A stretch of DNA of 64,000 nucleotides, taken from NCBI GenBank assembly GCA_036378735.1, contig DASUVX010000031.1, positions 9,856 to 73,855 of the forward strand, read 5' to 3'. Source of the DNA: Pseudonocardiaceae bacterium (GTDB lineage: Bacteria > Actinomycetota > Actinomycetes > Mycobacteriales > Pseudonocardiaceae). A program made the position numbers and the translations under genes. How positions within the stretch are numbered: position 1 is the stretch's first letter; the number at the start of each line of letters is the position of its first letter. Shown one piece after another: positions 1 to 64,000 of this stretch. The notes below the pieces were generated by a model. That model made no database searches. It had not been told where the DNA came from and saw only the letters and a program-made list of their open reading frames with translations.

Positions 1-36
1 CAGCGCCACCCCGGAGGCGACCAGGATGGTGCTCAC
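1..36 (-). CDS. mraY: MraY (phospho-N-acetylmuramoyl-pentapeptide transferase), first 12 codons only; the gene runs off the window
   Basis: The reverse strand reads GTG AGC ACC ATC CTG GTC GCC TCC GGG GTG GCG CTG (VSTILVASGVAL, hydrophobic). The GTG overlaps the murF stop as GTGA. The position after murF fits dcw order. The fragment is too short to verify by sequence. Confidence 0.4.
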   Translation of the reverse strand, partial: MSTILVASGVAL

Positions 37-1481
37 CTGCCGCTCCCACCCAGCAGTGCTTCGGCGATGCGTTCCAAGCCGAACGACCGGGACGCCTTGA
101 TCAACACCACGTCACCGGCGGCGAGCTCGCCGGACAGCAGATCCAGTGCCGCGGGCACGTCAGGCACCAGCGTGGAGCCCGGCGCGGCGAGGTGCAGCTG
201 CTCGGCCTGCTCCCCCACCACGATGAGCCGCTCGACTCCCAGCCGCGCGGTGAGCGCCCCGATGTCACGGTAGGCCCGCGCCGCTGCCTCGCCGAGCTCG
301 GCGAGCGGGCCGAGCACCGCCCAGCTGCGCCGATGGGCGCCGGCAAGCACGACCAAGGTGCGCAACGCGGCGGCGACCGATTCGGGGTTGGCGTTGTAGG
401 CGTCGTTGACCACGGTCACCCCGTCGGGACGGTCATTGACCTCCATCCGCCAGCGTGACGCCGGGCGGTAGCAGTTGAGCACCGTGGCCGTGGCGTCTGG
501 CGTGGCGCCCAGTTCCACGGCTACCGCAGCGGCGGCCAGCGCGTTGCACACCTGATGCTCGCCCGGCACCCCGAGCCGGACCGGGGCCTCCCCGATGGGG
601 GTGACCAGGCGAAACGACGGGCAGCCGCGGTCGTCTAGCGCAACGTCGGCGGCACGAACCTGGGCCCGCGACGACCGCCCGAAGCGCACCACTCGTGCCG
701 CAGTGCGCCGGTCCATCGCGGAGACCGCAGGGTCGTCGGCGTTGAGCACCGCGACCCCAGCCGGCGGCAGCTCCTCGACCAGCTCCCCCTTGGCGGTGGC
801 GATCGCCTCCCGGGAGCCGAATTCAGCGAGGTGCGCCGAGCCGACGTTGAGTACCACCCCGATCGACGGCGGCGCCACCCGGCACAGTGCGCGGATCTGA
901 CCGGGCCCCCGCGCGGAGAGTTCCAGGATCAGGTGCCGGGTGGTCCGGTCGGCCCGCAGCGCGGTCCACGGGTGGCCGACCTCGTTGTTGAACGACCCCG
1001 GCGGGGCCACCGTCGCGCCCAGCGGGGCGAGCAACGCGGCCACCATGTCCTTGGTGGACGTCTTGCCCGACGAACCGGTCAAGGCCACCACCCGCAGGCC
1101 GGATTGGCTCAGCGTGTGCACCACCGACCGCGCCAGCGCAGCCAGCGCAGCGAGCACTGCGGCGCCCAAGCCATCAGTGTCCGCGGCCAGCGCGTAGGCA
1201 CCTGACCCGGGGGCAGCTCGATGCGCATCGGCCCGCGGGGCGAGCACCGCGGCGGCATCGACAGCTCGCCCGGCCAGTACCCCGGCGGCGCCCGCGGCCA
1301 TTGCCGCGGTCGCGAAGTCATGCCCGTCGACCCGCTCGCCCGGCAACGCGACGAACAATCCACCGGGCTGGACGCGGCGGGAGTCGAACTCGACGCCGCC
1401 CGTGATCATCTCGGTTCCTGAGCAGCTGTGCAGGACGCCGCCTACCGCGTCGGCCACCTCGGCCAGGGTGAGCTCAATCAT
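33..1481 (-). CDS. murF: UDP-N-acetylmuramoyl-tripeptide--D-alanyl-D-alanine ligase
   Basis: 482-aa ORF with the Mur ligase P-loop GSSGKTSTKD. It lies between murE and mraY, and its start overlaps the murE stop. Confidence 0.93.
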   Translation of the reverse strand: MIELTLAEVADAVGGVLHSCSGTEMITGGVEFDSRRVQPGGLFVALPGERVDGHDFATAAMAAGAAGVLAGRAVDAAAVLAPRADAHRAAPGSGAYALAADTDGLGAAVLAALAALARSVVHTLSQSGLRVVALTGSSGKTSTKDMVAALLAPLGATVAPPGSFNNEVGHPWTALRADRTTRHLILELSARGPGQIRALCRVAPPSIGVVLNVGSAHLAEFGSREAIATAKGELVEELPPAGVAVLNADDPAVSAMDRRTAARVVRFGRSSRAQVRAADVALDDRGCPSFRLVTPIGEAPVRLGVPGEHQVCNALAAAAVAVELGATPDATATVLNCYRPASRWRMEVNDRPDGVTVVNDAYNANPESVAAALRTLVVLAGAHRRSWAVLGPLAELGEAAARAYRDIGALTARLGVERLIVVGEQAEQLHLAAPGSTLVPDVPAALDLLSGELAAGDVVLIKASRSFGLERIAEALLGGSGR

Positions 1482-3031
1482 GGCTGGCTCACAGTGCGCT
1501 CATCGAGCACGCCGGCGAGTACGTCCGCGTCCGCGAACGGATGCTTGACGCCGTGCACCTCCTGCCCGGTCTCGTGACCCTTGCCGGCAACGATGACCCC
1601 GTCACCGCTGCGGGCCTGGGCCACTGCATATGCGATGGCAGCCGCTCGATCGGGGATTTCCACCACCTCTGCGCGACCTACGTGCGTCCCGGAGAGCATG
1701 GCAGCGCGGATCGCAGCGGGATCCTCGGTCCGCGGGTTGTCGTCGGTGACCACCAGCAGATCGGCCCGGCGGGCAGCTTCGGCACCCATCATCGGACGCT
1801 TGCCGGCGTCCCGGTCTCCACCACAGCCCAGTACTACCAGCAGCCGTCCCGGCACCTGGGCCCGCACCGCATCAAGCAGCGCGGCCACCGCAGCGGGCTT
1901 GTGCGCGTAGTCGACCAGGGCGAGGAAGTCCTGGCCGCGGCGCACCCGCTGCATCCGCCCGGGCACCTCGGCGGTGCCGATACCTCGCGCGAGCAGCACC
2001 GGATCGGCCCCCGCGGCGTGCCCGGCCGCCAGCGCGAGCAGCGCATTGGTGACGTTGAATTCGCCGGGCAGGCGCACGGTCACAGCGATGCTGCGCCCGC
2101 CGGGACCCACCGCGCGGAAAGTCTGGCTACCGGACTGATGACCATGGATGTCCGTGGCGCGCCAGGTGGCGTCACCGCTGCGTGACACGGTGGTCGTTGC
2201 GCCGGTGACCAACCGGCGGCCCCAGGCGTCGTCCACGCAGACCACCTCGGCTACGGCCCGGCCGTCGAACAGCAGCGCCTTGGCTGCGAAGTAGTCCTCC
2301 AGGTCGGCGTGGAAATCCAGGTGATCCTGGGACAGGTTGGTGAAGGCACCGACCGCGAAGGCAGTGCCGGTCACCCGGCCTAGCGCCAGCGAATGGCTGG
2401 ACACCTCCATGGGCACGTGCGTGACCCCGCGTTCGTGCATCAGGGCCAGCAGCGCCTGCAGATCCGGGGCCTCCGGCGTGGTGAACTCGCTAGGCAGCAG
2501 TGACTCGCCGATCCGTGCCTGCACCGTGCCGAGCAGGCCGGTCTGCGCGCCTGCCGCACGTAATCCCGCCTCCAGCAAGTGTGCCGTGGTGGTCTTTCCG
2601 GCGGTGCCGGTGATCCCGACCACCGCCAGCCGGGTTGACGGGTCACCGTAGACGTGGGCGGACAGCGCGCCCACCACTGACCGGGGGTCCGGGTGCACCA
2701 GCACCGGCACGGTCGGGCTGGCGCCTGCCAGGTGGCGCACACCTGGCGGATCGGTGAGCACCGCGACCGCGCCTGCGCGCACCGCGAGCTCGGCGAAGTC
2801 GGCTCCGTGCGGGCGTCCCGGGGCCAGGCTGGGTAGCGCCACGAACAGGTCGCCGGGCAACGTCCGTTGGGCGCGCAGGGTGACCCCCCCGACGAGGGTT
2901 GGGCCGGGGGGCCGATCGGTGCTCGGGGCAGTCGCGCCGGCCAGCGCAGCGAGCACGGTCAGCGGGGTCGGCGCGGTGCGCGACGGCCGCAGCGGCGTCT
3001 CGGCCAACGAGCGAGTCACAAGAGCAGTCAC
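1478..3031 (-). CDS. murE: UDP-N-acetylmuramoyl-L-alanyl-D-glutamate--2,6-diaminopimelate ligase
   Basis: 517-aa ORF with the Mur ligase P-loop GITGTAGKTTT, in the dcw position. Confidence 0.93.
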   Translation of the reverse strand: MTALVTRSLAETPLRPSRTAPTPLTVLAALAGATAPSTDRPPGPTLVGGVTLRAQRTLPGDLFVALPSLAPGRPHGADFAELAVRAGAVAVLTDPPGVRHLAGASPTVPVLVHPDPRSVVGALSAHVYGDPSTRLAVVGITGTAGKTTTAHLLEAGLRAAGAQTGLLGTVQARIGESLLPSEFTTPEAPDLQALLALMHERGVTHVPMEVSSHSLALGRVTGTAFAVGAFTNLSQDHLDFHADLEDYFAAKALLFDGRAVAEVVCVDDAWGRRLVTGATTTVSRSGDATWRATDIHGHQSGSQTFRAVGPGGRSIAVTVRLPGEFNVTNALLALAAGHAAGADPVLLARGIGTAEVPGRMQRVRRGQDFLALVDYAHKPAAVAALLDAVRAQVPGRLLVVLGCGGDRDAGKRPMMGAEAARRADLLVVTDDNPRTEDPAAIRAAMLSGTHVGRAEVVEIPDRAAAIAYAVAQARSGDGVIVAGKGHETGQEVHGVKHPFADADVLAGVLDERTVSQP

Positions 3032-3159
3032 GATCCGGGGTCGGGTACGCGTGGAGCTGACGCCCAGCGCGCACGAAGGCTACCGGCGTCGTACTTGGAG
3101 ATCGGTACAGGCCCGGTGCCGGCGTCCGATCGCCAGCGTCCGCCGATCAGCAACCGCAG

Positions 3160-4992
3160 TTACGGCAGGGTGAGAATGGCCGGTGGACTGGGCGCCGCAG
3201 ACAGCGGGATCTGGTAGCGCCCCGCCAGGTAGGACGCGATCTGGTGGAACAGCGGGGCGGCGCTGCCGACCGCGGGATCATCGAGCATGATCCCGACCAC
3301 GAAGCGCGGCGAATCGGCGGGCAGGATCCCGGCGAAGGTGATCCAGTAGTTCGAGTTGCTGTAGCAGCCGCAACCGGGATTGACCTGCTGCGCGGTGCCG
3401 CTCTTGCCCGCGATCTGGTAGCCGTCCAGCGCCGCCTCCGGGGCGGTGCCGCGCTGTCCCGGCTCGTTCTGCACGACGGCGCGCAGCATGTCCCGCACCG
3501 TACGAGAGGTCTGCGGGCTGACCACCCGGATCCCGGCTGGGCGCGGGGTCGCGGTCCGGGTGCCATCCGGCGCGATCTCCGCGCTGACGATGCGCGGTGG
3601 GATGCGGACCCCATCGTTGGCGATTGCCTGGTACATGCCGGCCATCTGCAACACGGTCATCGACAGACCTTGACCGATGGGCAGGTTGGCGAACGTGCTG
3701 CCGGACCACTGGTCGCGAGGCGGCACCCGACCGGCGCTCTCCCCCGGCAGCCCGACGCCGGTGCGCTGACCCAGGCCCATTCGGTTGAGCATGTCCACGA
3801 ACCGGTCTGCGCCGACGCGTTGCGCGGTGAGCAGTGTGCCGACGTTGGACGAGCGGGCCAGCACTCCAGTGAACGTGAGGTTGAGAATGCCGTGCGGCCA
3901 CGCGTCACGGACTGTCCGGTCCGCGATGTGCAGTTCGCCGGGCACGTGTAATGGGGTGTCGGGCCCGACGACGCCGCTTTCGATCCCGGCGGCGGCCGTC
4001 AGGACCTTGTTCACCGAGCCTGGTTCGTAGGGCGCGGAGACCGCCGGGTTGCCCAGCGTTTCCGGGGTCGCGGACTCGAGGTTGTTCGGGTCGAAGGTGG
4101 AGTCGTTGGCCATCGCGTACACCTCGCCGGTGCGTGCTTCGAGGACGACCGCGCTGGCGCCTTTGGCGCGGTACTTATGCGCGTAGTCGCGCAGCATCTG
4201 GGCCACGGTGAACTGCAGGTCGGAGTCGAGGGTGAGCTCCAGTCCAGAACCGGGAACGGGCGGTCGCTCGGCGCGCTCACTGCCCGGGATGACCGCGTCG
4301 GAGCCCTCCGCGGTATCCACCACCCGCCGGCCGTCCCGGCCGGCCAGCAGGGTGTCGTCGTAGCTCTCCAGGCCCACCAGGCCACGGACTTTGCGCTCGT
4401 CGGCCCGCCAGTTCGCCACTCCCAGGACGTTGGAGGCCAGCTCGCCGCCCGGGTATTGCCGGATCTCCCGGTGCTCCGCGCTGATCTCCGGGAAGTCCTG
4501 CTGGATCGCTCTGGCTTGGGCCGGCGTCACCAGCGGCGCCAGCAGCACGGTCTTGCGGTCGCTGCGCAGCTGGCTCAGGATCTCCTGCTCCGAGACCGGG
4601 GGCCCGAGCACCTGAGCGACCCGCCGGGCCATCGCCTGCTTGTGCACGTCCGGGTCGGCCCGGATCGCCCGCTGCTCGGCGGTGATCCGGTTGGGTTGGG
4701 CGTACAGCGCTTTGGCTGCCACGCTGAATGCCAACGGGGTGCCGTTGCGGTCAGTGATCGTGCCCCGCTGCGCCGGAAGCAGCTGCACGGTGGTGCGCTG
4801 CTTGGAAGCCTGCGCCGACAGCGCAGCCGCCTGCAGCCCCTGCACCGCAGCCAATTTGACGCCGGCGGCGACGAGTGCGGCGACGAGCACCACCCGACCC
4901 AGTCCCAGCCGGGTGCGCAGCCCGACTGTTGCGGAGCGGGCCCGGCGGTGCCGGGCCGGTCCGGTGGTCCGGCGGATCGTCGCGGTGCTCAT
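3160..4992 (-). CDS. ftsI: Class B penicillin-binding protein, division transpeptidase FtsI
   Basis: 610 aa with an N-terminal TM segment. Motifs are SVNK (SxxK), SSN and KSGT. The ATG overlaps the stop of the upstream ftsL-like gene. Confidence 0.9.
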   Translation of the reverse strand: MSTATIRRTTGPARHRRARSATVGLRTRLGLGRVVLVAALVAAGVKLAAVQGLQAAALSAQASKQRTTVQLLPAQRGTITDRNGTPLAFSVAAKALYAQPNRITAEQRAIRADPDVHKQAMARRVAQVLGPPVSEQEILSQLRSDRKTVLLAPLVTPAQARAIQQDFPEISAEHREIRQYPGGELASNVLGVANWRADERKVRGLVGLESYDDTLLAGRDGRRVVDTAEGSDAVIPGSERAERPPVPGSGLELTLDSDLQFTVAQMLRDYAHKYRAKGASAVVLEARTGEVYAMANDSTFDPNNLESATPETLGNPAVSAPYEPGSVNKVLTAAAGIESGVVGPDTPLHVPGELHIADRTVRDAWPHGILNLTFTGVLARSSNVGTLLTAQRVGADRFVDMLNRMGLGQRTGVGLPGESAGRVPPRDQWSGSTFANLPIGQGLSMTVLQMAGMYQAIANDGVRIPPRIVSAEIAPDGTRTATPRPAGIRVVSPQTSRTVRDMLRAVVQNEPGQRGTAPEAALDGYQIAGKSGTAQQVNPGCGCYSNSNYWITFAGILPADSPRFVVGIMLDDPAVGSAAPLFHQIASYLAGRYQIPLSAAPSPPAILTLP

Positions 4993-5768
4993 CAGGTCCG
5001 GCCCGGCGAGCTAGGCGCTGGCGGAGCCGGGCCAGTTACCGGCGGCACGGATACGCCGGCCAGCGGTGGGACTTGCGCTGCTGGCGGTGGGACTTGCGGT
5101 GCTGGCGGTGGAATGACCGGCTGCGGCGGGGTAGGTCCCGCCTGCGGCGGGGTAGGTCCCGCCTGCGGCGGGGGTAGGGCTGCCTGCGGCGGGGGTGGGA
5201 CTGCCTGCGGCGGGGCTGGTGTTGCCTGCGGCGGGGCCGGTATCACCGGCGGCGCGGGTGGCGGGGCGGGGGCGGTGGCTCGCCGCGGCTGACCGATCAG
5301 TACGACACCACCATCGGGTCGGACGACCAGCCGGGCCGCATCCCCGGCCGGCACCATGCCCAGCTCCCTGGCTCGGCGAGCCAGCTCGGGCGCGGTCTCC
5401 AGGGTGGCTACCTGGCGGCTCAAACTCTCCGATCGCTCGGTCAACTGCCTGGCCACCTTTCGGGCGTTCTGCAGGTGGTAGGAGTCAGCGGTAGCCGCTG
5501 TGGACAACCACAGCGTGGCTACCAGCGTCACGGCCAGCAGAGCCATCACCAACATCACGAACGGGGTGCGGCCGGTGTCCGCGCTGCCGGGACCAGCGGG
5601 GCGCACCGCAGTGCGCTGAGCCCGCCGGGCGTAAGCGCGCGCGACAGCCGGAGATCGCCCGCGCTGCGATGCCGGATCCCGGCCACCACTGGGCACCGGG
5701 TCCCGGCGGCGGGCCGGTGCGGTCGTCCTGCCACGCGTCGAGGTCGCGGTCCGGGCGGGAGCAGTCAT
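4992..5768 (-). CDS. ftsL: FtsL-like septation membrane protein with a proline-rich C-terminal tail
   Basis: 258 aa with a basic N-terminus, one TM helix ([19 protein letters not shown]) and a coiled segment, followed by PPQA heptad repeats. It lies between rsmH and ftsI, as in mycobacterial dcw clusters. ATGA overlap with the rsmH stop. Confidence 0.7.
5062..5271 (-). repeat. About ten tandem 21-bp units inside the ftsL-like CDS, encoding heptads such as PTPPQAG
   Basis: Read directly: ggcggtgggacttgcgctgct / ggcggtgggacttgcggtgct / ... / ggcggggtaggtcccgcctgc (x2, identical) / ggcgggggtgggactgcctgc and so on. Confidence 0.75.
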
Positions 5769-6754
5769 GAGGCCGACCCCAGCCGGCCGGATCCAGGCTG
5801 ATCAGGCGCGGCGATGCGCTGCACAGCACGCAGCCGTACGGACGCTGCGCGCGGATTGGCGGCGATCTCGGCCTGGCCGGCCCGCTCGGCGCCGCGGGTC
5901 AACGCGGCCAGCTGCGGTCCGTGCCCCGGCAGCTCGACCGGCAGGCCGGCCGGGGTGCGGGAGGTGCTCAGCGCGGCCAGCGCCCGCTTGACGATCCGGT
6001 CCTCCAGCGAGTGGTAGGACATCGCCACCAACCGGCCACCGACCGCCAGCGCATGCAGCGCCGCGGGCACTGCCGAGTGCAGCGCTGCCAGCTCGCCGTT
6101 GACCTCGATCCGCAACGCCTGGAAGGTGCGCTTGGCCGGGTGGCCCCCGTGCCGGCGAGTCGCTGCGGGGACATTCTGGTAGACCACGTCAACCAGTTGA
6201 GCGGTGGTCTCGAAGGGCTGCCGGGCCCGCTGCGCCACGACCGCGGCGGCTATCCGGCCGGCGAAGCGCTCCTCCCCGTACTCCCGCAGTACCCGACGCA
6301 GATCACCTTCCGGATAGCCGTTGAGTACGTCGGCGGCAGTCGGTCCCGCGGTGGGATCCATGCGCATGTCCAGCACGGCATCGCGGGCATAGGAGAAGCC
6401 ACGTTCGGCCGTGTCGAGCTGCAGCGAGGACACGCCCAGGTCGAACAGCACGCCGTCGACGTGCGGGATCTCGAATCGGCGCAAAATCCGCGGTAGCTCG
6501 TCGTAAACGGCGTGCACCAGATGCACCCGCTCGGCGTAGGAGCGCAGCCGATCGCCGGCCACGCCGAGCGCTTGCTGGTCGCGGTCGATGCCGATCAGGG
6601 TGAGCGCCGGATGGGCGCCGAGTAGCGCCGCCGCGTGGCCACCGAGACCCACCGTGGCGTCGACCATCACGGCTGGGCGGTTCGCCAGCGCAGGCTCGAG
6701 CAGCTCGAGGGATCGGCGCAGCAGGACAGGGGCGTGCTGGAGTGACCCGGCCAT
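5765..6754 (-). CDS. rsmH: 16S rRNA (cytosine1402-N4)-methyltransferase RsmH/MraW
   Basis: Motifs [10 protein letters not shown] and [11 protein letters not shown]. The start was moved to ATG 6754 ([12 protein letters not shown]). The 30 upstream codons of the track ORF run into the repeat region. Confidence 0.9.
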
Positions 6755-6791
6755 CACCAGCCTCCCTCCGCTCACACCCACCTCTTTCCCC

Positions 6792-6851
6792 CACACCCCG
6801 ACATGCCCCCCACACCCCTGACATGCCCCCCACACCCCCGACATGGAGCCA
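6792..6851. repeat. Three tandem ~20-bp units (cacacccc[g/t]gacatgcccccc), each repeating the left tip of the adjacent palindromic element
   Basis: Read directly at 6792-6851. The last unit continues into palindrome copy 1. Confidence 0.7.
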
Positions 6852-6902
6852 TATCGGGGTCATCGCGTACGCGCTTACCCCGATATGGCTCCATGTCGGG
6901 GT
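6835..6902. repeat. Palindromic element, copy 1 (26-nt arms, 16-nt spacer)
   Basis: Left arm CCCCCGACATGGAGCCATATCGGGGT (6835-6860), spacer catcgcgtacgcgctt, right arm ACCCCGATATGGCTCCATGTCGGGGT (6877-6902). 25 of 26 positions are complementary. Confidence 0.9.
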
Positions 6903-7045
6903 AAGCGGACTCGGTGCCGCCAGGTCTCCGCCCGGACCAGATTCCTGGCGCCGGGGAAGGTGCGTCAGGGCTGGGCCGTCCGTGTTGCTGGGCGTTTTAG
7001 GTATCCGCGGGATGCAGCTCCGGACGGAGACCTCGCGTCACCGGG

Positions 7046-7477
7046 TCACATCACCCCGGGCAGCACCTCCTCCTGCGCCTGGGCGTAGGACTCCTCGTGC
7101 TCCTCCAGGTAGCGCTGCCAGGCGGCGCTGTCCCAGATCTCCAAACGGTTGATCGCGCCGATCACCGCGCAGTCCTTGGTCAGCCCGGCGTAGCGGCGCA
7201 GCTCCGCGGCGATCGCGATCCGGCCCTGCCCGTCCGGGCGCTGTTCGTCGGTGCCGGCGAACAGGTAACGCTGGTAAGCCCGAACCGCCTCATTGGTGAA
7301 CGGCGCCTGCGCCACCTTGCGGGCCATCTGCTCGAACTCGGCACGGGGAAAGACATAGAGGCAGTGGTCCTGTCCCTTGGTGACCATCAACCCCCCTGCG
7401 AGCGCGTCGCGGAACTTTGCCGGCAGCGTCAACCGCCCCTTGTCGTCGAGCCGGGGTGTGTGCGTGCCCAGGAACAC
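7046..7477 (-). CDS. mraZ: Division/cell wall cluster transcriptional regulator MraZ
   Basis: N-terminus [22 protein letters not shown] and a second SpoVT/AbrB-like half ([13 protein letters not shown]). GTG 7477 lies 9 nt after the SD GGAGAGG. GTG 7483 is the alternative start. Confidence 0.9.
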
Positions 7478-7525
7478 GGCCACCCGCCTCTCCGCATCCG
7501 GCGGACCGGTCGTGAAGCACCCTTA

Positions 7526-7565
7526 TGCTCCACAGAGACCCACAGTACCCCACTTTACGCCACTG
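7526..7565 (-). promoter_or_regulatory. Candidate MraZ operator: four direct (A/T)GTGG repeats with exact 10-bp phasing
   Basis: The minus strand reads AGTGGCGTAA AGTGGGGTAC TGTGGGTCTC TGTGGAGCAT, about 50-90 nt upstream of the mraZ start. It resembles the phased TGGGN direct repeats bound by E. coli MraZ. Confidence 0.55.
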
Positions 7566-7976
7566 TCAACGTACGAGCACCCTCCGTGTTCGTTCATATT
7601 CGGCATCACACCAGTTCAGAGGTGGTGGGAGAGGGTGGGGCGAGCACCGACGCGGGGACACCGTTACACCCTGGGAAGACCTTCGAACGCTCCTGGGGAG
7701 ATCCCCGCCCGCCCAGCCGGACCGGCCGCAATGCCGTCAGCAAGATCGTCAAGATAGGAGGTGGGAGAAAGTGGAGGGCTCGGCCACCGTCGATCCGCCG
7801 GCAACACAGCGATTTGAGCGAACCGCACGCCGGCAGCCGGATGCTCGTCGTTGTTCGGAGGTGGGAACGCCTTCCCCGCCGGGTTGGCGTTGCGCCACGG
7901 TTTGACAGACTCGGCCCGGCGCTGGCGGTTCACCGGTCTCATGCACCAGCGACCCGCGAGACGGTCAGGAGGTGGC

Positions 7977-9065
7977 GTGAGCCGGCAAGATCGTCAGGAT
8001 CGAGCCATGCACCATCGAGATGGACGTTCGCCGCAGGACGTGGACGCGCAGGCCGTTGCCCAGCGCATCGTCGGCAACGTCGAGCGAGTGCTGGTCGGCA
8101 AGCCCGACGCGGTGCGCACCGCGTTGATCACCTTGCTCGCCGAGGGCCACCTACTGCTGGAGGACGTGCCCGGAGTGGGCAAGACCTCACTGGCCAAGGC
8201 GTTGGCCCGGTCGATCGACGGTACGGTCGCCCGGATCCAGTTCACCCCTGATCTGCTCCCCAGCGACATCACCGGGGTGTCCGTCTTCGATCGCAGCACC
8301 GGAGCATTCGAGTTTCGAACCGGCCCGGTCTTCGCCAACGTGGTGGTCGGCGACGAGATCAACCGGGCTTCTCCCAAAACCCAGTCCGCGCTTCTGGAGT
8401 GCATGGAAGAACGCCAAGTCACCGTCGATGGACACAGCTACGCACTGGACCGGCCGTTCATGGTGATCGCCACCCAGAACCCGGTGGAGATGGAAGGTAC
8501 CTACCCGTTGCCGGAAGCCCAACGGGACCGGTTCACCGCCCGGATCTCGCTTGGCTACCCCGACCCCGTCGCGGAGCTGGCGATGGTCGACGAGCACGCC
8601 GGCACCGACCCGTTCGACAGCCTGCAGCCGGTGTCCACCGCGGCCGAGGTGAGAACGTTATGCGAGGCGGTCCGCTTGGTGCACGTGTCGGCCGAGCTGC
8701 GACGCTATGTGGTGGAGGTGGTCGGAGCCACGAGGGCATTGCCCGAACTGCGGCTGGGTGCCTCACCGCGGGCCACGCTGCAGCTGATCCGCACCAGCCG
8801 GGCAAGGGCCGCGCTGGCCGGCCGGGACTTCGTGGTCCCCGATGACCCCCAGGCGATGGCACAGCCAGTGCTGTCCCACCGGCTGATGCTCACCGCCCAG
8901 GCCCAAGTCGACCGGGTGCGCCCGGAGGAGCTGATCACCGATGTGCTGGCGCGAGTGCCGGTACCCCAGGCGCCGAAGCAGCCAGCCCCCGGCAGGCTCG
9001 ATTCGCTGGACCTCGGAAACGGCCGCATCGCCACGTTGTGGCCCCGCTCACCACAGAGGAGCTAG
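7977..9065 (+). CDS. MoxR-family AAA+ ATPase
   Basis: Walker A GVPGVGKTS, Walker B VVVGDEINRA, and an AAA_3-like core. GTG 7977 lies 6 nt after AGGAGG. ATG 8007 is the alternative start. Confidence 0.88.
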   Translation: MSRQDRQDRAMHHRDGRSPQDVDAQAVAQRIVGNVERVLVGKPDAVRTALITLLAEGHLLLEDVPGVGKTSLAKALARSIDGTVARIQFTPDLLPSDITGVSVFDRSTGAFEFRTGPVFANVVVGDEINRASPKTQSALLECMEERQVTVDGHSYALDRPFMVIATQNPVEMEGTYPLPEAQRDRFTARISLGYPDPVAELAMVDEHAGTDPFDSLQPVSTAAEVRTLCEAVRLVHVSAELRRYVVEVVGATRALPELRLGASPRATLQLIRTSRARAALAGRDFVVPDDPQAMAQPVLSHRLMLTAQAQVDRVRPEELITDVLARVPVPQAPKQPAPGRLDSLDLGNGRIATLWPRSPQRS

Positions 9066-10319
9066 GTGCTCGGGCGGTTCGGCAGCTTGACCACCCGCGG
9101 CTGGTGCCTGCTCGCCGCCGGAGGGGGGATGGCATTGTGCGCGGCGCTGGTCGACGAACGGGATCTGCTGCGGGTGGCTGCCTTCGCCATGGTGCTTCCG
9201 GTGCTGGCCATCCTCGTCATCAGCCGGACCCGGATCGGGCTGCAGGCACAGCGAGAGGTGATGCCATCGCGGACGCCGGTCGGCAGCGACTGCCAGGTGC
9301 ACCTGACACTGCGCGGCACGGGGCGCTGGAGCGGCCGGCTGTTACTCGAGGACGTGGTCCCCCGCGCGCTGGGCGGCCGTCGCCGGGCCGTTGTGGCGCA
9401 GCTGCCGCCGCAGCATGAGGTGCAGGTGGCGTATGCGCTGCACCCGATGGAGCGCGCGGTGCACTCGCTGGGCCCACTGATCGGCCGAGTCACCGATCCA
9501 CTCGGGCTGGCGCACTGCCACCGCACGCTCGCCGGAACCAATCGGTTGGTGGTGCTGCCCGCCGTGGCGCCGCTGGTCGGATTGCCCGCCGGCGGCGAGT
9601 TCAGCGGCGGCACCGGGGGCGAGGCAGCGGTGGGCGCGGGCCCTGGTGCGGACGCCGTGGTGGTGCGCAGCTACCGGCAAGGCGATGACCTGCGCCGGGT
9701 GCACTGGCGCACGACCGCCCGGCGCGATGAGCTGATGGTCCGGGTCGAGGAGTGGGCGCAACGCGGTGGGATCACGGTGTTGCTGGACCACCGCGCCGCG
9801 GCGCACCGCGGCGCCGGCCCCACCTCAAGCCTGGAGTACGCGGTGTCGCTGGCCGCCAGCGTGTATGTCCACCTGCGGCAGCGCGGCATGCGGCTGCGGC
9901 TGGTCACCGTGGACGGCGCCGTGCTCGCGGGCGCCGGAGACGGCGGCGAATCTCCGACCGATACCGCGCTCGATGCGCTCGCCGCACTCTGCGCAACCGA
10001 TCAGCGCGATCTGACCGATATCCCGTTGACAGCCGGCAGCCAGGACGTGGTCGCGATCTTGGGAGCACTCGACCCGGCCGCTGTCGAACAGTTGCTGGTT
10101 CACCAGCCGCGCATTGCGCGCGGCCACGCGGTGCTGCTGGACGTCGCAGCGTGGGCCACCGACAGCGACGGCAAACTCGCCCCCAATCCGGCGAACGCCG
10201 CCCGGCTCCTCATCACTGCGGGCTGGTCGGTCGCGGTGGCTGACCCGCAACAGTCGCCGTCGACGGCGTGGGATCAGTTGTGCATCAGCTCGCACAACAG
10301 GCTTCGGGTGCCACGGTGA
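9066..10319 (+). CDS. DUF58 (vWA-like) protein, partner of MoxR
   Basis: Two N-terminal TM segments and the DUF58 signature YRQGDDLRRVHWRTTARRDELMVR. It starts directly after the moxR stop. Confidence 0.85.
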   Translation: MLGRFGSLTTRGWCLLAAGGGMALCAALVDERDLLRVAAFAMVLPVLAILVISRTRIGLQAQREVMPSRTPVGSDCQVHLTLRGTGRWSGRLLLEDVVPRALGGRRRAVVAQLPPQHEVQVAYALHPMERAVHSLGPLIGRVTDPLGLAHCHRTLAGTNRLVVLPAVAPLVGLPAGGEFSGGTGGEAAVGAGPGADAVVVRSYRQGDDLRRVHWRTTARRDELMVRVEEWAQRGGITVLLDHRAAAHRGAGPTSSLEYAVSLAASVYVHLRQRGMRLRLVTVDGAVLAGAGDGGESPTDTALDALAALCATDQRDLTDIPLTAGSQDVVAILGALDPAAVEQLLVHQPRIARGHAVLLDVAAWATDSDGKLAPNPANAARLLITAGWSVAVADPQQSPSTAWDQLCISSHNRLRVPR

Positions 10320-12637
10320 CCGGGTGGGCTGACCGCTGGCTCCCGGCCCCAGGCGCTGCAGTCGCCGGGGTCGCCGGGCTGGCCCTCGCCCTCGCGGCAA
10401 CATCGTTGACCGAGGTACTGGCGGGGCCGCGCTGGTGGAGCTACCTCGTTCTGAGTATCGCAGTGGTGGTCGCTTCCGGGGTGCTGCTGCGCTGGCTGCG
10501 GATGCCATCGATCGTGACCGCGGTCGGGCAACTTGCCGCCTTGATGGCGCTGGTCACCGCGGTATTCACCACCAGCGGCTGGCTGCTCGTGGTGCCTGGA
10601 TCGGCCAGCAGGTCGCAACTGGGCGGCGTGCTGGCCGGTGCGGCCCAGCAGATCCGGGTCGGCCTGCCTCCGCTCCCGGAGAGCACCGAACTGCTCTGCC
10701 TGGTCGTGATGGCGGTCGGGCTAGCGGCCGTTGTGGTGGATCTGTTGGCCGTATCACTTGCCGCGCCGGCCTGCGCCGGGCTGGTGCTGTTGGGCGTGAT
10801 CATCGTGCCCGCCGTGGTGTCCGATCACATGCTGCCCTGGTGGACTTTCGCGCTGAGTGCCGTGGGTTTCGCGCTGCTGCTCGCCGCCGACACCCACCGC
10901 CGGCAGAACGCCTGGGGAGACCCCGTCGTCTCTGGCAAGGTCGGCTATGGCCGGCCGGTCACCGCAGCAGTCGCGGTCACCGCCGGCGCGGTCGCGGCGG
11001 CGCTGTTCATCGGAGTGACAGCGACAGCAGTGGGAACCGGCCGGGTGACCAGGACCCGCAGTCAGGGACCGGTCATCGGCATCGGGCTCAATCCCTTCAC
11101 CTCGCTGCGCGGGCAGCTGTCAACCGAGCAAGCTTTGCCGCTGTTACGCGTCCACGGCCTGAGTCAGCGAACCTACCTTCGGGCCTTGACGCTGAGCCGG
11201 TTCGTCAACGGAGTGGGCTGGCAACAAGGTCCGCTGGACCCGGTAGTCCCGGCAGGCGACGAGGCAACCGAGCGGCTGCCGCTGCCGGCTGGGGTGGTCA
11301 GTCCGGTACCGGGCTCCACACTCGAGGTGCAGATCGTGCCGATCAACTACACGGACAGCTGGTTGCCGTCCTTCGGCTACCCGCTGGCGTTAGGCGGCAT
11401 CAGCCCGAGCTGGCAATACGACCCGAATGCGATCACCGTCTTCGCCGACCGCCGCCAGCGCGCGGAGCCCTACACCGAACTGGGCGTGCTGCCCCGGGCC
11501 GATTCCCAGTTGTTGCGGGCGGCGGGCCCCGGCGGCAGCGCTGCGTTCACCGCCGCCGACCCGCGCTACCTCGATACCGGCGGGGTGGATCGGCGAGTAG
11601 TCCAGCTCGCAGCGCGCGTCACGGCGGGCACGCACACTGCATTCGACGCCACCGTTGCGCTCAACCGCTGGTTCACCGAGCCCCGCAACGGATTCCGATA
11701 CGACCTGCGCACCGCTCCGGGCACCAGCGGGGACGCGCTGGTGGATTTCCTGTTCACCGGCCACCGGGGCTACTGCGAGCAGTTCGCCTCGGCGATGGCG
11801 ATCATGTTGCGAACGCAGCACGTGCCGGCCCGGGTCGCAGTCGGCTTCACGCCAGGCACCGTGATCGGCGACGCCAGATTGATCACCACTGACGACGCCC
11901 ACGCCTGGGTGGAGGCATGGTTCCCCGGGGCCGGGTGGCTGCCCTTCGACCCGACTCCACTGTCCGGTGCGCGCACCGTGCCACCCGTCTATGCCACCGG
12001 CCCCACGCCACCCAGCGGCTTGGCACTGCCGCCCAGACCGCCCCCGGTCCCCGTTTCGGCGCCGGCGCCGAGCCACCCGCTCGCCGCGGCGGCGCCGCGG
12101 TCGCTGCCCACCCGTTCCACGCCCGGTGCCGCCGTCAGGCTCGGCCTGACCGTGACCGGACTCCTGGGACTCGCCGTGCTGCTGGGCCTGGTCCCTGCGG
12201 GCGTGCGCGAGGGTTGCCGCCGGTGGCGGATGCATCTGGTCGGCGCCGGCGGCCCGCGGGCAGTGTCGGCCGCGTGGCAGGAGGTGTTGGCCGAATCCGC
12301 AGACCGCAGGGTGGTGCCTCCCGTTGGCGAGACCGTGCGGGCGACCGCACAACGATTAGTCGACGAACATGGCCTGGATGAGTCCGGTCAAGCCGGGCTG
12401 CGCGTCCTGGTTGATGCAGTCGAGCGAACCTGGTACGCCAGCGCACTCGACGCCGCAGGGGGCCGGCGCCGCGGTGGTCGCCGGCCTCGCGGCATGAATC
12501 GCGAAGTCCGGGCTGCCATGAACGCAGTGCTCACCAGCATGGTGCAATCCGCGCCACTGACCCGGACAGCCCGGCTACTACCACGCTCGGTGCTCTCGGT
12601 GCTGTGGCGATCCGCCCGGTATCGGGACGCCAGCTAG
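10316..12637 (+). CDS. Membrane transglutaminase-like protein (TgpA-type)
   Basis: Multiple N-terminal TM segments. Cys-His-Asp core GYCEQFASAMAIMLR ... DAHAWVEAWFPGAGWLPFDPT. GTG 10316 forms a GTGA overlap with the DUF58 stop. The track start 10268 is the alternative. Confidence 0.85.
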   Translation: MTGWADRWLPAPGAAVAGVAGLALALAATSLTEVLAGPRWWSYLVLSIAVVVASGVLLRWLRMPSIVTAVGQLAALMALVTAVFTTSGWLLVVPGSASRSQLGGVLAGAAQQIRVGLPPLPESTELLCLVVMAVGLAAVVVDLLAVSLAAPACAGLVLLGVIIVPAVVSDHMLPWWTFALSAVGFALLLAADTHRRQNAWGDPVVSGKVGYGRPVTAAVAVTAGAVAAALFIGVTATAVGTGRVTRTRSQGPVIGIGLNPFTSLRGQLSTEQALPLLRVHGLSQRTYLRALTLSRFVNGVGWQQGPLDPVVPAGDEATERLPLPAGVVSPVPGSTLEVQIVPINYTDSWLPSFGYPLALGGISPSWQYDPNAITVFADRRQRAEPYTELGVLPRADSQLLRAAGPGGSAAFTAADPRYLDTGGVDRRVVQLAARVTAGTHTAFDATVALNRWFTEPRNGFRYDLRTAPGTSGDALVDFLFTGHRGYCEQFASAMAIMLRTQHVPARVAVGFTPGTVIGDARLITTDDAHAWVEAWFPGAGWLPFDPTPLSGARTVPPVYATGPTPPSGLALPPRPPPVPVSAPAPSHPLAAAAPRSLPTRSTPGAAVRLGLTVTGLLGLAVLLGLVPAGVREGCRRWRMHLVGAGGPRAVSAAWQEVLAESADRRVVPPVGETVRATAQRLVDEHGLDESGQAGLRVLVDAVERTWYASALDAAGGRRRGGRRPRGMNREVRAAMNAVLTSMVQSAPLTRTARLLPRSVLSVLWRSARYRDAS

Positions 12638-13026
12638 TGCTCTTCGAAGCGGCGACGGAACCGTTGCTCCATCCGCTGAGCCAGCGTGCTACGGCTCTGG
12701 CCGGGAGACGAACGATCCGCCGATCCCGTCCGCCTGCCATCGCTGGACGGGCGGCGAGAAAAGATTGCCACGATGGCACCGGCGAACATCACCAAGAAAC
12801 CGACAACGCTGATAACCGGAACCCCGACCAGACGGTAAGGGAGCACTACACCAGCGATGAGGAGTAGCAAGCCCAGCACAAATAGCGCGATACCCTGAAT
12901 TCGGCGGCGTTGGGGCAGGCTTCGCATCCGGGCGCCCCGGACGTTCGACGCGAACTTGGGGTCCTCTGCATAGAGCGCGCGCTCGATCTGGTCGAGCAGA
13001 CGCTGCTCGTGCTCGGAGAGTGGCAT
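12634..13026 (-). CDS. DUF3040 membrane protein
   Basis: N-terminus MPLSEHEQRLLDQIERALYAEDPKF followed by two TM helices. ATG 13026 is preceded by GGAGGAGG. Confidence 0.8.
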   Translation of the reverse strand: MPLSEHEQRLLDQIERALYAEDPKFASNVRGARMRSLPQRRRIQGIALFVLGLLLLIAGVVLPYRLVGVPVISVVGFLVMFAGAIVAIFSRRPSSDGRRTGSADRSSPGQSRSTLAQRMEQRFRRRFEEH

Positions 13027-13144
13027 GGCTCCTCCTCCGGCACTACCGGTTGTCGACATTGTATCCGACCCCGACGGTACCTGTAGCTACCAGACAGCCA
13101 CCGTGGGCTCTTACCATGAGGATACGAGGCTGCGGCGGTGTCGA

Positions 13145-14470
13145 CTAGCCGATCTCGTTACCCGATTCAGGGGAGAGCTGGGATCGCCCGCCACCGGCGG
13201 GCCCGGGAGTATCCAGCAGCGTCGCCGGCCGTACGGCGGCGCTGCCGAACCGTGACCGAGCAGCATCTGCGGCACGTTCGGCGTCCGACCAGTGCGCGTG
13301 CATTCCCGCGCCGTCTGCGCCATCGAAGGTGAGCTGCTCAGCCACCGCGCCACGGCTCAACTGGTCAATCCGCACGCCCAACAACCGGACCAGCATTCCG
13401 GGGGGTAGGTGTGCGTCCAACAACTCGGCGGCCACTGTGTAGACCGTATGTGTCGAGTCCGTCGGATCGGCCAGTGTGCGCGACCGGCCGATGGTGGTGA
13501 AGTCGGGATGGCGGATCTTCAGCGCAATGGTGCGGCCCCGCAGGCCGCGGCGGCGTAACGCGGCCGTGGCCCGGTCGACCAGCCGCAGCAGCTCGCGCCG
13601 CAAGGCCGTCCGATCAGCTTCGTCGCGGGCGAAGGTCTGCTCTGCTCCCACCGACTTCTCCGGCAGGTTCGGCACTACCCGCCGGTCGTCCCGGCCGTTG
13701 GCGAGCTCGTGCAGGTGATGGGCGCTGGCGGCCCCCACGGCGCGCCGCAACGCGGGCAGCGGCATGCTCGCCACGTCGGCCACCGTAGTGCACCCCAGCC
13801 GGCGCAGCACTTGCGCGGTGCGCTGGCCGACACCCCACAACGCCGACAGGGGCAGCGGGTGCAGGAACTCCAGGACACCGTCGGCGGGCACTACCAGCAG
13901 TCCATCCGGTTTGGACAGCCCGGAGGCGAGCTTGGCGAGGAACTTGCTCGGCGCCACGCCCACCGAGCAGGTCACCCGGTGAGCGTCATAGACCTGCCCG
14001 CGAATCCATTCCCCGATCCTGGCTGGGGTCATGCCCAACCTGCGCACCGACCCGCCGACGTCGAGGAAGGCCTCGTCCAGGCTCAGCGGCTCGACCAGTG
14101 GGGTGATCTCATGGAACAGCGCCATGACGCCCTGCGAAACCTCGGCATAGCGCGGGAAATGCGGCGGCACGAACTCCGCTTGCGGGCACAGCCGGCGGGC
14201 ATGGGCCACCGGCATCGCCGAGCGGACCCCGAACGCGCGAGCCTGGTAACTCGCCGAGAGCACGACGCCGCGATCTCCGGTGGGACTGCCACCCGCTACG
14301 ACCACGGGGCGCCCGGCCAGCTCAGGGTGTTGGCGGATTTCGACGGACGCGTAGAAGGCATCCATGTCGATATGCAGCACAGGGCAGCCGGTGTCGTTCC
14401 GCTGGGCCCGGGTGCGGGTGTCCCGCTGGGCCCGGGTGCCGGACCGCGGCAGATCGGCACTACGTCCCAA
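13145..14470 (-). CDS. dinB: DNA polymerase IV (Y-family)
   Basis: Motif HIDMDAFYASVE plus the Y-family palm and little-finger layout. TTG 14470 sits just after the SD GGAGGGG. GTG 14380 (VLHIDMD) is the alternative start. Confidence 0.88.
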   Translation of the reverse strand: MGRSADLPRSGTRAQRDTRTRAQRNDTGCPVLHIDMDAFYASVEIRQHPELAGRPVVVAGGSPTGDRGVVLSASYQARAFGVRSAMPVAHARRLCPQAEFVPPHFPRYAEVSQGVMALFHEITPLVEPLSLDEAFLDVGGSVRRLGMTPARIGEWIRGQVYDAHRVTCSVGVAPSKFLAKLASGLSKPDGLLVVPADGVLEFLHPLPLSALWGVGQRTAQVLRRLGCTTVADVASMPLPALRRAVGAASAHHLHELANGRDDRRVVPNLPEKSVGAEQTFARDEADRTALRRELLRLVDRATAALRRRGLRGRTIALKIRHPDFTTIGRSRTLADPTDSTHTVYTVAAELLDAHLPPGMLVRLLGVRIDQLSRGAVAEQLTFDGADGAGMHAHWSDAERAADAARSRFGSAAVRPATLLDTPGPAGGGRSQLSPESGNEIG

Positions 14471-14484
14471 CTACCCCTCCACGA

Positions 14485-14500
14485 TCGAACGCACGTTCGA
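14485..14500. promoter_or_regulatory. LexA (SOS) box TCGAAC-gcac-GTTCGA
   Basis: A perfect match to the actinobacterial/mycobacterial SOS box TCGAAC-N4-GTTCGA, 15-30 nt upstream of the dinB TTG start. It was the only full match I found while scanning the window by eye. Confidence 0.7.
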
Positions 14501-14508
14501 GGCTCAGG

Positions 14509-15240
14509 CTATCGGAGAGCAGGCCGCCGGGCCAGGGCGTGCAACCGGGTGGCGATATCGCGCAGCGGAGCCCGACCGGCCGCGCACAACTCCAGCTCGG
14601 CCAGCGCTTCGGCGGCTCCCGGATGGGCTTCCAGGACGCCACCCGGCACCAGGTCGGCAACCACTCCGTCGCCCTGCACCAGCTCGATGCTCAACCCACT
14701 GGCCCGAACCAGCGCGACGAGACCATCGGTGTCAAAACGGCGCAACACCGGATCTGGCGAACCGAGCCGACCATCCGGATCGTCAAGTAACCGGCGCGCC
14801 TCCGCCAGCCGCCCGGCCAGCGCGCGGACCAGCACCGCCGCGTACCGGTTGGCCACCAGCACCGAGACCGCGCCGCCGGGCGCGGTGGCATCGGCCAGCG
14901 CCCACATCGTCACGGCGGGGTCCTCGACCACCTCGAGCACGCCGTGTCCGAGCACGAGATCGGCGTGCCCGGCCGGTACCGCATCAGGAAGCGAGTCGGC
15001 GTCACCCTGCACGGACCGCACCGATTCCTGCACGCCGGCTTCGGTGGCCCGGCGGTGCAGCGTGGCCAGCGCGTTGGGGCTCGGGTCCACCACCGTGACC
15101 AGGCAGCCGGAGCGCGCCAACGGCACGGCCCAGACGCCGCTGCCACCACCCACGTCCAGCACCCTGGGAGCAGCGCCCAGGCGTAGCCGAGCGGCGGCGA
15201 CCTCGGTCTCCAGCGCTCGGTGCACCGCGCAGGCTCGCAT
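14509..15240 (-). CDS. Class I SAM-dependent methyltransferase
   Basis: Motif I VLDVGGGSGVWAVPLA. The start was set to ATG 15240 (MRACAVHRALE). The rest of the 472-aa track ORF is antisense to the ParA-like gene. Confidence 0.75.
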   Translation of the reverse strand: MRACAVHRALETEVAAARLRLGAAPRVLDVGGGSGVWAVPLARSGCLVTVVDPSPNALATLHRRATEAGVQESVRSVQGDADSLPDAVPAGHADLVLGHGVLEVVEDPAVTMWALADATAPGGAVSVLVANRYAAVLVRALAGRLAEARRLLDDPDGRLGSPDPVLRRFDTDGLVALVRASGLSIELVQGDGVVADLVPGGVLEAHPGAAEALAELELCAAGRAPLRDIATRLHALARRPALR

Positions 15241-15336
15241 GCGCAGCACTGTAAAGGGCCGGGAGAGTAACGAGCTCGGCGGCAGGGAAGGGGCAGGGCC
15301 ACAACCGCTGAAATCCGGGCACCATAAGCTGCACCG

Positions 15337-16152
15337 GTGCGAACCGTGGCCGTGCTCAGCCTGAAAGGCGGGGTAGGTAAGACCTCCCTCGTACTTGGGT
15401 TGGCCGGGGCCGCCTTGGTGCGGAACATCCGGACGTTGGTCGTAGATCTCGACCCGCAGGGCAACTGCACCGCCACCCTGGATCCCGACACCACCAAGTG
15501 CACCGTGGCCGATGTGCTGGCCGACCCGAAACGTTCGGTGCTCAGCGAGGCGATCGCGCCCAGCGCATGGGGCGCGAGCCTGGATGTGTTGGTCGGCGGG
15601 GAGCAGACCGAGGAGCAGAACCGGCCGGATCCCAGCCGTACCGGCCTGCGGCGCCTGGACCGCGCGCTGTCCCAGCTGGACACGATCACCGACAATCCGC
15701 CGTACCGGCTGGTACTCCTGGACTGCCCGCCCTCGCTCGGCCAGCTGACCCGTTCGGCGCTGGTGGCCGCAGACCGGGCGTTGCTGATCACCGAACCCAC
15801 CATCTATGCCGTCGCGGGCGTGCAGCGCGCCTTCGAGGCCGTGCAGGCCGAACGGGAGCACAACCCTGACCTGCAACCGCTCGGCGTGGTAGTCAACCGG
15901 GTCCGCAGGTGGTCCAGCGAGCATCATTTCCGCATCAACGAACTGCGGGAAATCTTCGGGCCGCTGGTACTGCCCACCGTGCTACCGGACCGTTCGGCGG
16001 TACAGCAGGCTCAGGGCGCCGGACTACCGATTCAGCGCTGGGGCACTCCGGGGGCTCGGGAAGTTGCGGTCGCCATCGATTTGCTCCTGGCCCGGATGCT
16101 GCGCACCAGCCAGCTGCGCCGCCGCACCCACACCGACCCGCCCCAGACCTAA
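15337..16152 (+). CDS. Orphan ParA/MinD-family ATPase
   Basis: Deviant Walker A LKGGVGKTS, Walker B LVLLDCPPS, GTG start. No parB or parS is evident nearby. Confidence 0.8.
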   Translation: MRTVAVLSLKGGVGKTSLVLGLAGAALVRNIRTLVVDLDPQGNCTATLDPDTTKCTVADVLADPKRSVLSEAIAPSAWGASLDVLVGGEQTEEQNRPDPSRTGLRRLDRALSQLDTITDNPPYRLVLLDCPPSLGQLTRSALVAADRALLITEPTIYAVAGVQRAFEAVQAEREHNPDLQPLGVVVNRVRRWSSEHHFRINELREIFGPLVLPTVLPDRSAVQQAQGAGLPIQRWGTPGAREVAVAIDLLLARMLRTSQLRRRTHTDPPQT

Positions 16153-16174
16153 GCGGACGCCCCCTCCCACCGCG

Positions 16175-16210
16175 CGGTGTGTCGTGCTCCCGTGCCCGGT
16201 GTGTCGTGCT
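16175..16210. repeat. 22-bp tandem repeat, locus A (cggtgtgtcgtgctcccgtgcc plus a partial second unit)
   Basis: It shares the 15-mer GTGCCCGGTGTGTCG and the 22-bp period with locus B at 24285-24338. Confidence 0.6.
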
Positions 16211-16229
16211 TATCGGATCGCGCAGGACC

Positions 16230-16256
16230 TGTCACAGCCAAAGCCGCAATCTCGTC
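16230..16256 (+). promoter_or_regulatory. ECF41-type promoter TGTCACA-N16-CGTC upstream of doxX
   Basis: TGTCACA (16230-16236), then exactly 16 nt, then CGTC (16253-16256), about 50 nt upstream of the doxX ATG. It matches the promoter signature described for ECF41 sigma factors, recalled from memory. Confidence 0.65.
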
Positions 16257-16305
16257 TCCTGCACAGCATTCGACCGCGCGAGCCCAATCTCGAGGAGTAG
16301 CGCCG

Positions 16306-16674
16306 ATGAATACCGCAGTATGGATCTGTCAGGCCGTCCTGGCAGCACTTTTCCTGGCATCCGGGGCTGCGAAGATCAGCATGTCCCGGGATCGATTGCT
16401 GGCGACCGGCCAAACGGGGATCGCGCCGTTTCCCATGCCTGTGGTACGCGCGACGGCTGCTGCTGAGCTGCTCGCGGCCGCTGGCTTGATTGTTCCATGG
16501 GCAAGCGGTGTCCTACCGATGGTGACACCGCTTGCGGCAGTGGGATTGGCCGCCGTGATGGTCGGCGCGGCGTGCGCTCACTTACACCTGCATGAGCGGC
16601 TCACCGCTGGGGCGAACATGGTAATCCTGTCGGTGTGCGTCTTCGTCGCGGTGGCTCGTTTTACCGGGCACTGA
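16306..16674 (+). CDS. DoxX-family membrane protein
   Basis: Four TM helices (MNTAVWICQAVLAALFLASGAAKI...). ATG 16306 is preceded by GAGGAG. The upstream part of the track ORF is non-coding. Confidence 0.8.
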   Translation: MNTAVWICQAVLAALFLASGAAKISMSRDRLLATGQTGIAPFPMPVVRATAAAELLAAAGLIVPWASGVLPMVTPLAAVGLAAVMVGAACAHLHLHERLTAGANMVILSVCVFVAVARFTGH

Positions 16675-16707
16675 TCACGGGTTGGAACAGGAAACTGAGG
16701 ATCCCCG

Positions 16708-17616
16708 GTGAACCCGGTCGATATTGAGAGCCTCTACCGAGAACTGCGGCCCTACGGCTTCGCGATTGCCTACCGGATGCTCGGCAGCGTCAGCGAAGCT
16801 GAGGACGTGGTGCAGGAAGCATTCGTACGGCTGAGCCACACAAGAACTGATGAGATCGATAATCCAAAGGCTTACCTTGCAACCATCACCACCCGCCTGG
16901 CAATCGATGAGCTCCGCTCCGCTCGCAGCCAACGTGAGACCTACTTCGGTCCTTGGTTACCAGAGCCTCTGGTCAACGAGCACGCCGCAGACGTCGCCGA
17001 TGCCGCTGAAGCCGCGGAGTCATTGACCATGGCGTTTCTCGTCGTGCTCGAAAAGCTCTCACCCGTCGAACGGGCTGTCTTTCTGATGCGGGAAGTATTC
17101 GACTACGACTACGACGACATCGCTCGAATCGTCGGGAAGAGCCAGGCGAACTGCCGCCAACTCGCCAGGAGAGCCCGGCATCGAATCGAACGCGGCAAGC
17201 CTCGCTTCGAAGTCTCTCGCGAGGAACAGGCCGAACTGGCCGGGCGGTTTTTCGCCGCCTGCCAGGACGGCGACATGAATGAACTCGTTGCGTTGCTCGC
17301 CAGCAACGCGGCCTTCTATGGTGACGGCGGCAGCAAGGGCACCGGCGTGCCACATCCCGTCTACGGCCGCGACCAGGTGGCGAGGCTGCTGCTCGGGCTA
17401 TTTCGCTTCGCTCACCGGCTCGGTGTGCAACTGCGGGCCGCGGAGGTCAACGGCCAGCCGGGTGCTCGGTGTCTCGATCCGGCCGGCGGCCTGATCAACG
17501 TCCTCAGCCTCGACATCGCCGACGGCGCAGTCCAAACCGTCCGCTCGATTGTGAACCCTGACAAACTCCGCCATCTCGGGCCACTGTCACCGATCGGCCG
17601 CCGCAGCGGTGTGTGA
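16708..17616 (+). CDS. sigJ: ECF sigma factor, group ECF41 (SigJ-like) with a fused C-terminal SnoaL-like regulatory domain
   Basis: Sigma-2 and sigma-4 regions plus the three ECF41 signature motifs WLPEP, DGGSKG (DGGGK-like) and NPDKL. About 300 aa. No anti-sigma gene is adjacent. Confidence 0.88.
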   Translation: MNPVDIESLYRELRPYGFAIAYRMLGSVSEAEDVVQEAFVRLSHTRTDEIDNPKAYLATITTRLAIDELRSARSQRETYFGPWLPEPLVNEHAADVADAAEAAESLTMAFLVVLEKLSPVERAVFLMREVFDYDYDDIARIVGKSQANCRQLARRARHRIERGKPRFEVSREEQAELAGRFFAACQDGDMNELVALLASNAAFYGDGGSKGTGVPHPVYGRDQVARLLLGLFRFAHRLGVQLRAAEVNGQPGARCLDPAGGLINVLSLDIADGAVQTVRSIVNPDKLRHLGPLSPIGRRSGV

Positions 17617-18441
17617 TCAACCCTGCCCGGGCTGCGGCTGGCCGCGCGGGGGTATCGCCTGCTGCGTCGAGGCGGGTTGGGAAGCCGGCTCACCGGCAGT
17701 GACTTCACCGGCGATCGGCGCCCCACGGATGGAGGCGCGGATCTGCTCCAGCCGGGACCGGCCCGCCATGTCCAGCGTCGATTGCTGTACTTCCAGCATG
17801 CGGCCCTGCACCGAATTCTGGGCCAGCTCGGCGGCCCCGAGAGCATTGGCGTAGCGGCGCTCGATCTTGTCCCGTACCTCATCGAGAGACGGGGTATTAC
17901 CCGGCGCCGCCAACTCGGACATGGACCGCAGCGAGGCGGAGACCTGCTCTTGCATCTTCGCCTGCTCGAGCTGAGAAAGCAGCTTGGTGCGCTCTGCGAT
18001 CTTCTGCTGCAGCACCATCGCGTTGCGCTCGACAGCCTGCTTGGCCTGGGTTGCGGCCTGCAAGGACTGGTCATGTAGCGTCTTGAGATCCTCAACTGAC
18101 TGCTCGGCGGTGACCAGCTGGGTGGCGAAGGACTCCGCCGCCTGCTCGTACTGCTGCGCCTTGGCCTGGTCGCCTCGACCCCGAGCATCGTCGGCGAGCA
18201 CCAGCGCTTGGCGGGCTGACGATTGCAGCTTCTCGATCTCTCCTAGCTGCCGGCTGAGCTTCACTTCCAGTTGCCGCTGGTTGCCGATGACGGCGGCGGC
18301 TTGCTGGGACAGTGCCTGGTGCTGGCGCTGCGCCTCCTCGACGGCCTGCTGGATCTGCACCTTGGGATCGGCGTACTCGTCGATCTTGGACGAGAACGAC
18401 GCCATCAGGTACTTCCAAGCCTTCACAAACGGGTTGGCCAT
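17617..18441 (-). CDS. pspA: PspA/IM30-family protein
   Basis: [38 protein letters not shown] followed by a long coiled coil. ATG 18441 follows GGAG. It lies downstream of clgR, as in mycobacteria. Confidence 0.88.
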
Positions 18442-18621
18442 CTCCTGCGCTGCCTCTCTTCGTGACCAATCGGGCCCAGCGTCACGCGCCCGGCCACGGC
18501 CCCACCCAGCCAAGCACATCAAACCGGCCGTGTGCTGCCTCCATGGTGTCAGGTGCGCGATAGCGCTTCCACCAACCCCAGGGAGAACCGGGGATATCCC
18601 TGACCTCCGGCACTGTCGAGT

Positions 18622-18903
18622 TCAGGCCGCCACCAGCTCGGCCGCAAGGGTATCGGGCACCTCGGGCAGGTACACCGGACCGAGATCGTCGGCCACCCGC
18701 CGCAATAGCTCGTCGAGGGGCAGGTCAAGTGCGTCACAGATCGATGCGAGTAGCTCGCTGGACGGCTCCTTGCGGCCCCGCTCAATCTCAGAGAGATACC
18801 CCAGGCTCACTCTGGCGACCCTGGACACCTCCCGCAGCGTCCGGTGCTGCGAGGTCCGCGTCCGGCGCAACCGGTCGCCGATGGCCTCCCGCAGCAACAT
18901 CAT
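18622..18903 (-). CDS. clgR: ClgR-like XRE-family transcriptional regulator
   Basis: 93 aa with [35 protein letters not shown], in the clgR-pspA and pgsA neighbourhood. Confidence 0.85.
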
Positions 18904-18990
18904 CGCGTTCCCTCCAGGGTGTCGGCTGGGCCTACTCGAGACCAGCTTGCTTGACCCCTACCGTACTCACCAGTCCGCCGCCCCGGCGTC

Positions 18991-19004
18991 CGCCGTGGGC
19001 GAAC
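18991..19004 (-). promoter_or_regulatory. Candidate ClgR operator GTTCGC-ccacg-GCG
   Basis: The minus strand reads GTTCGCCCACGGCG, an exact match to the GTTCGC-N5-GCG ClgR motif reported for Streptomyces (recalled from memory). It lies about 90-100 nt upstream of the clgR start. Confidence 0.5.
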
Positions 19005-19046
19005 GACATATCGGGTTCATCCGCCCCCGTCGAGCTGCTGACGCAG

Positions 19047-19640
19047 TTACGGCAATGCGACGGCTCGGCGACCGGACGCGCGTAGTCGTAGCGCACGCAC
19101 GACGTAGTCGACGCCGGTGACGACGGTGAGCGCTACGGCGATGCCCATAACCGTCCAACGCAGCGGGTAAGCAGGCAACGGAAGCGGTAGCACGTACAGC
19201 CCGATTGCCACCGCCTGTGTGAATGCCTTGATCTTCCCGCCGCGGCTGGCCGGGATCACTCCATACCGCAGCACCCACAATCGCAACCCAGTCACGGCCA
19301 GCTCCCGGACCGCGATCAGCAGGGTGACCCACCACGCCAACTCGCCCAGCAGGCTCAGGCCCACCAGTGCGGACCCGATCAGTGCCTTATCGGCGATGGG
19401 ATCGGCGATCGTGCCGAACTTGGTAACCTGCCCGCGCCGTCGCGCCAGGTCCCCGTCGAACCGGTCGGTGAGCGAGGCGATGCCCAGTATCACGGCTGCG
19501 GTCACCCGCCACGCAGGATCGGCGCCGTCCCTGATGAACAGGGCAACCACGAAAACCGGTACCAGCACCAGCCGTGACATGGTCAGCAGGTTGGCCAGGT
19601 TCCACAGCGAGACCCTGGTCGGCTGCGGCGGCGGGCTCAC
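19047..19640 (-). CDS. pgsA: CDP-diacylglycerol--glycerol-3-phosphate 3-phosphatidyltransferase
   Basis: CDP-alcohol phosphatidyltransferase motif [31 protein letters not shown] overlap with the rimO stop. Confidence 0.88.
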
Positions 19641-21085
19641 CGTTCGCCGCCGGCTGGGGCGATCAGCTCCATCGGCTCGACGACCAGATCCACTCCCTCA
19701 GCGGCGATCACCCGGCAGCGCACCAGATCGCCAAGGACGAACGAGCCCTCGTCGGTGAGCAGGCACTCGCCGTCCACCTCCGGGCCCTGGTGCTCGGCGC
19801 GCCCGACCGTCTGGGCGCCGTCAGTACCACCGACGAGACCGTCGACGAGGACGTCGACGGTATCCCCGACCCGCTCCTCGGCGCGCTGGGCGGTGAGCTG
19901 CTCGACCAACCCGCTGATCCGGGCGACGCGCTCGGCGATGGAATCCTCGCTGTGCTGGCCCGGCAAGCCAGCGGCCTCGGTGCCGTCCTCGTCGGAGTAG
20001 CCGAAGACACCGACGGCATCGAGCCGGGCCTCGACGAGGAAACGTTCCAGCTCAGCCAAGTCGGCCTCGGTCTCCCCGGGGAATCCGACGATCACGTTGC
20101 TGCGCACTCCCGCCAGCGGCGCAGGCCGGCGGATCTGGTTCAGCAAGGCCAGGAAGGCTTCGCGCGAACCGAACCGGCGCATCCGTCGCAGCATCGGCTC
20201 GCTGGCGTGCTGGAAGGACAGGTCGAAATAGGCTGCCACCCCTGCAGTGCCGGCGATCGTGGTCACCAGCGTGGGACGGGTCTCGGCCGGCTGCAGGTAG
20301 GAAACCCGGATACGCAGGATGCCGGGAACGGCGGCCAGCCTGCGCAGCAGCTCCTCCAAGGCGCCGGGGCGGCCCAGGTCCTTGCCGTAGGACGTGGAGT
20401 TCTCGCTGACCAGCACCAGCTCCCGCACACCCGTCCCGGCCAGCCACGCCGCCTCGGCCAGCACCTCGTCGACTGGACGCGAGACGAACGCACCGCGGAA
20501 GGTGGGTATGGCGCAGAACGCGCAACGCCGGTCACAACCCGACGCGATCTTCAGTGGGGCGACCGGTGAGTTATCCAAGCGTCGGCGGGGCACGCGAGGA
20601 CCCCAGCCGTGGCCGGGTAGCGCGGGCCCGGCCGCCAAGGCGGCGGGCCGGGAAGCTGGGGTGATCGGAAGCAGGGTGCGGCGATCCACCGGGTGGTGCG
20701 CCGGCACGGCCCGACCGGCCAGTACGTCCCGCAGCCGATCACCCAACTCGGGATAGGCGTCGAAACCCAGGACCGCGTCGGCTTCGGGGAGGCTGGCGGC
20801 CAGTTCGGCGCCGTAGCGCTCGGCCAGGCAACCCACCGCGACGACTTTGGCGCCGGTGTCCGCGGCGGCGAGCAGGGTGTCGATGGAGTCCTTCTTGGCC
20901 GCCGCGACGAAACCGCAGGTGTTGACCACCACCACGTCTGCCGACCCGAGATCGGCGCTGTCGGCGTCCACCAGCTCCCAACCGTCTTCGTTTAACCGGC
21001 CGGCCAGTTCTTCGGAGTCGACCTCGTTGCGCGCGCACCCCAAGGTCAGCAGCGCAGCGCGGGGAGACTTCGGTGGGGTGGGCAC
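19637..21085 (-). CDS. rimO: Ribosomal protein S12 methylthiotransferase RimO (radical SAM MTTase)
   Basis: N-terminal [12 protein letters not shown], radical [11 protein letters not shown], and a C-terminal TRAM-like domain. Confidence 0.85.
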
Positions 21086-21150
21086 TGAGTCAGGGTATCT
21101 GGCGAGGGTGACGCTCCGGCCTGTACATCAGGGCTCGTAGGCTCGTCGGA

Positions 21151-21657
21151 GTGCGAACCGCCCTCAAGATCACTGTGCGCCGGGCACGGGTAGCTGACGT
21201 CCGCAAGATCAAGGAATTGGTGGACCTCTACGCCGGTGCAGTGCTGCTGGCCAAACAGCTCGTCACGCTCTACGAGGACGTCCAGGAATTCTGGGTGGCC
21301 GAGCGGGACGGCGCGGTCGTGGGCTGCGGCGCGCTGCACGTGCTGTGGGAAGACCTCGCCGAGATCCGCACGCTGGCCGTGTACCCCGACGCCGTCGGTC
21401 AAGGCGTAGGACACGCACTGGTTGAGCGGTTGATCGAGCAGGGTCGTGCGCTGGGGCTGCGCCGCCTGTTCGTCCTGACCTTCGAGGAAGACTTCTTCGC
21501 CCGGTACGGGTTCCGGACCATCGAAGGGGCCCCGGTGACCGCCGAGGTCTACGAGGAGATGCGCCGCTCGCACGATGAGGGCGTTGCGGAGTTCCTCGAT
21601 CTGCCCTACGTCAAGCCCAATACCCTGGGCAATGCCCGCATGCTGCTAGAACTGTGA
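21151..21657 (+). CDS. GNAT amino-acid N-acetyltransferase (short ArgA-like)
   Basis: 168 aa, VRRARVADVRKIKELVD ... GQGVGHALVERL. It occupies the same position next to ftsK and pgsA as the mycobacterial short ArgA. Confidence 0.78.
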   Translation: MRTALKITVRRARVADVRKIKELVDLYAGAVLLAKQLVTLYEDVQEFWVAERDGAVVGCGALHVLWEDLAEIRTLAVYPDAVGQGVGHALVERLIEQGRALGLRRLFVLTFEEDFFARYGFRTIEGAPVTAEVYEEMRRSHDEGVAEFLDLPYVKPNTLGNARMLLEL

Positions 21658-21665
21658 CACCGATG

Positions 21666-24113
21666 TCAGTCCTCGCCGCTTGCGCCCGGACCGCCCCGGA
21701 TCGAGTACAGCACCCCGTCGAGCTCGTCAGGTTTGACCAGCACATCGCGCGCCTTGGAGCCTTCCGAGGGCCCCACCACGCCCCGGCTTTCCAGCAGGTC
21801 CATCAGGCGCCCCGCCTTGGCGAAGCCGACCCGCAACTTGCGCTGCAGCATCGAGGTCGACCCGAACTGCGAGGTCACCACCAGTTCGGCGGCCTGCAGC
21901 AGCACATCGAGATCGTCGCCGATGTCCGGGTCGATCTCTTTCTGTTCACCCGGTTTAGCAACGGTGACCCCGTCGGTGTAGTCCGGGCTGGCCTGCTCCT
22001 TGGTGTAAGCGACGATCTTGGCGATTTCGGCGTCCCCGACGTAGGCGCCCTGGATGCGGACCGGCTTGGCGGCACCCATCGGCAGGTAGAGCCCATCGCC
22101 CATGCCGATGAGCTTTTCTGCGCCGGGTTGGTCCAGGATTACCCGGCTGTCCGTCAATGACGACGTGGCGAACGCTAGCCGGGAGGGCACGTTGGTCTTG
22201 ATCAGCCCGGTTACCACGTCGACGCTCGGCCGCTGGGTGGCGAGCACGAGATGGATCCCGGCCGCGCGGGCCTTCTGCGTGATGCGTACCACGGCGTCCT
22301 CGACGTCGCGTGGCGCGGTCATCATGAGATCGGCCAGCTCGTCGACGATCGCCATGATGTACGGGTAGGGGCGGTACTCCCGCTCGGATCCCGGTGGCGC
22401 GGTGATCTCCCCGCTGCGCACCTTGCGGTTGAAGTCGTCGACGTGGCGGACCCGGGCGGCCTGCATGTCCTGGTAGCGCTGCTCCATCTCTTCGACCAGC
22501 CAGGCCAGCGCCGCGGCCGCCTTCTTCGGCTGGGTGATGATCGGCGTGATCAGGTGCGGGATGCCCTCGTAGGGGGTTAGCTCCACCATCTTCGGGTCGA
22601 TGAGGATCATCCTGACCTCATCGGGGGTGGCCCGGGCGAGCAGCGAGACGAGCATCGAGTTGACGAAGCTGGACTTGCCCGAGCCGGTGGAACCGGCCAC
22701 CAGGAGGTGGGGCATCTTGGTCAGGTTCGCGGTGACGAAGTTGCCTTCGATGTCCTTGCCCAGCCCGATCACCATCGGGTGCTGATCCCGGTTGGACATC
22801 GGCGAGCGCAGCACGTCACCGAGCCGCACCATCTCCCGGTCGCTGTTGGGCCCCTCGATGCCCACCGCGGACTTGCCCGGGATCGGGGCGAGCAACCGTA
22901 CGTTGTCGGTGGCCACCGCATAGGCGATGTTGCGGGTCAGCTGGGTGATCTTTTCGACCTTGACTCCGGGACCCACCTCCACCTCGTACCGGGTGACGGT
23001 CGGGCCCCGGGCGAACCCGGTGACCTGGGCGTCCACCGAAAATTGATCGAGAACACCGGTGATCGCCTCGATCATCGCGTCGTTGGCCTTGCTGCGGGCC
23101 TTCGGCGGATCGCCCTTGACCAGCAGGTCGGGTGGAGGCAGCTGGTAGTCACCCTCGACCACCCGGTGCGCAGACATCGACGGTCCCGGCTTGGTCGCGG
23201 ACTTGACCGGCGGTGTCGGTGCAGCCACGGGCTCCACAGCACTGGCTTGGCCGGTGTCGTGCTCGGTGCCGGAGTCGTCTGTCTGGCTACCCTGCCTGCG
23301 CCGCGCAGGCCGGCGAAGCCGGGCGTCGGCAGAATCTGCATCGGTGACCGCGTCATCGGTGTCAGGCGTATCGGAATCGGCGGCTTGTTCCGGCGCCGCG
23401 CCGCGCAGCCGTCGGATCCGTTCAGGCACTGCTCGCACTGGCGTCCCGGTCAACACCAGAAGCCCGTAACCGGCCAGCAGGGCCAGCAACGGCACCGCCA
23501 CCCAGACGGTGAAGCCATCGACCAGCGGTTCTGCCACCAGGTATCCCACCGCACCCGCAGCGCGGGCCCGACCGACCGCGTCCGCCGGTGCGCCGGCCGC
23601 GAGATGCCATAGACCAAGCGTGCCCAGTGTCAGCAGCAACGTGCCAACGGTGCGCCGTGGCCGCGCCGCCACGTCAGGCTCGGTGCGCATCAAGGTCACC
23701 CCAACCCCAGCGAGCACTACCGGTAGCGCTACCGATGCGGCACCGAACAGGGCACTCAACGCCTGCTGGAGTCCGGCACCGATCGGTCCCCCGGCGGTCC
23801 ACCACACTGCTGCGGCGGCGACCACCGCGACAGCGATGACGCCGAGCGCGAGGCCGTCCCTGCGGTGCGCCGGCTCCAGCTGTCGGGTCCGGCCCAATGC
23901 CCGGGCGAGTTTGCCGGCGCCGCGGGCCAGCACCGACCAGGCTCCGGGTAGGTCACGACCGCCAACCCCGCGTTGCGCCCGACGGGCCGGCTGCTGCCGC
24001 GTAGTGGGTCGGGACCTGGGCTGCGGCCTAGGACGCGAGGCCGACTTCCTTCCCGAAGTCCGGGAACGCCCATTGGTGGCTTTTGCAGACGTCTGCCCCG
24101 CCATGTTCCACAC
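21666..24113 (-). CDS. ftsK: DNA translocase FtsK
   Basis: Four N-terminal TM segments, an acidic/Pro linker, a motor domain with Walker A GSTGSGKSS, and a gamma domain. The start is uncertain (GTG 24113 or ATG 24104). Confidence 0.92.
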   Translation of the reverse strand: MWNMAGQTSAKATNGRSRTSGRKSASRPRPQPRSRPTTRQQPARRAQRGVGGRDLPGAWSVLARGAGKLARALGRTRQLEPAHRRDGLALGVIAVAVVAAAAVWWTAGGPIGAGLQQALSALFGAASVALPVVLAGVGVTLMRTEPDVAARPRRTVGTLLLTLGTLGLWHLAAGAPADAVGRARAAGAVGYLVAEPLVDGFTVWVAVPLLALLAGYGLLVLTGTPVRAVPERIRRLRGAAPEQAADSDTPDTDDAVTDADSADARLRRPARRRQGSQTDDSGTEHDTGQASAVEPVAAPTPPVKSATKPGPSMSAHRVVEGDYQLPPPDLLVKGDPPKARSKANDAMIEAITGVLDQFSVDAQVTGFARGPTVTRYEVEVGPGVKVEKITQLTRNIAYAVATDNVRLLAPIPGKSAVGIEGPNSDREMVRLGDVLRSPMSNRDQHPMVIGLGKDIEGNFVTANLTKMPHLLVAGSTGSGKSSFVNSMLVSLLARATPDEVRMILIDPKMVELTPYEGIPHLITPIITQPKKAAAALAWLVEEMEQRYQDMQAARVRHVDDFNRKVRSGEITAPPGSEREYRPYPYIMAIVDELADLMMTAPRDVEDAVVRITQKARAAGIHLVLATQRPSVDVVTGLIKTNVPSRLAFATSSLTDSRVILDQPGAEKLIGMGDGLYLPMGAAKPVRIQGAYVGDAEIAKIVAYTKEQASPDYTDGVTVAKPGEQKEIDPDIGDDLDVLLQAAELVVTSQFGSTSMLQRKLRVGFAKAGRLMDLLESRGVVGPSEGSKARDVLVKPDELDGVLYSIRGGPGASGED

Positions 24114-24284
24114 GCTAGCCCGCCCGCCCCCTTCTACGGTCTGCTTCGGCCGACCCCACCGGCCGCAATCGGCATCTGCCCTGACGGCGCTCCCCTGCCG
24201 CCCCCATGGTGGCCCGCAAACGTAGTGAAGGCGTCCGCGACACGCCGACGCCGCCGCGGTGACCGTCCAGCCCCGATGACCTCA

Positions 24285-24338
24285 CCCCGGTGCCCGGTGT
24301 GTCGCTCCCCGGTGCCCGGTGTGTCGCTCCCCGGTGCG
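24285..24338. repeat. 22-bp tandem repeat, locus B (about 2.5 units of cggtgtgtcgctccccggtgcc)
   Basis: Read directly in the rnj-ftsK spacer. Related to locus A at 16175-16210. Confidence 0.7.
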
Positions 24339-24420
24339 CGACAGCAGAGCTCGCGGGTTGGTAACCGAAAAGTGCAGCGGTGACGAGGGTTGGCGGTACT
24401 TGAAGGGCGACCAACGGCGG

Positions 24421-26139
24421 TCAGCCGACGGGCAGCACGGTGGGAACGATCATCGGGCGGCGCCGATAGGTATCCGAGACCCACCGGCCGACCACTCGGC
24501 GTACCGCCTGCGCGATGCGGTGCGGGTCGGTGATTCCCTCGACCTCGGTGCGAGCCAGTTCCATCTCCACCAGCGGCACGACACCATCGAGCGCCTTGGG
24601 GTCGTCGGAGAATCCCCGTCCCGAGATTGTCGGCGGCGCCACCGCCCGCCCGGTCGCCGACTCGACCACCACGGTGATCGCGATGAACCCACCTTCGCCG
24701 AGGATGAGCCGGTCGGACAGGGTGGACTCCCCCACGTCACCTACCGACAGCCCGTCCACGTACACCTGCCCGACCTCGACCCGGCCGGTGATCTCCGCGC
24801 GGCCGTCCACCAGATCCACGACCACACCGTCCTCAGCGATGACCACGCGCTCCGGCGCCACCCCGGTGCGGACGGCCAAGGCGGCGTTGGCCCGCAGGTG
24901 CCGCCATTCGCCGTGCACCGGCATGACGTTGGAGGGGCGGATCGCGTTGTAGAGGAACAGCAACTCCCCAGCCGGCGCATGCCCGGACACGTGAACCTTG
25001 GCTGTGCCCTGGTGAACCACCGTGGCGCCCAGCCGGGTCAACCCGTTGACGACCCGGAACACCGACGTCTCATTGCCCGGGATGAGCGAGCTGGCCAGCA
25101 CGACGGTGTCCCCCGACCGGATACGGATCTGCCGGTGCTCGCCGCGCGCCATGCGCGACAGCGCTGACAGGGGTTCGCCCTGCGAGCCGGTGGAGACGAA
25201 CAGGACCCGGTGCTCGGGCATCGCCAGCGCCTCGTCGAGGTCGACCAGCAGCCCTGGCGGCATCCGGAGCAGCCCGAGATCGACCGCGACGCCCATGTTG
25301 CGCACCATCGACCGACCAACCAACGCCACCTTGCGTTGGTTCGCGGCGGCCACGTCGAGCACCTGCTGGACCCGGTGTACATGGCTGGCGAAGCAGGCCA
25401 CGATGACCCGCTGGGTGGCCTTGCCGATCACCGAGTCCAGTACCGGGCCGATGTCCCGCTCCGGGCTGACAAAACCGGGTACCTCAGCGTTGGTGGAATC
25501 GATCAGAAGAAGGTCAACACCTTCGTCACCGAGCCGGGAGAACCCGGCGAGATCGGTCAATCGCCCATCCAGCGGTAACTGGTCCAGCTTGACGTCGCCG
25601 GTGTGCAGTACCAGGCCGGCCGGGGTACGAATGGCCACCGCCAGCGCATCGGGGATGGAGTGGTTGACCGTGAAGAACTCGCAGTCGAACGGCCCGCAGT
25701 GATGCCGAGTGGTTGCCCCGACCTGAACCAGCTGCGGCTTCTGGTGGTGCTCGCGGCATTTATCGGCGACCAGCGCGAGGGTGAACTCAGAGCCCACGAC
25801 CGGCAGGTCCGGACGCAACCTGAGCAGGAACGGCACCGCACCGATGTGGTCTTCGTGCCCGTGGGTCAGGACCAGCGCCTCAATGTCGTCCAGCCGGTGC
25901 TCGAGCGCGCGAAAGTCGGGCAGGATGAGGTCCACCCCGGGTGCATCGTCCTCAGGGAACAACACCCCACAGTCGATCACCAGCAACCGATCGGCATGCT
26001 CGAAGACGGTCATGTTGCGGCCGATCTCTCCGATGCCACCGAGGGCGACCGCGCGGAGGCCACCCTCGGCTAGCGGCGGTGGCGCTGCGGTCGGGACTCC
26101 CGGTACTGGCAGTGGGGTCCCGGTCGGAACAGCGCTCAT
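24421..26139 (-). CDS. rnj: Ribonuclease J
   Basis: Metallo-beta-lactamase motif HGHEDHIG and a beta-CASP layout. 572 aa. Confidence 0.92.
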   Translation of the reverse strand: MSAVPTGTPLPVPGVPTAAPPPLAEGGLRAVALGGIGEIGRNMTVFEHADRLLVIDCGVLFPEDDAPGVDLILPDFRALEHRLDDIEALVLTHGHEDHIGAVPFLLRLRPDLPVVGSEFTLALVADKCREHHQKPQLVQVGATTRHHCGPFDCEFFTVNHSIPDALAVAIRTPAGLVLHTGDVKLDQLPLDGRLTDLAGFSRLGDEGVDLLLIDSTNAEVPGFVSPERDIGPVLDSVIGKATQRVIVACFASHVHRVQQVLDVAAANQRKVALVGRSMVRNMGVAVDLGLLRMPPGLLVDLDEALAMPEHRVLFVSTGSQGEPLSALSRMARGEHRQIRIRSGDTVVLASSLIPGNETSVFRVVNGLTRLGATVVHQGTAKVHVSGHAPAGELLFLYNAIRPSNVMPVHGEWRHLRANAALAVRTGVAPERVVIAEDGVVVDLVDGRAEITGRVEVGQVYVDGLSVGDVGESTLSDRLILGEGGFIAITVVVESATGRAVAPPTISGRGFSDDPKALDGVVPLVEMELARTEVEGITDPHRIAQAVRRVVGRWVSDTYRRRPMIVPTVLPVG

Positions 26140-26163
26140 GCCTCGACCCTGACGGCAACCACG

Positions 26164-26223
26164 GCTCGACCCTGCAAGCAGGTCTCAGCAACAACTGCTC
26201 GACCCTGCAAGCAGGTCTCAGCA
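26164..26223. repeat. Perfect 27-nt direct repeat x2 (gctcgaccctgcaagcaggtctcagca), 33-bp period, in the dapA-rnj spacer
   Basis: Copies at 26164-26190 and 26197-26223. A partial third copy (ctcgaccctg) lies at 26142-26151. Confidence 0.85.
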
Positions 26224-26230
26224 CGCGCGC

Positions 26231-27196
<966 letters not shown>

Positions 27197-27838
27197 CTAC
27201 AGCCCCCGCTGGCTGCTCTGCAACCCAGCCACGTCGATCTGGTCGCCTTCGACCTTGACCACCGCACAATCGCGACCGAAGGCGTGCAACGTCAGCTCCT
27301 CAGGCGAGCCAACCAGAACGACGGAACGCTCGGCGCGCCGCGCGGTGCGCTCCCATCCCTGCGGAGTACGCAGCACGATCCCAACTGGCGAGTGCCGGTA
27401 CAACAGCCAGGCCGCCCTGCCGAGCAAGGTCCACAGCGCCCGAGCCCTGCGCTCGTCGGCCTGTCGCGGTGCCCACTGCGGTTGGGCCCGCCGCACATCC
27501 TCGTGGTGAACGAAGAACTCCATCGTGTTGGCCCGATCGCCGAGGCGCGGCAAGCGCCACGGCGACCACCAGGGCGGCCCGTTGCGGATCTGCTCAACGA
27601 GGTCCGCCCAAGGCCGTCGGGTAATGCTGCGCTGCACCCGAGCGGTGTATCCGGCCAACGACGGCAGCAGGATGCCAGGCGCCGCATCCAGCCGGCCCTC
27701 CCGGAGGACCAGATGTGCTGCAAGATCCCGGGTCGTCCACCCCTCGCACAGCGTCGCAGCGTCCGGGCCCAGCTGATACATCAGTTCGCACAGCTCGTGC
27801 CGTTCGCCGGCCGCTAGCGTCTCCATCGACTGCGTCAC
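27197..27838 (-). CDS. TIGR03085-like / mycothiol-dependent maleylpyruvate-isomerase N-terminal (DinB-fold) family protein
   Basis: LCEGWTTRDLAAHLVLRE ... EFFVHHEDVRRA pattern, recognised from memory of this family. Confidence 0.7.
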   Translation of the reverse strand: MTQSMETLAAGERHELCELMYQLGPDAATLCEGWTTRDLAAHLVLREGRLDAAPGILLPSLAGYTARVQRSITRRPWADLVEQIRNGPPWWSPWRLPRLGDRANTMEFFVHHEDVRRAQPQWAPRQADERRARALWTLLGRAAWLLYRHSPVGIVLRTPQGWERTARRAERSVVLVGSPEELTLHAFGRDCAVVKVEGDQIDVAGLQSSQRGL

Positions 27839-28245
27839 CCTTCCCGGTCGGGCCCGGCCGAGGTTAGCTCGATTTGCAGGAGCACCCGCCGCTCACGTTG
27901 CATTGCCGCCCGGTAGTCGTCCCAGTCCGGATGTTCGCCGGAGATCCGGCGGTAGTAGTCCACCAGTGCGTCCATCGCCTTGGGCAGCTCCACGATCCGC
28001 ACCGAGCCACCGACCTGGATCCAGCGGCCGTAGAAACCGTCGGGCAGCACACACAACCACGCTCGCGGGTCCCGGCGCAGGTTGCGCACCTTGAACGCAG
28101 CCTCCCGGCTGCTTACTACCACGTGACCCTGTCCGTCGACGGTGGCAAGCACCGGGGACATCTGCGGGGTGCCATCTCGGCGCAGAGTGGCCAGCACCAC
28201 GTGATGCTGCTCAGCGATCACCACACGTGCTTCGTCCAGGTCCAT
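27835..28245 (-). CDS. PPOX-class (probably F420-dependent) split-barrel oxidoreductase
   Basis: 136 aa, HHVVLATLRRDGTPQMSPV ... GHVVVSS, pyridoxamine-5-phosphate-oxidase-like. Confidence 0.72.
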   Translation of the reverse strand: MDLDEARVVIAEQHHVVLATLRRDGTPQMSPVLATVDGQGHVVVSSREAAFKVRNLRRDPRAWLCVLPDGFYGRWIQVGGSVRIVELPKAMDALVDYYRRISGEHPDWDDYRAAMQRERRVLLQIELTSAGPDREG

Positions 28246-28258
28246 AGCCGCACGTTAC

Positions 28259-29023
28259 TCAGCACTCGGCCACGAACGGACTGGAGGCGATCTCGCTCCC
28301 GTCCGGGAGGGCGCAGATCTCGAAGTCGCTGAACACGCTGGGTGCCGCCTTGTGCAACTGGCGCAGACACTCGACCGCCAGCGCGCGGATCTCCACGTCG
28401 GCATGTTCAGTGGCGCGCATTGCGATGAAATGGCGCCACGCTCGGTAGTTGCCGGTCACCACGATGCGCGTCTCGGTGGCGTTGGGCAGCACCGAACGAG
28501 CCGCCTGGCGAGCCTGCTTACGGCGCAGCGTGGCGCTCGGCTCATTGGCGAAGTGCTTTTCCAACCCGGCGAGCAGCTCGTTGTAAGCCTGCTGGCTGGC
28601 CTGTGCCGCGGCGTGGAAGCGCCGGTGCAGTTCGGGATCGTTGGCGATCACGTCGGGCTCCACCATGGCGGCGGTCCGCTCGGGAACGTAGCGCTGAGAT
28701 AACTGCGAGTAGGAGAAATGCCGGTGCCGGATCAGCTCATGAGTCAGCGACCGCGACACCCCGGTCAGGTAGAAGCTGACCGTGCCGTGCTCGAGCACCG
28801 ACAAATGCCCGATCTCGAGGATATGCCGCAGGTAACCGGCATTGGTAGCGGTCGCCGGGTTCGGCTTGCGCCAGGACTGGTAGCAGGCTCGGCCGGCGAA
28901 CTCGGCGAGCGCTTCGCCACCGTCAGCATCGGTAGACCAGGGAACATCGTCGGGCGGGAAGAACTCGGTCTTGGCCACGAGTTGCACCCGCATCGGCACG
29001 GTGGCCACGCCCGTCTTGCTCAC
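28259..29023 (-). CDS. thyX: FAD-dependent thymidylate synthase ThyX
   Basis: ThyX motif [14 protein letters not shown]. It is closely collinear with mycobacterial ThyX as I recall it ([10 protein letters not shown]...). Start at GTG 29023 or ATG 28993. The remainder of the 812-aa track ORF is antisense to two plus-strand genes. Confidence 0.9.
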
Positions 29024-29188
29024 GCCTGGATTTCCCCTGGTGGTGTCACTGACATCCGTCTCGACTCGATCGGGTCGACTCACGGTGCACCTCTCCTTTC
29101 GATACGGGCCCGGCGTCAAGCGCCAGCAGCCTACTGTGACAGCAAATGACGTCTTGACTGACGTCGTCGATGACGTCATATTGATGCC

Positions 29189-29740
29189 ATGGACCTCACT
29201 CTTTATGTCAACCAGCTGCGGGAAGACCTCACCACTGCGGCTTCCGCGGGTGACGAGCAGACCCGGCACACTGCCGCCATGCTGGGCGTTGCGTTGGCGC
29301 CCGCAGCCCGCCTGGCCATCATGAATGCGTTGTCCGACCTCGCTGCGGAGGTCACCGCAGCACTGGACGACCGCGTGGTGGAGGTACGCCTTGACGGTCG
29401 TGATGTGCGGATCGCGGTGAGCTCGCCATCGGGTATCGACGACCAATCCGCTGAATCGCGGGCTAGCGGATCCGGTGAAGATGGGGCGCCACCGTCCTCC
29501 GAGCCCGGTGCCGGCGCGTTCGGCGACGCCGGGGGCGACATCAGGCGGATGACGCTGAGGCTGATCGACCAGGTCAAGGCCCAGGCTGAGCGGGCTGCCG
29601 CCGAGCAGGGCGTATCCCTCAACGCTTGGGTCTCGCAGGCGGTGTCGAGCGCTCTGCGCGGTGAGCCGTGGAATGACCCGCGGTGGGGTTCGGGAGATCG
29701 CCGCGGCCGTAATCGGGTGCAGGGCTGGGTGCAGGGCTGA
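29189..29740 (+). CDS. Ribbon-helix-helix (HicB-like/Arc-type) domain protein with a helical N-domain and a disordered linker
   Basis: C-terminal [33 protein letters not shown] is an RHH pattern. It is co-oriented with and 40 nt upstream of the DUF4097 gene. Confidence 0.7.
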
Positions 29741-29780
29741 ACGCCCCGGCAACACGCAACGGTCTCGTTGAGGAGAAATC

Positions 29781-30713
29781 GTGGAACACGACGACACCGA
29801 CGCATCGGTGGTCCGGCAGGAGCGCTTCGAGTGCCCCGGACCAGCCGACATCAGGGTGGAGCTCGATGGTGGGCGACTGGACATCGCTTTGGGCGAAGAC
29901 ACCGAACACAGCAAAGACACTGCTGGCACCGGCCAGGTAACCGTGAGGGTCCGGCCTGACCCGACCAGCCAACCGTCCTGGAATGTGGGGATCACCAGCC
30001 TGTTGAGCTGGCTGGGCGGGCAGACCGGGTCCGCGCCGCTGGGCGAGCTGGCTGCCGAGGCGGTACGCCAGACCGTGATCGACTTCACGGGGCGGCGGCT
30101 CACGGTACGCAGCCCGCGAGAGTTCCCGCTGCGCACGGTGCCATTGATCATCCAGGTCAGCGCACCAGCCGGCTCATCGATTGTCGGCCGGGGCGGCTCG
30201 GCTGACATCGCCGTCACCGGCGTGGCCGCCCAGCTGGACGCCGCCACCGGATCTGGCGAGGTCCGGGCGCAGCAGTGCACCGGCGCGGCTGACGTCCGCA
30301 CCGGCTCGGGCGATGTGCGGCTGGGGACCGTACTGGACCGGCTGCGGGTGCGTACCGGCTCGGGCCTGGTGGACGTGACCAACGTCGAGGGGACCGGTGC
30401 CGGAACTGTACAAACCGGTTCTGGTGACGTCCGGCTTGGTGCGGTCCAACACGACATAAGCGCCCGCACCGGTAGCGGTGACCTCAGCGTCACCGATGCC
30501 TGCGCCGGTGGTCTGGAGCTCACCACTGGTTCGGGGCAGTTGCGGATAGGGATCCACCCGGGTGTACTCGCCGAACTGGATGTCAGCTCCGGCTCCGGGC
30601 AGGCACGTAGCGACCTCCCGGTCAGCGGCCCGCCTGCCGAGGGCAACGTCGCGCTGCGGGTCCGCGCCCGAACCGGATCGGGCGACGCGCTGGTCACCGC
30701 GGCACCATGCTGA
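29781..30713 (+). CDS. DUF4097-type beta-helix repeat protein
   Basis: Eight or more (T)GSG(D/E)V/L repeat turns ([49 protein letters not shown]). Confidence 0.75.
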
Positions 30714-31938
30714 CCGGCCGGGCGCCGGCGTTGCGGCTGATCACCACGCCCAGCGCCGACACCAGATCACCGCGCTCGCCCGGCGCGATCCCGTCGAGCT
30801 CGAGCCACTCGGCCATCTCCCGCAGGGCCTTGGCAAGCTCGGCAACCACTCTCGGCCTACCGGCAATCGCCGGCTCGGCGAAGGCACCCGGTACCCGCAG
30901 CAGGCCGGCGGCCCGATCGGCCTTGAGATCGACCCGCGCAACCAGCTGCCCGTCCAGCAGGAACGGCAATACGTAGTAGCCGTGGCCACGCCGGTGTTGC
31001 GGAACATAGATCTCGATCCGGTAGCGGAAGCCGAACAGCCGCTGGATGCGAGCCCGGTCCCAGATCAACGGGTCGAACGGGCCCACCAGCGCCGCGCCGG
31101 TGATCCGCCGCGGCGTGCGGGCCTCGTGGTGCAGGTAGGCCGGTGCTCGCCAGCCCTCGACGAGCACCGGCTCCAGCACTCCGGCGTCCACCAGTTCCGC
31201 GACCGCCTGCCTGCTGCGCTCTGGTCGAAGCCGGTAGTAGTCACGAAGGTCGGGCTCGGTGGCGACGCCCAGCGCGGCGCCGGCCCGGGCGACCAGCTCG
31301 CGGGCGCCATCGTCGGCGCTGACGCGGCGGCCCAGCACGTCGGCCGGTAATACTCGTTCCGGCAGGTCATATAGCCGCTCGAAGCCGCGTCTGGTGCCGG
31401 TGGTGAGCTCACCGATGCCGAAAAGCCACTCGCAGATCCGTTTCGTGTCGGTGCGGTTCCACCACGATCCCGGCGTTGACCGCGCTACCCCACCGATCTC
31501 GCGCTCCAGGGTGGCAGCCCCCACCGGGCCGTGCTCTTTTACCGTATCCAGCACGGCCGAAACAAGCTCGGGCTCGCGAGCTGCCAGCGCGCCGTACTTT
31601 TGCCACCAGCCAGGCTTCTTGGCCCCCGAACGCAACAGCGGCCAGTCCCGAACTGGGATCAGACTCGCCTCGTGGCCCCAGTACTCCGCCAGCGGGCGGG
31701 GACGGCGTACCGGGTACGCCCACGCGGCGGCGTCGAGCAGCTGCCTCGGGTACGGACCCAGCCGGCTGAATACCGGCAGGTAGTGCGCCCGGACCAGTAC
31801 CGACACCGAATCCAACTGCAGCAGCCGGATTCGATCCAACACCCGCATAAGATGCCGCCGGGTCACCGAGCCGGCCGGCCGCGGCTCGGCGAAGCCCTGT
31901 GCCGCCAGGGCCGTCCGCCGCGCGAGATCTATCCCCAT
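30694..31938 (-). CDS. YcaQ/AlkZ-like winged-helix DNA glycosylase family protein
   Basis: [21 protein letters not shown] ... [24 protein letters not shown] ... [17 protein letters not shown]. The start is set after the palindromic element (ATG 31938, alternative GTG 31947). Confidence 0.78.
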
Positions 31939-31986
31939 CGTCCGCACAGCACCCGATGTTGCCACCCACCCCCGACAGTCTCCCCT

Positions 31987-32054
31987 CCCCCGACATGGAG
32001 ACATATCGGGGTTACGGGCCTTCCCCGGACCCCGATATGTCTCCATGTCGGTGT
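31987..32054. repeat. Palindromic element, copy 2
   Basis: Left arm CCCCCGACATGGAGACATATCGGGGT, spacer tacgggccttccccgg (16 nt), right arm ACCCCGATATGTCTCCATGTCGGTGT. One arm mismatch. Confidence 0.9.
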
Positions 32055-32106
32055 TGCCGGGGGCGTCGACGGGGCCGGTGGGTTCGAGTTGGGGGCGGGG
32101 CATACG

Positions 32107-32673
32107 GTGCATGGCGTGGGCGTGGCTGGTGTGCGCAGTGCGACTGTGCAGGATGCGCCGACGCTGGCGGAGCTGCACCGGGTGACCTGGCGGACTGCCT
32201 ATGCCGAGCTGTTGCCGCCCGGAACGCTCGACGAGCTGGATACACCGCAGCTGCAGCAAGCCTGGTCCGCCACCATCAGGGGCGGCGCTACGGTACTGAT
32301 CGCGACCGAAGGTGCCGATCCGGTCGGGTTCGTCGTGGCCGGGCCAGCACCCGAGGACGAGGTAGCCGCCGCCGATGGCACGATGCCCACCGACGCGGCG
32401 CACACCGTGCTGGTGAGCACCCTGCTGGTCGAACCGAGGTGGGGGCGCCGAGGCCACGGCGGGCGGCTGCTTGCCGCAGTCGCGGGCCTTTTGCGTGATG
32501 CCGGCGCCACCCGTGGCATCGCCTGGGTGCCTGCGGAGGATCCGGCCTCGCTGAGCTTTTACCGGCGCGCCGGCTGGGCGCCGGATGGCACCGTACGCAC
32601 GCTCGACGCCAATGGACGCGCCCTTCGCGAACTACGCCTAACCGGGCCTCTGGACCTGGAACTCACTCAGTGA
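32107..32673 (+). CDS. GNAT-family N-acetyltransferase
   Basis: VRSATVQDAPTLAELHRVTW ... LLVEPRWGRRGHGGRLL ... FYRRAGW. The start is uncertain (GTG 32107, 32116, 32122 or 32131). Confidence 0.7.
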   Translation: MHGVGVAGVRSATVQDAPTLAELHRVTWRTAYAELLPPGTLDELDTPQLQQAWSATIRGGATVLIATEGADPVGFVVAGPAPEDEVAAADGTMPTDAAHTVLVSTLLVEPRWGRRGHGGRLLAAVAGLLRDAGATRGIAWVPAEDPASLSFYRRAGWAPDGTVRTLDANGRALRELRLTGPLDLELTQ

Positions 32674-32687
32674 GCACCTGCGCCGGC

Positions 32688-34791
<2,104 letters not shown>

Positions 34792-34795
<4 letters not shown>

Positions 34796-37098
34796 GTGCC
34801 GGCCGGAACCTCGGTGGGGTCGGTAGCGGGGCTGCCAGCCGAGCTGTCGGCAATATCCTCATCGCGCACTGGAACCAGGCTGATCTTGCCACGGTTGTCG
34901 ATGTCAGCCACCTCGACGCGCAGCTTGTCACCGACCTTGACCACGTCCTCGACCTTGCCGATGCGCTTGCCGTTGCCCAGCTTGGAGATGTGCACCAGTC
35001 CGTCCTTGCCGGGTACCAGCGACACGAAGGCGCCGAAGGCGGCGGTTTTGACGACGGTGCCCAGGAACCGCTCCCCGACCTTGGGTAGCTGCGGGTTGGC
35101 GATGGCGTTGATCCGGTCGATGGCTGCTTCGGCGGACGGGCCGTCGCTGGCGCCGACGTAGATCGTGCCGTCGTCTTCGATGGAGATGTCCGCACCGGTC
35201 TCGTCGGTGATCGAGTTGATCATCTTGCCCTTCGGGCCGATCACCTCGCCGATCTTGTCAACCGGGATCTTGATAGCAGTGACCCGCGGAGCGTACGGGC
35301 TCATCTCATCTGGTCCGTCGATGGCCTGCGCCATCACCCCGAGGATGGTCAGCCGGGCATCACGTGCCTGGGACAGCGCCGCGGCCAGGACGTCGGACGG
35401 AATCCCGGCCAACTTGGTGTCCAGCTGCAATGCGGTGACGAACGCGCTGGTGCCGGCGACTTTGAAGTCCATGTCGCCGAAGGCGTCCTCGGCGCCCAGG
35501 ATGTCGGTGAGCGCGACGAAGCTCTCCTTGCCGTCGACCTCGCCGGACACCAGCCCCATCGCGATACCCGCCACTGGCGCCTTGAGCGGGACCCCGGCGT
35601 TGTACAGCGACATCGTCGACGCACAGACCGAGCCCATCGACGTGGAACCGTTGGAGCCCAACGCCTCGGAGACTTGGCGGATCGCATAGGGGAATTCCTC
35701 CCGGCTGGGCAGCACCGGGACCAGTGCCCGCTCAGCCAGCGCCCCGTGACCGATCTCGCGGCGCTTGGGTGAACCCACCCGGCCGGTCTCGCCGGTGGAG
35801 TACGGCGGGAAGTTGTAGTGGTGCAGGTAACGCTTGGTGGTCTCCGGGGACAGCGAGTCGATGGACTGCTCCATGCGCAGCATGTTCAGCGTGGTGACAC
35901 CGAGAATCTGGGTCTCACCCCGCTCGAACAGTGCCGAGCCGTGCGCCCGGGGAATCAAGTCGACCTCGGCCGATAGCGGCCGGATATCGGTGATCCCGCG
36001 GCCGTCGATGCGTACCTTCTCGCGCAGGATGCGCTGGCGCACCGCTGACTTGGTCACCGCCCGGAACGCGGCGCTGATCTCCTTCTCGCGACCGTCGAAA
36101 CGCTCCGCCAGTTGCTCAAGCGCACTGGCCTTGAGCCCGTCCAGCCGGTTTTCACGGTCCTGCTTGGCGGCCACAGCCAGGACCTTCGCCAGCTCGTCGG
36201 CGACCAGCTCGCCAACCGCGTCGACAACGTCGGGCTGGTAGGCGGGGAAGGTGGGAAAGTCCAGCTCTGCTCCGCCGGCCGTGTCGGCGAGGTCCCGCTG
36301 CGCGTCGCACAGGGCCCGGATGAACGGTTTGGCGGCCTCCAGCCCGGCGGCCACCACCTCCTCCGTGGGGGCTGGGGCGCCACCGGCGATCAATTCGATG
36401 GCGGCTTCGGTGGCTTCGGCCTCGACCATCATGATCGCCACGTCGCTGCTGCCATCGCTGCTGTCCTCGACCAGCCGGCCGGCGACGACCATGTCGAACA
36501 CCGCTCGGCCCAGTTGCTCGTAGGTCGGGAAGGCGATCCACTGGCTGCTACCTTCGTTGCTCACCAGGGCCATCCGGGTGGCGCCGACCGGGCCGTCGAA
36601 CGGCAGGCCGGTCAGCTGGGTGGATGCGGAGGCAGCGTTGATCGCGAGCACGTCGTAGGGGTCAGCCGGGTCGAGGCTGAGCACCGTGACGACGACCTGC
36701 ACCTCATTGCGCAGGCCGTCGACGAAGCAGGGACGCAGCGGGCGGTCGATTAACCGGCAGGTGAGGATCGCGTCCGTGGAGGGGCGGCCTTCGCGGCGAA
36801 AGAACGAGCCGGGAATGCGCCCGGCCGCATACATCCGCTCCTCGACATCGACTGTGAGCGGGAAGAAGTCGAACTGATCCTTGGGCGCTTTGGAGGCCGT
36901 GGTGGCCGACAGCAACATGGTGTCGTCGTCGAGATAGGCGACGACGGCTCCGGCAGCCTGCCGGGCCAGTCGACCGGTCTCGAACCGTACGGTGCGGGTG
37001 CCGAAGACGCCGTTATCGAGTACGGCGGCTGTCTCATGAACAGGATTCGTGGAGGTGCCCGTCCCCGTTGAGGTTTGAGCTGAGGTTGAGTTGGTCAT
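34792..37098 (-). CDS. pnp: Polyribonucleotide nucleotidyltransferase (PNPase/GPSI)
   Basis: Two RNase PH domains followed by KH and S1 domains. ATG 37098 follows GGAGGAG. The upstream 38 codons of the track ORF were dropped. Confidence 0.93.
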
Positions 37099-37165
37099 CG
37101 TTCTCCTCCTCGCGACACGAGCCAGGCGGTGACACCATCGCGTGGGAGTGAGGACGATAGGCCGG

Positions 37166-37208
37166 TCTTCGATCGAAGCTCCCGGAGCACGTCGTGTGCT
37201 CTCGGGAG
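37166..37208 (-). promoter_or_regulatory. pnp leader structures: a 12-nt palindrome plus a 13-bp bulged hairpin
   Basis: CTTCGATCGAAG at 37166-37177. GCTCCCGGAGCAC (37177-37189) pairs with GTGCTC[T]CGGGAGC (37195-37208) around a 5-nt loop, 70-110 nt upstream of the pnp ATG. Confidence 0.5.
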
Positions 37209-37288
37209 CCACTACCGAGGACCGGCGGACGACGATCCCGACGACGGTGACATGGCGGCTCGTGCCGCGACGTGTGGTTGTGTATCAA

Positions 37289-37307
37289 GCTGACCCTTCC
37301 GGTCAGC
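37289..37307 (-). terminator. Hairpin immediately 3' of rpsO (7-bp stem GCTGACC/GGTCAGC, 5-nt loop), with no U-tract
   Basis: Read directly. It begins 11 nt after the rpsO stop. Attenuator or terminator-like. Confidence 0.4.
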
Positions 37308-37317
37308 GGCTGGCGAA

Positions 37318-37587
37318 TCAACGACGCAGGCCGAGGCGCTCGATCAGGGATCGGTAGCGGGCGATGTCGACCTTGGCGAGGTAGTTCAGCAAATTGCGCC
37401 GGCGGCCGACCATCAGCAGCAGCCCGCGCCGGGAGTGATGGTCGTGTTTGTGTTGCTTGAGGTGTTCGGTAAGGTCCATGATCCGCTTGGTCAGCAGGGC
37501 TACCTGCGCCTCAGGGGACCCCGTGTCCGCCTCGCGCAGCCCGTATTCGGCAAGGATCTCACTCTTCTGTGCGGTGGACAGCGCCAC
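37318..37587 (-). CDS. rpsO: 30S ribosomal protein S15
   Basis: [15 protein letters not shown]...[38 protein letters not shown]...YL......[16 protein letters not shown] 37587 follows AGGAGAAG and gives 89 aa. Confidence 0.93.
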
Positions 37588-37737
37588 GGGTAGATCTTCT
37601 CCTGTCATCGTGTACCGTGCGGCCGCGAATACCGCGGCATCTACTTGATTTTCGGCCGACCGCCACGGACCGCAGCCGGACCCTAGACGAGGCTACCAGC
37701 CGACTCGCCACCGCCTGGCGCCGCCCTCGATCACCAG

Positions 37738-38346
37738 CTACCCGATCGCCCCGTCGAGAGTCGATCCGCCCGCCTCCGTACCCGCCGCATTCCGCAACAC
37801 TCGAGCCAGCTGCGGGCACTGCTCCCGCAGCAGGCCGGCGGCGGCGGCCAGCTCGGCCGGGGCGACCACTGCGCGCAGCGCCTCGACCAGGACGTCGGGG
37901 TTGACGTCGGCGTTGTTGACGTCGGGGTTGTTCCAGTCGCCGCGCTCCTCGACCGGCAGTATTTCCAAACCGCTGGCCGACCGACCACCGGTGGGCCGGC
38001 TGACGGTGGGCCGCGAGTCGCGGACCTCCTCCAGCGCGGCCCGGATCGCCGCTGGATCACCGGAGGCCACCTCGGGGGTGAGCACGCGCCGTTCCAGCAT
38101 CACCATCCGGGCCAGTACCGCGGGATTGCCGATCTTCGCCCGGCGACCGCTCATCAGTTGGCTGAGCATTGGTGCGCTCAGTCCGAGAACCTCGGCCAAC
38201 TGCGCCTGAGAGCAGTCAAAGGCGACCACGAGTCGCCGCACCCGATCGCCGAGCGATTCCCCGTACCACTCCCGCTGCAGGGCGACGTTGCGCGCGACGG
38301 CGAGCTGCTCGTCCACCGGACTCCCCTTCCGTGCCCGTACTGGCAT
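37738..38346 (-). CDS. Helix-turn-helix (XRE-like) DNA-binding protein of unknown role
   Basis: HTH CSQAQLAEVLGLSAPMLSQLMSGRRA. 202 aa. Contains a 15-bp in-frame duplication (NNADV/NPDV). Confidence 0.65.
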   Translation of the reverse strand: MPVRARKGSPVDEQLAVARNVALQREWYGESLGDRVRRLVVAFDCSQAQLAEVLGLSAPMLSQLMSGRRAKIGNPAVLARMVMLERRVLTPEVASGDPAAIRAALEEVRDSRPTVSRPTGGRSASGLEILPVEERGDWNNPDVNNADVNPDVLVEALRAVVAPAELAAAAGLLREQCPQLARVLRNAAGTEAGGSTLDGAIG

Positions 38347-38383
38347 CCTGCCAGCTCCGAGCAGCCCCAGGGGCGGCGATCGG

Positions 38384-39316
38384 TTACGTGGCCCGCTCGA
38401 ACACCGCGCGGGTTCGCGCCACGTCGTCGTCGATCTGGGCCACTAGCTGGTCGGGGGTGTCGAAGCGACACATGCCACGCAGCCGCTCGACGAAGTCCAG
38501 TGCCACCCGTTCGCCGTAGAAGTCCTCGTCGAGATCGAGGACGTAAGCCTCCACTCGACGTTCCCGACCGGAGAATGTCGGGTTGGTGCCGATCGAGACT
38601 GCCGCCGCCAGGTCCCGGCCCCGGTGTACGAAGCGGCAGGCGTACACCCCGTCGGCGGGAATCGCGGCGTGCCGGGGAGTCGACAGGTTCGCCGTCGGGT
38701 AGCCCAGACTGCGGCCGCGCTGGTCCCCGCGGATCACGATGCCCTCCAGCCGGTGCGGTCGGCCCAACGCGGTGGCCGCGGCCACCACGTCTCCGGCGTC
38801 GATGCAGGAGCGGATATAGGTGGAGGAGAACGTCAGCTCACCCTGGGACAGCAGCCCCACGCCTTCGGCGGTGAAGCCGAACCGCCGCCCCAACGTACGC
38901 AGCAACTCGATGTTCCCGGCCGCCTTGTGCCCGAAGGTGAAATTCTCGCCCACCACGACATCCGCCACGTGCAGGCGCTCGACGAGCACCGTGTGCACGA
39001 ACTCGTCGGCCGGCACCCGGGATAGTTCGACGGTGAACGGCAGTACGAAGAACACCTCGACGCCGAATTGCTCGACCAGGTCCGCCCGCCGGCGCAGGCT
39101 GGTGAGCTGGGCCGGATGGCTGCCGGGGCGGACCACCTCGGAAGGATGCGGGTCGAAGGTCATCAGCACGCCGGGAACGCCCAATTCCCCGGCGCGCCGC
39201 ACGGCGTGATTGATCAGCCGGGCATGACCGCGATGCACACCGTCGAAAACGCCGATGGTGACGACACTGCGACCCCAACCGTTCGGGATCGCCTCAAGTC
39301 CACGCCAGCGCTGCAC
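38384..39316 (-). CDS. ribF: Bifunctional riboflavin kinase / FAD synthetase
   Basis: VVTIGVFDGVHRGH N-terminal adenylyltransferase domain and a C-terminal kinase domain (GYPTANL ... PTF). Adjacent to truB. Confidence 0.9.
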   Translation of the reverse strand: MQRWRGLEAIPNGWGRSVVTIGVFDGVHRGHARLINHAVRRAGELGVPGVLMTFDPHPSEVVRPGSHPAQLTSLRRRADLVEQFGVEVFFVLPFTVELSRVPADEFVHTVLVERLHVADVVVGENFTFGHKAAGNIELLRTLGRRFGFTAEGVGLLSQGELTFSSTYIRSCIDAGDVVAAATALGRPHRLEGIVIRGDQRGRSLGYPTANLSTPRHAAIPADGVYACRFVHRGRDLAAAVSIGTNPTFSGRERRVEAYVLDLDEDFYGERVALDFVERLRGMCRFDTPDQLVAQIDDDVARTRAVFERAT

Positions 39317-39352
39317 AGACGAGGAGGCTAACCGGTCACCCGCCGGCGCTCA

Positions 39353-40231
39353 TCACTCACCGGCAGGGCGCAGCACCAGGATCGGACGGGCCTGGTCGTC
39401 GCGCTCGGCGAGCAGCGCGACGGCGCCGCCATCGGAGTCGATCGCGGCGTACGTCCCGGTCAACCCGCAGGCCGGCAACGACCCACCATGAGCCAGTACC
39501 CGGGCCTGCCGGCCGTCGACGGCGCGGTGCGGAAACAGGGCAGTCACCACCTCGTCCAGCCCTGCTGACAATCCAGGCGCGCTGGCCAGTTCGTCGAGGG
39601 TACGGGCAACATCCAGGCCGTACGGGCCGACCCGGGTACGGCGCAGGGCGGTCAGGTGCCCCCCGACGCCCAATGTGGCGCCCAGGTCCCTGGCCAGCGC
39701 GCGGACGTAGGTGCCGCCGCTGCACTCCACCAGCACGTCGAGGTCGGTCACGGTCTGGCCGCGGCGCAGCGCGAGAAGCTCCAACCGGGACACGGTCACC
39801 GGACGGGCGGTCAGCAGCACCTGCGCACCCGCGCGAGCCAGCGCGTAGGCGCGCTTGCCGCCGATTTTGATGGCGCTGACCCTGCTGGGCACCTGCTCGA
39901 TGGTTCCGCGCAGACCCGCGAGCGCCGCGCGGATCTGCGGCTCGCTCACCGCGGACGCGTCGGCGCCGCCGGTGCGCTCTCCCTCGGCATCGTCGGTGGT
40001 GGTGGACATGCCCAGCCGCACCGTGCCGCGGTAAACCTTGGGTTCCAGCGGGAGATGTCCGAGCAGCTTGGTGGCGCGCTGCACCCCGCAGACAAGCACG
40101 CCGGTGGCCATCGGGTCCAGGGTGCCGGCGTGTCCGATCCGGCGGATGCGCAGCAGCCGGCGCAGCCGGGAGACCACATCATGTGACGTCATCCCAGCCG
40201 GCTTATCCACCACAACCAGCCCACCCCCCAC
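39353..40231 (-). CDS. truB: tRNA pseudouridine(55) synthase
   Basis: GLVVVDKPAGMTSHDVV and the catalytic GHAGTLDP. GTG 40231 follows a GAGG SD. The upstream 138 codons of the track ORF read through palindrome copy 3 and into nrnA. Confidence 0.88.
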   Translation of the reverse strand: MGGGLVVVDKPAGMTSHDVVSRLRRLLRIRRIGHAGTLDPMATGVLVCGVQRATKLLGHLPLEPKVYRGTVRLGMSTTTDDAEGERTGGADASAVSEPQIRAALAGLRGTIEQVPSRVSAIKIGGKRAYALARAGAQVLLTARPVTVSRLELLALRRGQTVTDLDVLVECSGGTYVRALARDLGATLGVGGHLTALRRTRVGPYGLDVARTLDELASAPGLSAGLDEVVTALFPHRAVDGRQARVLAHGGSLPACGLTGTYAAIDSDGGAVALLAERDDQARPILVLRPAGE

Positions 40232-40240
40232 GCCAACCTC

Positions 40241-40308
40241 ACCCCGACATGGAGACATATCGGCGTTATCTGACCCCTCTGGACCCCGATATGTCTCCAT
40301 GTCGGGGT
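40241..40308. repeat. Palindromic element, copy 3
   Basis: Left arm ACCCCGACATGGAGACATATCGGCGT, spacer tatctgacccctctgg (16 nt), right arm ACCCCGATATGTCTCCATGTCGGGGT. It fills the nrnA-truB spacer. Confidence 0.9.
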
Positions 40309-41300
40309 TACAGCGCGGGGGCGCGGTGTAGGGCGGTGCGTAGCGCATCGAGGATGTCGCCGGGAGTGCCGTCGGTGGTGAGGCCGGCGGCCAGACGGTG
40401 GCCACCACCGCCAAGCTCAGCTGCGGCGGCGGAGACATCGATGTGCTGCTTGGCGCGCAGCGATACCGACCACCGATCCGGGCCGACCTCCTTGAGCACC
40501 GCGGCGACCTCGGCCTCGGACGTGGTCCGCACGAGATCCACCACGCTCTCGATCTCCTCGCTGCGCAGGCCCGCCGCGTCGGCCAGCCGGACGGTGGTGT
40601 GCACCAGTCCCAGACCCTGCGCCGATGCGGGCTCGAGCTGCGCACGGCCGAGCACTGTTGCCAGCATGGGTAACCAGCCGAACGGATGGGTGTCGAGCAG
40701 CTCGCGGGTGAGTGCTTGGGTGTCGACTCCCGCAGCCAGCAACCGGGCGGCAGTCGCGTGGGTGCGCGGGTCCGCCCGCCGGAAGCAGCTGGTGTCGGTC
40801 ACCAGGCCGGCGTAGAGGCAGCGCGCGATCGGCTCGTCCAGCACTACTTCCAAGGTGTCGAGCAACTGGAGAACGAGCACTGCGGTGGCGTCAGCGCCGG
40901 CATCTACCAGATGGTGGGTACCGAATCGGTCGTTGGTGGCGTGGTGGTCGATCACCAGCACGGCGCCGGCGGTATCGATCCGGTCGGCAAGGCAGCCCAG
41001 CCGGCTTCGACTCGCGGTGTCCAGAGTGACCAACACCTCCGGCCGGGCAGGTACCTGGTCCGGCGGCACGATAAGACCGGCTACGTCCAGCCCACGCAGC
41101 GACTCCGGCGTCTGCGCCGGCGCGCCGAAGCTCACCCGCACCGTCGCGCCCCGCCGGGACAGTGCCAGTCCGAGAGCCAGCGCGCTGCCCAGCGCGTCGG
41201 CGTCCGGCTGCACGTGCGCGATGAGGGTGACGTCCTGGGCCGCCGCGAGCAGCGCGGCTGCCTCGTAGATAGCGTCGGGTGCGATCACACTGTTACTCAC
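40308..41300 (-). CDS. nrnA: DHH/DHHA1 phosphoesterase NrnA (nanoRNase / pAp phosphatase, CnpB-like)
   Basis: DHH motifs [15 protein letters not shown] and IDHHATN, and the DHHA1 motif GGGH. Confidence 0.85.
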
Positions 41301-41728
41301 TCACGACTCCGGTACGGATCGGGGTCACCAGCGGGCGACGCGTCCGCCGCGATGCGGGCCACCTCGGCGTCGGCGTCGTGCGCTCGGGCCAGCAACTCGT
41401 CGATGCGCCGCGCCCCGTCCGGAAGGTCGTCGCAGCGGAAGGTGAGGGTAGGGGTGAACCGGACGCCTGTCGCGCGGCCGACCAGCGATCGCAGTACTCC
41501 GGTTGCGCTGGCCAGCGCGGCCGCCGCCGCGGCGGTGTCCGGTGGAGCATCGACGGTCTCGCCGAGCACCGTGTAGTAGACCGTCGCGTCCCGCAAATCC
41601 GCGGTGACTCGCGCGTCGGTGATCGTCACCATCGTCAACCGGGGATCCTTGACCTCGTGCTCCAGCCCGGATGCGACGACCTGGGCGATCCGTTTGGCGA
41701 GCCGCCGGGCCCGTGCTTGGTCGGCCAT
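41297..41728 (-). CDS. rbfA: Ribosome-binding factor A
   Basis: [48 protein letters not shown] 41728 follows GAGGAG. Confidence 0.88.
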
Positions 41729-41810
41729 CGCAGCGTTCTCCTCAGCAGTCTGTCGAATTCGTTCGTGCGGCTTTGCGGGACGCGTCGAGCGCTCGCCGCA
41801 GCTGCCCACG

Positions 41811-42110
41811 CTAGTCGTCGTCTGGGCCCAGCATCCGGTGCCTGGCGGCCAGCAACTCCAGCTCGGGCCGTCCGGCCACCAAGCGCTCGCACGCCTCGAG
41901 CACTGCACGCACGTGGCCGCCATCGGTGGCCACGGCGGCCACGCCGATCAGCGCCCGGCGGTGTAAGTCTGCGTGACCGGCCTCGGCCGCCGCGACGTCG
42001 AAGCGTCGCCGCAGTTCCGCGATCACCGGCCGGACGAGTGAGCGCTTGTGCTTCAACGAATGCACATCGCCGAACACGATGTCCAGCTCCAGAGCACCGA
42101 CGTACACCAC
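41811..42110 (-). CDS. DUF503 (YlxP-like) protein
   Basis: 99 aa, [24 protein letters not shown]. Conserved position between infB and rbfA. Confidence 0.8.
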
Positions 42111-42163
42111 TTATCACCACTGGGTTGGTAGCTAGGTTGGTAGCTGTTGACGACCACCCTCAC

Positions 42164-42198
42164 GGGGGTTGGTGGCCCTTGAACGGCCACCAACCCCC
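42164..42198 (-). terminator. Perfect 14-bp stem hairpin (GGGGGTTGGTGGCC / GGCCACCAACCCCC, 7-nt loop) 8 nt after the infB stop, with no U-tract
   Basis: Read directly. It could be an attenuator, a processing site or a stabiliser rather than a full terminator, because DUF503, rbfA and further genes follow on the same strand. Confidence 0.4.
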
Positions 42199-42206
42199 GC
42201 GAGGGG

Positions 42207-45206
42207 TCAGGTGCGGGGCTTTTCCCGCAGCTCGTAGGTCTCTACCTCGTCGCCGACCCGCAGGTCGTGGTAGTTCGACAGGGTCAGGCCGCATTCGAAG
42301 CCCTCCCGAACCGACGAGGCGTCATCCTTGAACCGTCGCAGCGACGACACCGTAAGGTCCTCGCGGACCACCACGTTGTCCCGAAGCAGCCGGGCCTTGG
42401 CGTTGCGCCGGATCTCCCCTGACGTGACCATGCAGCCGGCGATGGTGCCGACCTTGGAGGACCGGAACACCTCGCGGACCTCGGCGCGGCCCAGCGACAC
42501 CTCCTCGTAGATCGGTTTGAGCATGCCCTTGAGGGCCTGCTCGATGTCTTCGATCGCCTGGTAGATCACCGAGTAGTAGCGAATCTCAACACCCTCGCGG
42601 TTGGCCAGTGCGGTGGCCTTACCGTCGGCCCGGACGTTGAAGCCGAGCACGATGGTGTTGTCCGCGATGGCTAGGTTGATATCGCTTTCGGTGATACCTC
42701 CGACGCCGCGGGAGATGACCCGCAGCTCCACCTCGTCGCCGACGTCGATCTTCAGCAGGGCATCTTCCAGCGCCTCCACCGTGCCGGCGTTGTCGCCCTT
42801 GAGGATCAGGTTGAGCTCGCTGGTCTCCTTTAGCGCCTGGTCCAGGTCCTCCAAGCTGACCCGGCGGCGGCGGGAGGCGAGGTCGGCGTTGCGCTCCCTG
42901 GTGCGCCTGCGGTCGGCGATCTGCCGGGCGATGCGGTCCTCGTCGACGACGAGGAAGTTATCGCCTGCACCGGGTACCGAGGTGAACCCGATGACCTGCA
43001 CCGGCCGTGAGGGCAGCGCCTCGATGACGTCATCGCCGTGCTCGTCGACCATGCGCCGGACCCGGCCATACGCGTCGCCGGCGACCACCGAGTCGCCAAC
43101 CCGCAGCGTGCCGCGCTGCACCAGCACGGTAGCCACCGGCCCGCGACCGCGGTCCAGATGCGCCTCGATCGCCACCCCCTGAGCCTCCATCTCCGGGTTG
43201 GCCCGCAAGTCCAGGGACGCATCTGCGGTGAGCAGGATCGCCTCCAGCAGCGCGTCGATGTTGGTGCCCTCCTTGGCGGAGATGTCGACGAACATGGTGT
43301 CGCCGCCGTACTCCTCGGGAACCAGCCCGTACTCGGTGAGCTGGCCGCGGATCCGGGTCGGGTCCGCGCCCGCCTTGTCGATCTTGTTCACCGCGACCAC
43401 GATCGGCACGCCGGCCGCCTTCGCGTGGTTGATCGCCTCCACCGTCTGCGGCATGACGCCGTCGTCGGCGGCGACCACCAGCACCGCAATGTCGGTCGAC
43501 CGGGCACCACGGGCTCGCATCGCGGTGAACGCCTCGTGACCGGGAGTGTCGATGAAGGTGATCAGCCGCTCCACGCCTTCGAGCTCGGTGGCGACCTGGT
43601 AGGCACCGATGTGCTGGGTGATCCCGCCGGCCTCACCACCCATCACGTTGGCCTTGCGGATGGTGTCCAGCAGGCGGGTCTTGCCGTGGTCCACGTGACC
43701 CATCACGGTGACCACTGGCGGCCGGATCTCGAGGTCCTCCTCGCCACCCGAGTCCTCGCCGTAGGACAGGTCGAACGACTCGAGCAGCTCGCGGTCCTCG
43801 TCCTCGGGACTGACGACCTGGATCCGGTAGTTCATCTCCTGGCCGAGCAGCTCGAGTACGTCGTCTGACACCGATTGGGTGGCCGTCACCATCTCGCCGA
43901 GGTGGAACAACGCCTGCACCAGCGCGGCCGGATTGGCGTCGATCTTTTCCGCGAAGTCGGTGAGCGAGGAGCCGCGACGTAGCCGGACGATCTCGCCGCT
44001 ACCGCGCGGGAGCCGCACCCCGCCGACCGACGGGGCCTGCATGTTGTCGAACTCCTGGCGCTTCTGCCGCTTGGACTTGCGACCCTTGCGCGCGGGGCCA
44101 CCAGGCCGGCCGAAAGCACCCGCCGCGCCGCCACGGCCACGACCACCGGCACCGGGGCGCGCCGGGCCACCGCGGAAACCACCGCCGGCCGGAGCGCCGG
44201 CACCCGCGGGACCAGCAGGAGCCGCACCGCCACGGAAACCGCCCCCACCGCCACGGCTACCGGACCCGCCAGGTCCACCGCGGCCACCACCGGGACTGCT
44301 AGGACCACCGCGACCACCCTCACCGGTAGCGGGGCGCCCCGGCCGGCTGGGCATCGCGCCTGGGCTCGGTGGACGCGGCGGCATCATGCCGGGATTCGGC
44401 CGCGGTCCGCCGCTACCGGGCGAGCCGGTGCGGCCGGTGCTCGGGCGGTTGGCGCCACCCGGACGCGGCGGCATGTTGCTCGGCCCGGCTGGACTCGCCG
44501 GGGCACCGGGGCGCTGTCCCGATGAACGCGGCGGCGCGGTACTGCCGACACCGAACGGGTTGTTGCCAACCCGCGGCGAGCGTGGACCTGGTTTGGGCAA
44601 CCGGGGACGGGGCGTTCCAGGGGCACCGCCTTCGTCAGGCCGGGGAACCGAGCGCTGCTCGGTCGCCGGGCCCGGTGACGCCACCCGATGCTCTGCCGCA
44701 GGACGGTGCGGCTCGGTGGGCGCGGGCGGGCGGACCGCCGGCTCACCGACAGCAGGACGGTCCGGGGCGCTGCGCCGCTCGACCGGGGCCGGACGCTGCG
44801 GAACTCCTGCGGGAGAGACCCGTGGCGGGACTACCGGAGCTTCGCTACCGGACCCACTACCGGACCCGCTAGTCGGCCCAGTTCCAGACCCGCTGTCAGG
44901 CACAGGTTGCGGCAGGCGACCGGGCGAAGGGACCGGACCAGGCTTGGCGGCGGCTCCACCGACGGCGGGAAAAGTGCCGGTGGCGGCACCACCGCTGGCG
45001 GGGCCACTGGCTGGTGCGCCGTTGGCGTAAGGCGCCTTGGCGGTGTCGGAAGGGAACGAGTCCCGAAGCTTGCGGGCGACCGGTGCCTCCACCGTTGAGG
45101 AGGCAGACTTCACATACTCACCAAGATCGGCGAGTTTCTTGAGTACATCTTTACTGGTGACGCCGAGCTCTTTCGCGAGCTCGTGCACACGGGCCTTGCC
45201 TGCCAC
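42207..45206 (-). CDS. infB: Translation initiation factor IF-2
   Basis: [16 protein letters not shown]-terminus, a long Gly/Pro/Arg-rich linker, and a G-domain GHVDHGKT ... DTPGH ... NKID. GTG 45206 follows GAGGAG. Confidence 0.93.
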
Positions 45207-45400
45207 TGCTCTCCTCACTGGTGGAGCCGGCGGCAATCCCGCTCGACCCCGTTACTAGTGCATGTCCATCGCTGTCAGAGCTTCACGACTGCGGGTACAT
45301 TTCGGAATCGACCTGCTCTCTGCGTTGACCACGCGCCGGGGCGGTCCCGGGCGGGGTATGTCCCCGGCGCACCGAGGACCTACTACCGTCTCCGAACAGC

Positions 45401-45715
45401 TCACGTGACAAAAGCGCGCACCGCGGCGGTGTCGAGCTCACCCGGGGAGCGCAGCGCCCGCGGGAAGGCCCGGCGCCGCTCGGCCAGACGCAGACATCCG
45501 AGTTCGGGATGCACCCACGCGCCCCGACCAGGATGCCGTCGCCGCGGGTCGGGGACCAGGATCCCCTCCACCGCCACCACACGCAGCAATCCGGAAGCCG
45601 CCGCCCTGGTCCGGCACCCCACGCAGGTCCGGACTGGCTCGGCGGGCCGCTCGTGGCGACCGCGCCGGATTTCATCCGGGCAGGCGTGGACCGTCCCCCG
45701 ACGGCGCGCCATCAT
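45401..45715 (-). CDS. ylxR: YlxR-family (DUF448) RNA-binding protein
   Basis: RTCVGCR ... GRGAWVH motif, lying between nusA and infB. Confidence 0.8.
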   Translation of the reverse strand: MMARRRGTVHACPDEIRRGRHERPAEPVRTCVGCRTRAAASGLLRVVAVEGILVPDPRRRHPGRGAWVHPELGCLRLAERRRAFPRALRSPGELDTAAVRAFVT

Positions 45716-45719
45716 GATT

Positions 45720-46778
45720 CTAGCGCGTCGGCGCAGCGGGCGGAGAACCGGCATTGGTCACCGGTACCTCGGCACGCGAGACACGGGCCGGCTGCGTCGC
45801 TGCGGGCCCCGCATCGCTTCGAATATCGATCTTCCATCCGGTTAACCGGGCGGCCAACCTGGCGTTCTGTCCTTCTTTACCGATCGCCAGCGACAGCTGA
45901 AAATCGGGGACCACGACCCGCGCTGTCTTGGCGCGGGCATCGACCACCTGTACAGAGACAACCTTCGACGGGGACAGCGCATTTCCCACGAACGTCGCCG
46001 GATCGTCGGAATAGTCGATGATGTCGATCTTCTCTCCACCCAGCTCACTCATGACGTTGCGCACCCGCTGGCCCATCGGTCCGATGCAGGCGCCCTTGGC
46101 GTTGACCCCCGCGACGGTGGACCTGACCGCGATCTTCGATCGATGCCCTGCCTCCCTGGCCACCGCCGGGATCTCCACGGTGCCGTCAGCGATCTCGGGA
46201 ACCTCCAGGGCGAACAGCCGGCGGACCAGATTGGGGTGCGTCCGGGACAGGGTGATCTGCGGTCCGCGCAGGCCGCGGGACACGCCCACCACGTAACATT
46301 TGATCCGCTCACCGTGGCGGTAGGTCTCCCGCGGTGCCTGCTCAACCGGCGGAATGACGCCCTCGGTCTCGCCGATCTTGACCACCACTACGCCGCGGGC
46401 GTTGGCCCTGGCGTCGCGTTGCACGACACCGGCCACGATCTCGCCCTCCTTGGCCGAGAACTCGCCGAAGGTGCGCTCGTGCTCGGCGTCGCGCAGGCGT
46501 TGCAGGATGACTTGCCGGGCCGTGGTGGCCGCGATCCGGCCGAACCCCTCGGGAGTGTCGTCCCATTCCTGCACGACATTGCCGGCCGCGTCGAGTTCCT
46601 GCGCCAGCACCCGGACCAATCCGGTCTTGCGGTCGACGTCGATACGCACGTTCGGTTGATGACCATCGGTGTGCTTGTACGCGGTAAGCAGCGCCGTCTC
46701 GATGGCCTCGAGTACCGTCTCGAAGGAGACGTCCTTGTCGCGTTCAATGGCGCGCAGCGCGGCGATATCGACGTTCAC
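45720..46778 (-). CDS. nusA: Transcription termination/antitermination factor NusA
   Basis: N-terminal domain, S1 domain and two KH domains ([11 protein letters not shown]). 352 aa. Confidence 0.93.
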
Positions 46779-47299
46779 CGTTCCTCCAAATCATGCCGTC
46801 GTGCGCCGCCGAGGGCCGCGAGCTCGTCGGCCGGCGGTGGGCGGAATTCCACTTCCACCACCGCGCGACGCAGCTCCGTGTACCGCACTCGGCGTAGGGC
46901 TCCCGACGTCAGCAGTGTGACTCCGTCGTCGTCGCAGTCGCCAATCCGGCCGATCAGCTCGCCACCGGCTACCAGGGAAGCGCGGACCATCCGTAGCCGG
47001 TTTCGTCGCCAATGCCGGGGCGCAGTGAGCGGCCGATCCACCCCCGGCGAAGTCACCTCGAGGTGGTAAGGCGCGGCGATGAGCTTGTCGTGCTGGTCCA
47101 GCGCCAGCGATACCGCGCGGCTTACCGCGGCGATGTCGTCGAGTCCGACACCGGTATCCGAATCGATGACCACCCGGATCAACCGGCGCTGGCCGGCGCG
47201 CACTTCCTCCAAGTTTTCGAGCTCGAACCCGGTGCCGGCCACCGCGTCGCGAACCACCGACTCGATTGCAGAGTCGGGATTCGCTGATTGCGCGCTCAC
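46775..47299 (-). CDS. rimP: Ribosome maturation factor RimP
   Basis: [12 protein letters not shown] motif. GTG 47299 follows AGGAGG. The upstream 215 codons of the track ORF were dropped. Confidence 0.88.
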
Positions 47300-47516
47300 C
47301 GTGGCCTCCTGGGTTCGACGTCCTGGTTTTCTCGTTTGTCTGAAGTGCTGGTTGGTGAGGTCATGCTTGCTGAAGATGTGGCGATGCGGGCGGCGCCGGC
47401 GCGGCGCGCCCCGGTCGGGATCACCTAGGGTATCGCGTTTGCGCGCCCGGCCCGCGCCAAGTGGATCACGGTGTACGAGCCTGCGGCAAAACAGCGGCCT
47501 GGCAAGATGGTCGACC

Positions 47517-48020
47517 GTGTTCCAGGCCCGTCCCAGCCGTCGCCGCGCGCTGGCCGCCGGGGTCACCACCGCGGCTCTGTTCCTGGCCGGTCCGACGGCG
47601 CTGGCCGGATGCACGGCATCTGCGCCCGCCCCGGAGGGACCCGATCCGCTGGAGGCACCCGCCCGGCGCGCCGAATCTGACGTGGCGCTGGCCGCCGCCG
47701 TGGCGCAGGCACACTCGACATTGGCCGCGACGGCCAGAGCACTCGCCGCCGACCGGGCGGCGCATGCCGCCACGCTGCGCGCCGAGCTGCACCGGGTACA
47801 CCCGGATCCGGTGCCTACCAGCACCGCCCAGCCGGTGCCACCGGTCGTGCCCCCGCCCGCCAGCCCCGATGCGGCCGCCGCGCGGACGGCTCTGACCGAG
47901 GCGATGCGCGCGGCACAAGACGAAGCAGCCGCACTCGTCATCACGCTGCCCGGCTACCGAGCGGCCCTCCTCGCATCGGTCGCAGCCTGCTGCGCCACTC
48001 ACACCGCCCTGCTCACATGA
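47517..48020 (+). CDS. Putative Tat-exported lipoprotein (Ala-rich)
   Basis: SRRRALAAGVTTAALFLAGPTALAGC (twin-Arg plus the lipobox LAGC). The GTG 47517 start is tentative. Confidence 0.55.
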   Translation: MFQARPSRRRALAAGVTTAALFLAGPTALAGCTASAPAPEGPDPLEAPARRAESDVALAAAVAQAHSTLAATARALAADRAAHAATLRAELHRVHPDPVPTSTAQPVPPVVPPPASPDAAAARTALTEAMRAAQDEAAALVITLPGYRAALLASVAACCATHTALLT

Positions 48021-48044
48021 CGCGCCATCACCCTTCCGCGCCCC

Positions 48045-48112
48045 ACCCCGACATGGAGACATATCGGGGTAAGCGGGGTGTCTTTAGGCCCGATATGGCT
48101 CCATGTCGGGCG
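48045..48112. repeat. Palindromic element, copy 4 (most degenerate)
   Basis: Left arm ACCCCGACATGGAGACATATCGGGGT, 17-18-nt spacer aagcggggtgtctttag(g), right arm GCCCGATATGGCTCCATGTCGGGCG. Confidence 0.85.
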
Positions 48113-48115
48113 GGT

Positions 48116-48550
48116 GTGCAGGTGCCGGTGGGGGCGCTGCAGGGGGCACTGGCGGCGGAGCATGCGGCGGTGTGGGTATACGGGGTGGCGGGTGCGTTCG
48201 TGTCCAGCGGGTTGGCGCGCCGGCTGGACGAGGCCGCGACCGCGCACCAGGCTCGGCGCGACGCCACGCAGCGATTGCTCATCGATGCGGGCGTGACGCC
48301 GGTGCCACCGGAACCGGGATATCTCGGCCCGGAGCCGGTCACCGACGCCGCCTCAGCACTCCGGCTGATGATCACCGCCGAGATGGACGCAGCCGGGGCA
48401 TGGCGCTCAGTGGTGGAACGCAGCCCGGCCGATCCGGATCTGCGCGGGACCGCGCTGGAGGCGCTGACGGCAGCGGCCGTACGAGCCACCCGGTGGCGCG
48501 CCACCGCCGGCGCCACCCCACTGACAGTGCCGTTTCCTGGAGCGCCGTAG
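48116..48550 (+). CDS. Ferritin-like DUF4439 protein
   Basis: LQGALAAEHAAVWVYGVAGAF ... AEMDAAGAWR pattern. The start is set to GTG 48116, after the palindrome. The track start 48017 reads through the repeat. Confidence 0.68.
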   Translation: MQVPVGALQGALAAEHAAVWVYGVAGAFVSSGLARRLDEAATAHQARRDATQRLLIDAGVTPVPPEPGYLGPEPVTDAASALRLMITAEMDAAGAWRSVVERSPADPDLRGTALEALTAAAVRATRWRATAGATPLTVPFPGAP

Positions 48551-48568
48551 AGGAAGGATCGCAACGAG

Positions 48569-48979
48569 GTGAAAACCGAGCAGATTCGTATCCAGACCGG
48601 CTCGCGAGAACAGGTATCCGATCTGACGAACCAGTGCCGGGACTTTCTCGACCGGATCGAGGCCGGCGATGGACTGCTGCACCTGTGGGTGCCGCACGCG
48701 ACCGCCGGCCTGGCCGTGATCGAGACGGGCTCCGGTAGTGAGGCTGACCTGCTCGCAGCGTTACGCGAGTTGCTCCCGGCCGACGACCGGTGGCGCCACC
48801 AGCATGGCTCAGCCGGACACGGCAGGTGCCACATACTGCCGGCGCTGGTGCCTCCCTACGCCAGCCTCCCGGTGTTCGGTGGACAGCTCGCGTTGGGCAC
48901 CTGGCAGTCGATCTGCTTGGTGGACATCAACGTCGATAACCCGGACCGCACCGTGCGGTTGAGTTTTCTGGCCGGCTGA
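48569..48979 (+). CDS. yjbQ: YjbQ/UPF0047-family protein (secondary thiamine-phosphate synthase-like)
   Basis: LLHLWVPHATAGLAVIE ... HGRCHILPALV ... LGTWQSICLVD. Confidence 0.82.
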   Translation: MKTEQIRIQTGSREQVSDLTNQCRDFLDRIEAGDGLLHLWVPHATAGLAVIETGSGSEADLLAALRELLPADDRWRHQHGSAGHGRCHILPALVPPYASLPVFGGQLALGTWQSICLVDINVDNPDRTVRLSFLAG

Positions 48980-48983
48980 CGGG

Positions 48984-50732
48984 CTACTTGCTACATAACT
49001 CCTGCAGGTGCGCCACCGCGCCGTCCACCGGCACCTCGGTGCGCTCGCCGGTGGCGCGGTCCTTGACCTCCACGACACCCGAGGCGAGGCCACGGCCGAC
49101 CACCAGGATGGTCGGCACGCCGATCAGCTCGGCGTCGGCGAACTTCACCCCTGGAGTGGCCGTACGGTCGTCGAGGATCACCCGCACGCCGGCGGCGTCC
49201 AGCTCAGCGGCCAGCTGCTCACCGGTGGCACGGATCTTCTCGTCCTTACCCGCGATCACGACGTGCACGTCGGCTGGGGCGACCTCGCGGGGCCAGACCA
49301 GCCCGTGCTGGTCGTGGCTCTGCTCGGCAATGGCGCCGACCAACCGGGAGACCCCGATGCCGTAAGAACCCATGGTGATCCGGATCGGCTTGCCGTCGGG
49401 TCCCAGCGCGTCCAACCCGAAGGCGTCGGTGTACTTGCGCCCGAGCTGGAAGATGTGCCCGATCTCGATCCCCCGGGCGGCGACCAGGGTGCCGGCCCCG
49501 TCCGGCGACGGGTCGCCGGCGCGCACCTCGGCGGCCTCGATCGTGCCGTCCGGGGTGAAGTCGCGCCCGCACACCAGATCGACAACGTGATGATCGGGGC
49601 GGTCCGCGCCGGTAGCCCATGCAGTACCCCGGACCACCCGGGGATCGACGAGGTAGCGCACCCCGTGTTCAGCCAGCGAGCCCGGCCCGATGTAGCCCTT
49701 GACCAGGAACGGGTGCGCGGCGAAGTCGGCGTCGTCGAGCAGCGCCACGTCGACCGGATCCAGCGAGGCTTGTAGGCGTTTCATGTCGACCTCGCGGTCG
49801 CCCGGCACCCCCACGCCGACCAGCACCCAGCCTGCCGCGCCGGGTTGCCTGGTCTTGACCATGACGTTCTTCAGGGCGTCCGCGGCGCTGAAGGTGCGAC
49901 CTAGACCTGCTCCGTTGAGGTGGTCGACCAGCGTGTCGATGGTCGGGGTGTCCGGCGTGTGCAACACCCGGGCCGGTGGCAGGCCGTCGACGGGCAGCTC
50001 CGGGGGCGCTGGGGTGGTCACCGCTTCGACGTTCGCCGCGTATCCGGACTCCGTGCTGCGCACGAAGGTGTCCTCGCCGGTTTCTGCCTCGGCGAGGAAC
50101 TCCTCGCTGGCGGAGCCGCCCATCGCGCCGGACACCGCCGACACGATCACATAGCGCAACCCCAGCCGGTCGAAGATCTTGACGTAGGCGTCCCGGTGCA
50201 GCTGGTAGGAGCGCGCCAGCCCGTCATCCGACAGGTCGAAGGAGTACGAGTCCTTCATCAGGAACTCCCGGCCGCGCAGGATACCGGCGCGGGGGCGTTC
50301 CTCGTCCCGGTACTTGGTCTGCACCTGGTAGAGAATCACCGGGTAGTCCTTGTAGGAGCTGTACTCGCCCTTGACGGTGAGCGTGAACAGCTCCTCGTGA
50401 GTGGGCCCGAGCAGGTAGTCGGCACCCTTGCGGTCGCGCAGCCGGAACACGTTGGCGCCGTACTCGGTCCAGCGACCGGTGGCCTGGTAGGGCTCCCGGG
50501 GCAACAACGCCGGGAACTGGATCTCCTGGGCGCCGATGGCGTCCATCTCCTGGCGCACCACGGCCTCGATGTTGCGCAGCACACGCAAGCCCAGCGGCAG
50601 CCACGAATAGATCCCCGGGCCGACGCGCCGCACGTACCCGGCGCGGACCAGCAGCCGATGGCTGGGCACTTCGGCGTCCGCCGGGTCCTCGCGCAGGGTG
50701 CGCAGGAACAGCGCCGACAACCTGGTGATCAT
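48984..50732 (-). CDS. proS: Proline--tRNA ligase (bacterial type with editing insertion)
   Basis: 582 aa, [33 protein letters not shown], with class II motifs and a C-terminal anticodon-binding domain. Confidence 0.93.
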
Positions 50733-50808
50733 GACTTCGGGGACTCCTCAAACAGATGAATCACGGGGGTCGCAGCGTATCCCCCCGCAGGACATGCCGA
50801 TGGTGCCC

Positions 50809-51330
50809 CTATGCAGTTTCCCAGTTCGAGGACAGTTCTGGCGCGCCGGCGAGGGTCTGGTAGACGACGCAGTAGCGCTCGGTGAGCCGGATCAGGGTGT
50901 CGAGCTGCTCGGTGGTGGCGGTGGTATCCAAGCTGTACTGCAGGCGGATGGACCGGAAGCCGACGGGCGCTTCGCGGCAGACCGCCAGTGTGCCGCGGAA
51001 ATCGAGGTCACCTTCGACGTGCACGGTGCCACCGGCGACGGGGATGTCGAGTGAGGTGGCCACCGCCCGCAGCGTCACACCCGCGCACGCAGCTAGCGCC
51101 TCCAGCAACATGTCGCCTGAGCACAGCGACAACCCATCGCCTCCGGTGGCCGGATGCAGGCCGGCCTCGGCCAGGGCCCGGCCGGTCTGTACCGAGCAGG
51201 TAATGCCCTCACCGAGACTGCCCTGAGCTCGCAACGTGACGAGAGCGGCCGTGGCGTCGTCCCGGTACTGCCGCTTGAGCGGATCCTGAAGGGCCCGGAG
51301 CTGTTGGCGGTCCATGCCCCATGGTGACAT
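50809..51330 (-). CDS. OsmC-family protein
   Basis: 173 aa with two conserved Cys contexts (LSLCSGDMLLEALAACAG ... LTERYCVVYQT). Confidence 0.78.
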   Translation of the reverse strand: MSPWGMDRQQLRALQDPLKRQYRDDATAALVTLRAQGSLGEGITCSVQTGRALAEAGLHPATGGDGLSLCSGDMLLEALAACAGVTLRAVATSLDIPVAGGTVHVEGDLDFRGTLAVCREAPVGFRSIRLQYSLDTTATTEQLDTLIRLTERYCVVYQTLAGAPELSSNWETA

Positions 51331-51431
51331 CCATCAATTCACGCCGCGTTCCGTGCCGGCCCAGCAAACCCCGGGGTGAGATACACACCTCACAGAGCAG
51401 CTTCATCGCGTGGCGCTACCCGGCAAGGCAA

Positions 51432-52583
51432 CTAACCCTCGATAGTGCGCTCGACGCGGCGCAGGGCCTCGCGCAGGAGAGGCAACGAGGTGCCGTGATT
51501 GAGCCGGATCCGCCCAACTCCCTGGTCGGCGGGCAGCGCGAATTCGTGTCCTGGGCTGACCGCGAGGCGCCCTTGTTCGAGCAACAGCCGGGCTGGGTCG
51601 TCACCGAGCCCGGCATCGCGCAGATCCAACCAGGCCAGGTAACCCGCCATGCCGGGATGCGCCCGTACCCCAGGCGTGCGCCGCACCCAGGCGGCCAGCT
51701 CGGCGCGAGTCCGATCCAGGTGCAGCCGCAGCTCGTCGAGCCAGCCACCATCATCGACCCAGGCGGCGATGCTGGCGGCGACTCCAGGTACCGACGCGCG
51801 CAGCCGCTCGTACCGCGGCACCGCGTCGACGACCCGCGCGGTACCCGGCTGGGCTTGAAGCAGCGCGCACTTCAACCCGGGCACGTTCCAACCCTTGGAG
51901 ATGCTGGTGACGGTCACCGCGTGGGCAGCAGCCGGTGGCGAGCTGGCCGCGTACGGGGTGAACTTGAGGTCGCTGGCCAGCAACGGAGCGTGCACCTCAT
52001 CGGACACCACCTGAGCGCCTCGCGTCTCCACGATCTCCGAAACGGCCGCCAGCTCTTCGCTGCTGAACACCCGGCCGGTCGGATTGTGCGGGTGGCACAG
52101 CAATAACCCGCGCGCGCTGCCACTTAGCGCGTCATCCAGCCGCTGCAGGTCCAATGCCCAGCCCTGCGGCCGGTCCAGCAGCGGCCACGGCACCGCGACG
52201 CGGCCCAGCGCCTGGAGCAGAGCGAAAAACGGTGGGTACGCCGGAGTGAGCAGCACGACGCCGTCGCCCGGCTCGGTCAACACCCGCAGGGACGCTTCGA
52301 TCCCGGCCATCACATCGGCTACCGGGCAGGCCAGCGCGGGATCGGGCCACCAGCCCTGATAGCGCGCCGCCCAGCTGGCGAATGCCTCGGCCAGACCCAC
52401 CGGTTCGGAATAACCCAGGTCGTGTGCATCGAGTGCCCCACGGGCCGCCTCGAATACCGGGCGGGCCAGCGGAAAATCCATCTCCGCAACCCAGGCAGGC
52501 AGCACGTCGGGTGGGTAACGGGACCACTTCATCGTCCGGCGCGCGCGGAGGGCCTCAAGACTGAGCGCATCGAATCCCACCAA
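51432..52583 (-). CDS. PLP-dependent aminotransferase class I/II, MalY/PatB-type C-S lyase
   Basis: RRTMKWSRYP ... LPAWVAEMDF ... CHPHNPTGRVF ... SISKGWNVPGLK (PLP lysine). Confidence 0.8.
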   Translation of the reverse strand: MVGFDALSLEALRARRTMKWSRYPPDVLPAWVAEMDFPLARPVFEAARGALDAHDLGYSEPVGLAEAFASWAARYQGWWPDPALACPVADVMAGIEASLRVLTEPGDGVVLLTPAYPPFFALLQALGRVAVPWPLLDRPQGWALDLQRLDDALSGSARGLLLCHPHNPTGRVFSSEELAAVSEIVETRGAQVVSDEVHAPLLASDLKFTPYAASSPPAAAHAVTVTSISKGWNVPGLKCALLQAQPGTARVVDAVPRYERLRASVPGVAASIAAWVDDGGWLDELRLHLDRTRAELAAWVRRTPGVRAHPGMAGYLAWLDLRDAGLGDDPARLLLEQGRLAVSPGHEFALPADQGVGRIRLNHGTSLPLLREALRRVERTIEG

Positions 52584-52668
52584 AATTATCTACCCATGCT
52601 GAGGCGGTAAGCACCAGTGAGCGGCGGGGAATTCGATCTGGGTACCTCCAGCTTGTTCACAGCGGGCG

Positions 52669-53889
52669 TCAGGCGTTTGAGGGGTTGCGCAGCGCCACGA
52701 CAGGGCCGATCACCACGATGGCGGGCGGGCGGATAACGGCTGCGGCGACGCGGTCGGCCGCTTCGCGCAGCGTGCAGCGCACCACCCGCTGGCCACGCAG
52801 GGTGCCGTCGGCGATGACCGCGACCGGGGTGTCCGGCGGCCTGCCGCAGGTGATCAGCGTCTCGGCGAACACGCCGATTCGCTCCACCGCCATCAGCAGC
52901 ACCAGGGTGCCGCGCAGCCGGCCGAGCGCCGGCCAGTCCACCAGGCAGGTCGGATCGTCTGGCGCCACATGCCCAGACACGACGACGAACTCGTGGGTCA
53001 CCGCGCGGTGCGTCACCGGGATCCCCGCCGCGGCCGGCACGGCGATGGCGCTGGTGATCCCGGGGACCACGGTGACCGGTACCCCGGCGTCCGCGCAGGC
53101 CAGCACTTCCTCGAAGCCGCGCCCGAAGACGTAGGGGTCACCGCCTTTGAGGCGCACCACGAACCGGCCGGCTCGGGCGTGTTCGATCAATTGAGCGTTG
53201 ATCTGCTCCTGGGCCATCGCGCGGCCGTAGGGCACCTTCGCCGCGTCGATCACCGTGACGTGCCCGCCGAGCTCGTCGAGCAGTTCGCGGGGCGCGAGCC
53301 GATCTGCCAGCACCACGTCGGCGCGGGCCAGCAGCCGGCGCCCCCGCACGGTGATCAAATCCGGATCGCCGGGCCCAGCGCCCACCAGCGCCACTCCCGG
53401 CGTCGTGACGTGGTCTTCGGCGTCCGGCGCGTCGTCCACTATCCCGGTGCGCAGAGCGTCGACCAGCGCATCCCGGACGGCGGCGGAACGGCGCGGGCGG
53501 CGCCCGGCCAGCACACCGATGAGCAACCCGTCGTGTTCGCCGGTGGCGGCGGTGACCGCACTACCACCGGTGGCGTCGTCCGCGCGCACGCAGAACACCC
53601 GCCGCCGCTGCGCCTCGGCGGCCACCGCTGCGTTCACCGCGCGATCGGAGCTACATGCCAGCGCATACCAGGCGCCCTCCAGGTCTCCGTCGGCGTAGCC
53701 GCGCACCTCCCAGCGCAGCTCCCCCGCAGTGGCCATCGCCTCCACCGCTGGGGTGGCCTCAGGAGCGACGAGCAGCACGTCTGCGCCGGCCCCGATCAGC
53801 CGCGGTAGCCGCCGCTGCGCAACCGTGCCGGCGCCGACCACCACGACCCGGCGCCCGGTCAGATCCAGCCCGACCAGGTATGGCGTCAC
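52669..53889 (-). CDS. cysG: Siroheme-synthase-like bifunctional protein: precorrin-2 dehydrogenase/ferrochelatase N-domain plus uroporphyrinogen-III C-methyltransferase
   Basis: N-terminal GRRVVVVGAGTVAQRRL and a C-terminal SUMT domain (LVGAGPGDPDLITVRG, RLKGGDPYVFGRG, GIPVTHR). GTG 53889 forms a GTGA overlap with the cobH stop. Confidence 0.85.
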   Translation of the reverse strand: MTPYLVGLDLTGRRVVVVGAGTVAQRRLPRLIGAGADVLLVAPEATPAVEAMATAGELRWEVRGYADGDLEGAWYALACSSDRAVNAAVAAEAQRRRVFCVRADDATGGSAVTAATGEHDGLLIGVLAGRRPRRSAAVRDALVDALRTGIVDDAPDAEDHVTTPGVALVGAGPGDPDLITVRGRRLLARADVVLADRLAPRELLDELGGHVTVIDAAKVPYGRAMAQEQINAQLIEHARAGRFVVRLKGGDPYVFGRGFEEVLACADAGVPVTVVPGITSAIAVPAAAGIPVTHRAVTHEFVVVSGHVAPDDPTCLVDWPALGRLRGTLVLLMAVERIGVFAETLITCGRPPDTPVAVIADGTLRGQRVVRCTLREAADRVAAAVIRPPAIVVIGPVVALRNPSNA

Positions 53890-54476
53890 GGCACCGGCTG
53901 CCGGCACAGCAGCGCATTGACCACCGCGGCAGCGACCGCGGTGCCGCCCTTGGCGCTGCGGTTGGACAGCGCCGGCAGGCCCGACTCCCGCAAAGCCGCC
54001 TTCGCAGCGGCCGCGTCGACGAACCCGACCGGCAGCCCGATCACCAGCACAGGATGGAGCACTCCCTCCGCGGCGAGGCGGATCAGCTCGCGCAGCGCGG
54101 TCGGCGCGTTGCCTACCGCCCACACCGCGTCCTGGGGATGCCGCGCCGCGGCCGCCCGGATTCCCGCCGCGGAGCGCGTCAGTCCGGGCATCGGCGCCGG
54201 CGCCAGGTCCAGCGCGACCACACTTTCGCGCGAAGTGACACCGGCAGCGAGCATCCGGACATCAACCACCAACGGCGCGCCCATAGCCAGCGCCTGCTGC
54301 CCCGCCCGCAGGGCGTCCTCGTCACAGCACAGATCGGTCGCGTAGGCCAGGTCCGCGCTGGCGTGGATCACGCGCTCGGTCACCGCACGGCTGACTCGCG
54401 GTAGCCGCGTGGTGTCCACCTGGGACCGGAGTATCCGGTATGACTCGACCTCGATCGGGTGCGCGGTCCACGCCAT
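53886..54476 (-). CDS. cobH: Precorrin-8X methylmutase (CobH/CbiC)
   Basis: IEVESYRIL ... VIHASADL ... VGNAPTAL ... GLPVGFV. ATG 54476 follows GGAGG. Confidence 0.85.
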   Translation of the reverse strand: MAWTAHPIEVESYRILRSQVDTTRLPRVSRAVTERVIHASADLAYATDLCCDEDALRAGQQALAMGAPLVVDVRMLAAGVTSRESVVALDLAPAPMPGLTRSAAGIRAAAARHPQDAVWAVGNAPTALRELIRLAAEGVLHPVLVIGLPVGFVDAAAAKAALRESGLPALSNRSAKGGTAVAAAVVNALLCRQPVP

Positions 54477-54578
54477 GTCGCCTCCTCTGGTAGTTCTCTG
54501 GCGACGCCTCGGCACCGCGTACAGCTTGCCGTCACAATGGTGCTGCATTGAAGGTGGCGGGCTGAACGGAGACCGTGG

Positions 54579-54821
54579 ATGGATCTCGATGATCACGACG
54601 ACGACCTTGCCACCCAGTATGTGCTGGCCCGGCGCCTGCGTCCGGACCTCGAGGGAGAAGAACTCGCCCGCCTGATCGTCTCTAGACTCGACGAGGATCA
54701 GCTACTGAACCTCGCCGGGGACGCGCTGACATGGGCACAGCACCCGACCGACCGTCAAGAATTGGCGATGCACTACGTAAAGAACTTCGTGCTCGCTATG
54801 GAAAGTGACCCCGACGGGTAA
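54579..54821 (+). CDS. Small acidic hypothetical protein (80 aa)
   Basis: ATG follows GGAGA and the stop is TAA. The third position is mostly G/C but with more A/T-ending codons than the neighbours. No family recognised. Confidence 0.45.
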   Translation: MDLDDHDDDLATQYVLARRLRPDLEGEELARLIVSRLDEDQLLNLAGDALTWAQHPTDRQELAMHYVKNFVLAMESDPDG

Positions 54822-54865
54822 GGAATCTCTCTCGCTCTGCACATTCCGGGTGGCACGATACAGCC

Positions 54866-55510
54866 ATGCAAGCCGGGGGTGATCGATCTGGCAGGCGTCG
54901 GCGACGGCCGACGTTAGTCGCGGTCGGCGCTGTCCTGGTCCTGCTGCCGATCGGCCATCTGGACCCCGAATTCAGCCGGCTCGCGCCCGTGGCCTGGTAC
55001 AGCAGTCCGAAACCGGTCGTCGTGTTCGGCAGCGGCACCCTCACCATGCCGAACCGCACCTCAAAGGCGATCACTTACGACCCCGATCTGGCGCCCATCG
55101 GAGCCGCCATGACGGCCACCATCATCCCGACCTCGGAAGGGTCCACGGCTCAGCTCACGGTGCTCGGGCTGCTGCCTGACCGCGGGTACACGGTGTACGC
55201 CTACGACAAGGCTTGCGGGGCCACTCCTGGCGCGGCCGGCGCGCGTTTCCAGTATCACCTTGATCCTGCGGCGACGTCTGCAGCGCTATCGGCTGACCCC
55301 GAATACGACAACCCGGACAACGAGATCTGGCTCGACGTGCGGACCGACGACGCCGGAACCGGCACCTCGGCCACCACCATTCCCTTCGTCCTCACCGACC
55401 GCGTACCGCGTTCGTTCGTGGTGCACGACGCGATGCACACCCCCAAAGACCCTGCGCACGCAGCGGACACCGGTGCCCGCATCGCCTGCCTCACCCTGTC
55501 TCCGCGGTGA
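54866..55510 (+). CDS. Exported Cu,Zn-superoxide-dismutase-fold protein with degenerate metal ligands
   Basis: Basic N-terminus RRRRRP plus a TM/signal segment. The C-terminal G-x-R-I-A-C-L-T-L and FVVHD resemble SodC signatures, but the H-x-H copper site reads YAY. Confidence 0.6.
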   Translation: MQAGGDRSGRRRRRPTLVAVGAVLVLLPIGHLDPEFSRLAPVAWYSSPKPVVVFGSGTLTMPNRTSKAITYDPDLAPIGAAMTATIIPTSEGSTAQLTVLGLLPDRGYTVYAYDKACGATPGAAGARFQYHLDPAATSAALSADPEYDNPDNEIWLDVRTDDAGTGTSATTIPFVLTDRVPRSFVVHDAMHTPKDPAHAADTGARIACLTLSPR

Positions 55511-55523
55511 ATGGGATGGCCTC

Positions 55524-56348
55524 ATGCCACCGGCCACTGGACTGATCTCGTTCGTGGGTGCCGGACCCGGCGCAGCCGACCTGCTCACCCTCCGCGGCGC
55601 GAACCGGCTCGCCGCTGCGGATCTGGTGATCTGGGCGTCGTCGCTGGTGCCCGCCGAGGTGCTGACCCACTGCCGCGACGGGGTCGAAGTCCACGACTCG
55701 GCGGGCATGACGTTGGAGGACGTTCTGGCGGTGTACGCGGCGCACCCGGACGCCATGATCGTGCGGCTGCATTCGGGAGATGTCTCGCTGTATTCCGCGC
55801 TGACCGAGCAGCTGTCCTGGTGCCGGGAACAGCACCGGGCATTCGAGATAGTCCCGGGGGTCGGCTCGCTGGCCGCCGCTGCGGCCACCGCCGGGGTAGA
55901 GCTCACGGTGCCCGGAGTGGCCCAGAGCACCGTGCTCACCCGGCTCGGTGGGGGCCGGACCGCAACGTCGATGCCGTCCGGCGAGAGTGTCGCCGGCTTC
56001 GCCCGCCATGCGACCACCATGGCCATCTATCTGTCGGCGGCCCGGCCAGACACGTTGCGCCAGGAGCTGCTGGCCGGCTACCCACCGCAGACACCCGCCG
56101 TTGTGGTCGCGAAAGCCAGCTGGCCGGACGAGACCGTGATCACCACGACGGTGGACGGCCTAGCCGAAGCGCTCGGCGGATCGGGGATCCGCACCGCCGC
56201 GCTGGTACTGGTAGGGCCGGCGCTGGCAGGCGCCGGTTCCCGCAGCCGGCTCTACGACCCCAGCTACTCGCACGGATGCCGCCGCCGCTCGGCACCGGGC
56301 AGCACGTCGGGGCGGCCCATCCCGCCGGCAAAGCGCAAGTCCCCGTAG
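55524..56348 (+). CDS. cobM: Precorrin-4 C11-methyltransferase (CobM/CbiF)
   Basis: ISFVGAGPGAADLLTLRG ... RLHSGDVSLYSA ... VPGVGS. The start was set to ATG 55524. Confidence 0.85.
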   Translation: MPPATGLISFVGAGPGAADLLTLRGANRLAAADLVIWASSLVPAEVLTHCRDGVEVHDSAGMTLEDVLAVYAAHPDAMIVRLHSGDVSLYSALTEQLSWCREQHRAFEIVPGVGSLAAAAATAGVELTVPGVAQSTVLTRLGGGRTATSMPSGESVAGFARHATTMAIYLSAARPDTLRQELLAGYPPQTPAVVVAKASWPDETVITTTVDGLAEALGGSGIRTAALVLVGPALAGAGSRSRLYDPSYSHGCRRRSAPGSTSGRPIPPAKRKSP

Positions 56349-56364
56349 TTCGGCCCGGCGCAAG

Positions 56365-57813
56365 TCAACGGCCTTGGCTCAGCGCGCACAGCGCGGACTG
56401 GGCGGCGTTGAACCCGCTCATGCAGTGCACGCCGGCGCCTGGTGGGGTGGCTGCGGAGCAGAGGTAGACGCCGGGGATTCCGGTCCAGTAGGGGTCGAGT
56501 GCGGCCCTGGGTCGCAGCACGAGTTGCCGTGCGCTGTTGAGGCCACCGACAATGTCGCCGCCGATGAGATTGGCGTTGTGGGTAGCCAGTGCGGCCGTCG
56601 ACCGGCTGGTGCGGGCGATCACACGAGCCCGGAAACCCGGCGCGAACCGCTCGATCTGATTGGTTATGGCCTCAGTCGCGTCGCCCGGGTAGGCGTGCGG
56701 AACGTGGGCGTAGGCGTAGACAGGGTGGACGTCGCCGGCCGACCGGCTGGGATCAGCCAAGTACTGCTGCCCCACCAGGACAAACGGCCGCGCCGGCATC
56801 CCACCTCGGTGGGTTGTCCGCTCGGCCGCCGCGACCTGCTCGAAGGTGCCACCGAGATGCACGGTCCCGGCGCGACGGCAGTCCTCGTTTTTCCAGGGCA
56901 CCCCGCCCTGCACCGCGAAATCGACCTTGAACGCGGCCGGGCCGTGCCGCCAGCGCCGGTAGGCGCGGCGCACCTGCGGCGGAAGGAGATCGCCGGCGAC
57001 CTCGAGCACCGTGCCGGGCATGAGGTCCAGCATAACGATCTCCGCTGGTAAGAGTTCCGCCAGCGAGCGCACCCGGACCCCGGTCTCGATCTCGGCGCCG
57101 AGCGTGCGCAGCACGGCCGCCAGCGCGTTCGTGATCGCCTGGGAGCCGCCCTCAGCGACCGGCCAGCCGTAACGATGCCCGACGGAGATGATCATCGTAC
57201 CGATCGAGGGCACCAGTAGCCGGTTGAAAGGATGGAACGCATGCGCGACGTTCCCGCTGTACAGCGCTCGTGCCTGGGCCGTGGTCAGCAACCTGGCAAC
57301 CGATGTGGCCGAAGGCAGCACCCGCAGGGCGAAACGGGCCAACGTCACGGTATGGCGTGGGACATGCATGATCGGCTGGAGAACCTCGACTAGAAGATCG
57401 TCGACTGCGGGTACCAGCGGACCGAACAGGCGCAGCCAGGTGTCACCGTCGGCCCCGAGACCAGCCGCGGTCTGATCGATCGACCGATACAGCGCGGCCG
57501 CCGATCCACAGTCCAGCGGATGTGCGCAGTCGATCTCGGGCCAGAGCCAGGTAAGTCCGAAGCGCTCCAGCCCCAGGCTGCGCAGGAACGGCGAGGCCGC
57601 GCCCATGGGATGAATGCCGGCACACTCGTCGTGCAGCACACCGGGGACGGTGAGCTCACTGCTTTTGGCCCCACCGCCGATCCGGTCGTCGGCCTCCAGA
57701 ACAGTGACCTCGATACCACCCCGCGCCAGCGCCACGGCCGCCGCCAACCCGTTCGGGCCGGCGCCGACCACAACGGCGTTGGTCACCGGCCGGCGCGGTC
57801 CGACGCCGCCCAC
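56365..57813 (-). CDS. FAD/NAD(P)-dependent oxidoreductase, phytoene-desaturase/amine-oxidase-like
   Basis: Dinucleotide fold VVVGAGPNGLAAAVALARGGIEVTVLEA. About 480 aa. The start is uncertain (GTG 57813 or 57786). The N-terminal ~110 codons of the track ORF were dropped. Confidence 0.68.
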   Translation of the reverse strand: MGGVGPRRPVTNAVVVGAGPNGLAAAVALARGGIEVTVLEADDRIGGGAKSSELTVPGVLHDECAGIHPMGAASPFLRSLGLERFGLTWLWPEIDCAHPLDCGSAAALYRSIDQTAAGLGADGDTWLRLFGPLVPAVDDLLVEVLQPIMHVPRHTVTLARFALRVLPSATSVARLLTTAQARALYSGNVAHAFHPFNRLLVPSIGTMIISVGHRYGWPVAEGGSQAITNALAAVLRTLGAEIETGVRVRSLAELLPAEIVMLDLMPGTVLEVAGDLLPPQVRRAYRRWRHGPAAFKVDFAVQGGVPWKNEDCRRAGTVHLGGTFEQVAAAERTTHRGGMPARPFVLVGQQYLADPSRSAGDVHPVYAYAHVPHAYPGDATEAITNQIERFAPGFRARVIARTSRSTAALATHNANLIGGDIVGGLNSARQLVLRPRAALDPYWTGIPGVYLCSAATPPGAGVHCMSGFNAAQSALCALSQGR

Positions 57814-58096
57814 TCCAGCCGGCGATACGGGTGCAGCACGTCGCCTCCATCGGGTAGACCGCCTTTTCCGGCGCGATTGTTCATGGTGAGCGCCTGGAGA
57901 GGCGGCGGACCCGCGACGGCTTTTGTGACGGGTTGGAGTTACCGAAGCACGGCTACACTTTGTGCGCTGGTTGGGCGAGCGCACCATCACGGGTGCGATG
58001 ATCATACCCTTCGCCGGGGAGATGGGCGGGCGTGACGCTGGATCAGGTGCCTTGGATGTACGCGACGCTCCTGGACGCAGCGATCGTGCGGCTACC

Positions 58097-58846
58097 GTGA
58101 CGGGCGCGCTTGCCGTCGTCGGTCTGGGTCCGGGTGGTCCTGCCCATCGCACCCGGGCCGCAGAGGACGCTGTCCGGGACGCCCAGGTTGTGCTCGGATA
58201 CCAGGCTTACCTGGCGGCTTGCACGGATCTCACCGGCCCACACCAGAGCGTGGTGCCCAGTGGCATCGGCGCCGAGCAGCAACGCGTCGACGATGCGGTG
58301 CGTGCCGCGGCTGGCGGCGCCAGAGTGGCGCTGGTGTCCTCCGGTGACGCCGGGATCTACGGGATGGCTTCACTGGCCCTGACCACCGCCGCCGCGCTAC
58401 CGCCGGAGCGGCGTCCTGCAGTGCGCGTGGTACCCGGTATTACCGCGGCAGTCGCGGCTGCGGCGTTGCTAGGCGCTCCGCTAGCCCGCGACTTCGCCTG
58501 CTTGACCCTGTCCGATCTGCTCGCCCCCTGGGAAGCCGTCGAAACGCGACTGCGCGCGGTGGCCGCCGCGGACCTGGTACTGGCGTTGTACAACCCCCGC
58601 TCCCGGGACCGGTCGTGGCAACTGGGCCGGGCATGCGATGTCCTGGCCGAATACCGGCCCGGTCACACCCCGGTCGGGCTGGTCACCAACGCGGGACGGG
58701 ACAGTGAGCAGGTGGAGCTGACCACGCTGGCCACGCTGGACCCAGCCAAGGCCGGGATGCACACGGTCGTGATCGTCGGCGGCGCCACCACCCGCCGGCT
58801 CGGTGACTGGCTGGTGACCGCCCGGTCCCTCGGTGCGCAGCCGTGA
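58097..58846 (+). CDS. cobJ: Precorrin-3B C17-methyltransferase (CobJ/CbiH)
   Basis: VVGLGPGGP ... SSGDAGIYGMAS ... DFACLTLSDLLAPWE ... ALYNPRSRDR. Start at GTG 58097 (alternative ATG 58022). Confidence 0.82.
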   Translation: MTGALAVVGLGPGGPAHRTRAAEDAVRDAQVVLGYQAYLAACTDLTGPHQSVVPSGIGAEQQRVDDAVRAAAGGARVALVSSGDAGIYGMASLALTTAAALPPERRPAVRVVPGITAAVAAAALLGAPLARDFACLTLSDLLAPWEAVETRLRAVAAADLVLALYNPRSRDRSWQLGRACDVLAEYRPGHTPVGLVTNAGRDSEQVELTTLATLDPAKAGMHTVVIVGGATTRRLGDWLVTARSLGAQP

Positions 58847-58865
58847 CCGCCGCGGAGGCGGCATC

Positions 58866-59600
58866 ATGACCGTTTACCTGGTGGGTGCCGGACCCGGCGA
58901 TCCAGAGTTGCTCACCCGCCGCGGTGCGGCGTTACTGGCCGCAGCCGAGCACGTGGTGTACGACCGTCCCTCGATGGCCGAGATTTTGGCACTCGCGCCG
59001 GGCGCCACAAGGCACTGCGTCGGCAAGCAGGGCGCCACCCCGGCACCACCGCAGCACGAGATCAACGCCCTGCTCATCGAGCTCGGCAGGACCGGGGCCT
59101 GCGTGGTGCGGCTGAAATCAGGTGACCCGTTCGTGGTGTCCCGCGGCGGGGAAGAAGCGGTGGCACTGGCCAACGCCGGAGTGGACGTCGACGTGGTGCC
59201 CGGGGTGTCCGCTGCGGTGGCCGCACCGGCCGCGGCTGGCATCCCGGTGATGATCCGCCAGCGCACCCGCACGCTGACCGTGATCGCCGGCAATGACGAC
59301 GTCGAACAGGTGGATTGGGACGCGGTGGCCCGCCTGGGCGGCACGGTGGTGCTGCTCACCGGGCGCGCGGTGCTGCATCACGTGCTCGCCGCGCTACGCG
59401 CGGGTGGGATGGCGCCCGACACTCCGGTCGCCGCGATCAGCGCCGCCACCCGCCCGCAACAGCGCACCGTCCGCGGCACCTTGGCGCAGCCGCCATCGGC
59501 CCGGCTGCCTGCGCCGCTGACCGTGGTGATCGGCGAGGTCGCGGCTCTGGACGTCATCGCTTCGACCGTCGCGGCCGGGGTGAACTATGCGCAGTCCTGA
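58866..59600 (+). CDS. Second SUMT-family tetrapyrrole methyltransferase (CobA-like, divergent)
   Basis: VYLVGAGPGDPELLTRRG ... RLKSGDPFVVSRGGEE ... VPGVSA. The usual GIPxTHR region reads GIPVMIRQR. ATG 58866 follows GGAGG. Confidence 0.72.
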   Translation: MTVYLVGAGPGDPELLTRRGAALLAAAEHVVYDRPSMAEILALAPGATRHCVGKQGATPAPPQHEINALLIELGRTGACVVRLKSGDPFVVSRGGEEAVALANAGVDVDVVPGVSAAVAAPAAAGIPVMIRQRTRTLTVIAGNDDVEQVDWDAVARLGGTVVLLTGRAVLHHVLAALRAGGMAPDTPVAAISAATRPQQRTVRGTLAQPPSARLPAPLTVVIGEVAALDVIASTVAAGVNYAQS

Positions 59601-59618
59601 CAGCCGCTTGGTGGCGTT

Positions 59619-60371
59619 GTGAGTGCGACGCACCAAGGCCTGCTCGTCCCCGCCGACACCCCGGTGCACCGGCTGGCACCACAGTGCAAGGTGGCTGCCA
59701 CCGTGCTGTTCGTGCTGACCGTCGCGTGCACGCCGGCTGGCGCGTACCGGCCCTACCTGTGCGACCTGCTGCTGCTCACCGCGGTCGCCACGCTGGCCCG
59801 GCTGCCACCGTTGACCCTGGCACGCCGGCTGCTGGTGGAAGTGCCGTTCGTACTGTTTGTGCTGGTATTGCCGGTGCTCGACGGGCCACCGCGGCTGACG
59901 GTAGTCGGTATCGCCTTGTCGGTGCCCGGGCTGCACGCTGCGGCAACCATCACGCTCAAGGCGACGTTCGGGCTGCTCGCCACCGGGATCCTGGCCGCCA
60001 CCACGCCACTGCCGGAGATCATCACGGGGCTGGAGCGGTTGCGGGTGCCGCGGGTGTTCACCGCGGTCGCCGCGTTCATGGTGCGTTACCTCGACGTACT
60101 GGCGGCCGAGCTGGCTCGGATGCGTACCGCGGCGCTGTGCCGAGGGGGCGATCCGCGATGGCTCTGGCACATCCGCGACGTGACAGCCGGGCTCGGCGCA
60201 CTCGTCGTGCGCTCCTTCGAGCGAGGCGAGCGGGTGCATCTCGCGATGGCCTCCCGCGGGTACACCGCAACCTTGCCGGCCGCGCTGACCGGGGCTGCGG
60301 CGCCTCGACGTGCGTGGGCCGGTTCGCTGGCCGTGCCTGCGCTGGCCGCGATCGGGCTGGCCCTGGCATGA
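59619..60371 (+). CDS. cbiQ: ECF-transporter transmembrane (T) component CbiQ/EcfT
   Basis: 250 aa, polytopic, PVHRL.P..K ... ARMRTAALCRGG (the Arg-rich coupling-helix region typical of EcfT). Confidence 0.78.
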   Translation: MSATHQGLLVPADTPVHRLAPQCKVAATVLFVLTVACTPAGAYRPYLCDLLLLTAVATLARLPPLTLARRLLVEVPFVLFVLVLPVLDGPPRLTVVGIALSVPGLHAAATITLKATFGLLATGILAATTPLPEIITGLERLRVPRVFTAVAAFMVRYLDVLAAELARMRTAALCRGGDPRWLWHIRDVTAGLGALVVRSFERGERVHLAMASRGYTATLPAALTGAAAPRRAWAGSLAVPALAAIGLALA

Positions 60372-62059
60372 ACCGAGCCATGCTGGTAGTGGGGCACGGC
60401 AGCCGGGACGCAGACGGGGTGGATGAGTTCTGGACGCTGGCGGGCGCGATCCGCGCCGCAGCGGGTGAGCTGCTGACCAGATTCGGTTTCATCGAGCTGG
60501 CCCGGCCCAGCGTCGACGAGGCCATCGACGACCTGGTTGCGCGCGGCGCCACCGAAATCGTCAGCGTGCCGCTGGTGTTGCTGGCCGCCGGGCACTTGAA
60601 AAACGACGGCCCCGCTGCGCTGGCCCGGGCTCGGCAGCGGCATCCGCAGGTGCGCTTCGCCCTGGCTCGCGACCTCGGCATCGAACCGAACGTGCTCGAG
60701 GTCGTCACGGATCGGGTCCGGGACATGACCGGTGACGCGGACCCGGAGAAACTGGGGGTAGCGCTCATCGGTCGAGGTTGTAGCGATCCGGACGCGTGTG
60801 CTGACTTGTGGAAGGTCGGCCGGTTGCTCGCCGATGGCCGGGGGCTGGGCACGGTCGAGCCCGGCTTCGTGTCCGTCGCCACGCCCTCGGTCCCCGAAAC
60901 CCTGGAGCGGCTGCGCCTGCTCGGCGCCGGAACTGCGGTGGTTGCCCCGTTCTTCCTGTTCTCCGGGGTATTGCTGAACCGGATCTACGCCGAGGCCGCC
61001 AGGTGGGCGCAGGACCACCCGGAGGTCGAAGTCCGCGGCGCGGCCCATCTGGGGCCCGACGCGCGGCTGGCCAGGTTGGTGCTCGAGCGATACCGCGAGG
61101 CGCGGGCCGGTGATGTGCGGATGAACTGCGACCTGTGCGCCTACCGGGTGCAGCTCCCCGGCTACGAGTCCAAGGTCGGCACGCCGATCTCGCTGACCCC
61201 GCACGGTGACGGCCCGGCTGCTGGTTCCCGGCGGCCCCGCCGGACCACCCGGGCGCCTACCCCGGCAGTGCCGATCCGGCACGGCCGGTTCGTCGGCTCG
61301 CAGGCCGGCTCGCGTCGCACCGACCATGCCGCGATCGAGATGTGCGACGTCAGCTTCGCCTACCCGGATGGCCGCCAAGCGCTGTCCGGGGTCTCGATGC
61401 GTGTCGAACTCGGTGAGCGGGTCGCGCTGCTCGGCCCGAACGGTGCCGGCAAAACGTCCCTGGTGCTGCAGCTCAATGGAGTTCTCACCCCGTCGGCCGG
61501 GTCGGTGTCTATCGGCGGTGTCCAGGTGGGGCGGCGCACATTGACCGAGGTGCGTAGGCGGGTCGGCGTGGTGTTCCAAGACCCCGATGATCAGCTGTTC
61601 AGCCCCACGGTGGGCCGCGATGTGGCGTTCGGACCGGCACATCTGGGGCTGTCCGGGGACGCGTTGCAGGCTCGAGTCACCGAGGCGCTGTCCTATGTCG
61701 GCTTGTCGGAAGCGGTGGACCGCCCACCACACCGGCTGTCTGTGGGCGAGCGGCGGCGTGCCGCCGTGGCCACGGTGCTGGCCATGCATCCCGAGGTGCT
61801 GGTGCTCGACGAACCCACCGCCAATCTCGATCCGGCGGCCCGGCGGGAGTTCGCCGATCTGATCAAACGCCTGGGTATGACGACCCTGCTGGTCACCCAC
61901 GACCTGCCCTACGCGCTGGAACTGTGCCCGCGCACGCTGGTCATCGACCACGGGCAGATCGTCGCCGATGGGCCCACCCGGGAAGTGCTCGCCGACCCCG
62001 GATTCATGAGCGCCCACCGGCTGGAGCTCCCCGCCGGCTTCAACCCGCTGGGAACCTAA
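60368..62059 (+). CDS. Single ORF fusing a sirohydrochlorin cobaltochelatase (long CbiX with an MxCxxC motif) to an ECF/cobalt ABC ATPase (CbiO)
   Basis: The ATG forms an ATGA overlap with the cbiQ stop. CbiX part: MLVVGHGSRD ... two ferredoxin-like halves ... MNCDLC. An Arg/Pro linker of about 45 aa follows. CbiO part: GPNGAGKTS, LSVGERRR, LVLDEPT. There is no in-frame stop between the two parts. Confidence 0.75.
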   Translation: MNRAMLVVGHGSRDADGVDEFWTLAGAIRAAAGELLTRFGFIELARPSVDEAIDDLVARGATEIVSVPLVLLAAGHLKNDGPAALARARQRHPQVRFALARDLGIEPNVLEVVTDRVRDMTGDADPEKLGVALIGRGCSDPDACADLWKVGRLLADGRGLGTVEPGFVSVATPSVPETLERLRLLGAGTAVVAPFFLFSGVLLNRIYAEAARWAQDHPEVEVRGAAHLGPDARLARLVLERYREARAGDVRMNCDLCAYRVQLPGYESKVGTPISLTPHGDGPAAGSRRPRRTTRAPTPAVPIRHGRFVGSQAGSRRTDHAAIEMCDVSFAYPDGRQALSGVSMRVELGERVALLGPNGAGKTSLVLQLNGVLTPSAGSVSIGGVQVGRRTLTEVRRRVGVVFQDPDDQLFSPTVGRDVAFGPAHLGLSGDALQARVTEALSYVGLSEAVDRPPHRLSVGERRRAAVATVLAMHPEVLVLDEPTANLDPAARREFADLIKRLGMTTLLVTHDLPYALELCPRTLVIDHGQIVADGPTREVLADPGFMSAHRLELPAGFNPLGT

Positions 62060-62088
62060 CGGCGGGTCCGGCAAGCGCCGAATCTCCG

Positions 62089-62943
62089 TCACTTCACCGC
62101 CCACGCGACGATCAGCTCGCATGGCCCCTCGAATCCGTTGGTTGTCTCAAAGCGGGCCAGCTCGCAGTGGATCTCCTGCCAGGTTTGGTCACGCTCGGCG
62201 GGCGTGAGCCCAGCCAGCATCTGGTGCAACGCGCCGAAGGACTCCCGCTCGAACCGGATGCAGTCTGCGACGCGCGGCATCCGCAGTGGAGCGAGCAGTG
62301 CCTGAGCACCGATATCCCGGAACCCGGCCTGGCGCAACGAGTCCTCGATCGCGCCGGGACGGCCCAGGCTGAACGGTCCGGGTTGGCCGGCTGCGGGCGG
62401 CGGCAGCTTGGCGCGCCGGCGAATGATCGACACCGGGATCGAGAAGAACGGGTTGCGCTCGGCGATGGAAAAGACGATGGCAGAAAGCCGGCCGCCGGGC
62501 CGCAGCGCGCGGTACATACCGGCCAGCGCGCGCCCCAGATCGGGGAAGTACATCAGGCCGAGCCGGCAGATCACCGCATCGAATGCGGCGGGCTCGACGT
62601 TCAGCTCCTCTCCATCGACTGTCCTGGTGCGCACGTTGGTCAGCCCGGCGCGGGCGGCTTCGTCGGCGGCGTAGGTCAGGATCGCCGGTGAGATGTCGGT
62701 GGCCAGCACCTGACCGGACGATCCGGCCCGCCGGGCCGCGATCAACGACTGCCCACCGGCACCGGCGGCGACGTCAAGCAGCACGCTGCCGGTGTGCACG
62801 CCGGCGGCGTCGAGCATCAAGGTGGTGGCCTCACCGAGCCAGTCCTCTAGCGTCGGGCCCCAGGTGTGCCAGGCAGCAGCCGCGTTCTCCCACTGGGCGC
62901 GGGTGGTGTCCTTGTACTGGATTGGATCGAAAGTGACGGTCAT
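62089..62943 (-). CDS. Class I SAM-dependent methyltransferase
   Basis: VLLDVAAGAGGQSL motif I and DAVICRLGLMYFPD. 284 aa. Confidence 0.78.
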   Translation of the reverse strand: MTVTFDPIQYKDTTRAQWENAAAAWHTWGPTLEDWLGEATTLMLDAAGVHTGSVLLDVAAGAGGQSLIAARRAGSSGQVLATDISPAILTYAADEAARAGLTNVRTRTVDGEELNVEPAAFDAVICRLGLMYFPDLGRALAGMYRALRPGGRLSAIVFSIAERNPFFSIPVSIIRRRAKLPPPAAGQPGPFSLGRPGAIEDSLRQAGFRDIGAQALLAPLRMPRVADCIRFERESFGALHQMLAGLTPAERDQTWQEIHCELARFETTNGFEGPCELIVAWAVK

Positions 62944-63071
62944 GGCGTACTCCAGCTGATCAGGATTCCGGGCCTTGCTGACCGGTGTGGCGCTAGAATC
63001 GTCTGTACGCCGCCAGAATGCGGCAAGCGATTTCGCTCGATGCCGGCGAGCGAACCAGGCAGACTTCGCAG

Positions 63072-64000
63072 ATGGCCTTCGTGGGCCGTACTAAGGCGTT
63101 GTCCCGCCTGCTCGCCGTGATCGAGGAGGCGTCACGCGGCCATGCGCGGCTCCTGCTGGTCAGCGGAGAGGCCGGGATCGGCAAGACTGCCCTAGTCAGC
63201 GCCGTGACCAGGCACGCCGGGCTGCGGGTGGGCTGGAGCACGTGCGCAGACGCGAAACGCACGCCGGCGTTTTGGCCGTGGACCACCGCGTTGCGTGGGC
63301 TGCTCGGTGCGCTGGACCCGGCCGAGGCACACACTCTGACCCGGGCCGACGCCAACGAGCTGGCCAGGCTGCTGCCGGAACTAATTGCCCGGGAGCCTGC
63401 GGACGACCCGAGCGACGCCGATGTCGCCCGGTTGCGGCTGTTCGACGCGGTCGCCCGCTTCCTGGAACGGCTAGCCCAGCGGCAGGCCACCGTCGTAGTG
63501 CTCGACGATCTGCAGTGGGCCGACGAGTCGTCACTGCAGCTGCTGCGATTCGTCACCCAGCCCTACCGTCCGGTCCCGCTGGTCGTCATCGGTGCGTACC
63601 GGCACGATGAGCTCGCGGGCACCACCCGGTCGCTAGCCGAGCTGGCCGCGCACGGCGAGTCGGTACACCTGTCCGGCCTGAGCCCGCAGGAGGTGCACGA
63701 TCTCGTTGCGGACGCCTTCGGGCCCGCGACGGCGGACCGCTGGGCCGGTGAGATTCACCGGCGCACGGGGGGCCACCCGTTTTTCACCCGCCAACTCGCT
63801 GAGCTGCTCCACGACGCTGCCGAGTCGCCGGGGGTGGTGCCAGCCGCGGTGCGCGACCTGCTTGCCAGGCGGGTACAACGGCTGTCCACCGGCTGCCGGG
63901 CACTCGTGCAGGCCGCCGCGGTAGCCGGAAACGAGCTGCTGCCGGACGTGCTCGGCGAGGTGTGCGGCATCGACCCGGCGGCCGTCGCAACGCTCATCGA
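63072..64000 (+). CDS. LAL-type (large ATP-binding LuxR-family) regulator, N-terminal AAA/STAND ATPase part; continues beyond the window
   Basis: My own translation from ATG 63072: MAFVGRTKALSRLLAVIEEASRGHARLLLVSGEAGIGKTAL ... VVVLDDLQWADESSLQLLRF ... It stays open to the window end and is not in the ORF track because it is incomplete. Confidence 0.75.
   Translation, partial: MAFVGRTKALSRLLAVIEEASRGHARLLLVSGEAGIGKTALVSAVTRHAGLRVGWSTCADAKRTPAFWPWTTALRGLLGALDPAEAHTLTRADANELARLLPELIAREPADDPSDADVARLRLFDAVARFLERLAQRQATVVVLDDLQWADESSLQLLRFVTQPYRPVPLVVIGAYRHDELAGTTRSLAELAAHGESVHLSGLSPQEVHDLVADAFGPATADRWAGEIHRRTGGHPFFTRQLAELLHDAAESPGVVPAAVRDLLARRVQRLSTGCRALVQAAAVAGNELLPDVLGEVCGIDPAAVATLI

Follow-up and report, generated by a model that had tools for sequence, protein, structure and literature searches.

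Palindromic elements in the mraZ-rsmH and nusA-pnp regions

The stretch of DNA analysed here (the window; 64,000 nucleotides from a bacterium of the Pseudonocardiaceae) has a G+C content of about 70%, and its genes are those of the mraZ-rsmH region and the nusA-infB-rbfA-nrnA-truB-rpsO-pnp region of an actinobacterium. Four copies of a palindromic element of 68 bp, each made of two inverted 26-nt arms around a short spacer, are located in the window at the positions given in a first-pass annotation of the same sequence:

Copy 1, 6835-6902, no strand assigned: left arm 6835-6860, spacer 6861-6876, right arm 6877-6902
Arm-boundary repeats by copy 1, 6785-6834, plus strand: outer end of the left arm in partial tandem, CCCCCCACACCCC[C/T]GACATG, about 2.5 units
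Copy 2, 31987-32054, no strand assigned: divergent region between an alkZ-like gene (minus strand) and a GNAT gene (plus strand)
Copy 3, 40241-40308, no strand assigned: fills the gap between nrnA and truB
Copy 4, 48045-48112, no strand assigned: between gene X (47079-48020, plus strand) and the DUF4439 gene (48116-48550, plus strand)

When the window was searched with the 26-nt consensus at up to three mismatches, seven arms were found, compared with none in 100 dinucleotide shuffles, and the eighth (the right arm of copy 4) was recovered by a search with the 22-nt core, confirming that each copy carries two inverted arms. Scanning the window for further copies or solo arms beyond the four revealed none. 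The ends of the arms are self-complementary (CCCCGA...TCGGGG), as had been described, and the folding suggested as a check gave a single stable hairpin per copy, with energies of -51 to -69 kcal/mol and z values of -5.5 to -10. The arms of copy 1 are of the GGAGCC/GGCTCC variant, a compensated change, and the stem of copy 4 contains one A.G mismatch (GGAGAC versus GGCTCC), both of which agree with the earlier description. The spacer length of 16 nt reported for copies 1 to 3 was also correct, but the spacer of copy 4, previously given as 17-18 nt, is likewise 16 nt when read in register (core offset 42). The spacer of copy 1 includes a palindrome, CGCGTACGCG, and a boundary repeat similar to that of copy 1 was also seen in L032.

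Three of the four copies had been placed between co-transcribed genes, and the flanking genes are indeed co-directional for copy 1 (mraZ, 7046-7483, and rsmH, 5765 to about 6753, both on the minus strand), copy 3 (nrnA/truB) and copy 4 (gene X/DUF4439), while copy 2 lies between the divergent alkZ and GNAT genes. Copy 3 overlaps the last base of the stop codon of nrnA (DHH/DHHA1; 40308-41300, minus strand) by 1 nt, leaves about 9 nt to the truB start (about 40232, minus strand), and holds in one arm an ATG that is in frame with the truB reading frame. Gene X and the DUF4439 gene overlap by 4 nt in relatives that do not have copy 4.

Distribution of the family

An exact-pattern scan of 185,579 species-representative genomes gave arm matches in at least 98 blocks of 8 kb. 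Among the matches listed, all blocks but one came from 27 uncultured MAGs, which are labelled as Pseudonocardiaceae, Pseudonocardiales, Actinomycetota or Mycobacteriales. The arm is thus abundant outside the window, which was one of the points on which the first-pass annotation had made its proposal depend. At least 14 blocks with an arm match belong to a single MAG, SMAG_U11247, whose 316-kb contig is 87-90% identical to the window. The sole cultured organism among the matches listed is Nocardia crassostreae (L074), with a lone arm that has two mismatches and no partner; this match is compatible with chance, since about 15-20 chance matches of the pattern are estimated for 596 Gb.

Searches of plasmid and phage collections with the consensus element gave no match, nor did a literature search for the arm sequence. 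In the window, only Actino-pnp (37161-37226) passed the Rfam gathering score, and a permissive Rfam search over copy 1 gave nothing significant. The first-pass annotation had likewise not recognised a named element, and the palindromes are a new, unnamed family of the REP-doublet type in an uncultured actinobacterial clade.

Anatomy of arms, doublets and spacers

In the 98 loci and the window, 195 arms were identified, which are arranged in 79 head-to-head doublets, 3 pairs in direct orientation, and 27 singlets. The core offset of the head-to-head doublets is nearly always 42 (53 copies), 41 (20) or 43 (3), with about 3-4 outliers at 38, 44 and 52, and all three direct-orientation pairs have an offset of 42. 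The opposite inverted configuration was never seen among the 195 arms. The arm itself is palindromic over 26 bp, imperfectly and with an asymmetric centre (ACCCCGAYATG-KMTC-CATRTCGGGGT). Its outer half-site usually reads GACATG and its inner half-site GATATG, and a conserved mismatch is found between them at positions 8/19, where 41 of 55 left arms have C.A and 44 of 55 right arms U.G. Pairing between the two arms is 94% Watson-Crick. In 55 aligned copies, changes on both sides were found at 9 stem pairs, a number matched by 1 of 500 shuffles, and several copies carry doubly or quadruply compensated changes, with the Y/R swap found in both arms of L011, L055 and L087. A hairpin or cruciform, whose stem measures about 26 bp, results when two units lie head to head at a distance of 15-17 nt. 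Among the singlets, L038, L042 and L088 consist of two outer half-sites and are long palindromes (GACATG-TCTC-CATGTC).

Spacers are 16 nt (53 copies), 15 nt (20) or 17 nt (3) long. They had been described as unrelated in sequence, and look so among the four copies of the window, but across the family (78 copies) they are more alike than shuffled sequences: 200 pairs are alike at 10 or more of 16 positions, compared with about 19 expected from shuffles. Weak motifs are found at the spacer ends (TAT/ATA) and in the centre (GGGGTC/GACCCC). Some non-orthologous pairs match at 13-14 positions, and two non-orthologous copies of one MAG, L039 and L051, have spacers identical at 14 of 15 bases. Such sharing between non-orthologous copies indicates that the doublet is copied as a unit and that its spacer then diverges fast. 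The spacer does not extend the stem, as its mirrored complementarity (1.78) was no higher than that in a swap control (1.92 +/- 0.13). Matches of 7-9 bases between the spacers of L014 and L080 and those of their orthologues are at most suggestive of spacer inversion, an observation confounded by the partly palindromic nature of the spacers.

Neither GTAG nor CGTC is present as a tetranucleotide at the end of the palindrome. The outer flank positions are unconserved, and the inner junction shows a weak T-n-A.

Orthologous sites and turnover

Eight syntenic stretches of 14-21 kb (L099-L101 and L103-L107) were obtained via homologues of NrnA, whose identity to the window protein is 86% in L103, 81% in L099 and L105, and 80% in L104. 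The closest relatives by NrnA identity carry elements, and L104 and the more distant genomes have none in these 14-21 kb. Orthologous sites were found filled, decayed or empty, which answers the earlier suggestion that empty sites be looked for:

Copy 2 site: present in the window and L099; no arm (up to four mismatches) in L100, L101 and L103-L107, where the result for L103-L105 is that of the arm search only, the alkZ-GNAT junction not having been read for decayed copies
Copy 3 site: present in the window, L078, L072 and L103; no arm in L099, L100, L101 and L104-L107
Copy 4 site: present in the window, L041, L014 and L099; decayed in L103 and L105; no arm in L100, L104 and L106

At the site of copy 1, the nearest relative (L063) has a solo right arm only, with no left arm, spacer or boundary repeats, and the window has about 70 nt extra relative to L063, the tandem partial boundary repeats included. 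Between orthologous pairs, the identity of the arms is 77-98% (90-98% outside one group), that of the spacers 38-88%, and that of the mostly coding flanks 73-94%. The arms are thus better conserved than spacer and flanks in most orthologous pairs, as a family of genuine elements had been expected to show, with the exception of one orthologous group in which arm conservation is no better than flank conservation. The peptides encoded by the arms, which had raised the possibility of real coding sequence, are not conserved in element-free homologues.

Taken with the shared spacers, these comparisons show that the doublet is copied as a unit and then persists or decays, leaving singlets as well as filled and empty orthologous sites. 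No excision or transposition event was observed directly.

Position behind stop codons

Copies accumulate right behind stop codons, above all between convergent genes. When the contexts of the elements were compared with the other intergenic regions of the same loci, convergent regions accounted for 33% versus 14%, and divergent regions for 6% versus 24% (p = 7e-4). The stop codon of a gene reading towards the element is usually located 0-20 nt before the arm. The first-pass annotation had considered all copies to be intergenic, which is not strictly so for copy 3 with its overlap of the nrnA stop codon, nor for copies elsewhere in the family, where at least 20 genes end inside an element and acquire C-terminal tails of the type ...PRHGDISG-stop or PDMETYRG. 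It was through peptides of this kind that the first-pass annotation had come upon the copies. The elements therefore account for spurious ORF extensions in MAG annotations, both PRHGDISG-type tails and starts inside arms.

The elements do not resemble intrinsic terminators, which combine a GC-rich hairpin with a U-tract: no T run is found 3' of the hairpins, whose right flanks are G-rich, and the elements were not reported by a terminator scan of 39800-48400.

A C-rich, G-poor signature in the flanks

The 75-100 nt on each side of the element are C-rich and G-poor when read towards the element. The GC skew is about -0.4 beside the arm and has disappeared at a distance of about 150 nt; the bias is independent of the orientation of the neighbouring gene and is also observed at singlets (mean -0.31). 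A skew of -0.25 or lower was found in 67% of the element flanks, compared with 5% of control gene ends (control mean -0.02). In the window, the flanks have the following GC skews, all read on the plus strand:

Copy 1, 6760-6834 (left side): -0.77
Copy 2, 31912-31986 and 32055-32129: -0.45 and +0.47
Copy 3, 40166-40240 and 40309-40383: -0.50 (C-rich) and +0.41 (G-rich)
Copy 4, 47970-48044 and 48113-48187: -0.43 and +0.50

The bias is located at synonymous sites. In the 22 genes that have their own stop codon before the arm, G3 was 0.14 and C3 was 0.67 over the last 25 codons, compared with 0.43 for both in the body of the same genes, and with 0.37 (G3) and 0.44 (C3) over the same terminal stretch in 390 control genes. 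For gene X, orthologues next to an intact copy had skews of -0.33 and -0.35, those next to a decayed copy -0.21 in both cases, and those that lack the element +0.02, -0.02 and +0.07. The nrnA genes that adjoin an element had -0.27 to -0.36, compared with 0 to -0.15 for the others. In both genes the sequence changes are synonymous (for example CTG to CTC and GCG to GCC), and the peptide tails are conserved.

Two other origins of the bias were rejected. It is not a general feature of gene ends, as it is absent at 281-385 control stops, nor does it represent inserted DNA that replaced the gene ends, because the tails of nrnA and gene X are orthologous to those in element-free genomes. The flanks also do not form an outer degenerate palindrome, with a mirrored pairing of 12.8 versus 12.6. 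In addition, folded native flanks formed 29.8 flank-to-flank pairs and swapped flanks 32.8; since native and swapped flanks pair equally, the complementarity of the two sides is compositional only. The RNA of the 80 nt upstream of the element has a C/G ratio of 2.16 and is much less structured than that of controls, with folding energies of -19.3 and -30.0 kcal/mol, respectively (p = 5e-35). G runs are frequent in the outward flanks, where a canonical G-quadruplex motif is enriched (13% versus 0.5%) but confined to a minority.

The flank signature, a G avoidance that is sharply local and symmetric, follows the presence, decay and absence of the element in orthologous genes, which is direct evidence that the repeat subjects its neighbours to nucleotide-level selection or to a strongly biased local process. 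Alternatively, the skew could result from G-rich read-through RNA prone to R-loops, from a need of the hairpin or cruciform at the DNA level, or from a local mutational bias. This synonymous-site excess of C over G is the more unusual part of the family and deserves follow-up.

A probable REP-doublet family and its possible mode of spread

REPINs, as described by Bertels and Rainey (PMC3337134), are inverted doublets of an imperfect palindromic REP in one preferred configuration set by the asymmetric centre, with discrete spacings, spacers that are never identical, and decaying singlets, of which the long palindromic ones arise by excision of the centre. The structure and dynamics of the family described here match those of REPINs, and for this reason the family was filed as REPIN-like. 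We consider it highly probable that the palindromes belong to the REP/REPIN-like repeats.

It is more doubtful whether they are mobilised by a RAYT-like enzyme. A cognate RAYT or TnpA had been suggested, and none was found in the approximately 0.9 Mb of sequence searched: phmmer with the E. coli RayT against all ORFs of at least 60 aa in the window and L001-L101 gave no match, and Pfam analysis of the genes bracketed by two elements and of the eight syntenic stretches gave no transposase. A tblastn search for RAYT on plasmids gave no actinobacterial match, and no actinobacterial REPIN-RAYT system was found in the papers searched. Furthermore, the GTAG or CGTC tag that is absent here is typical of RAYT-associated REPs (PMC3733652). 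The family thus raises the question of which enzyme maintains it.

The explanation that we favour, with a probability of roughly 0.7, is that of a lineage-specific, non-autonomous REP-doublet family. Under this explanation, the element would spread as a single-strand hairpin intermediate on which a single-copy enzyme, HUH/Y1 (RAYT-like) or other, acts in trans, and retained copies would act on RNA as bidirectional 3'-end modules. Such a module would consist of an unstructured, C-rich and G-poor (rut-like) tract of about 80 nt and, after it, a very stable hairpin that lacks a U-tract and may pause or block RNA polymerase and exonucleases, thereby favouring Rho-type termination and 3'-end protection. 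The avoidance of G at the synonymous sites of the neighbours would then have been selected in place, after insertion. For the REP/BIME sequences of E. coli, the reported effects are attenuation of transcription, greater stability of the mRNA upstream and, near a stop codon, an influence on translation.

The functional part of this explanation, namely termination or another 3'-end function with selected flanks, is tentative and, in our estimate, somewhat short of an even chance; we infer it from the position behind stop codons and from a stable hairpin, free of a U-tract, that comes after a rut-like flank. In RhoTermPredict, a terminator is represented by a rut site with a pause hairpin after it. 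The sequence leading up to the element (80 nt) has more C than G and is weakly structured over the length (about 60-80 nt) of a rut site, and C-rich, G-poor, weakly structured RNA is the published hallmark of such sites (PMC13613805). Actinobacteria also rank highest for predicted Rho dependence (PMC13613805). Three points count against Rho. Published RUT predictions peak downstream, not upstream, of 3' stem-loops (PMC13613805). The rut-like stretch is translated, and ribosomes should hinder Rho there. In addition, the mismatches show no sense-strand bias of G.U over A.C (4 versus 6; 31 versus 31 overall), and so give no indication that RNA, and not DNA, is the form under selection.

A more far-reaching version of the same idea is that an actinobacterial REPIN-like element is a self-installing bidirectional termination module that synonymously recodes some 25 codons in each of the adjoining genes (G3 from 0.43 to 0.14) into a rut-like tract with more C than G, with the bias relaxing when the element decays, and whose mover may be an enzyme outside the known RAYT groups. 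We regard this version as speculative and its probability as rather low. If it were true, a mobile repeat would be visibly shaping the codon usage of adjacent genes.

Alternative explanations

The elements could instead be primarily host terminator or RNA-stability elements, that is, a selected bidirectional 3'-end signal that spreads only rarely by recombination or gene conversion. The location right behind stop codons with enrichment between convergent genes would be expected of such a signal, as would the synonymous-site bias that goes with the element, the C-rich and unstructured upstream RNA, and the retention of the arms at orthologous sites although the flanking genes are only about 75-90% identical. 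However, convergence could not explain 26-nt arms that are nearly identical in at least 195 instances from 27 species, and two copies in one genome have almost the same spacer. Copy 2 lies in a divergent promoter region and copy 4 disrupts translationally coupled genes, and in many genes the original stop codon is gone and translation ends within the element. Furthermore, decayed copies and empty sites imply that individual copies are dispensable, and the hairpin is without a U-tract. We consider a primarily host-derived signal rather unlikely.

As a second alternative, a DNA-binding protein (for instance a nucleoid-associated protein or a global regulator) could use the element as a double operator and would recognise four CCCCGAYATG half-sites in 26-bp units 42 bp (four helical turns) apart. 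This could account for a centre-to-centre distance that is strictly 41-43 bp despite the variable spacer sequence and for the three direct-orientation pairs that keep the 42-bp offset, and it is compatible with the solo units and with mismatches that have no RNA strand bias. However, near-perfect conservation at 22 of 26 positions in hundreds of sites is not typical of regulator sites, and the copies avoid divergent, promoter-bearing regions (6% versus 24%) and are placed on stop codons. Compensated changes that keep the arms complementary to each other, filled and empty orthologous sites with some copies decaying, and the lack of an identified candidate binding protein also argue against it, and an operator is thus improbable.

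A classical TIR-type MITE, namely an insertion sequence that has an internal deletion and is mobilised by a DDE transposase, would be small, would have two terminal inverted repeats (here of 26 bp) and would be dispersed with presence/absence polymorphism, but is very improbable because no target-site duplication of 2-8 nt was found at any offset, the arms are themselves palindromic and persist as solo arms, the spacers are unconserved whereas an interior derived from an insertion sequence would be conserved, and no insertion sequence with these ends was found in the approximately 0.9 Mb examined, in plasmids or in phages. Owing to the lack of a target-site duplication, only the first half of the earlier designation as a REP/MITE-like dispersed element was retained: the family is REP-like, with a REP-doublet architecture, rather than a MITE of the TIR type.

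Comparison with known systems

In TIR-type MITEs and other palindromic repeats of bacteria (Correia/CREE, ERIC/IRU, BOX and RUP), the interior is conserved, and target-site duplications or ends like those of an IS are present. The family described here resembles them in being small, non-coding, dispersed, hairpin-forming and often co-transcribed, and differs in its lack of a duplication, its unconserved interior and its palindromic arms.

With Rho-dependent terminators and with actinobacterial stem-loops that have no U-tract, the family shares a weakly structured, C-rich and G-poor tract of about 80 nt upstream of a stable hairpin that has no U-tract, at gene ends. In contrast to these, the hairpin is a repeated, near-identical 68-bp sequence instead of a locus-specific stem, and the rut-like tract occurs on either side of it, within translated sequence. 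Through the flank signature, REP-like elements can be connected with Rho-type termination in a concrete way that is open to testing, in a phylum whose terminators without a U-tract are poorly understood.

The closest resemblance is to the REPIN/RAYT systems (GI-GIII of P. fluorescens SBW25; REP/BIME of E. coli), with which the family shares a short imperfect palindrome with an asymmetric centre. Compared with REPINs, there are several differences: the GI REPIN is drawn as 89 bp (PMC3337134), whereas the element here is very compact (68 bp with a 16-nt spacer), and the passages on REPINs consulted make no mention of a synonymous-site bias of C over G extending for 75-100 nt into the flanks. The spacer here does not lengthen the hairpin, no RAYT was found in the approximately 0.9 Mb searched, and there is no GTAG/CGTC tag. 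The further likenesses are inverted doublets in one preferred configuration with discrete inter-unit spacings, an unconserved spacer with no two copies sharing one exactly, singlets including long palindromic ones, an extragenic location at the 3' ends of genes without target-site duplication, and copies that persist vertically at orthologous sites and also decay (PMC3337134). The host also differs, being a high-GC actinobacterial clade, while the papers searched describe proteobacterial systems only, and a structurally equivalent family in uncultured Pseudonocardiaceae would extend REPIN biology to high-GC Gram-positive bacteria.

Possible rearrangements of arms and spacers

In three arm pairs from other genomes (L043 1030, L045 2037 and L060 2230), the arms lie in direct orientation at the same 42-nt offset as in the inverted doublets, and these pairs differ from normal doublets mainly in an inverted 4-nt centre (GAGA versus TCTC). 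Template switching inside the arm's mini-hairpin could produce this difference. In the window (6785-6834) and in L032 (about 790-830), stretches of 15-20 nt that include the left arm's outer end are duplicated in tandem, a pattern suggestive of slippage at the hairpin during replication. Furthermore, in two orthologous sets the spacer of one member matched the rest better when reverse-complemented, with AGCGGGG as an example of a common string:

L014 2669-2736, candidate spacer inversion relative to window 48045-48112 (copy 4)
L080 3566-3633, candidate spacer inversion relative to L018, L050 and L056

The sequence comparison hints that the spacer can invert between the arms, but such short and partly palindromic spacers make this weak evidence.

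Genes and RNA motifs around the elements

Gene annotations of the metagenome-assembled genomes reach into the element in L103 (11019-11086), a syntenic stretch of a relative, in L056, L080 and others. In L103, the annotated C-terminus of NrnA, ...SPRHGDISGSRGL*, comes from such an extension, and some called genes in element-bearing assemblies begin at ATG codons within the arms. Rather than conserved protein sequence, these element-derived C-terminal tails and start sites probably represent by-products of the insertion.

At the nrnA-truB junction, extra small ORFs occupy the place of copy 3 in two relatives (L099 11029-11364 and L104 10968-11878), and this junction seems to be an insertion hotspot.

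A single Rfam family, Actino-pnp, scored above threshold in the whole window, and a weak, partial match was seen beside copy 1:

37161-37226, minus strand, leader RNA of the Actino-pnp family, upstream of pnp (68.4 bits; gathering score 47.7)
6933-6978, minus strand, mraW RNA motif (RF01746) between mraZ and copy 1 (25.8 bits; gathering score 50; E 0.0034)

Copy 1 is placed between the weak mraW-motif match and rsmH, and its right flank is the only flank in the window that lacks the G-rich bias (GC skew +0.09).

As separate observations, the G+C content falls to 0.66 at 16001-20000 compared with about 0.70 elsewhere in the window, and the infB stop codon (42207) is followed directly by a near-perfect palindrome unrelated to the element. 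This palindrome (42157-42205), whose 24-nt arms are 92% complementary and 1 nt apart, has the look of a U-tract-less hairpin specific to that locus.

The insertion point of copy 2 is immediately upstream of a motif, CTGTCGG-N(8-10)-GGCA(G/A/C)CATC...GTGCAGA, which is conserved across genomes just upstream of the start of the AlkZ-like DNA glycosylase gene:

about 31938-31985, minus strand, motif in the window
L099 about 19820-19868, conserved counterpart
L100 about 20910-20954, conserved counterpart
L101 about 14022-14068, conserved counterpart

This motif resembles the actinobacterial RecA-independent (PafBC-type) DNA-damage promoter, TGTCGGTG-N8-TAnnnT.

Follow-up and report, generated by a model that had tools for sequence, protein, structure and literature searches.

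A CbiX-type chelatase fused in frame to the cobalt-transporter ATPase CbiO in actinobacterial cob gene clusters

The locus and the fusion protein

The DNA considered here, called the window, is a stretch of 64 kb from a Pseudonocardiaceae bacterium. It contains a group of cob genes, in which the genes for a cobalt transporter are embedded:

52669..53901, minus strand: cysG-like gene (Pfam NAD_binding_7 and TP_methylase)
53886..54476, minus strand: cbiC/cobH, precorrin-8X methylmutase (Pfam CbiC, E 1.6e-52)
55524..56348, plus strand: cbiF/cobM, C11 methyltransferase (TIGR01465, 267.7 vs 259.65 bits)
57962..58846, plus strand: cbiH/cobJ, C17 methyltransferase (TIGR01466, 272.1 vs 246.35 bits); longest-ORF coordinates, the start being probably at 58022 or 58097
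58833..59600, plus strand: cobA, uroporphyrinogen-III C-methyltransferase, directly upstream of cbiQ (TIGR01469, 224.9 vs 185 bits)
59619..60371, plus strand: cbiQ, T component of an ECF cobalt transporter, 250 aa (Pfam CbiQ, E 1.3e-30)
60368..62059, plus strand: cbiX::cbiO fusion gene, from ATG 60368 to TGA 62059, 563 aa, 60.0 kDa

The cysG-like protein combines an N-terminal NAD-binding domain of the precorrin-2 dehydrogenase/siroheme synthase type with a uroporphyrinogen-III methyltransferase domain. It scores 266 bits with TIGR01469 and 59.3 bits with TIGR01470, the latter slightly under the cut-off of 62.3. Judged from its sequence, the dehydrogenase domain could plausibly supply sirohydrochlorin, the substrate of CbiX. 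CbiQ (TIGR02454, 132.7 bits, cut-off 111.8) has five hydrophobic segments and two xRG coupling motifs, CRG at 174 and SRG at 212.

The ATG of the fusion gene shares the letters ATGA with the stop of cbiQ, a 4-nt overlap, and the frame that starts there stays open for 563 codons, as the first-pass annotation of this DNA had stated. Pfam finds CbiX twice in the protein (N and C lobes, E 5.9e-46), followed by ABC_tran at residues 339-485 (E 5.4e-30), and the peptide at the junction is TDHAAIEMCDVSFAYPDGR. The same annotation had described an in-frame fusion, adjoining cbiQ, of a long-form CbiX to a complete ABC ATPase, in the order cobA-like gene, cbiQ, fusion. All of this was recovered here: the fusion by Pfam and NCBIfam domain matches, the long, CbiXL-like form by its MxCxxC motif, the ATPase by its full set of motifs and by TIGR01166, and the gene order by TIGR01469, TIGR02454 and TIGR01166. 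The parts of the fusion gene, all on the plus strand, are the following:

60368..61111: class II (CbiX/SirB-type) chelatase domain, aa 1-248, two alpha/beta lobes (Pfam CbiX twice)
60395-60397, 60494-60496 and 60593-60595: N-lobe residues His10, Glu43 and His76, invariant columns
61112..61216: conserved C-terminal module of long CbiX, aa 249-283, RMNCDLCAYRVQLPGYESKVGTPISLTPHGDGP
61121-61138: MxCxxC motif (MNCDLC, aa 252-257), invariant among homologues
61217..61327: basic disordered linker, aa 284-320, pI 12, with 9 Arg and 4 Pro among 37 residues
61328..62056: CbiO ECF-type ABC ATPase domain, aa 321-563
61433-61456: Walker A, GPNGAGKT, aa 356-363
61574-61594: Q-loop, FQDPDDQ
61736-61759: signature, LSVGERRR, aa 457-464
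61796-61816: Walker B, VLVLDEP, aa 477-483
61895-61903: H-switch, THD, aa 510-512

The score of the C-terminal domain with TIGR01166 (cbiO) is a narrow pass, 213.3 bits against a cut-off of 211.8. Its best matches in the PDB, 5x3x (E 6e-56), 5x40 and 3gfo, are all CbiO, and the top Foldseek match is 5x3x_A, the R. capsulatus CbiO of CbiMQO. The domain is furthermore 60-66% identical to the free-standing CbiO encoded in cbiM-cbiQ-cbiO operons of Streptomyces and Nocardioides, and the residues of the ABC motifs are nearly all invariant across 41 homologues. The CbiO domain belongs to a CbiM/CbiQ/CbiO cobalt system embedded in cob genes.

Class II chelatases are without metal specificity, and Fe, Ni or Co can be inserted. 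No NCBIfam equivalog is reached by the chelatase domain of the fusion. By sequence it matches SirB of B. subtilis (6jv6/5zt7, E 1.4e-35), and its AlphaFold2 model, with pLDDT values mostly between 70 and 97, superimposes in Foldseek on 5zt7 with a TM score of 0.84 and an rmsd of 2.5 Å. His10, Glu43 and His76 of the N lobe are invariant across the aligned homologues, and their C-lobe counterparts are not His. Because of the SirB-like model and the three invariant residues, the domain looks competent as a chelatase. In the B. megaterium enzyme, the catalytic His pair consists of His14 and His79 (PMC7689651).

The region between the two domains was initially described as an Arg/Pro linker of about 45 residues. 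A basic linker does exist, but the region really has two parts, a near-invariant one (aa 249-283) and a variable one (aa 284-320). The former, the Cys module, is under stronger constraint than any other segment of the protein, with a dN/dS of 0.04 and near-invariant columns 250-281. Its MNCDxC..YRVxLPGYE part is common to the free-standing CbiXL-like proteins P0234, P0255 and P0194, where a His-rich C-terminal tail comes next; this tail is absent from the fusion, and the basic linker and CbiO occupy its position. Within the linker, an RRGRF(x)GS motif is semi-conserved and one stretch varies in length, and AlphaFold2 predicts residues 249-317 to be disordered (linker pLDDT ca 25). In CbiXL of B. 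megaterium, the C-terminal MxCxxC is associated with a 4Fe-4S centre, and the extension comprising this centre and the His-rich tail has been proposed to function in metal storage or delivery (PMC7689651).

Conservation of the fused frame and absence of cbiM

The window DNA has a GC content of ca 70%, at which a single open frame is little proof. The frame is nevertheless more than a product of chance, since 18 loci, each assembled independently, retain it although their linkers differ by several indels, all of them in frame, and since independent reads are free of indels. Four independent soil metagenome runs contain identical or near-identical contigs that differ by substitutions only, with 0 indels. 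A frameshift or missed stop near 61100-61340, which the first-pass annotation had wanted checked against reads, thus does not appear in independent read sets. Near-identical sequence occurs in soil runs from 11 studies.

At least 120 protein clusters (90% identity) combine PF01903 with PF00005, a count that is a lower bound for the architecture; their identities are 79-100% and their lengths 508-585 aa. A tblastn search of unannotated genomes gave full-length matches in about nine Pseudonocardiaceae-type, one Solirubrobacteraceae and four Acidimicrobiales MAGs. The architecture, conserved in loci L001-L017 and L085-L087, spans MAGs of three actinobacterial classes, and its frame is maintained between lineages that are 50% diverged in sequence. 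Every segment has a dN/dS below 1, namely 0.18 for CbiX, 0.34 for the linker and 0.10 for CbiO in addition to the value for the Cys module given above, and all segments are under purifying selection. Internal starts for a separate CbiO (GTG at ca 61268 or ATG at ca 61340) had also been proposed, but no internal start codon is conserved; six loci have ATC, GTT or GTC at the point where the CbiO domain begins, and CbiO can therefore not start there. The fusion is genuine and conserved.

Full-text literature searches returned no paper on a CbiX-CbiO fusion, in line with the earlier impression that it had not been described. It had been added that the fusion would lose interest if it proved common and already annotated. 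It is indeed common in a few uncultured actinobacterial lineages, but it has gone unrecognised, as pipelines give it generic names ('CbiX/SirB N-terminal domain-containing protein', 'cobalt transport protein ATP-binding subunit').

The first-pass annotation had also pointed out that CbiM and CbiN are missing. This holds for the window: a tblastn search with the Streptomyces CbiM-PDGLE protein gave no match in the 64 kb, and none of the multi-TM ORFs of the window is CbiM. Neither the window nor any fusion locus examined contains cbiN, and CbiN was not seen in the Pfam context of the P0121 contig. The loss of cbiM, however, is a lineage-specific deletion that has left a scar:

59580..59621, plus strand: scar of the deleted cbiM (alignment A2 against the cbiM-containing loci L007, L008, L009 and L012)

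The 5' remnant, GTGCACATxCCTGAC (V-H-I-P-D), is degenerate and now forms the 3' end of cobA with its stop, and the 3' remnant, ..GGTGGCG..GTGA, overlaps the start of cbiQ. About 620 bp are gone in the window and in L001, L004, L010 and L086. Directly upstream of cbiQ, cbiM is found in L007, L008, L009, L012, L013, L015, L017 and the P0121 contig; in L009 two unrelated genes lie between cbiQ and the fusion gene. Because the ends of the gene remain as a scar and sister lineages carry cobA-cbiM-cbiQ-cbiX::cbiO, the absence of cbiM is, as read from these alignments, a secondary deletion specific to the lineage and not a trait of the fusion system. The CbiM matches in the fusion loci end at about residue 209 of the Streptomyces CbiM-PDGLE protein, with cbiQ 15-70 nt downstream, which means that the PDGLE part is missing there.

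One related assembly, whose fusion locus lacks cbiM, has an intact copy of the gene at another site, downstream of an AdoCbl riboswitch, and its divergent cbtBA operon is preceded by an AdoCbl riboswitch as well. The window lineage probably obtains its CbiM in the same way, from a gene at another site with an AdoCbl riboswitch of its own. Such a loss of cbiM from the operon and its move to another site would represent a group I ECF transporter moving to a split, group II-like gene organisation.

Possible roles of the fused chelatase

[quoted passage not shown] Class II B12 chelatases are considered to acquire Co2+ thermodynamically from a buffered cytosolic pool, with no dedicated supply protein known, and CbiK is thought to draw on this pool (PMC7689651). 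The reading that we favour, while regarding the chances for and against it as evenly balanced, is that a CbiXL-type chelatase is tethered to the ATPase of an ECF cobalt importer so as to capture the incoming Co2+. The chelatase and CbiO would form a single polypeptide, with a flexible, strongly basic linker of ca 40-70 residues leading into the CbiO N-terminus. If the arrangement follows that of the solved CbiMQO complex, the CbiO dimer would sit beneath CbiQ, placing two chelatase domains per transporter on the cytoplasmic face. Co2+ released by CbiM, the S component, would be taken by the tethered chelatase at His10/Glu43/His76, or first at the Cys/His module beside the linker, and put into sirohydrochlorin before equilibration with the metal buffer of the cytosol and before the promiscuous chelatase can bind Fe2+, Ni2+ or Zn2+ instead. 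The linker and CbiO would here replace the His-rich 'metal storage/delivery' tail of the free-standing CbiXL homologues, and cbiM would formerly have stood just upstream (cobA-cbiM-cbiQ-cbiX::cbiO) before its deletion in the window lineage. The dimeric architecture, the Co2+ hand-off and the identities of metal and substrate are what we infer; direct channelling of the metal into sirohydrochlorin is plausible from the arrangement of the domains. Several observations count against tethered capture: the AlphaFold2 model of the fusion has no defined interdomain contact, the chelatase is nearest to the ferrochelatase SirB both by sequence and by fold, the window is itself without cbiM, two unrelated genes come between cbiQ and the fusion gene in L009, and, as the chief reservation, some clusters with the fusion also encode class I chelatases (CobN, ChlID-like).

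A more far-reaching version, which we put forward only tentatively and consider rather doubtful, is an importer-chelatase metabolon. Dimerisation of CbiO would then join the two invariant MxCxxC/His modules into a bridging Fe-S or Co2+ site under the CbiQ/CbiM exit, and Co2+ would be handed by ligand exchange from the transporter to the chelatase and on to sirohydrochlorin, bypassing the cytosolic metal buffer. Occupancy of the chelatase by substrate or metal may in addition gate the turnover of the ATPase, such that cobalt is imported only on demand. If true, it would be the first case in which metal is channelled through a hard-wired link between a membrane importer and a tetrapyrrole chelatase.

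The fusion could instead serve stoichiometry only, as a 'Rosetta stone' that guarantees co-expression while Co2+ still comes from the buffered pool and no kinetic channelling takes place. A long, disordered linker of variable length and the lack of a predicted interdomain contact (AlphaFold2) are consistent with this, as is the CbiK model of thermodynamic acquisition from the buffer (PMC7689651). In some operons, moreover, cbiX adjoins cbiO, for example in the Geobacter cbiM-cbiQ-cbiO-cbiX, and the fusion could therefore have arisen through plain stop-codon loss. We nevertheless find this explanation unlikely in view of the in-frame retention over lineages 50% diverged, the strongest constraint (dN/dS 0.04) being on the segment adjacent to the junction, the specific loss of the His-rich metal tail of the free-standing forms, and the basic character and RRGRF motif retained by the linker. 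Another option considered was that the CbiX domain acts as a Co2+ acceptor or chaperone, CobW-like and feeding a CobN-type chelatase, or as a sensor that gates the CbiO ATPase. Well-known ABC importer ATPases such as MetN and ModC carry regulatory domains, which speaks for this option. In the Solirubrobacteraceae locus L011, the gene for CobN, the class I late-insertion cobaltochelatase, lies at a distance of ca 5 kb from the fusion gene, and a ChlI/ChlD-like (ChlID-like) protein is encoded within the Pseudonocardiaceae clusters, which means that CbiX may not be the cobalt inserter of the pathway; cobW was found in none of the loci examined. What makes the option quite improbable is that both lobes and the full metal triad of a catalytic chelatase are conserved, and that CbiD and CbiG_C are encoded in the loci of both Acidimicrobiales and Pseudonocardiaceae, with no cobN within 10 kb, the Pseudonocardiaceae loci also encoding a precorrin-2 dehydrogenase-type domain. 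We also know of no precedent for a hand-off from a class II chelatase to CobN.

A role of the domain as a SirB-type ferrochelatase in siroheme synthesis, in which case the fusion would have no meaning for cobalt delivery, is suggested by SirB of B. subtilis as the nearest solved structure, by the cysG-like gene of siroheme-synthase type in the cluster, and by the fact that the metal of a class II chelatase is not assignable from sequence (PMC7689651). However, the gene always lies within cob clusters, fused to the ATPase of a cobalt transporter and adjoining cbiQ and cbiM, the relocated cbiM is controlled by B12 riboswitches, and the MxCxxC module fits the CbiXL type of cobaltochelatase, so that we judge a role in siroheme synthesis very improbable. 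Finally, long open frames come easily at high GC, cbiM is deleted in the window lineage, and frameshifted versions exist in some long-read MAGs (P0254; the ends of L015 and L017), all of which could point to an assembly or frameshift artefact, or to a cbiQ-cbiXO pseudogene remnant after the loss of cbiM. Such an origin is hardly credible. It is contradicted by independent short-read assemblies from several studies, which concur and have no indels, by dN/dS values that are as low in the cbiM-less loci as in the whole set (CbiX 0.09-0.18, CbiO 0.10-0.12), by the invariant ABC motifs, and by the intact relocated cbiM of the related assembly.

Should tethered capture be correct, retention of the fusion in three actinobacterial classes would be genomic evidence that a direct kinetic hand-off can be selected, and fused and split versions of the protein would provide a simple test system. 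The host lineage is widespread in soils, and the device may matter for the environmental supply of B12; a possible use lies in the engineering of cobalt-efficient B12 production.

Comparison with known systems

With the CbiMNQO/CbiMQO transporters (Salmonella; R. capsulatus, PDB 5X3X) the fusion system shares the CbiQ T component, the match to CbiO and the setting in a cob cluster, as well as CbiM as S component in the sister fusion loci. It differs in that its CbiO has a 320-residue N-terminal extension that constitutes a complete chelatase, in that the fusion loci examined are without CbiN or a PDGLE domain, and in that the operon of the window lineage, unlike those of group I and of the sister loci, is without cbiM. 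CbiXL of Bacillus (Priestia) megaterium is likewise a two-lobed class II enzyme with the catalytic His pair in the N lobe and a C-terminal MxCxxC, but the His-rich tail found in CbiXL and in the free-standing actinobacterial homologues is replaced in the fusion by the basic linker and CbiO. SirB of B. subtilis (5ZT7, 6JV6) is the nearest solved structure, and the same residues align to His10, Glu43 and His76; SirB, however, is a free-standing protein of ca 260 aa for siroheme synthesis, lacks the MxCxxC module and has another genomic context.

CobW with CobNST addresses the same problem, the delivery of scarce Co2+ to a chelatase while the cytosolic buffer competes for the metal (PMC7689651). 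CobW, which is not homologous to the fusion protein, is a soluble G3E GTPase that takes Co2+ from the buffer, whereas the fused chelatase forms one chain with the motor of the importer. In group II ECF transporters, a shared EcfAA'T module is combined with S components whose genes are scattered in the genome. The cbiM-less lineages resemble these in having cbiQ and cbiX::cbiO at one locus and a riboswitch-bearing cbiM at a different one, but their system goes back to a dedicated group I cobalt operon that underwent a recent deletion or relocation.

The fusion gene and its domains

A single open reading frame in the window, where the GC content is ~69%, joins a CbiX-type chelatase to a CbiO ATPase, and its ATG and the stop codon of the gene before it share the four nucleotides ATGA. 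The gene and its parts are the following:

59619-60371 (+): cbiQ (TIGR02454), directly preceding the fusion gene
60368-62059 (+): cbiX::cbiO, from ATG 60368 to TGA 62059, 563 aa, 60.0 kDa
Residues 1-248: CbiX chelatase domain, confidently of the CbiX/SirB fold (AlphaFold2 pLDDT mostly 70-97)
Residues 249-283: Cys module, RMNCDLCAYRVQLPGYESKVGTPISLTPHGDGP, near-invariant; no other part of the protein is as constrained
Residues 284-320: linker, basic (pI 12) and predicted to be disordered; includes a variable stretch as well as the motif RRGRF(x)GS
TDHAAIEMCDVSFAYPDGR: junction peptide of the fusion
Residues 321-563: CbiO domain

Pfam matches CbiX twice, once per lobe of the long class II chelatase (E 5.9e-46), and ABC_tran at residues 339-485 (E 5.4e-30), and NCBIfam assigns the C-terminal part to cbiO (TIGR01166, 213.3 bits, the family cut-off being 211.8). 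The reading frame and both family searches thus agree with the first-pass annotation, which had described an in-frame CbiX-CbiO fusion adjoining cbiQ, and the ABC motifs and MNCDLC were found at the positions that it had assigned to them.

The chelatase domain is closest to B. subtilis SirB, both in structure (5zt7, TM 0.84, rmsd 2.5 A, Foldseek) and in sequence (E 1.4e-35, phmmer). Its N-lobe residues His10, Glu43 and His76 are invariant and no His is present at the equivalent C-lobe positions, the same N-lobe-only arrangement as in CbiXL (PMC7689651). In B. megaterium CbiXL, the MxCxxC motif is the site of a 4Fe-4S centre; metal storage or delivery has been proposed as the role of the C-terminal extension that carries this motif and a His-rich tail (PMC7689651). 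Three free-standing actinobacterial CbiXL-like proteins (P0234, P0255 and P0194, ~55% identical) have the same MNCDxC..YR(V)xxPGY(E) sequence; in these it is followed by a His-rich tail, which the fusion lacks. The solved structures that the CbiO domain matches best are those of CbiO in the R. capsulatus CbiMQO complex (E 6e-56, top Foldseek match). No PDB chain spanning both halves of the fusion was found in the Foldseek search.

Integrity and distribution of the fusion

A lone open frame in GC-rich DNA says little, and independent evidence was therefore sought. Four soil-metagenome runs from different studies contain contigs over 60300-62100, one of them identical to the window and three with substitutions only. 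The absence of any insertion or deletion in these contigs argues against the frameshift or missed stop around the CbiX-CbiO junction that the first-pass annotation had allowed for. The best 120 protein clusters (79-100% identity, 508-585 aa) all carry both PF01903 and PF00005, and where a source is named, it is mostly a MAG with the label Pseudonocardiaceae or Pseudonocardiales. Using tblastn against species-representative genomes, which does not rely on gene calls, contiguous full-length matches were obtained in ~9 Pseudonocardiaceae-type MAGs (83-91%), one Solirubrobacteraceae (66%) and four Acidimicrobiales (~51%); in cultured Streptomyces, Nocardioides and others, only residues ~321-560 were matched (56-66%). 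A sequencing or assembly error is ruled out by the independent reads, the at least 120 clusters and the tblastn matches in unannotated genomes.

In an alignment of 11 loci, the indels in the linker are all multiples of three. The Acidimicrobiales linker has a different sequence (…RGWRARRAANQ…RPRRGLGR…) and is likewise basic. The dN/dS ratio is below 1 in every segment of the fusion:

dN/dS per segment of the fusion (Nei-Gojobori)
Residues 1-250, CbiX domain: 0.18
Residues 251-283, Cys module after the chelatase: 0.04
Residues 284-320, linker: 0.34
Residues 321-563, CbiO domain: 0.10

We have also considered a separate CbiO produced from an internal start at ATG ~61340, as the first-pass annotation had suggested. 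Only the window and the related locus L001 have this ATG; at the same in-frame position, where CbiO begins, six loci carry GTG and another six ATC, GTT or GTC, and no SD-like motif was seen in the 30 nt upstream. Such a start is thus not conserved among the loci, and the candidate was rejected. From these comparisons we conclude that the fusion gene would be translated as a single polypeptide.

Some long-read MAG versions show apparent frameshifts (the database protein P0254, and the Acidimicrobiales loci L015 at ~11600-12505 and L017 at 10001-10174). The resulting forms are an 870-aa call in which cbiQ, cbiX and cbiO are merged across shifted frames, a CbiO whose stop is read through, and a CbiX with its N-terminus shifted; they probably reflect assembly indels rather than biology.

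In a search of representatives of 1.84 billion proteins clustered at 50% identity, the only fusions among the top matches were the full-length P0121, the fragment P0122 and the frameshifted call P0254. The other double-matching top representatives have both matches inside CbiO and resemble two-ATPase proteins, and the remainder match a single domain. Fusions of this kind are thus rare in sequence space. CbiX-ABC fusions that arose independently and are very divergent may exist elsewhere. In soil Pseudonocardiaceae-like lineages the gene is abundant, and near-identical DNA was found in runs from 11 studies. In a neighbour-joining tree, the CbiO domains form three clusters, namely the fused Acidimicrobiales, the fused Pseudonocardiaceae together with Solirubrobacteraceae, and the free-standing proteins; the tree has no outgroup and allows either one origin or two.

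The cob locus and the loss of cbiM

The cob genes around the fusion in the window are cysG-like, cbiC, cbiF, cbiH and cobA, with cbiH and cobA just ahead of cbiQ. The clusters of relatives additionally contain CbiD, CbiET, CbiL, CbiA, CobO and CobE-ferredoxin. No AdoCbl/B12 riboswitch was found in the cob region of the window at the gathering score, nor any at E<=1 in 52000-64000. Housekeeping genes, among them ftsK, ribF, truB, rbfA, infB, nusA and proS, occupy the first 52 kb of the window, and an Actino-pnp RNA motif (37161-37226, minus strand, 68.4 bits) lies upstream of the polynucleotide phosphorylase region.

An FAD/NAD-binding oxidoreductase gene (56365-58152, minus strand) lies between cbiF and cbiH in the window only, these two being adjacent in L001, L004, L007, L008, L010 and L012. 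The 3' flank also varies: the window has genes for a methyltransferase and a STAND/AAA_16 ATPase there, L001 has fragments of the two, L086 has the cobE-cobL-cbiD cluster, and L085, in a 1.3-Mb contig, has several DDE transposase genes directly downstream of the fusion (L085 7850-13671). In L009 (7167-9746), two inserted genes separate cbiQ from the fusion gene, one for a PCMT-like methyltransferase (minus strand) and one for an XRE-type HTH regulator.

We now consider the transporter subunits cbiM and cbiN, which the first-pass annotation had reported as missing from their expected position. A tblastn search with Streptomyces CbiM-PDGLE over the 64 kb gave no match for CbiM, and the multi-TM ORFs of the window are TgpA-like, CDP-alcohol phosphatidyltransferase and FtsK; both genes are thus absent from the whole window. 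The order cobA-cbiM-cbiQ-cbiX::cbiO is found in four Pseudonocardiaceae loci (L007, L008, L009, L012) and three of Acidimicrobiales (L013, L015, L017), interrupted only by the two-gene insertion in L009, and is the ancestral one. The contig of P0121 has cbiM-cbiQ-cbiX::cbiO followed by cbtB-cbtA, and in L011, a Solirubrobacteraceae MAG, cbiM lies 1.5 kb downstream (cbiQ-cbiXO-cbiH-cobA-cbiM-cbiF-cbiD). CobA abuts cbiQ, with no cbiM, in the window, L001/L016, L004, L005, L006, L010, L085, L086 and L087. According to the DNA alignment, the ~620 bp missing in the window, L001, L004, L010 and L086 are exactly the body of cbiM, of which the first ~15-20 nt (GTGCACATxCCTGAC, V-H-I-P-D) and the last ~12 nt, overlapping the cbiQ start, remain:

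59580-59621 (+ strand numbering): cbiM deletion scar in the window, already degenerate

In the scar of L010 (~4620-4670), the cbiM-start remnant (GTGCCCATCCCTGAC) is present in three tandem copies. Purifying selection on cbiX and cbiO in the cbiM-less loci is the same as overall (dN/dS), and the remainder of the locus is judged still to work after the loss.

Two contigs of the assembly ERZ25039475, presumably a single MAG, bear on this: contig_14185 (L086) carries a cob locus without cbiM, and contig_3240 an intact cbiM (VHVPDGF…), 87% identical to the operonic CbiM of L012. The contig_3240 gene follows an AdoCbl riboswitch and diverges from a cbtB-cbtA pair under its own AdoCbl riboswitch. 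The orphan-cbiM locus (L084) comprises:

5790-5880 (+): AdoCbl riboswitch
4793-4890 (-): AdoCbl riboswitch
6001-6651: cbiM
6783-6959: 58-aa protein

This 58-aa protein is Cys-rich and resembles the metallothionein MymT (71.6 bits, under the cut-off of 80). Synteny, scar and the contig_3240 gene together indicate that cbiM has been removed from the operon and that, in ERZ25039475 at least, it is expressed from another locus. The absence of cbiM from the operon hence stands, but it is not a trait of the system, since the scar and the sister loci point to secondary deletion or relocation. None of the fusion loci examined has cbiN or the PDGLE domain, whereas in Streptomyces-type operons CbiM is fused to a PDGLE region.

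A candidate substitute for substrate capture was the protein encoded by the first gene of the cbiF-cbiH-cobA-cbiQ-cbiXO string:

54866-55510 (+): 214-aa protein gene

The protein has one hydrophobic (TM) segment, at the N-terminus, and its C-terminal motif is ...GARIACLTL. No Pfam or NCBIfam family matches the protein of the window, but its L087 homologue gives a weak Sod_Cu match; it may be an extracytoplasmic metal-binding protein. Several cob loci conserve it (L001, L004, L007, L012), and L008-L010 lack it. As a replacement substrate-capture component it was rejected, because its occurrence does not follow the loss of cbiM, L010 being without both. Between cbiC and this gene, the window has an 80-aa acidic ORF with no family match (54579-54821, plus strand), and L001, L085 and L087 each have a gene call of 81 aa at this position.

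Possible role of the tethered chelatase

The chelatase looks catalytically intact and is joined, in a conserved single protein, to the ATPase of a CbiM/CbiQ/CbiO cobalt transporter. By analogy with 5X3X, a CbiO dimer would sit under CbiQ, so that each transporter would carry two chelatase domains on flexible basic tethers. Imported Co2+ would be caught locally by the chelatase and then inserted into sirohydrochlorin, and this capture would shield the ion from the cytosolic buffer and the promiscuous chelatase from Fe, Ni and Zn. That the His-rich tail is absent fits a shift from metal storage to direct supply. One can also speculate that the two MxCxxC motifs, joined by the CbiO dimer, build a bridging cluster.

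The gene content is mixed with respect to early versus late cobalt insertion, with CbiX, CbiD, CbiG_C and NAD_binding_7 on the one hand and ChlID-like proteins and, in L011, CobN on the other. CobN is a subunit of the class I, late-insertion cobaltochelatase. In L011 it is encoded in the same cluster as cbiQ-cbiX::cbiO (497-4321, 1274 aa, PF02514 1308 bits), and a ChlI/ChlD-like protein is present in the Pseudonocardiaceae clusters. In the loci other than L011, no cobN lies within 10 kb of the fusion. These class I chelatase parts nearby are the main caveat: the CbiX domain may be something other than the cobalt inserter, and could act as a Co2+ acceptor or sensor. The CbiX domain could also be a SirB, or the fusion could serve co-expression only. 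We rank the tethered chelatase above these three readings, and the metal channelling put forward in the first-pass annotation seems a reasonable idea, though the presence of CobN and ChlID genes in some of the same clusters tempers it.

The fusion is apparently undescribed, as had been supposed: no description was found in the full text of openly available papers. Annotation pipelines give the protein generic and inconsistent names, and a 2021 review of how cobalt is handled in B12 synthesis deals with importers and with class II chelatases as separate things. CbiQ, CbiO and a CbiXL-like chelatase are each ordinary when taken singly, and what is out of the ordinary is their combination.
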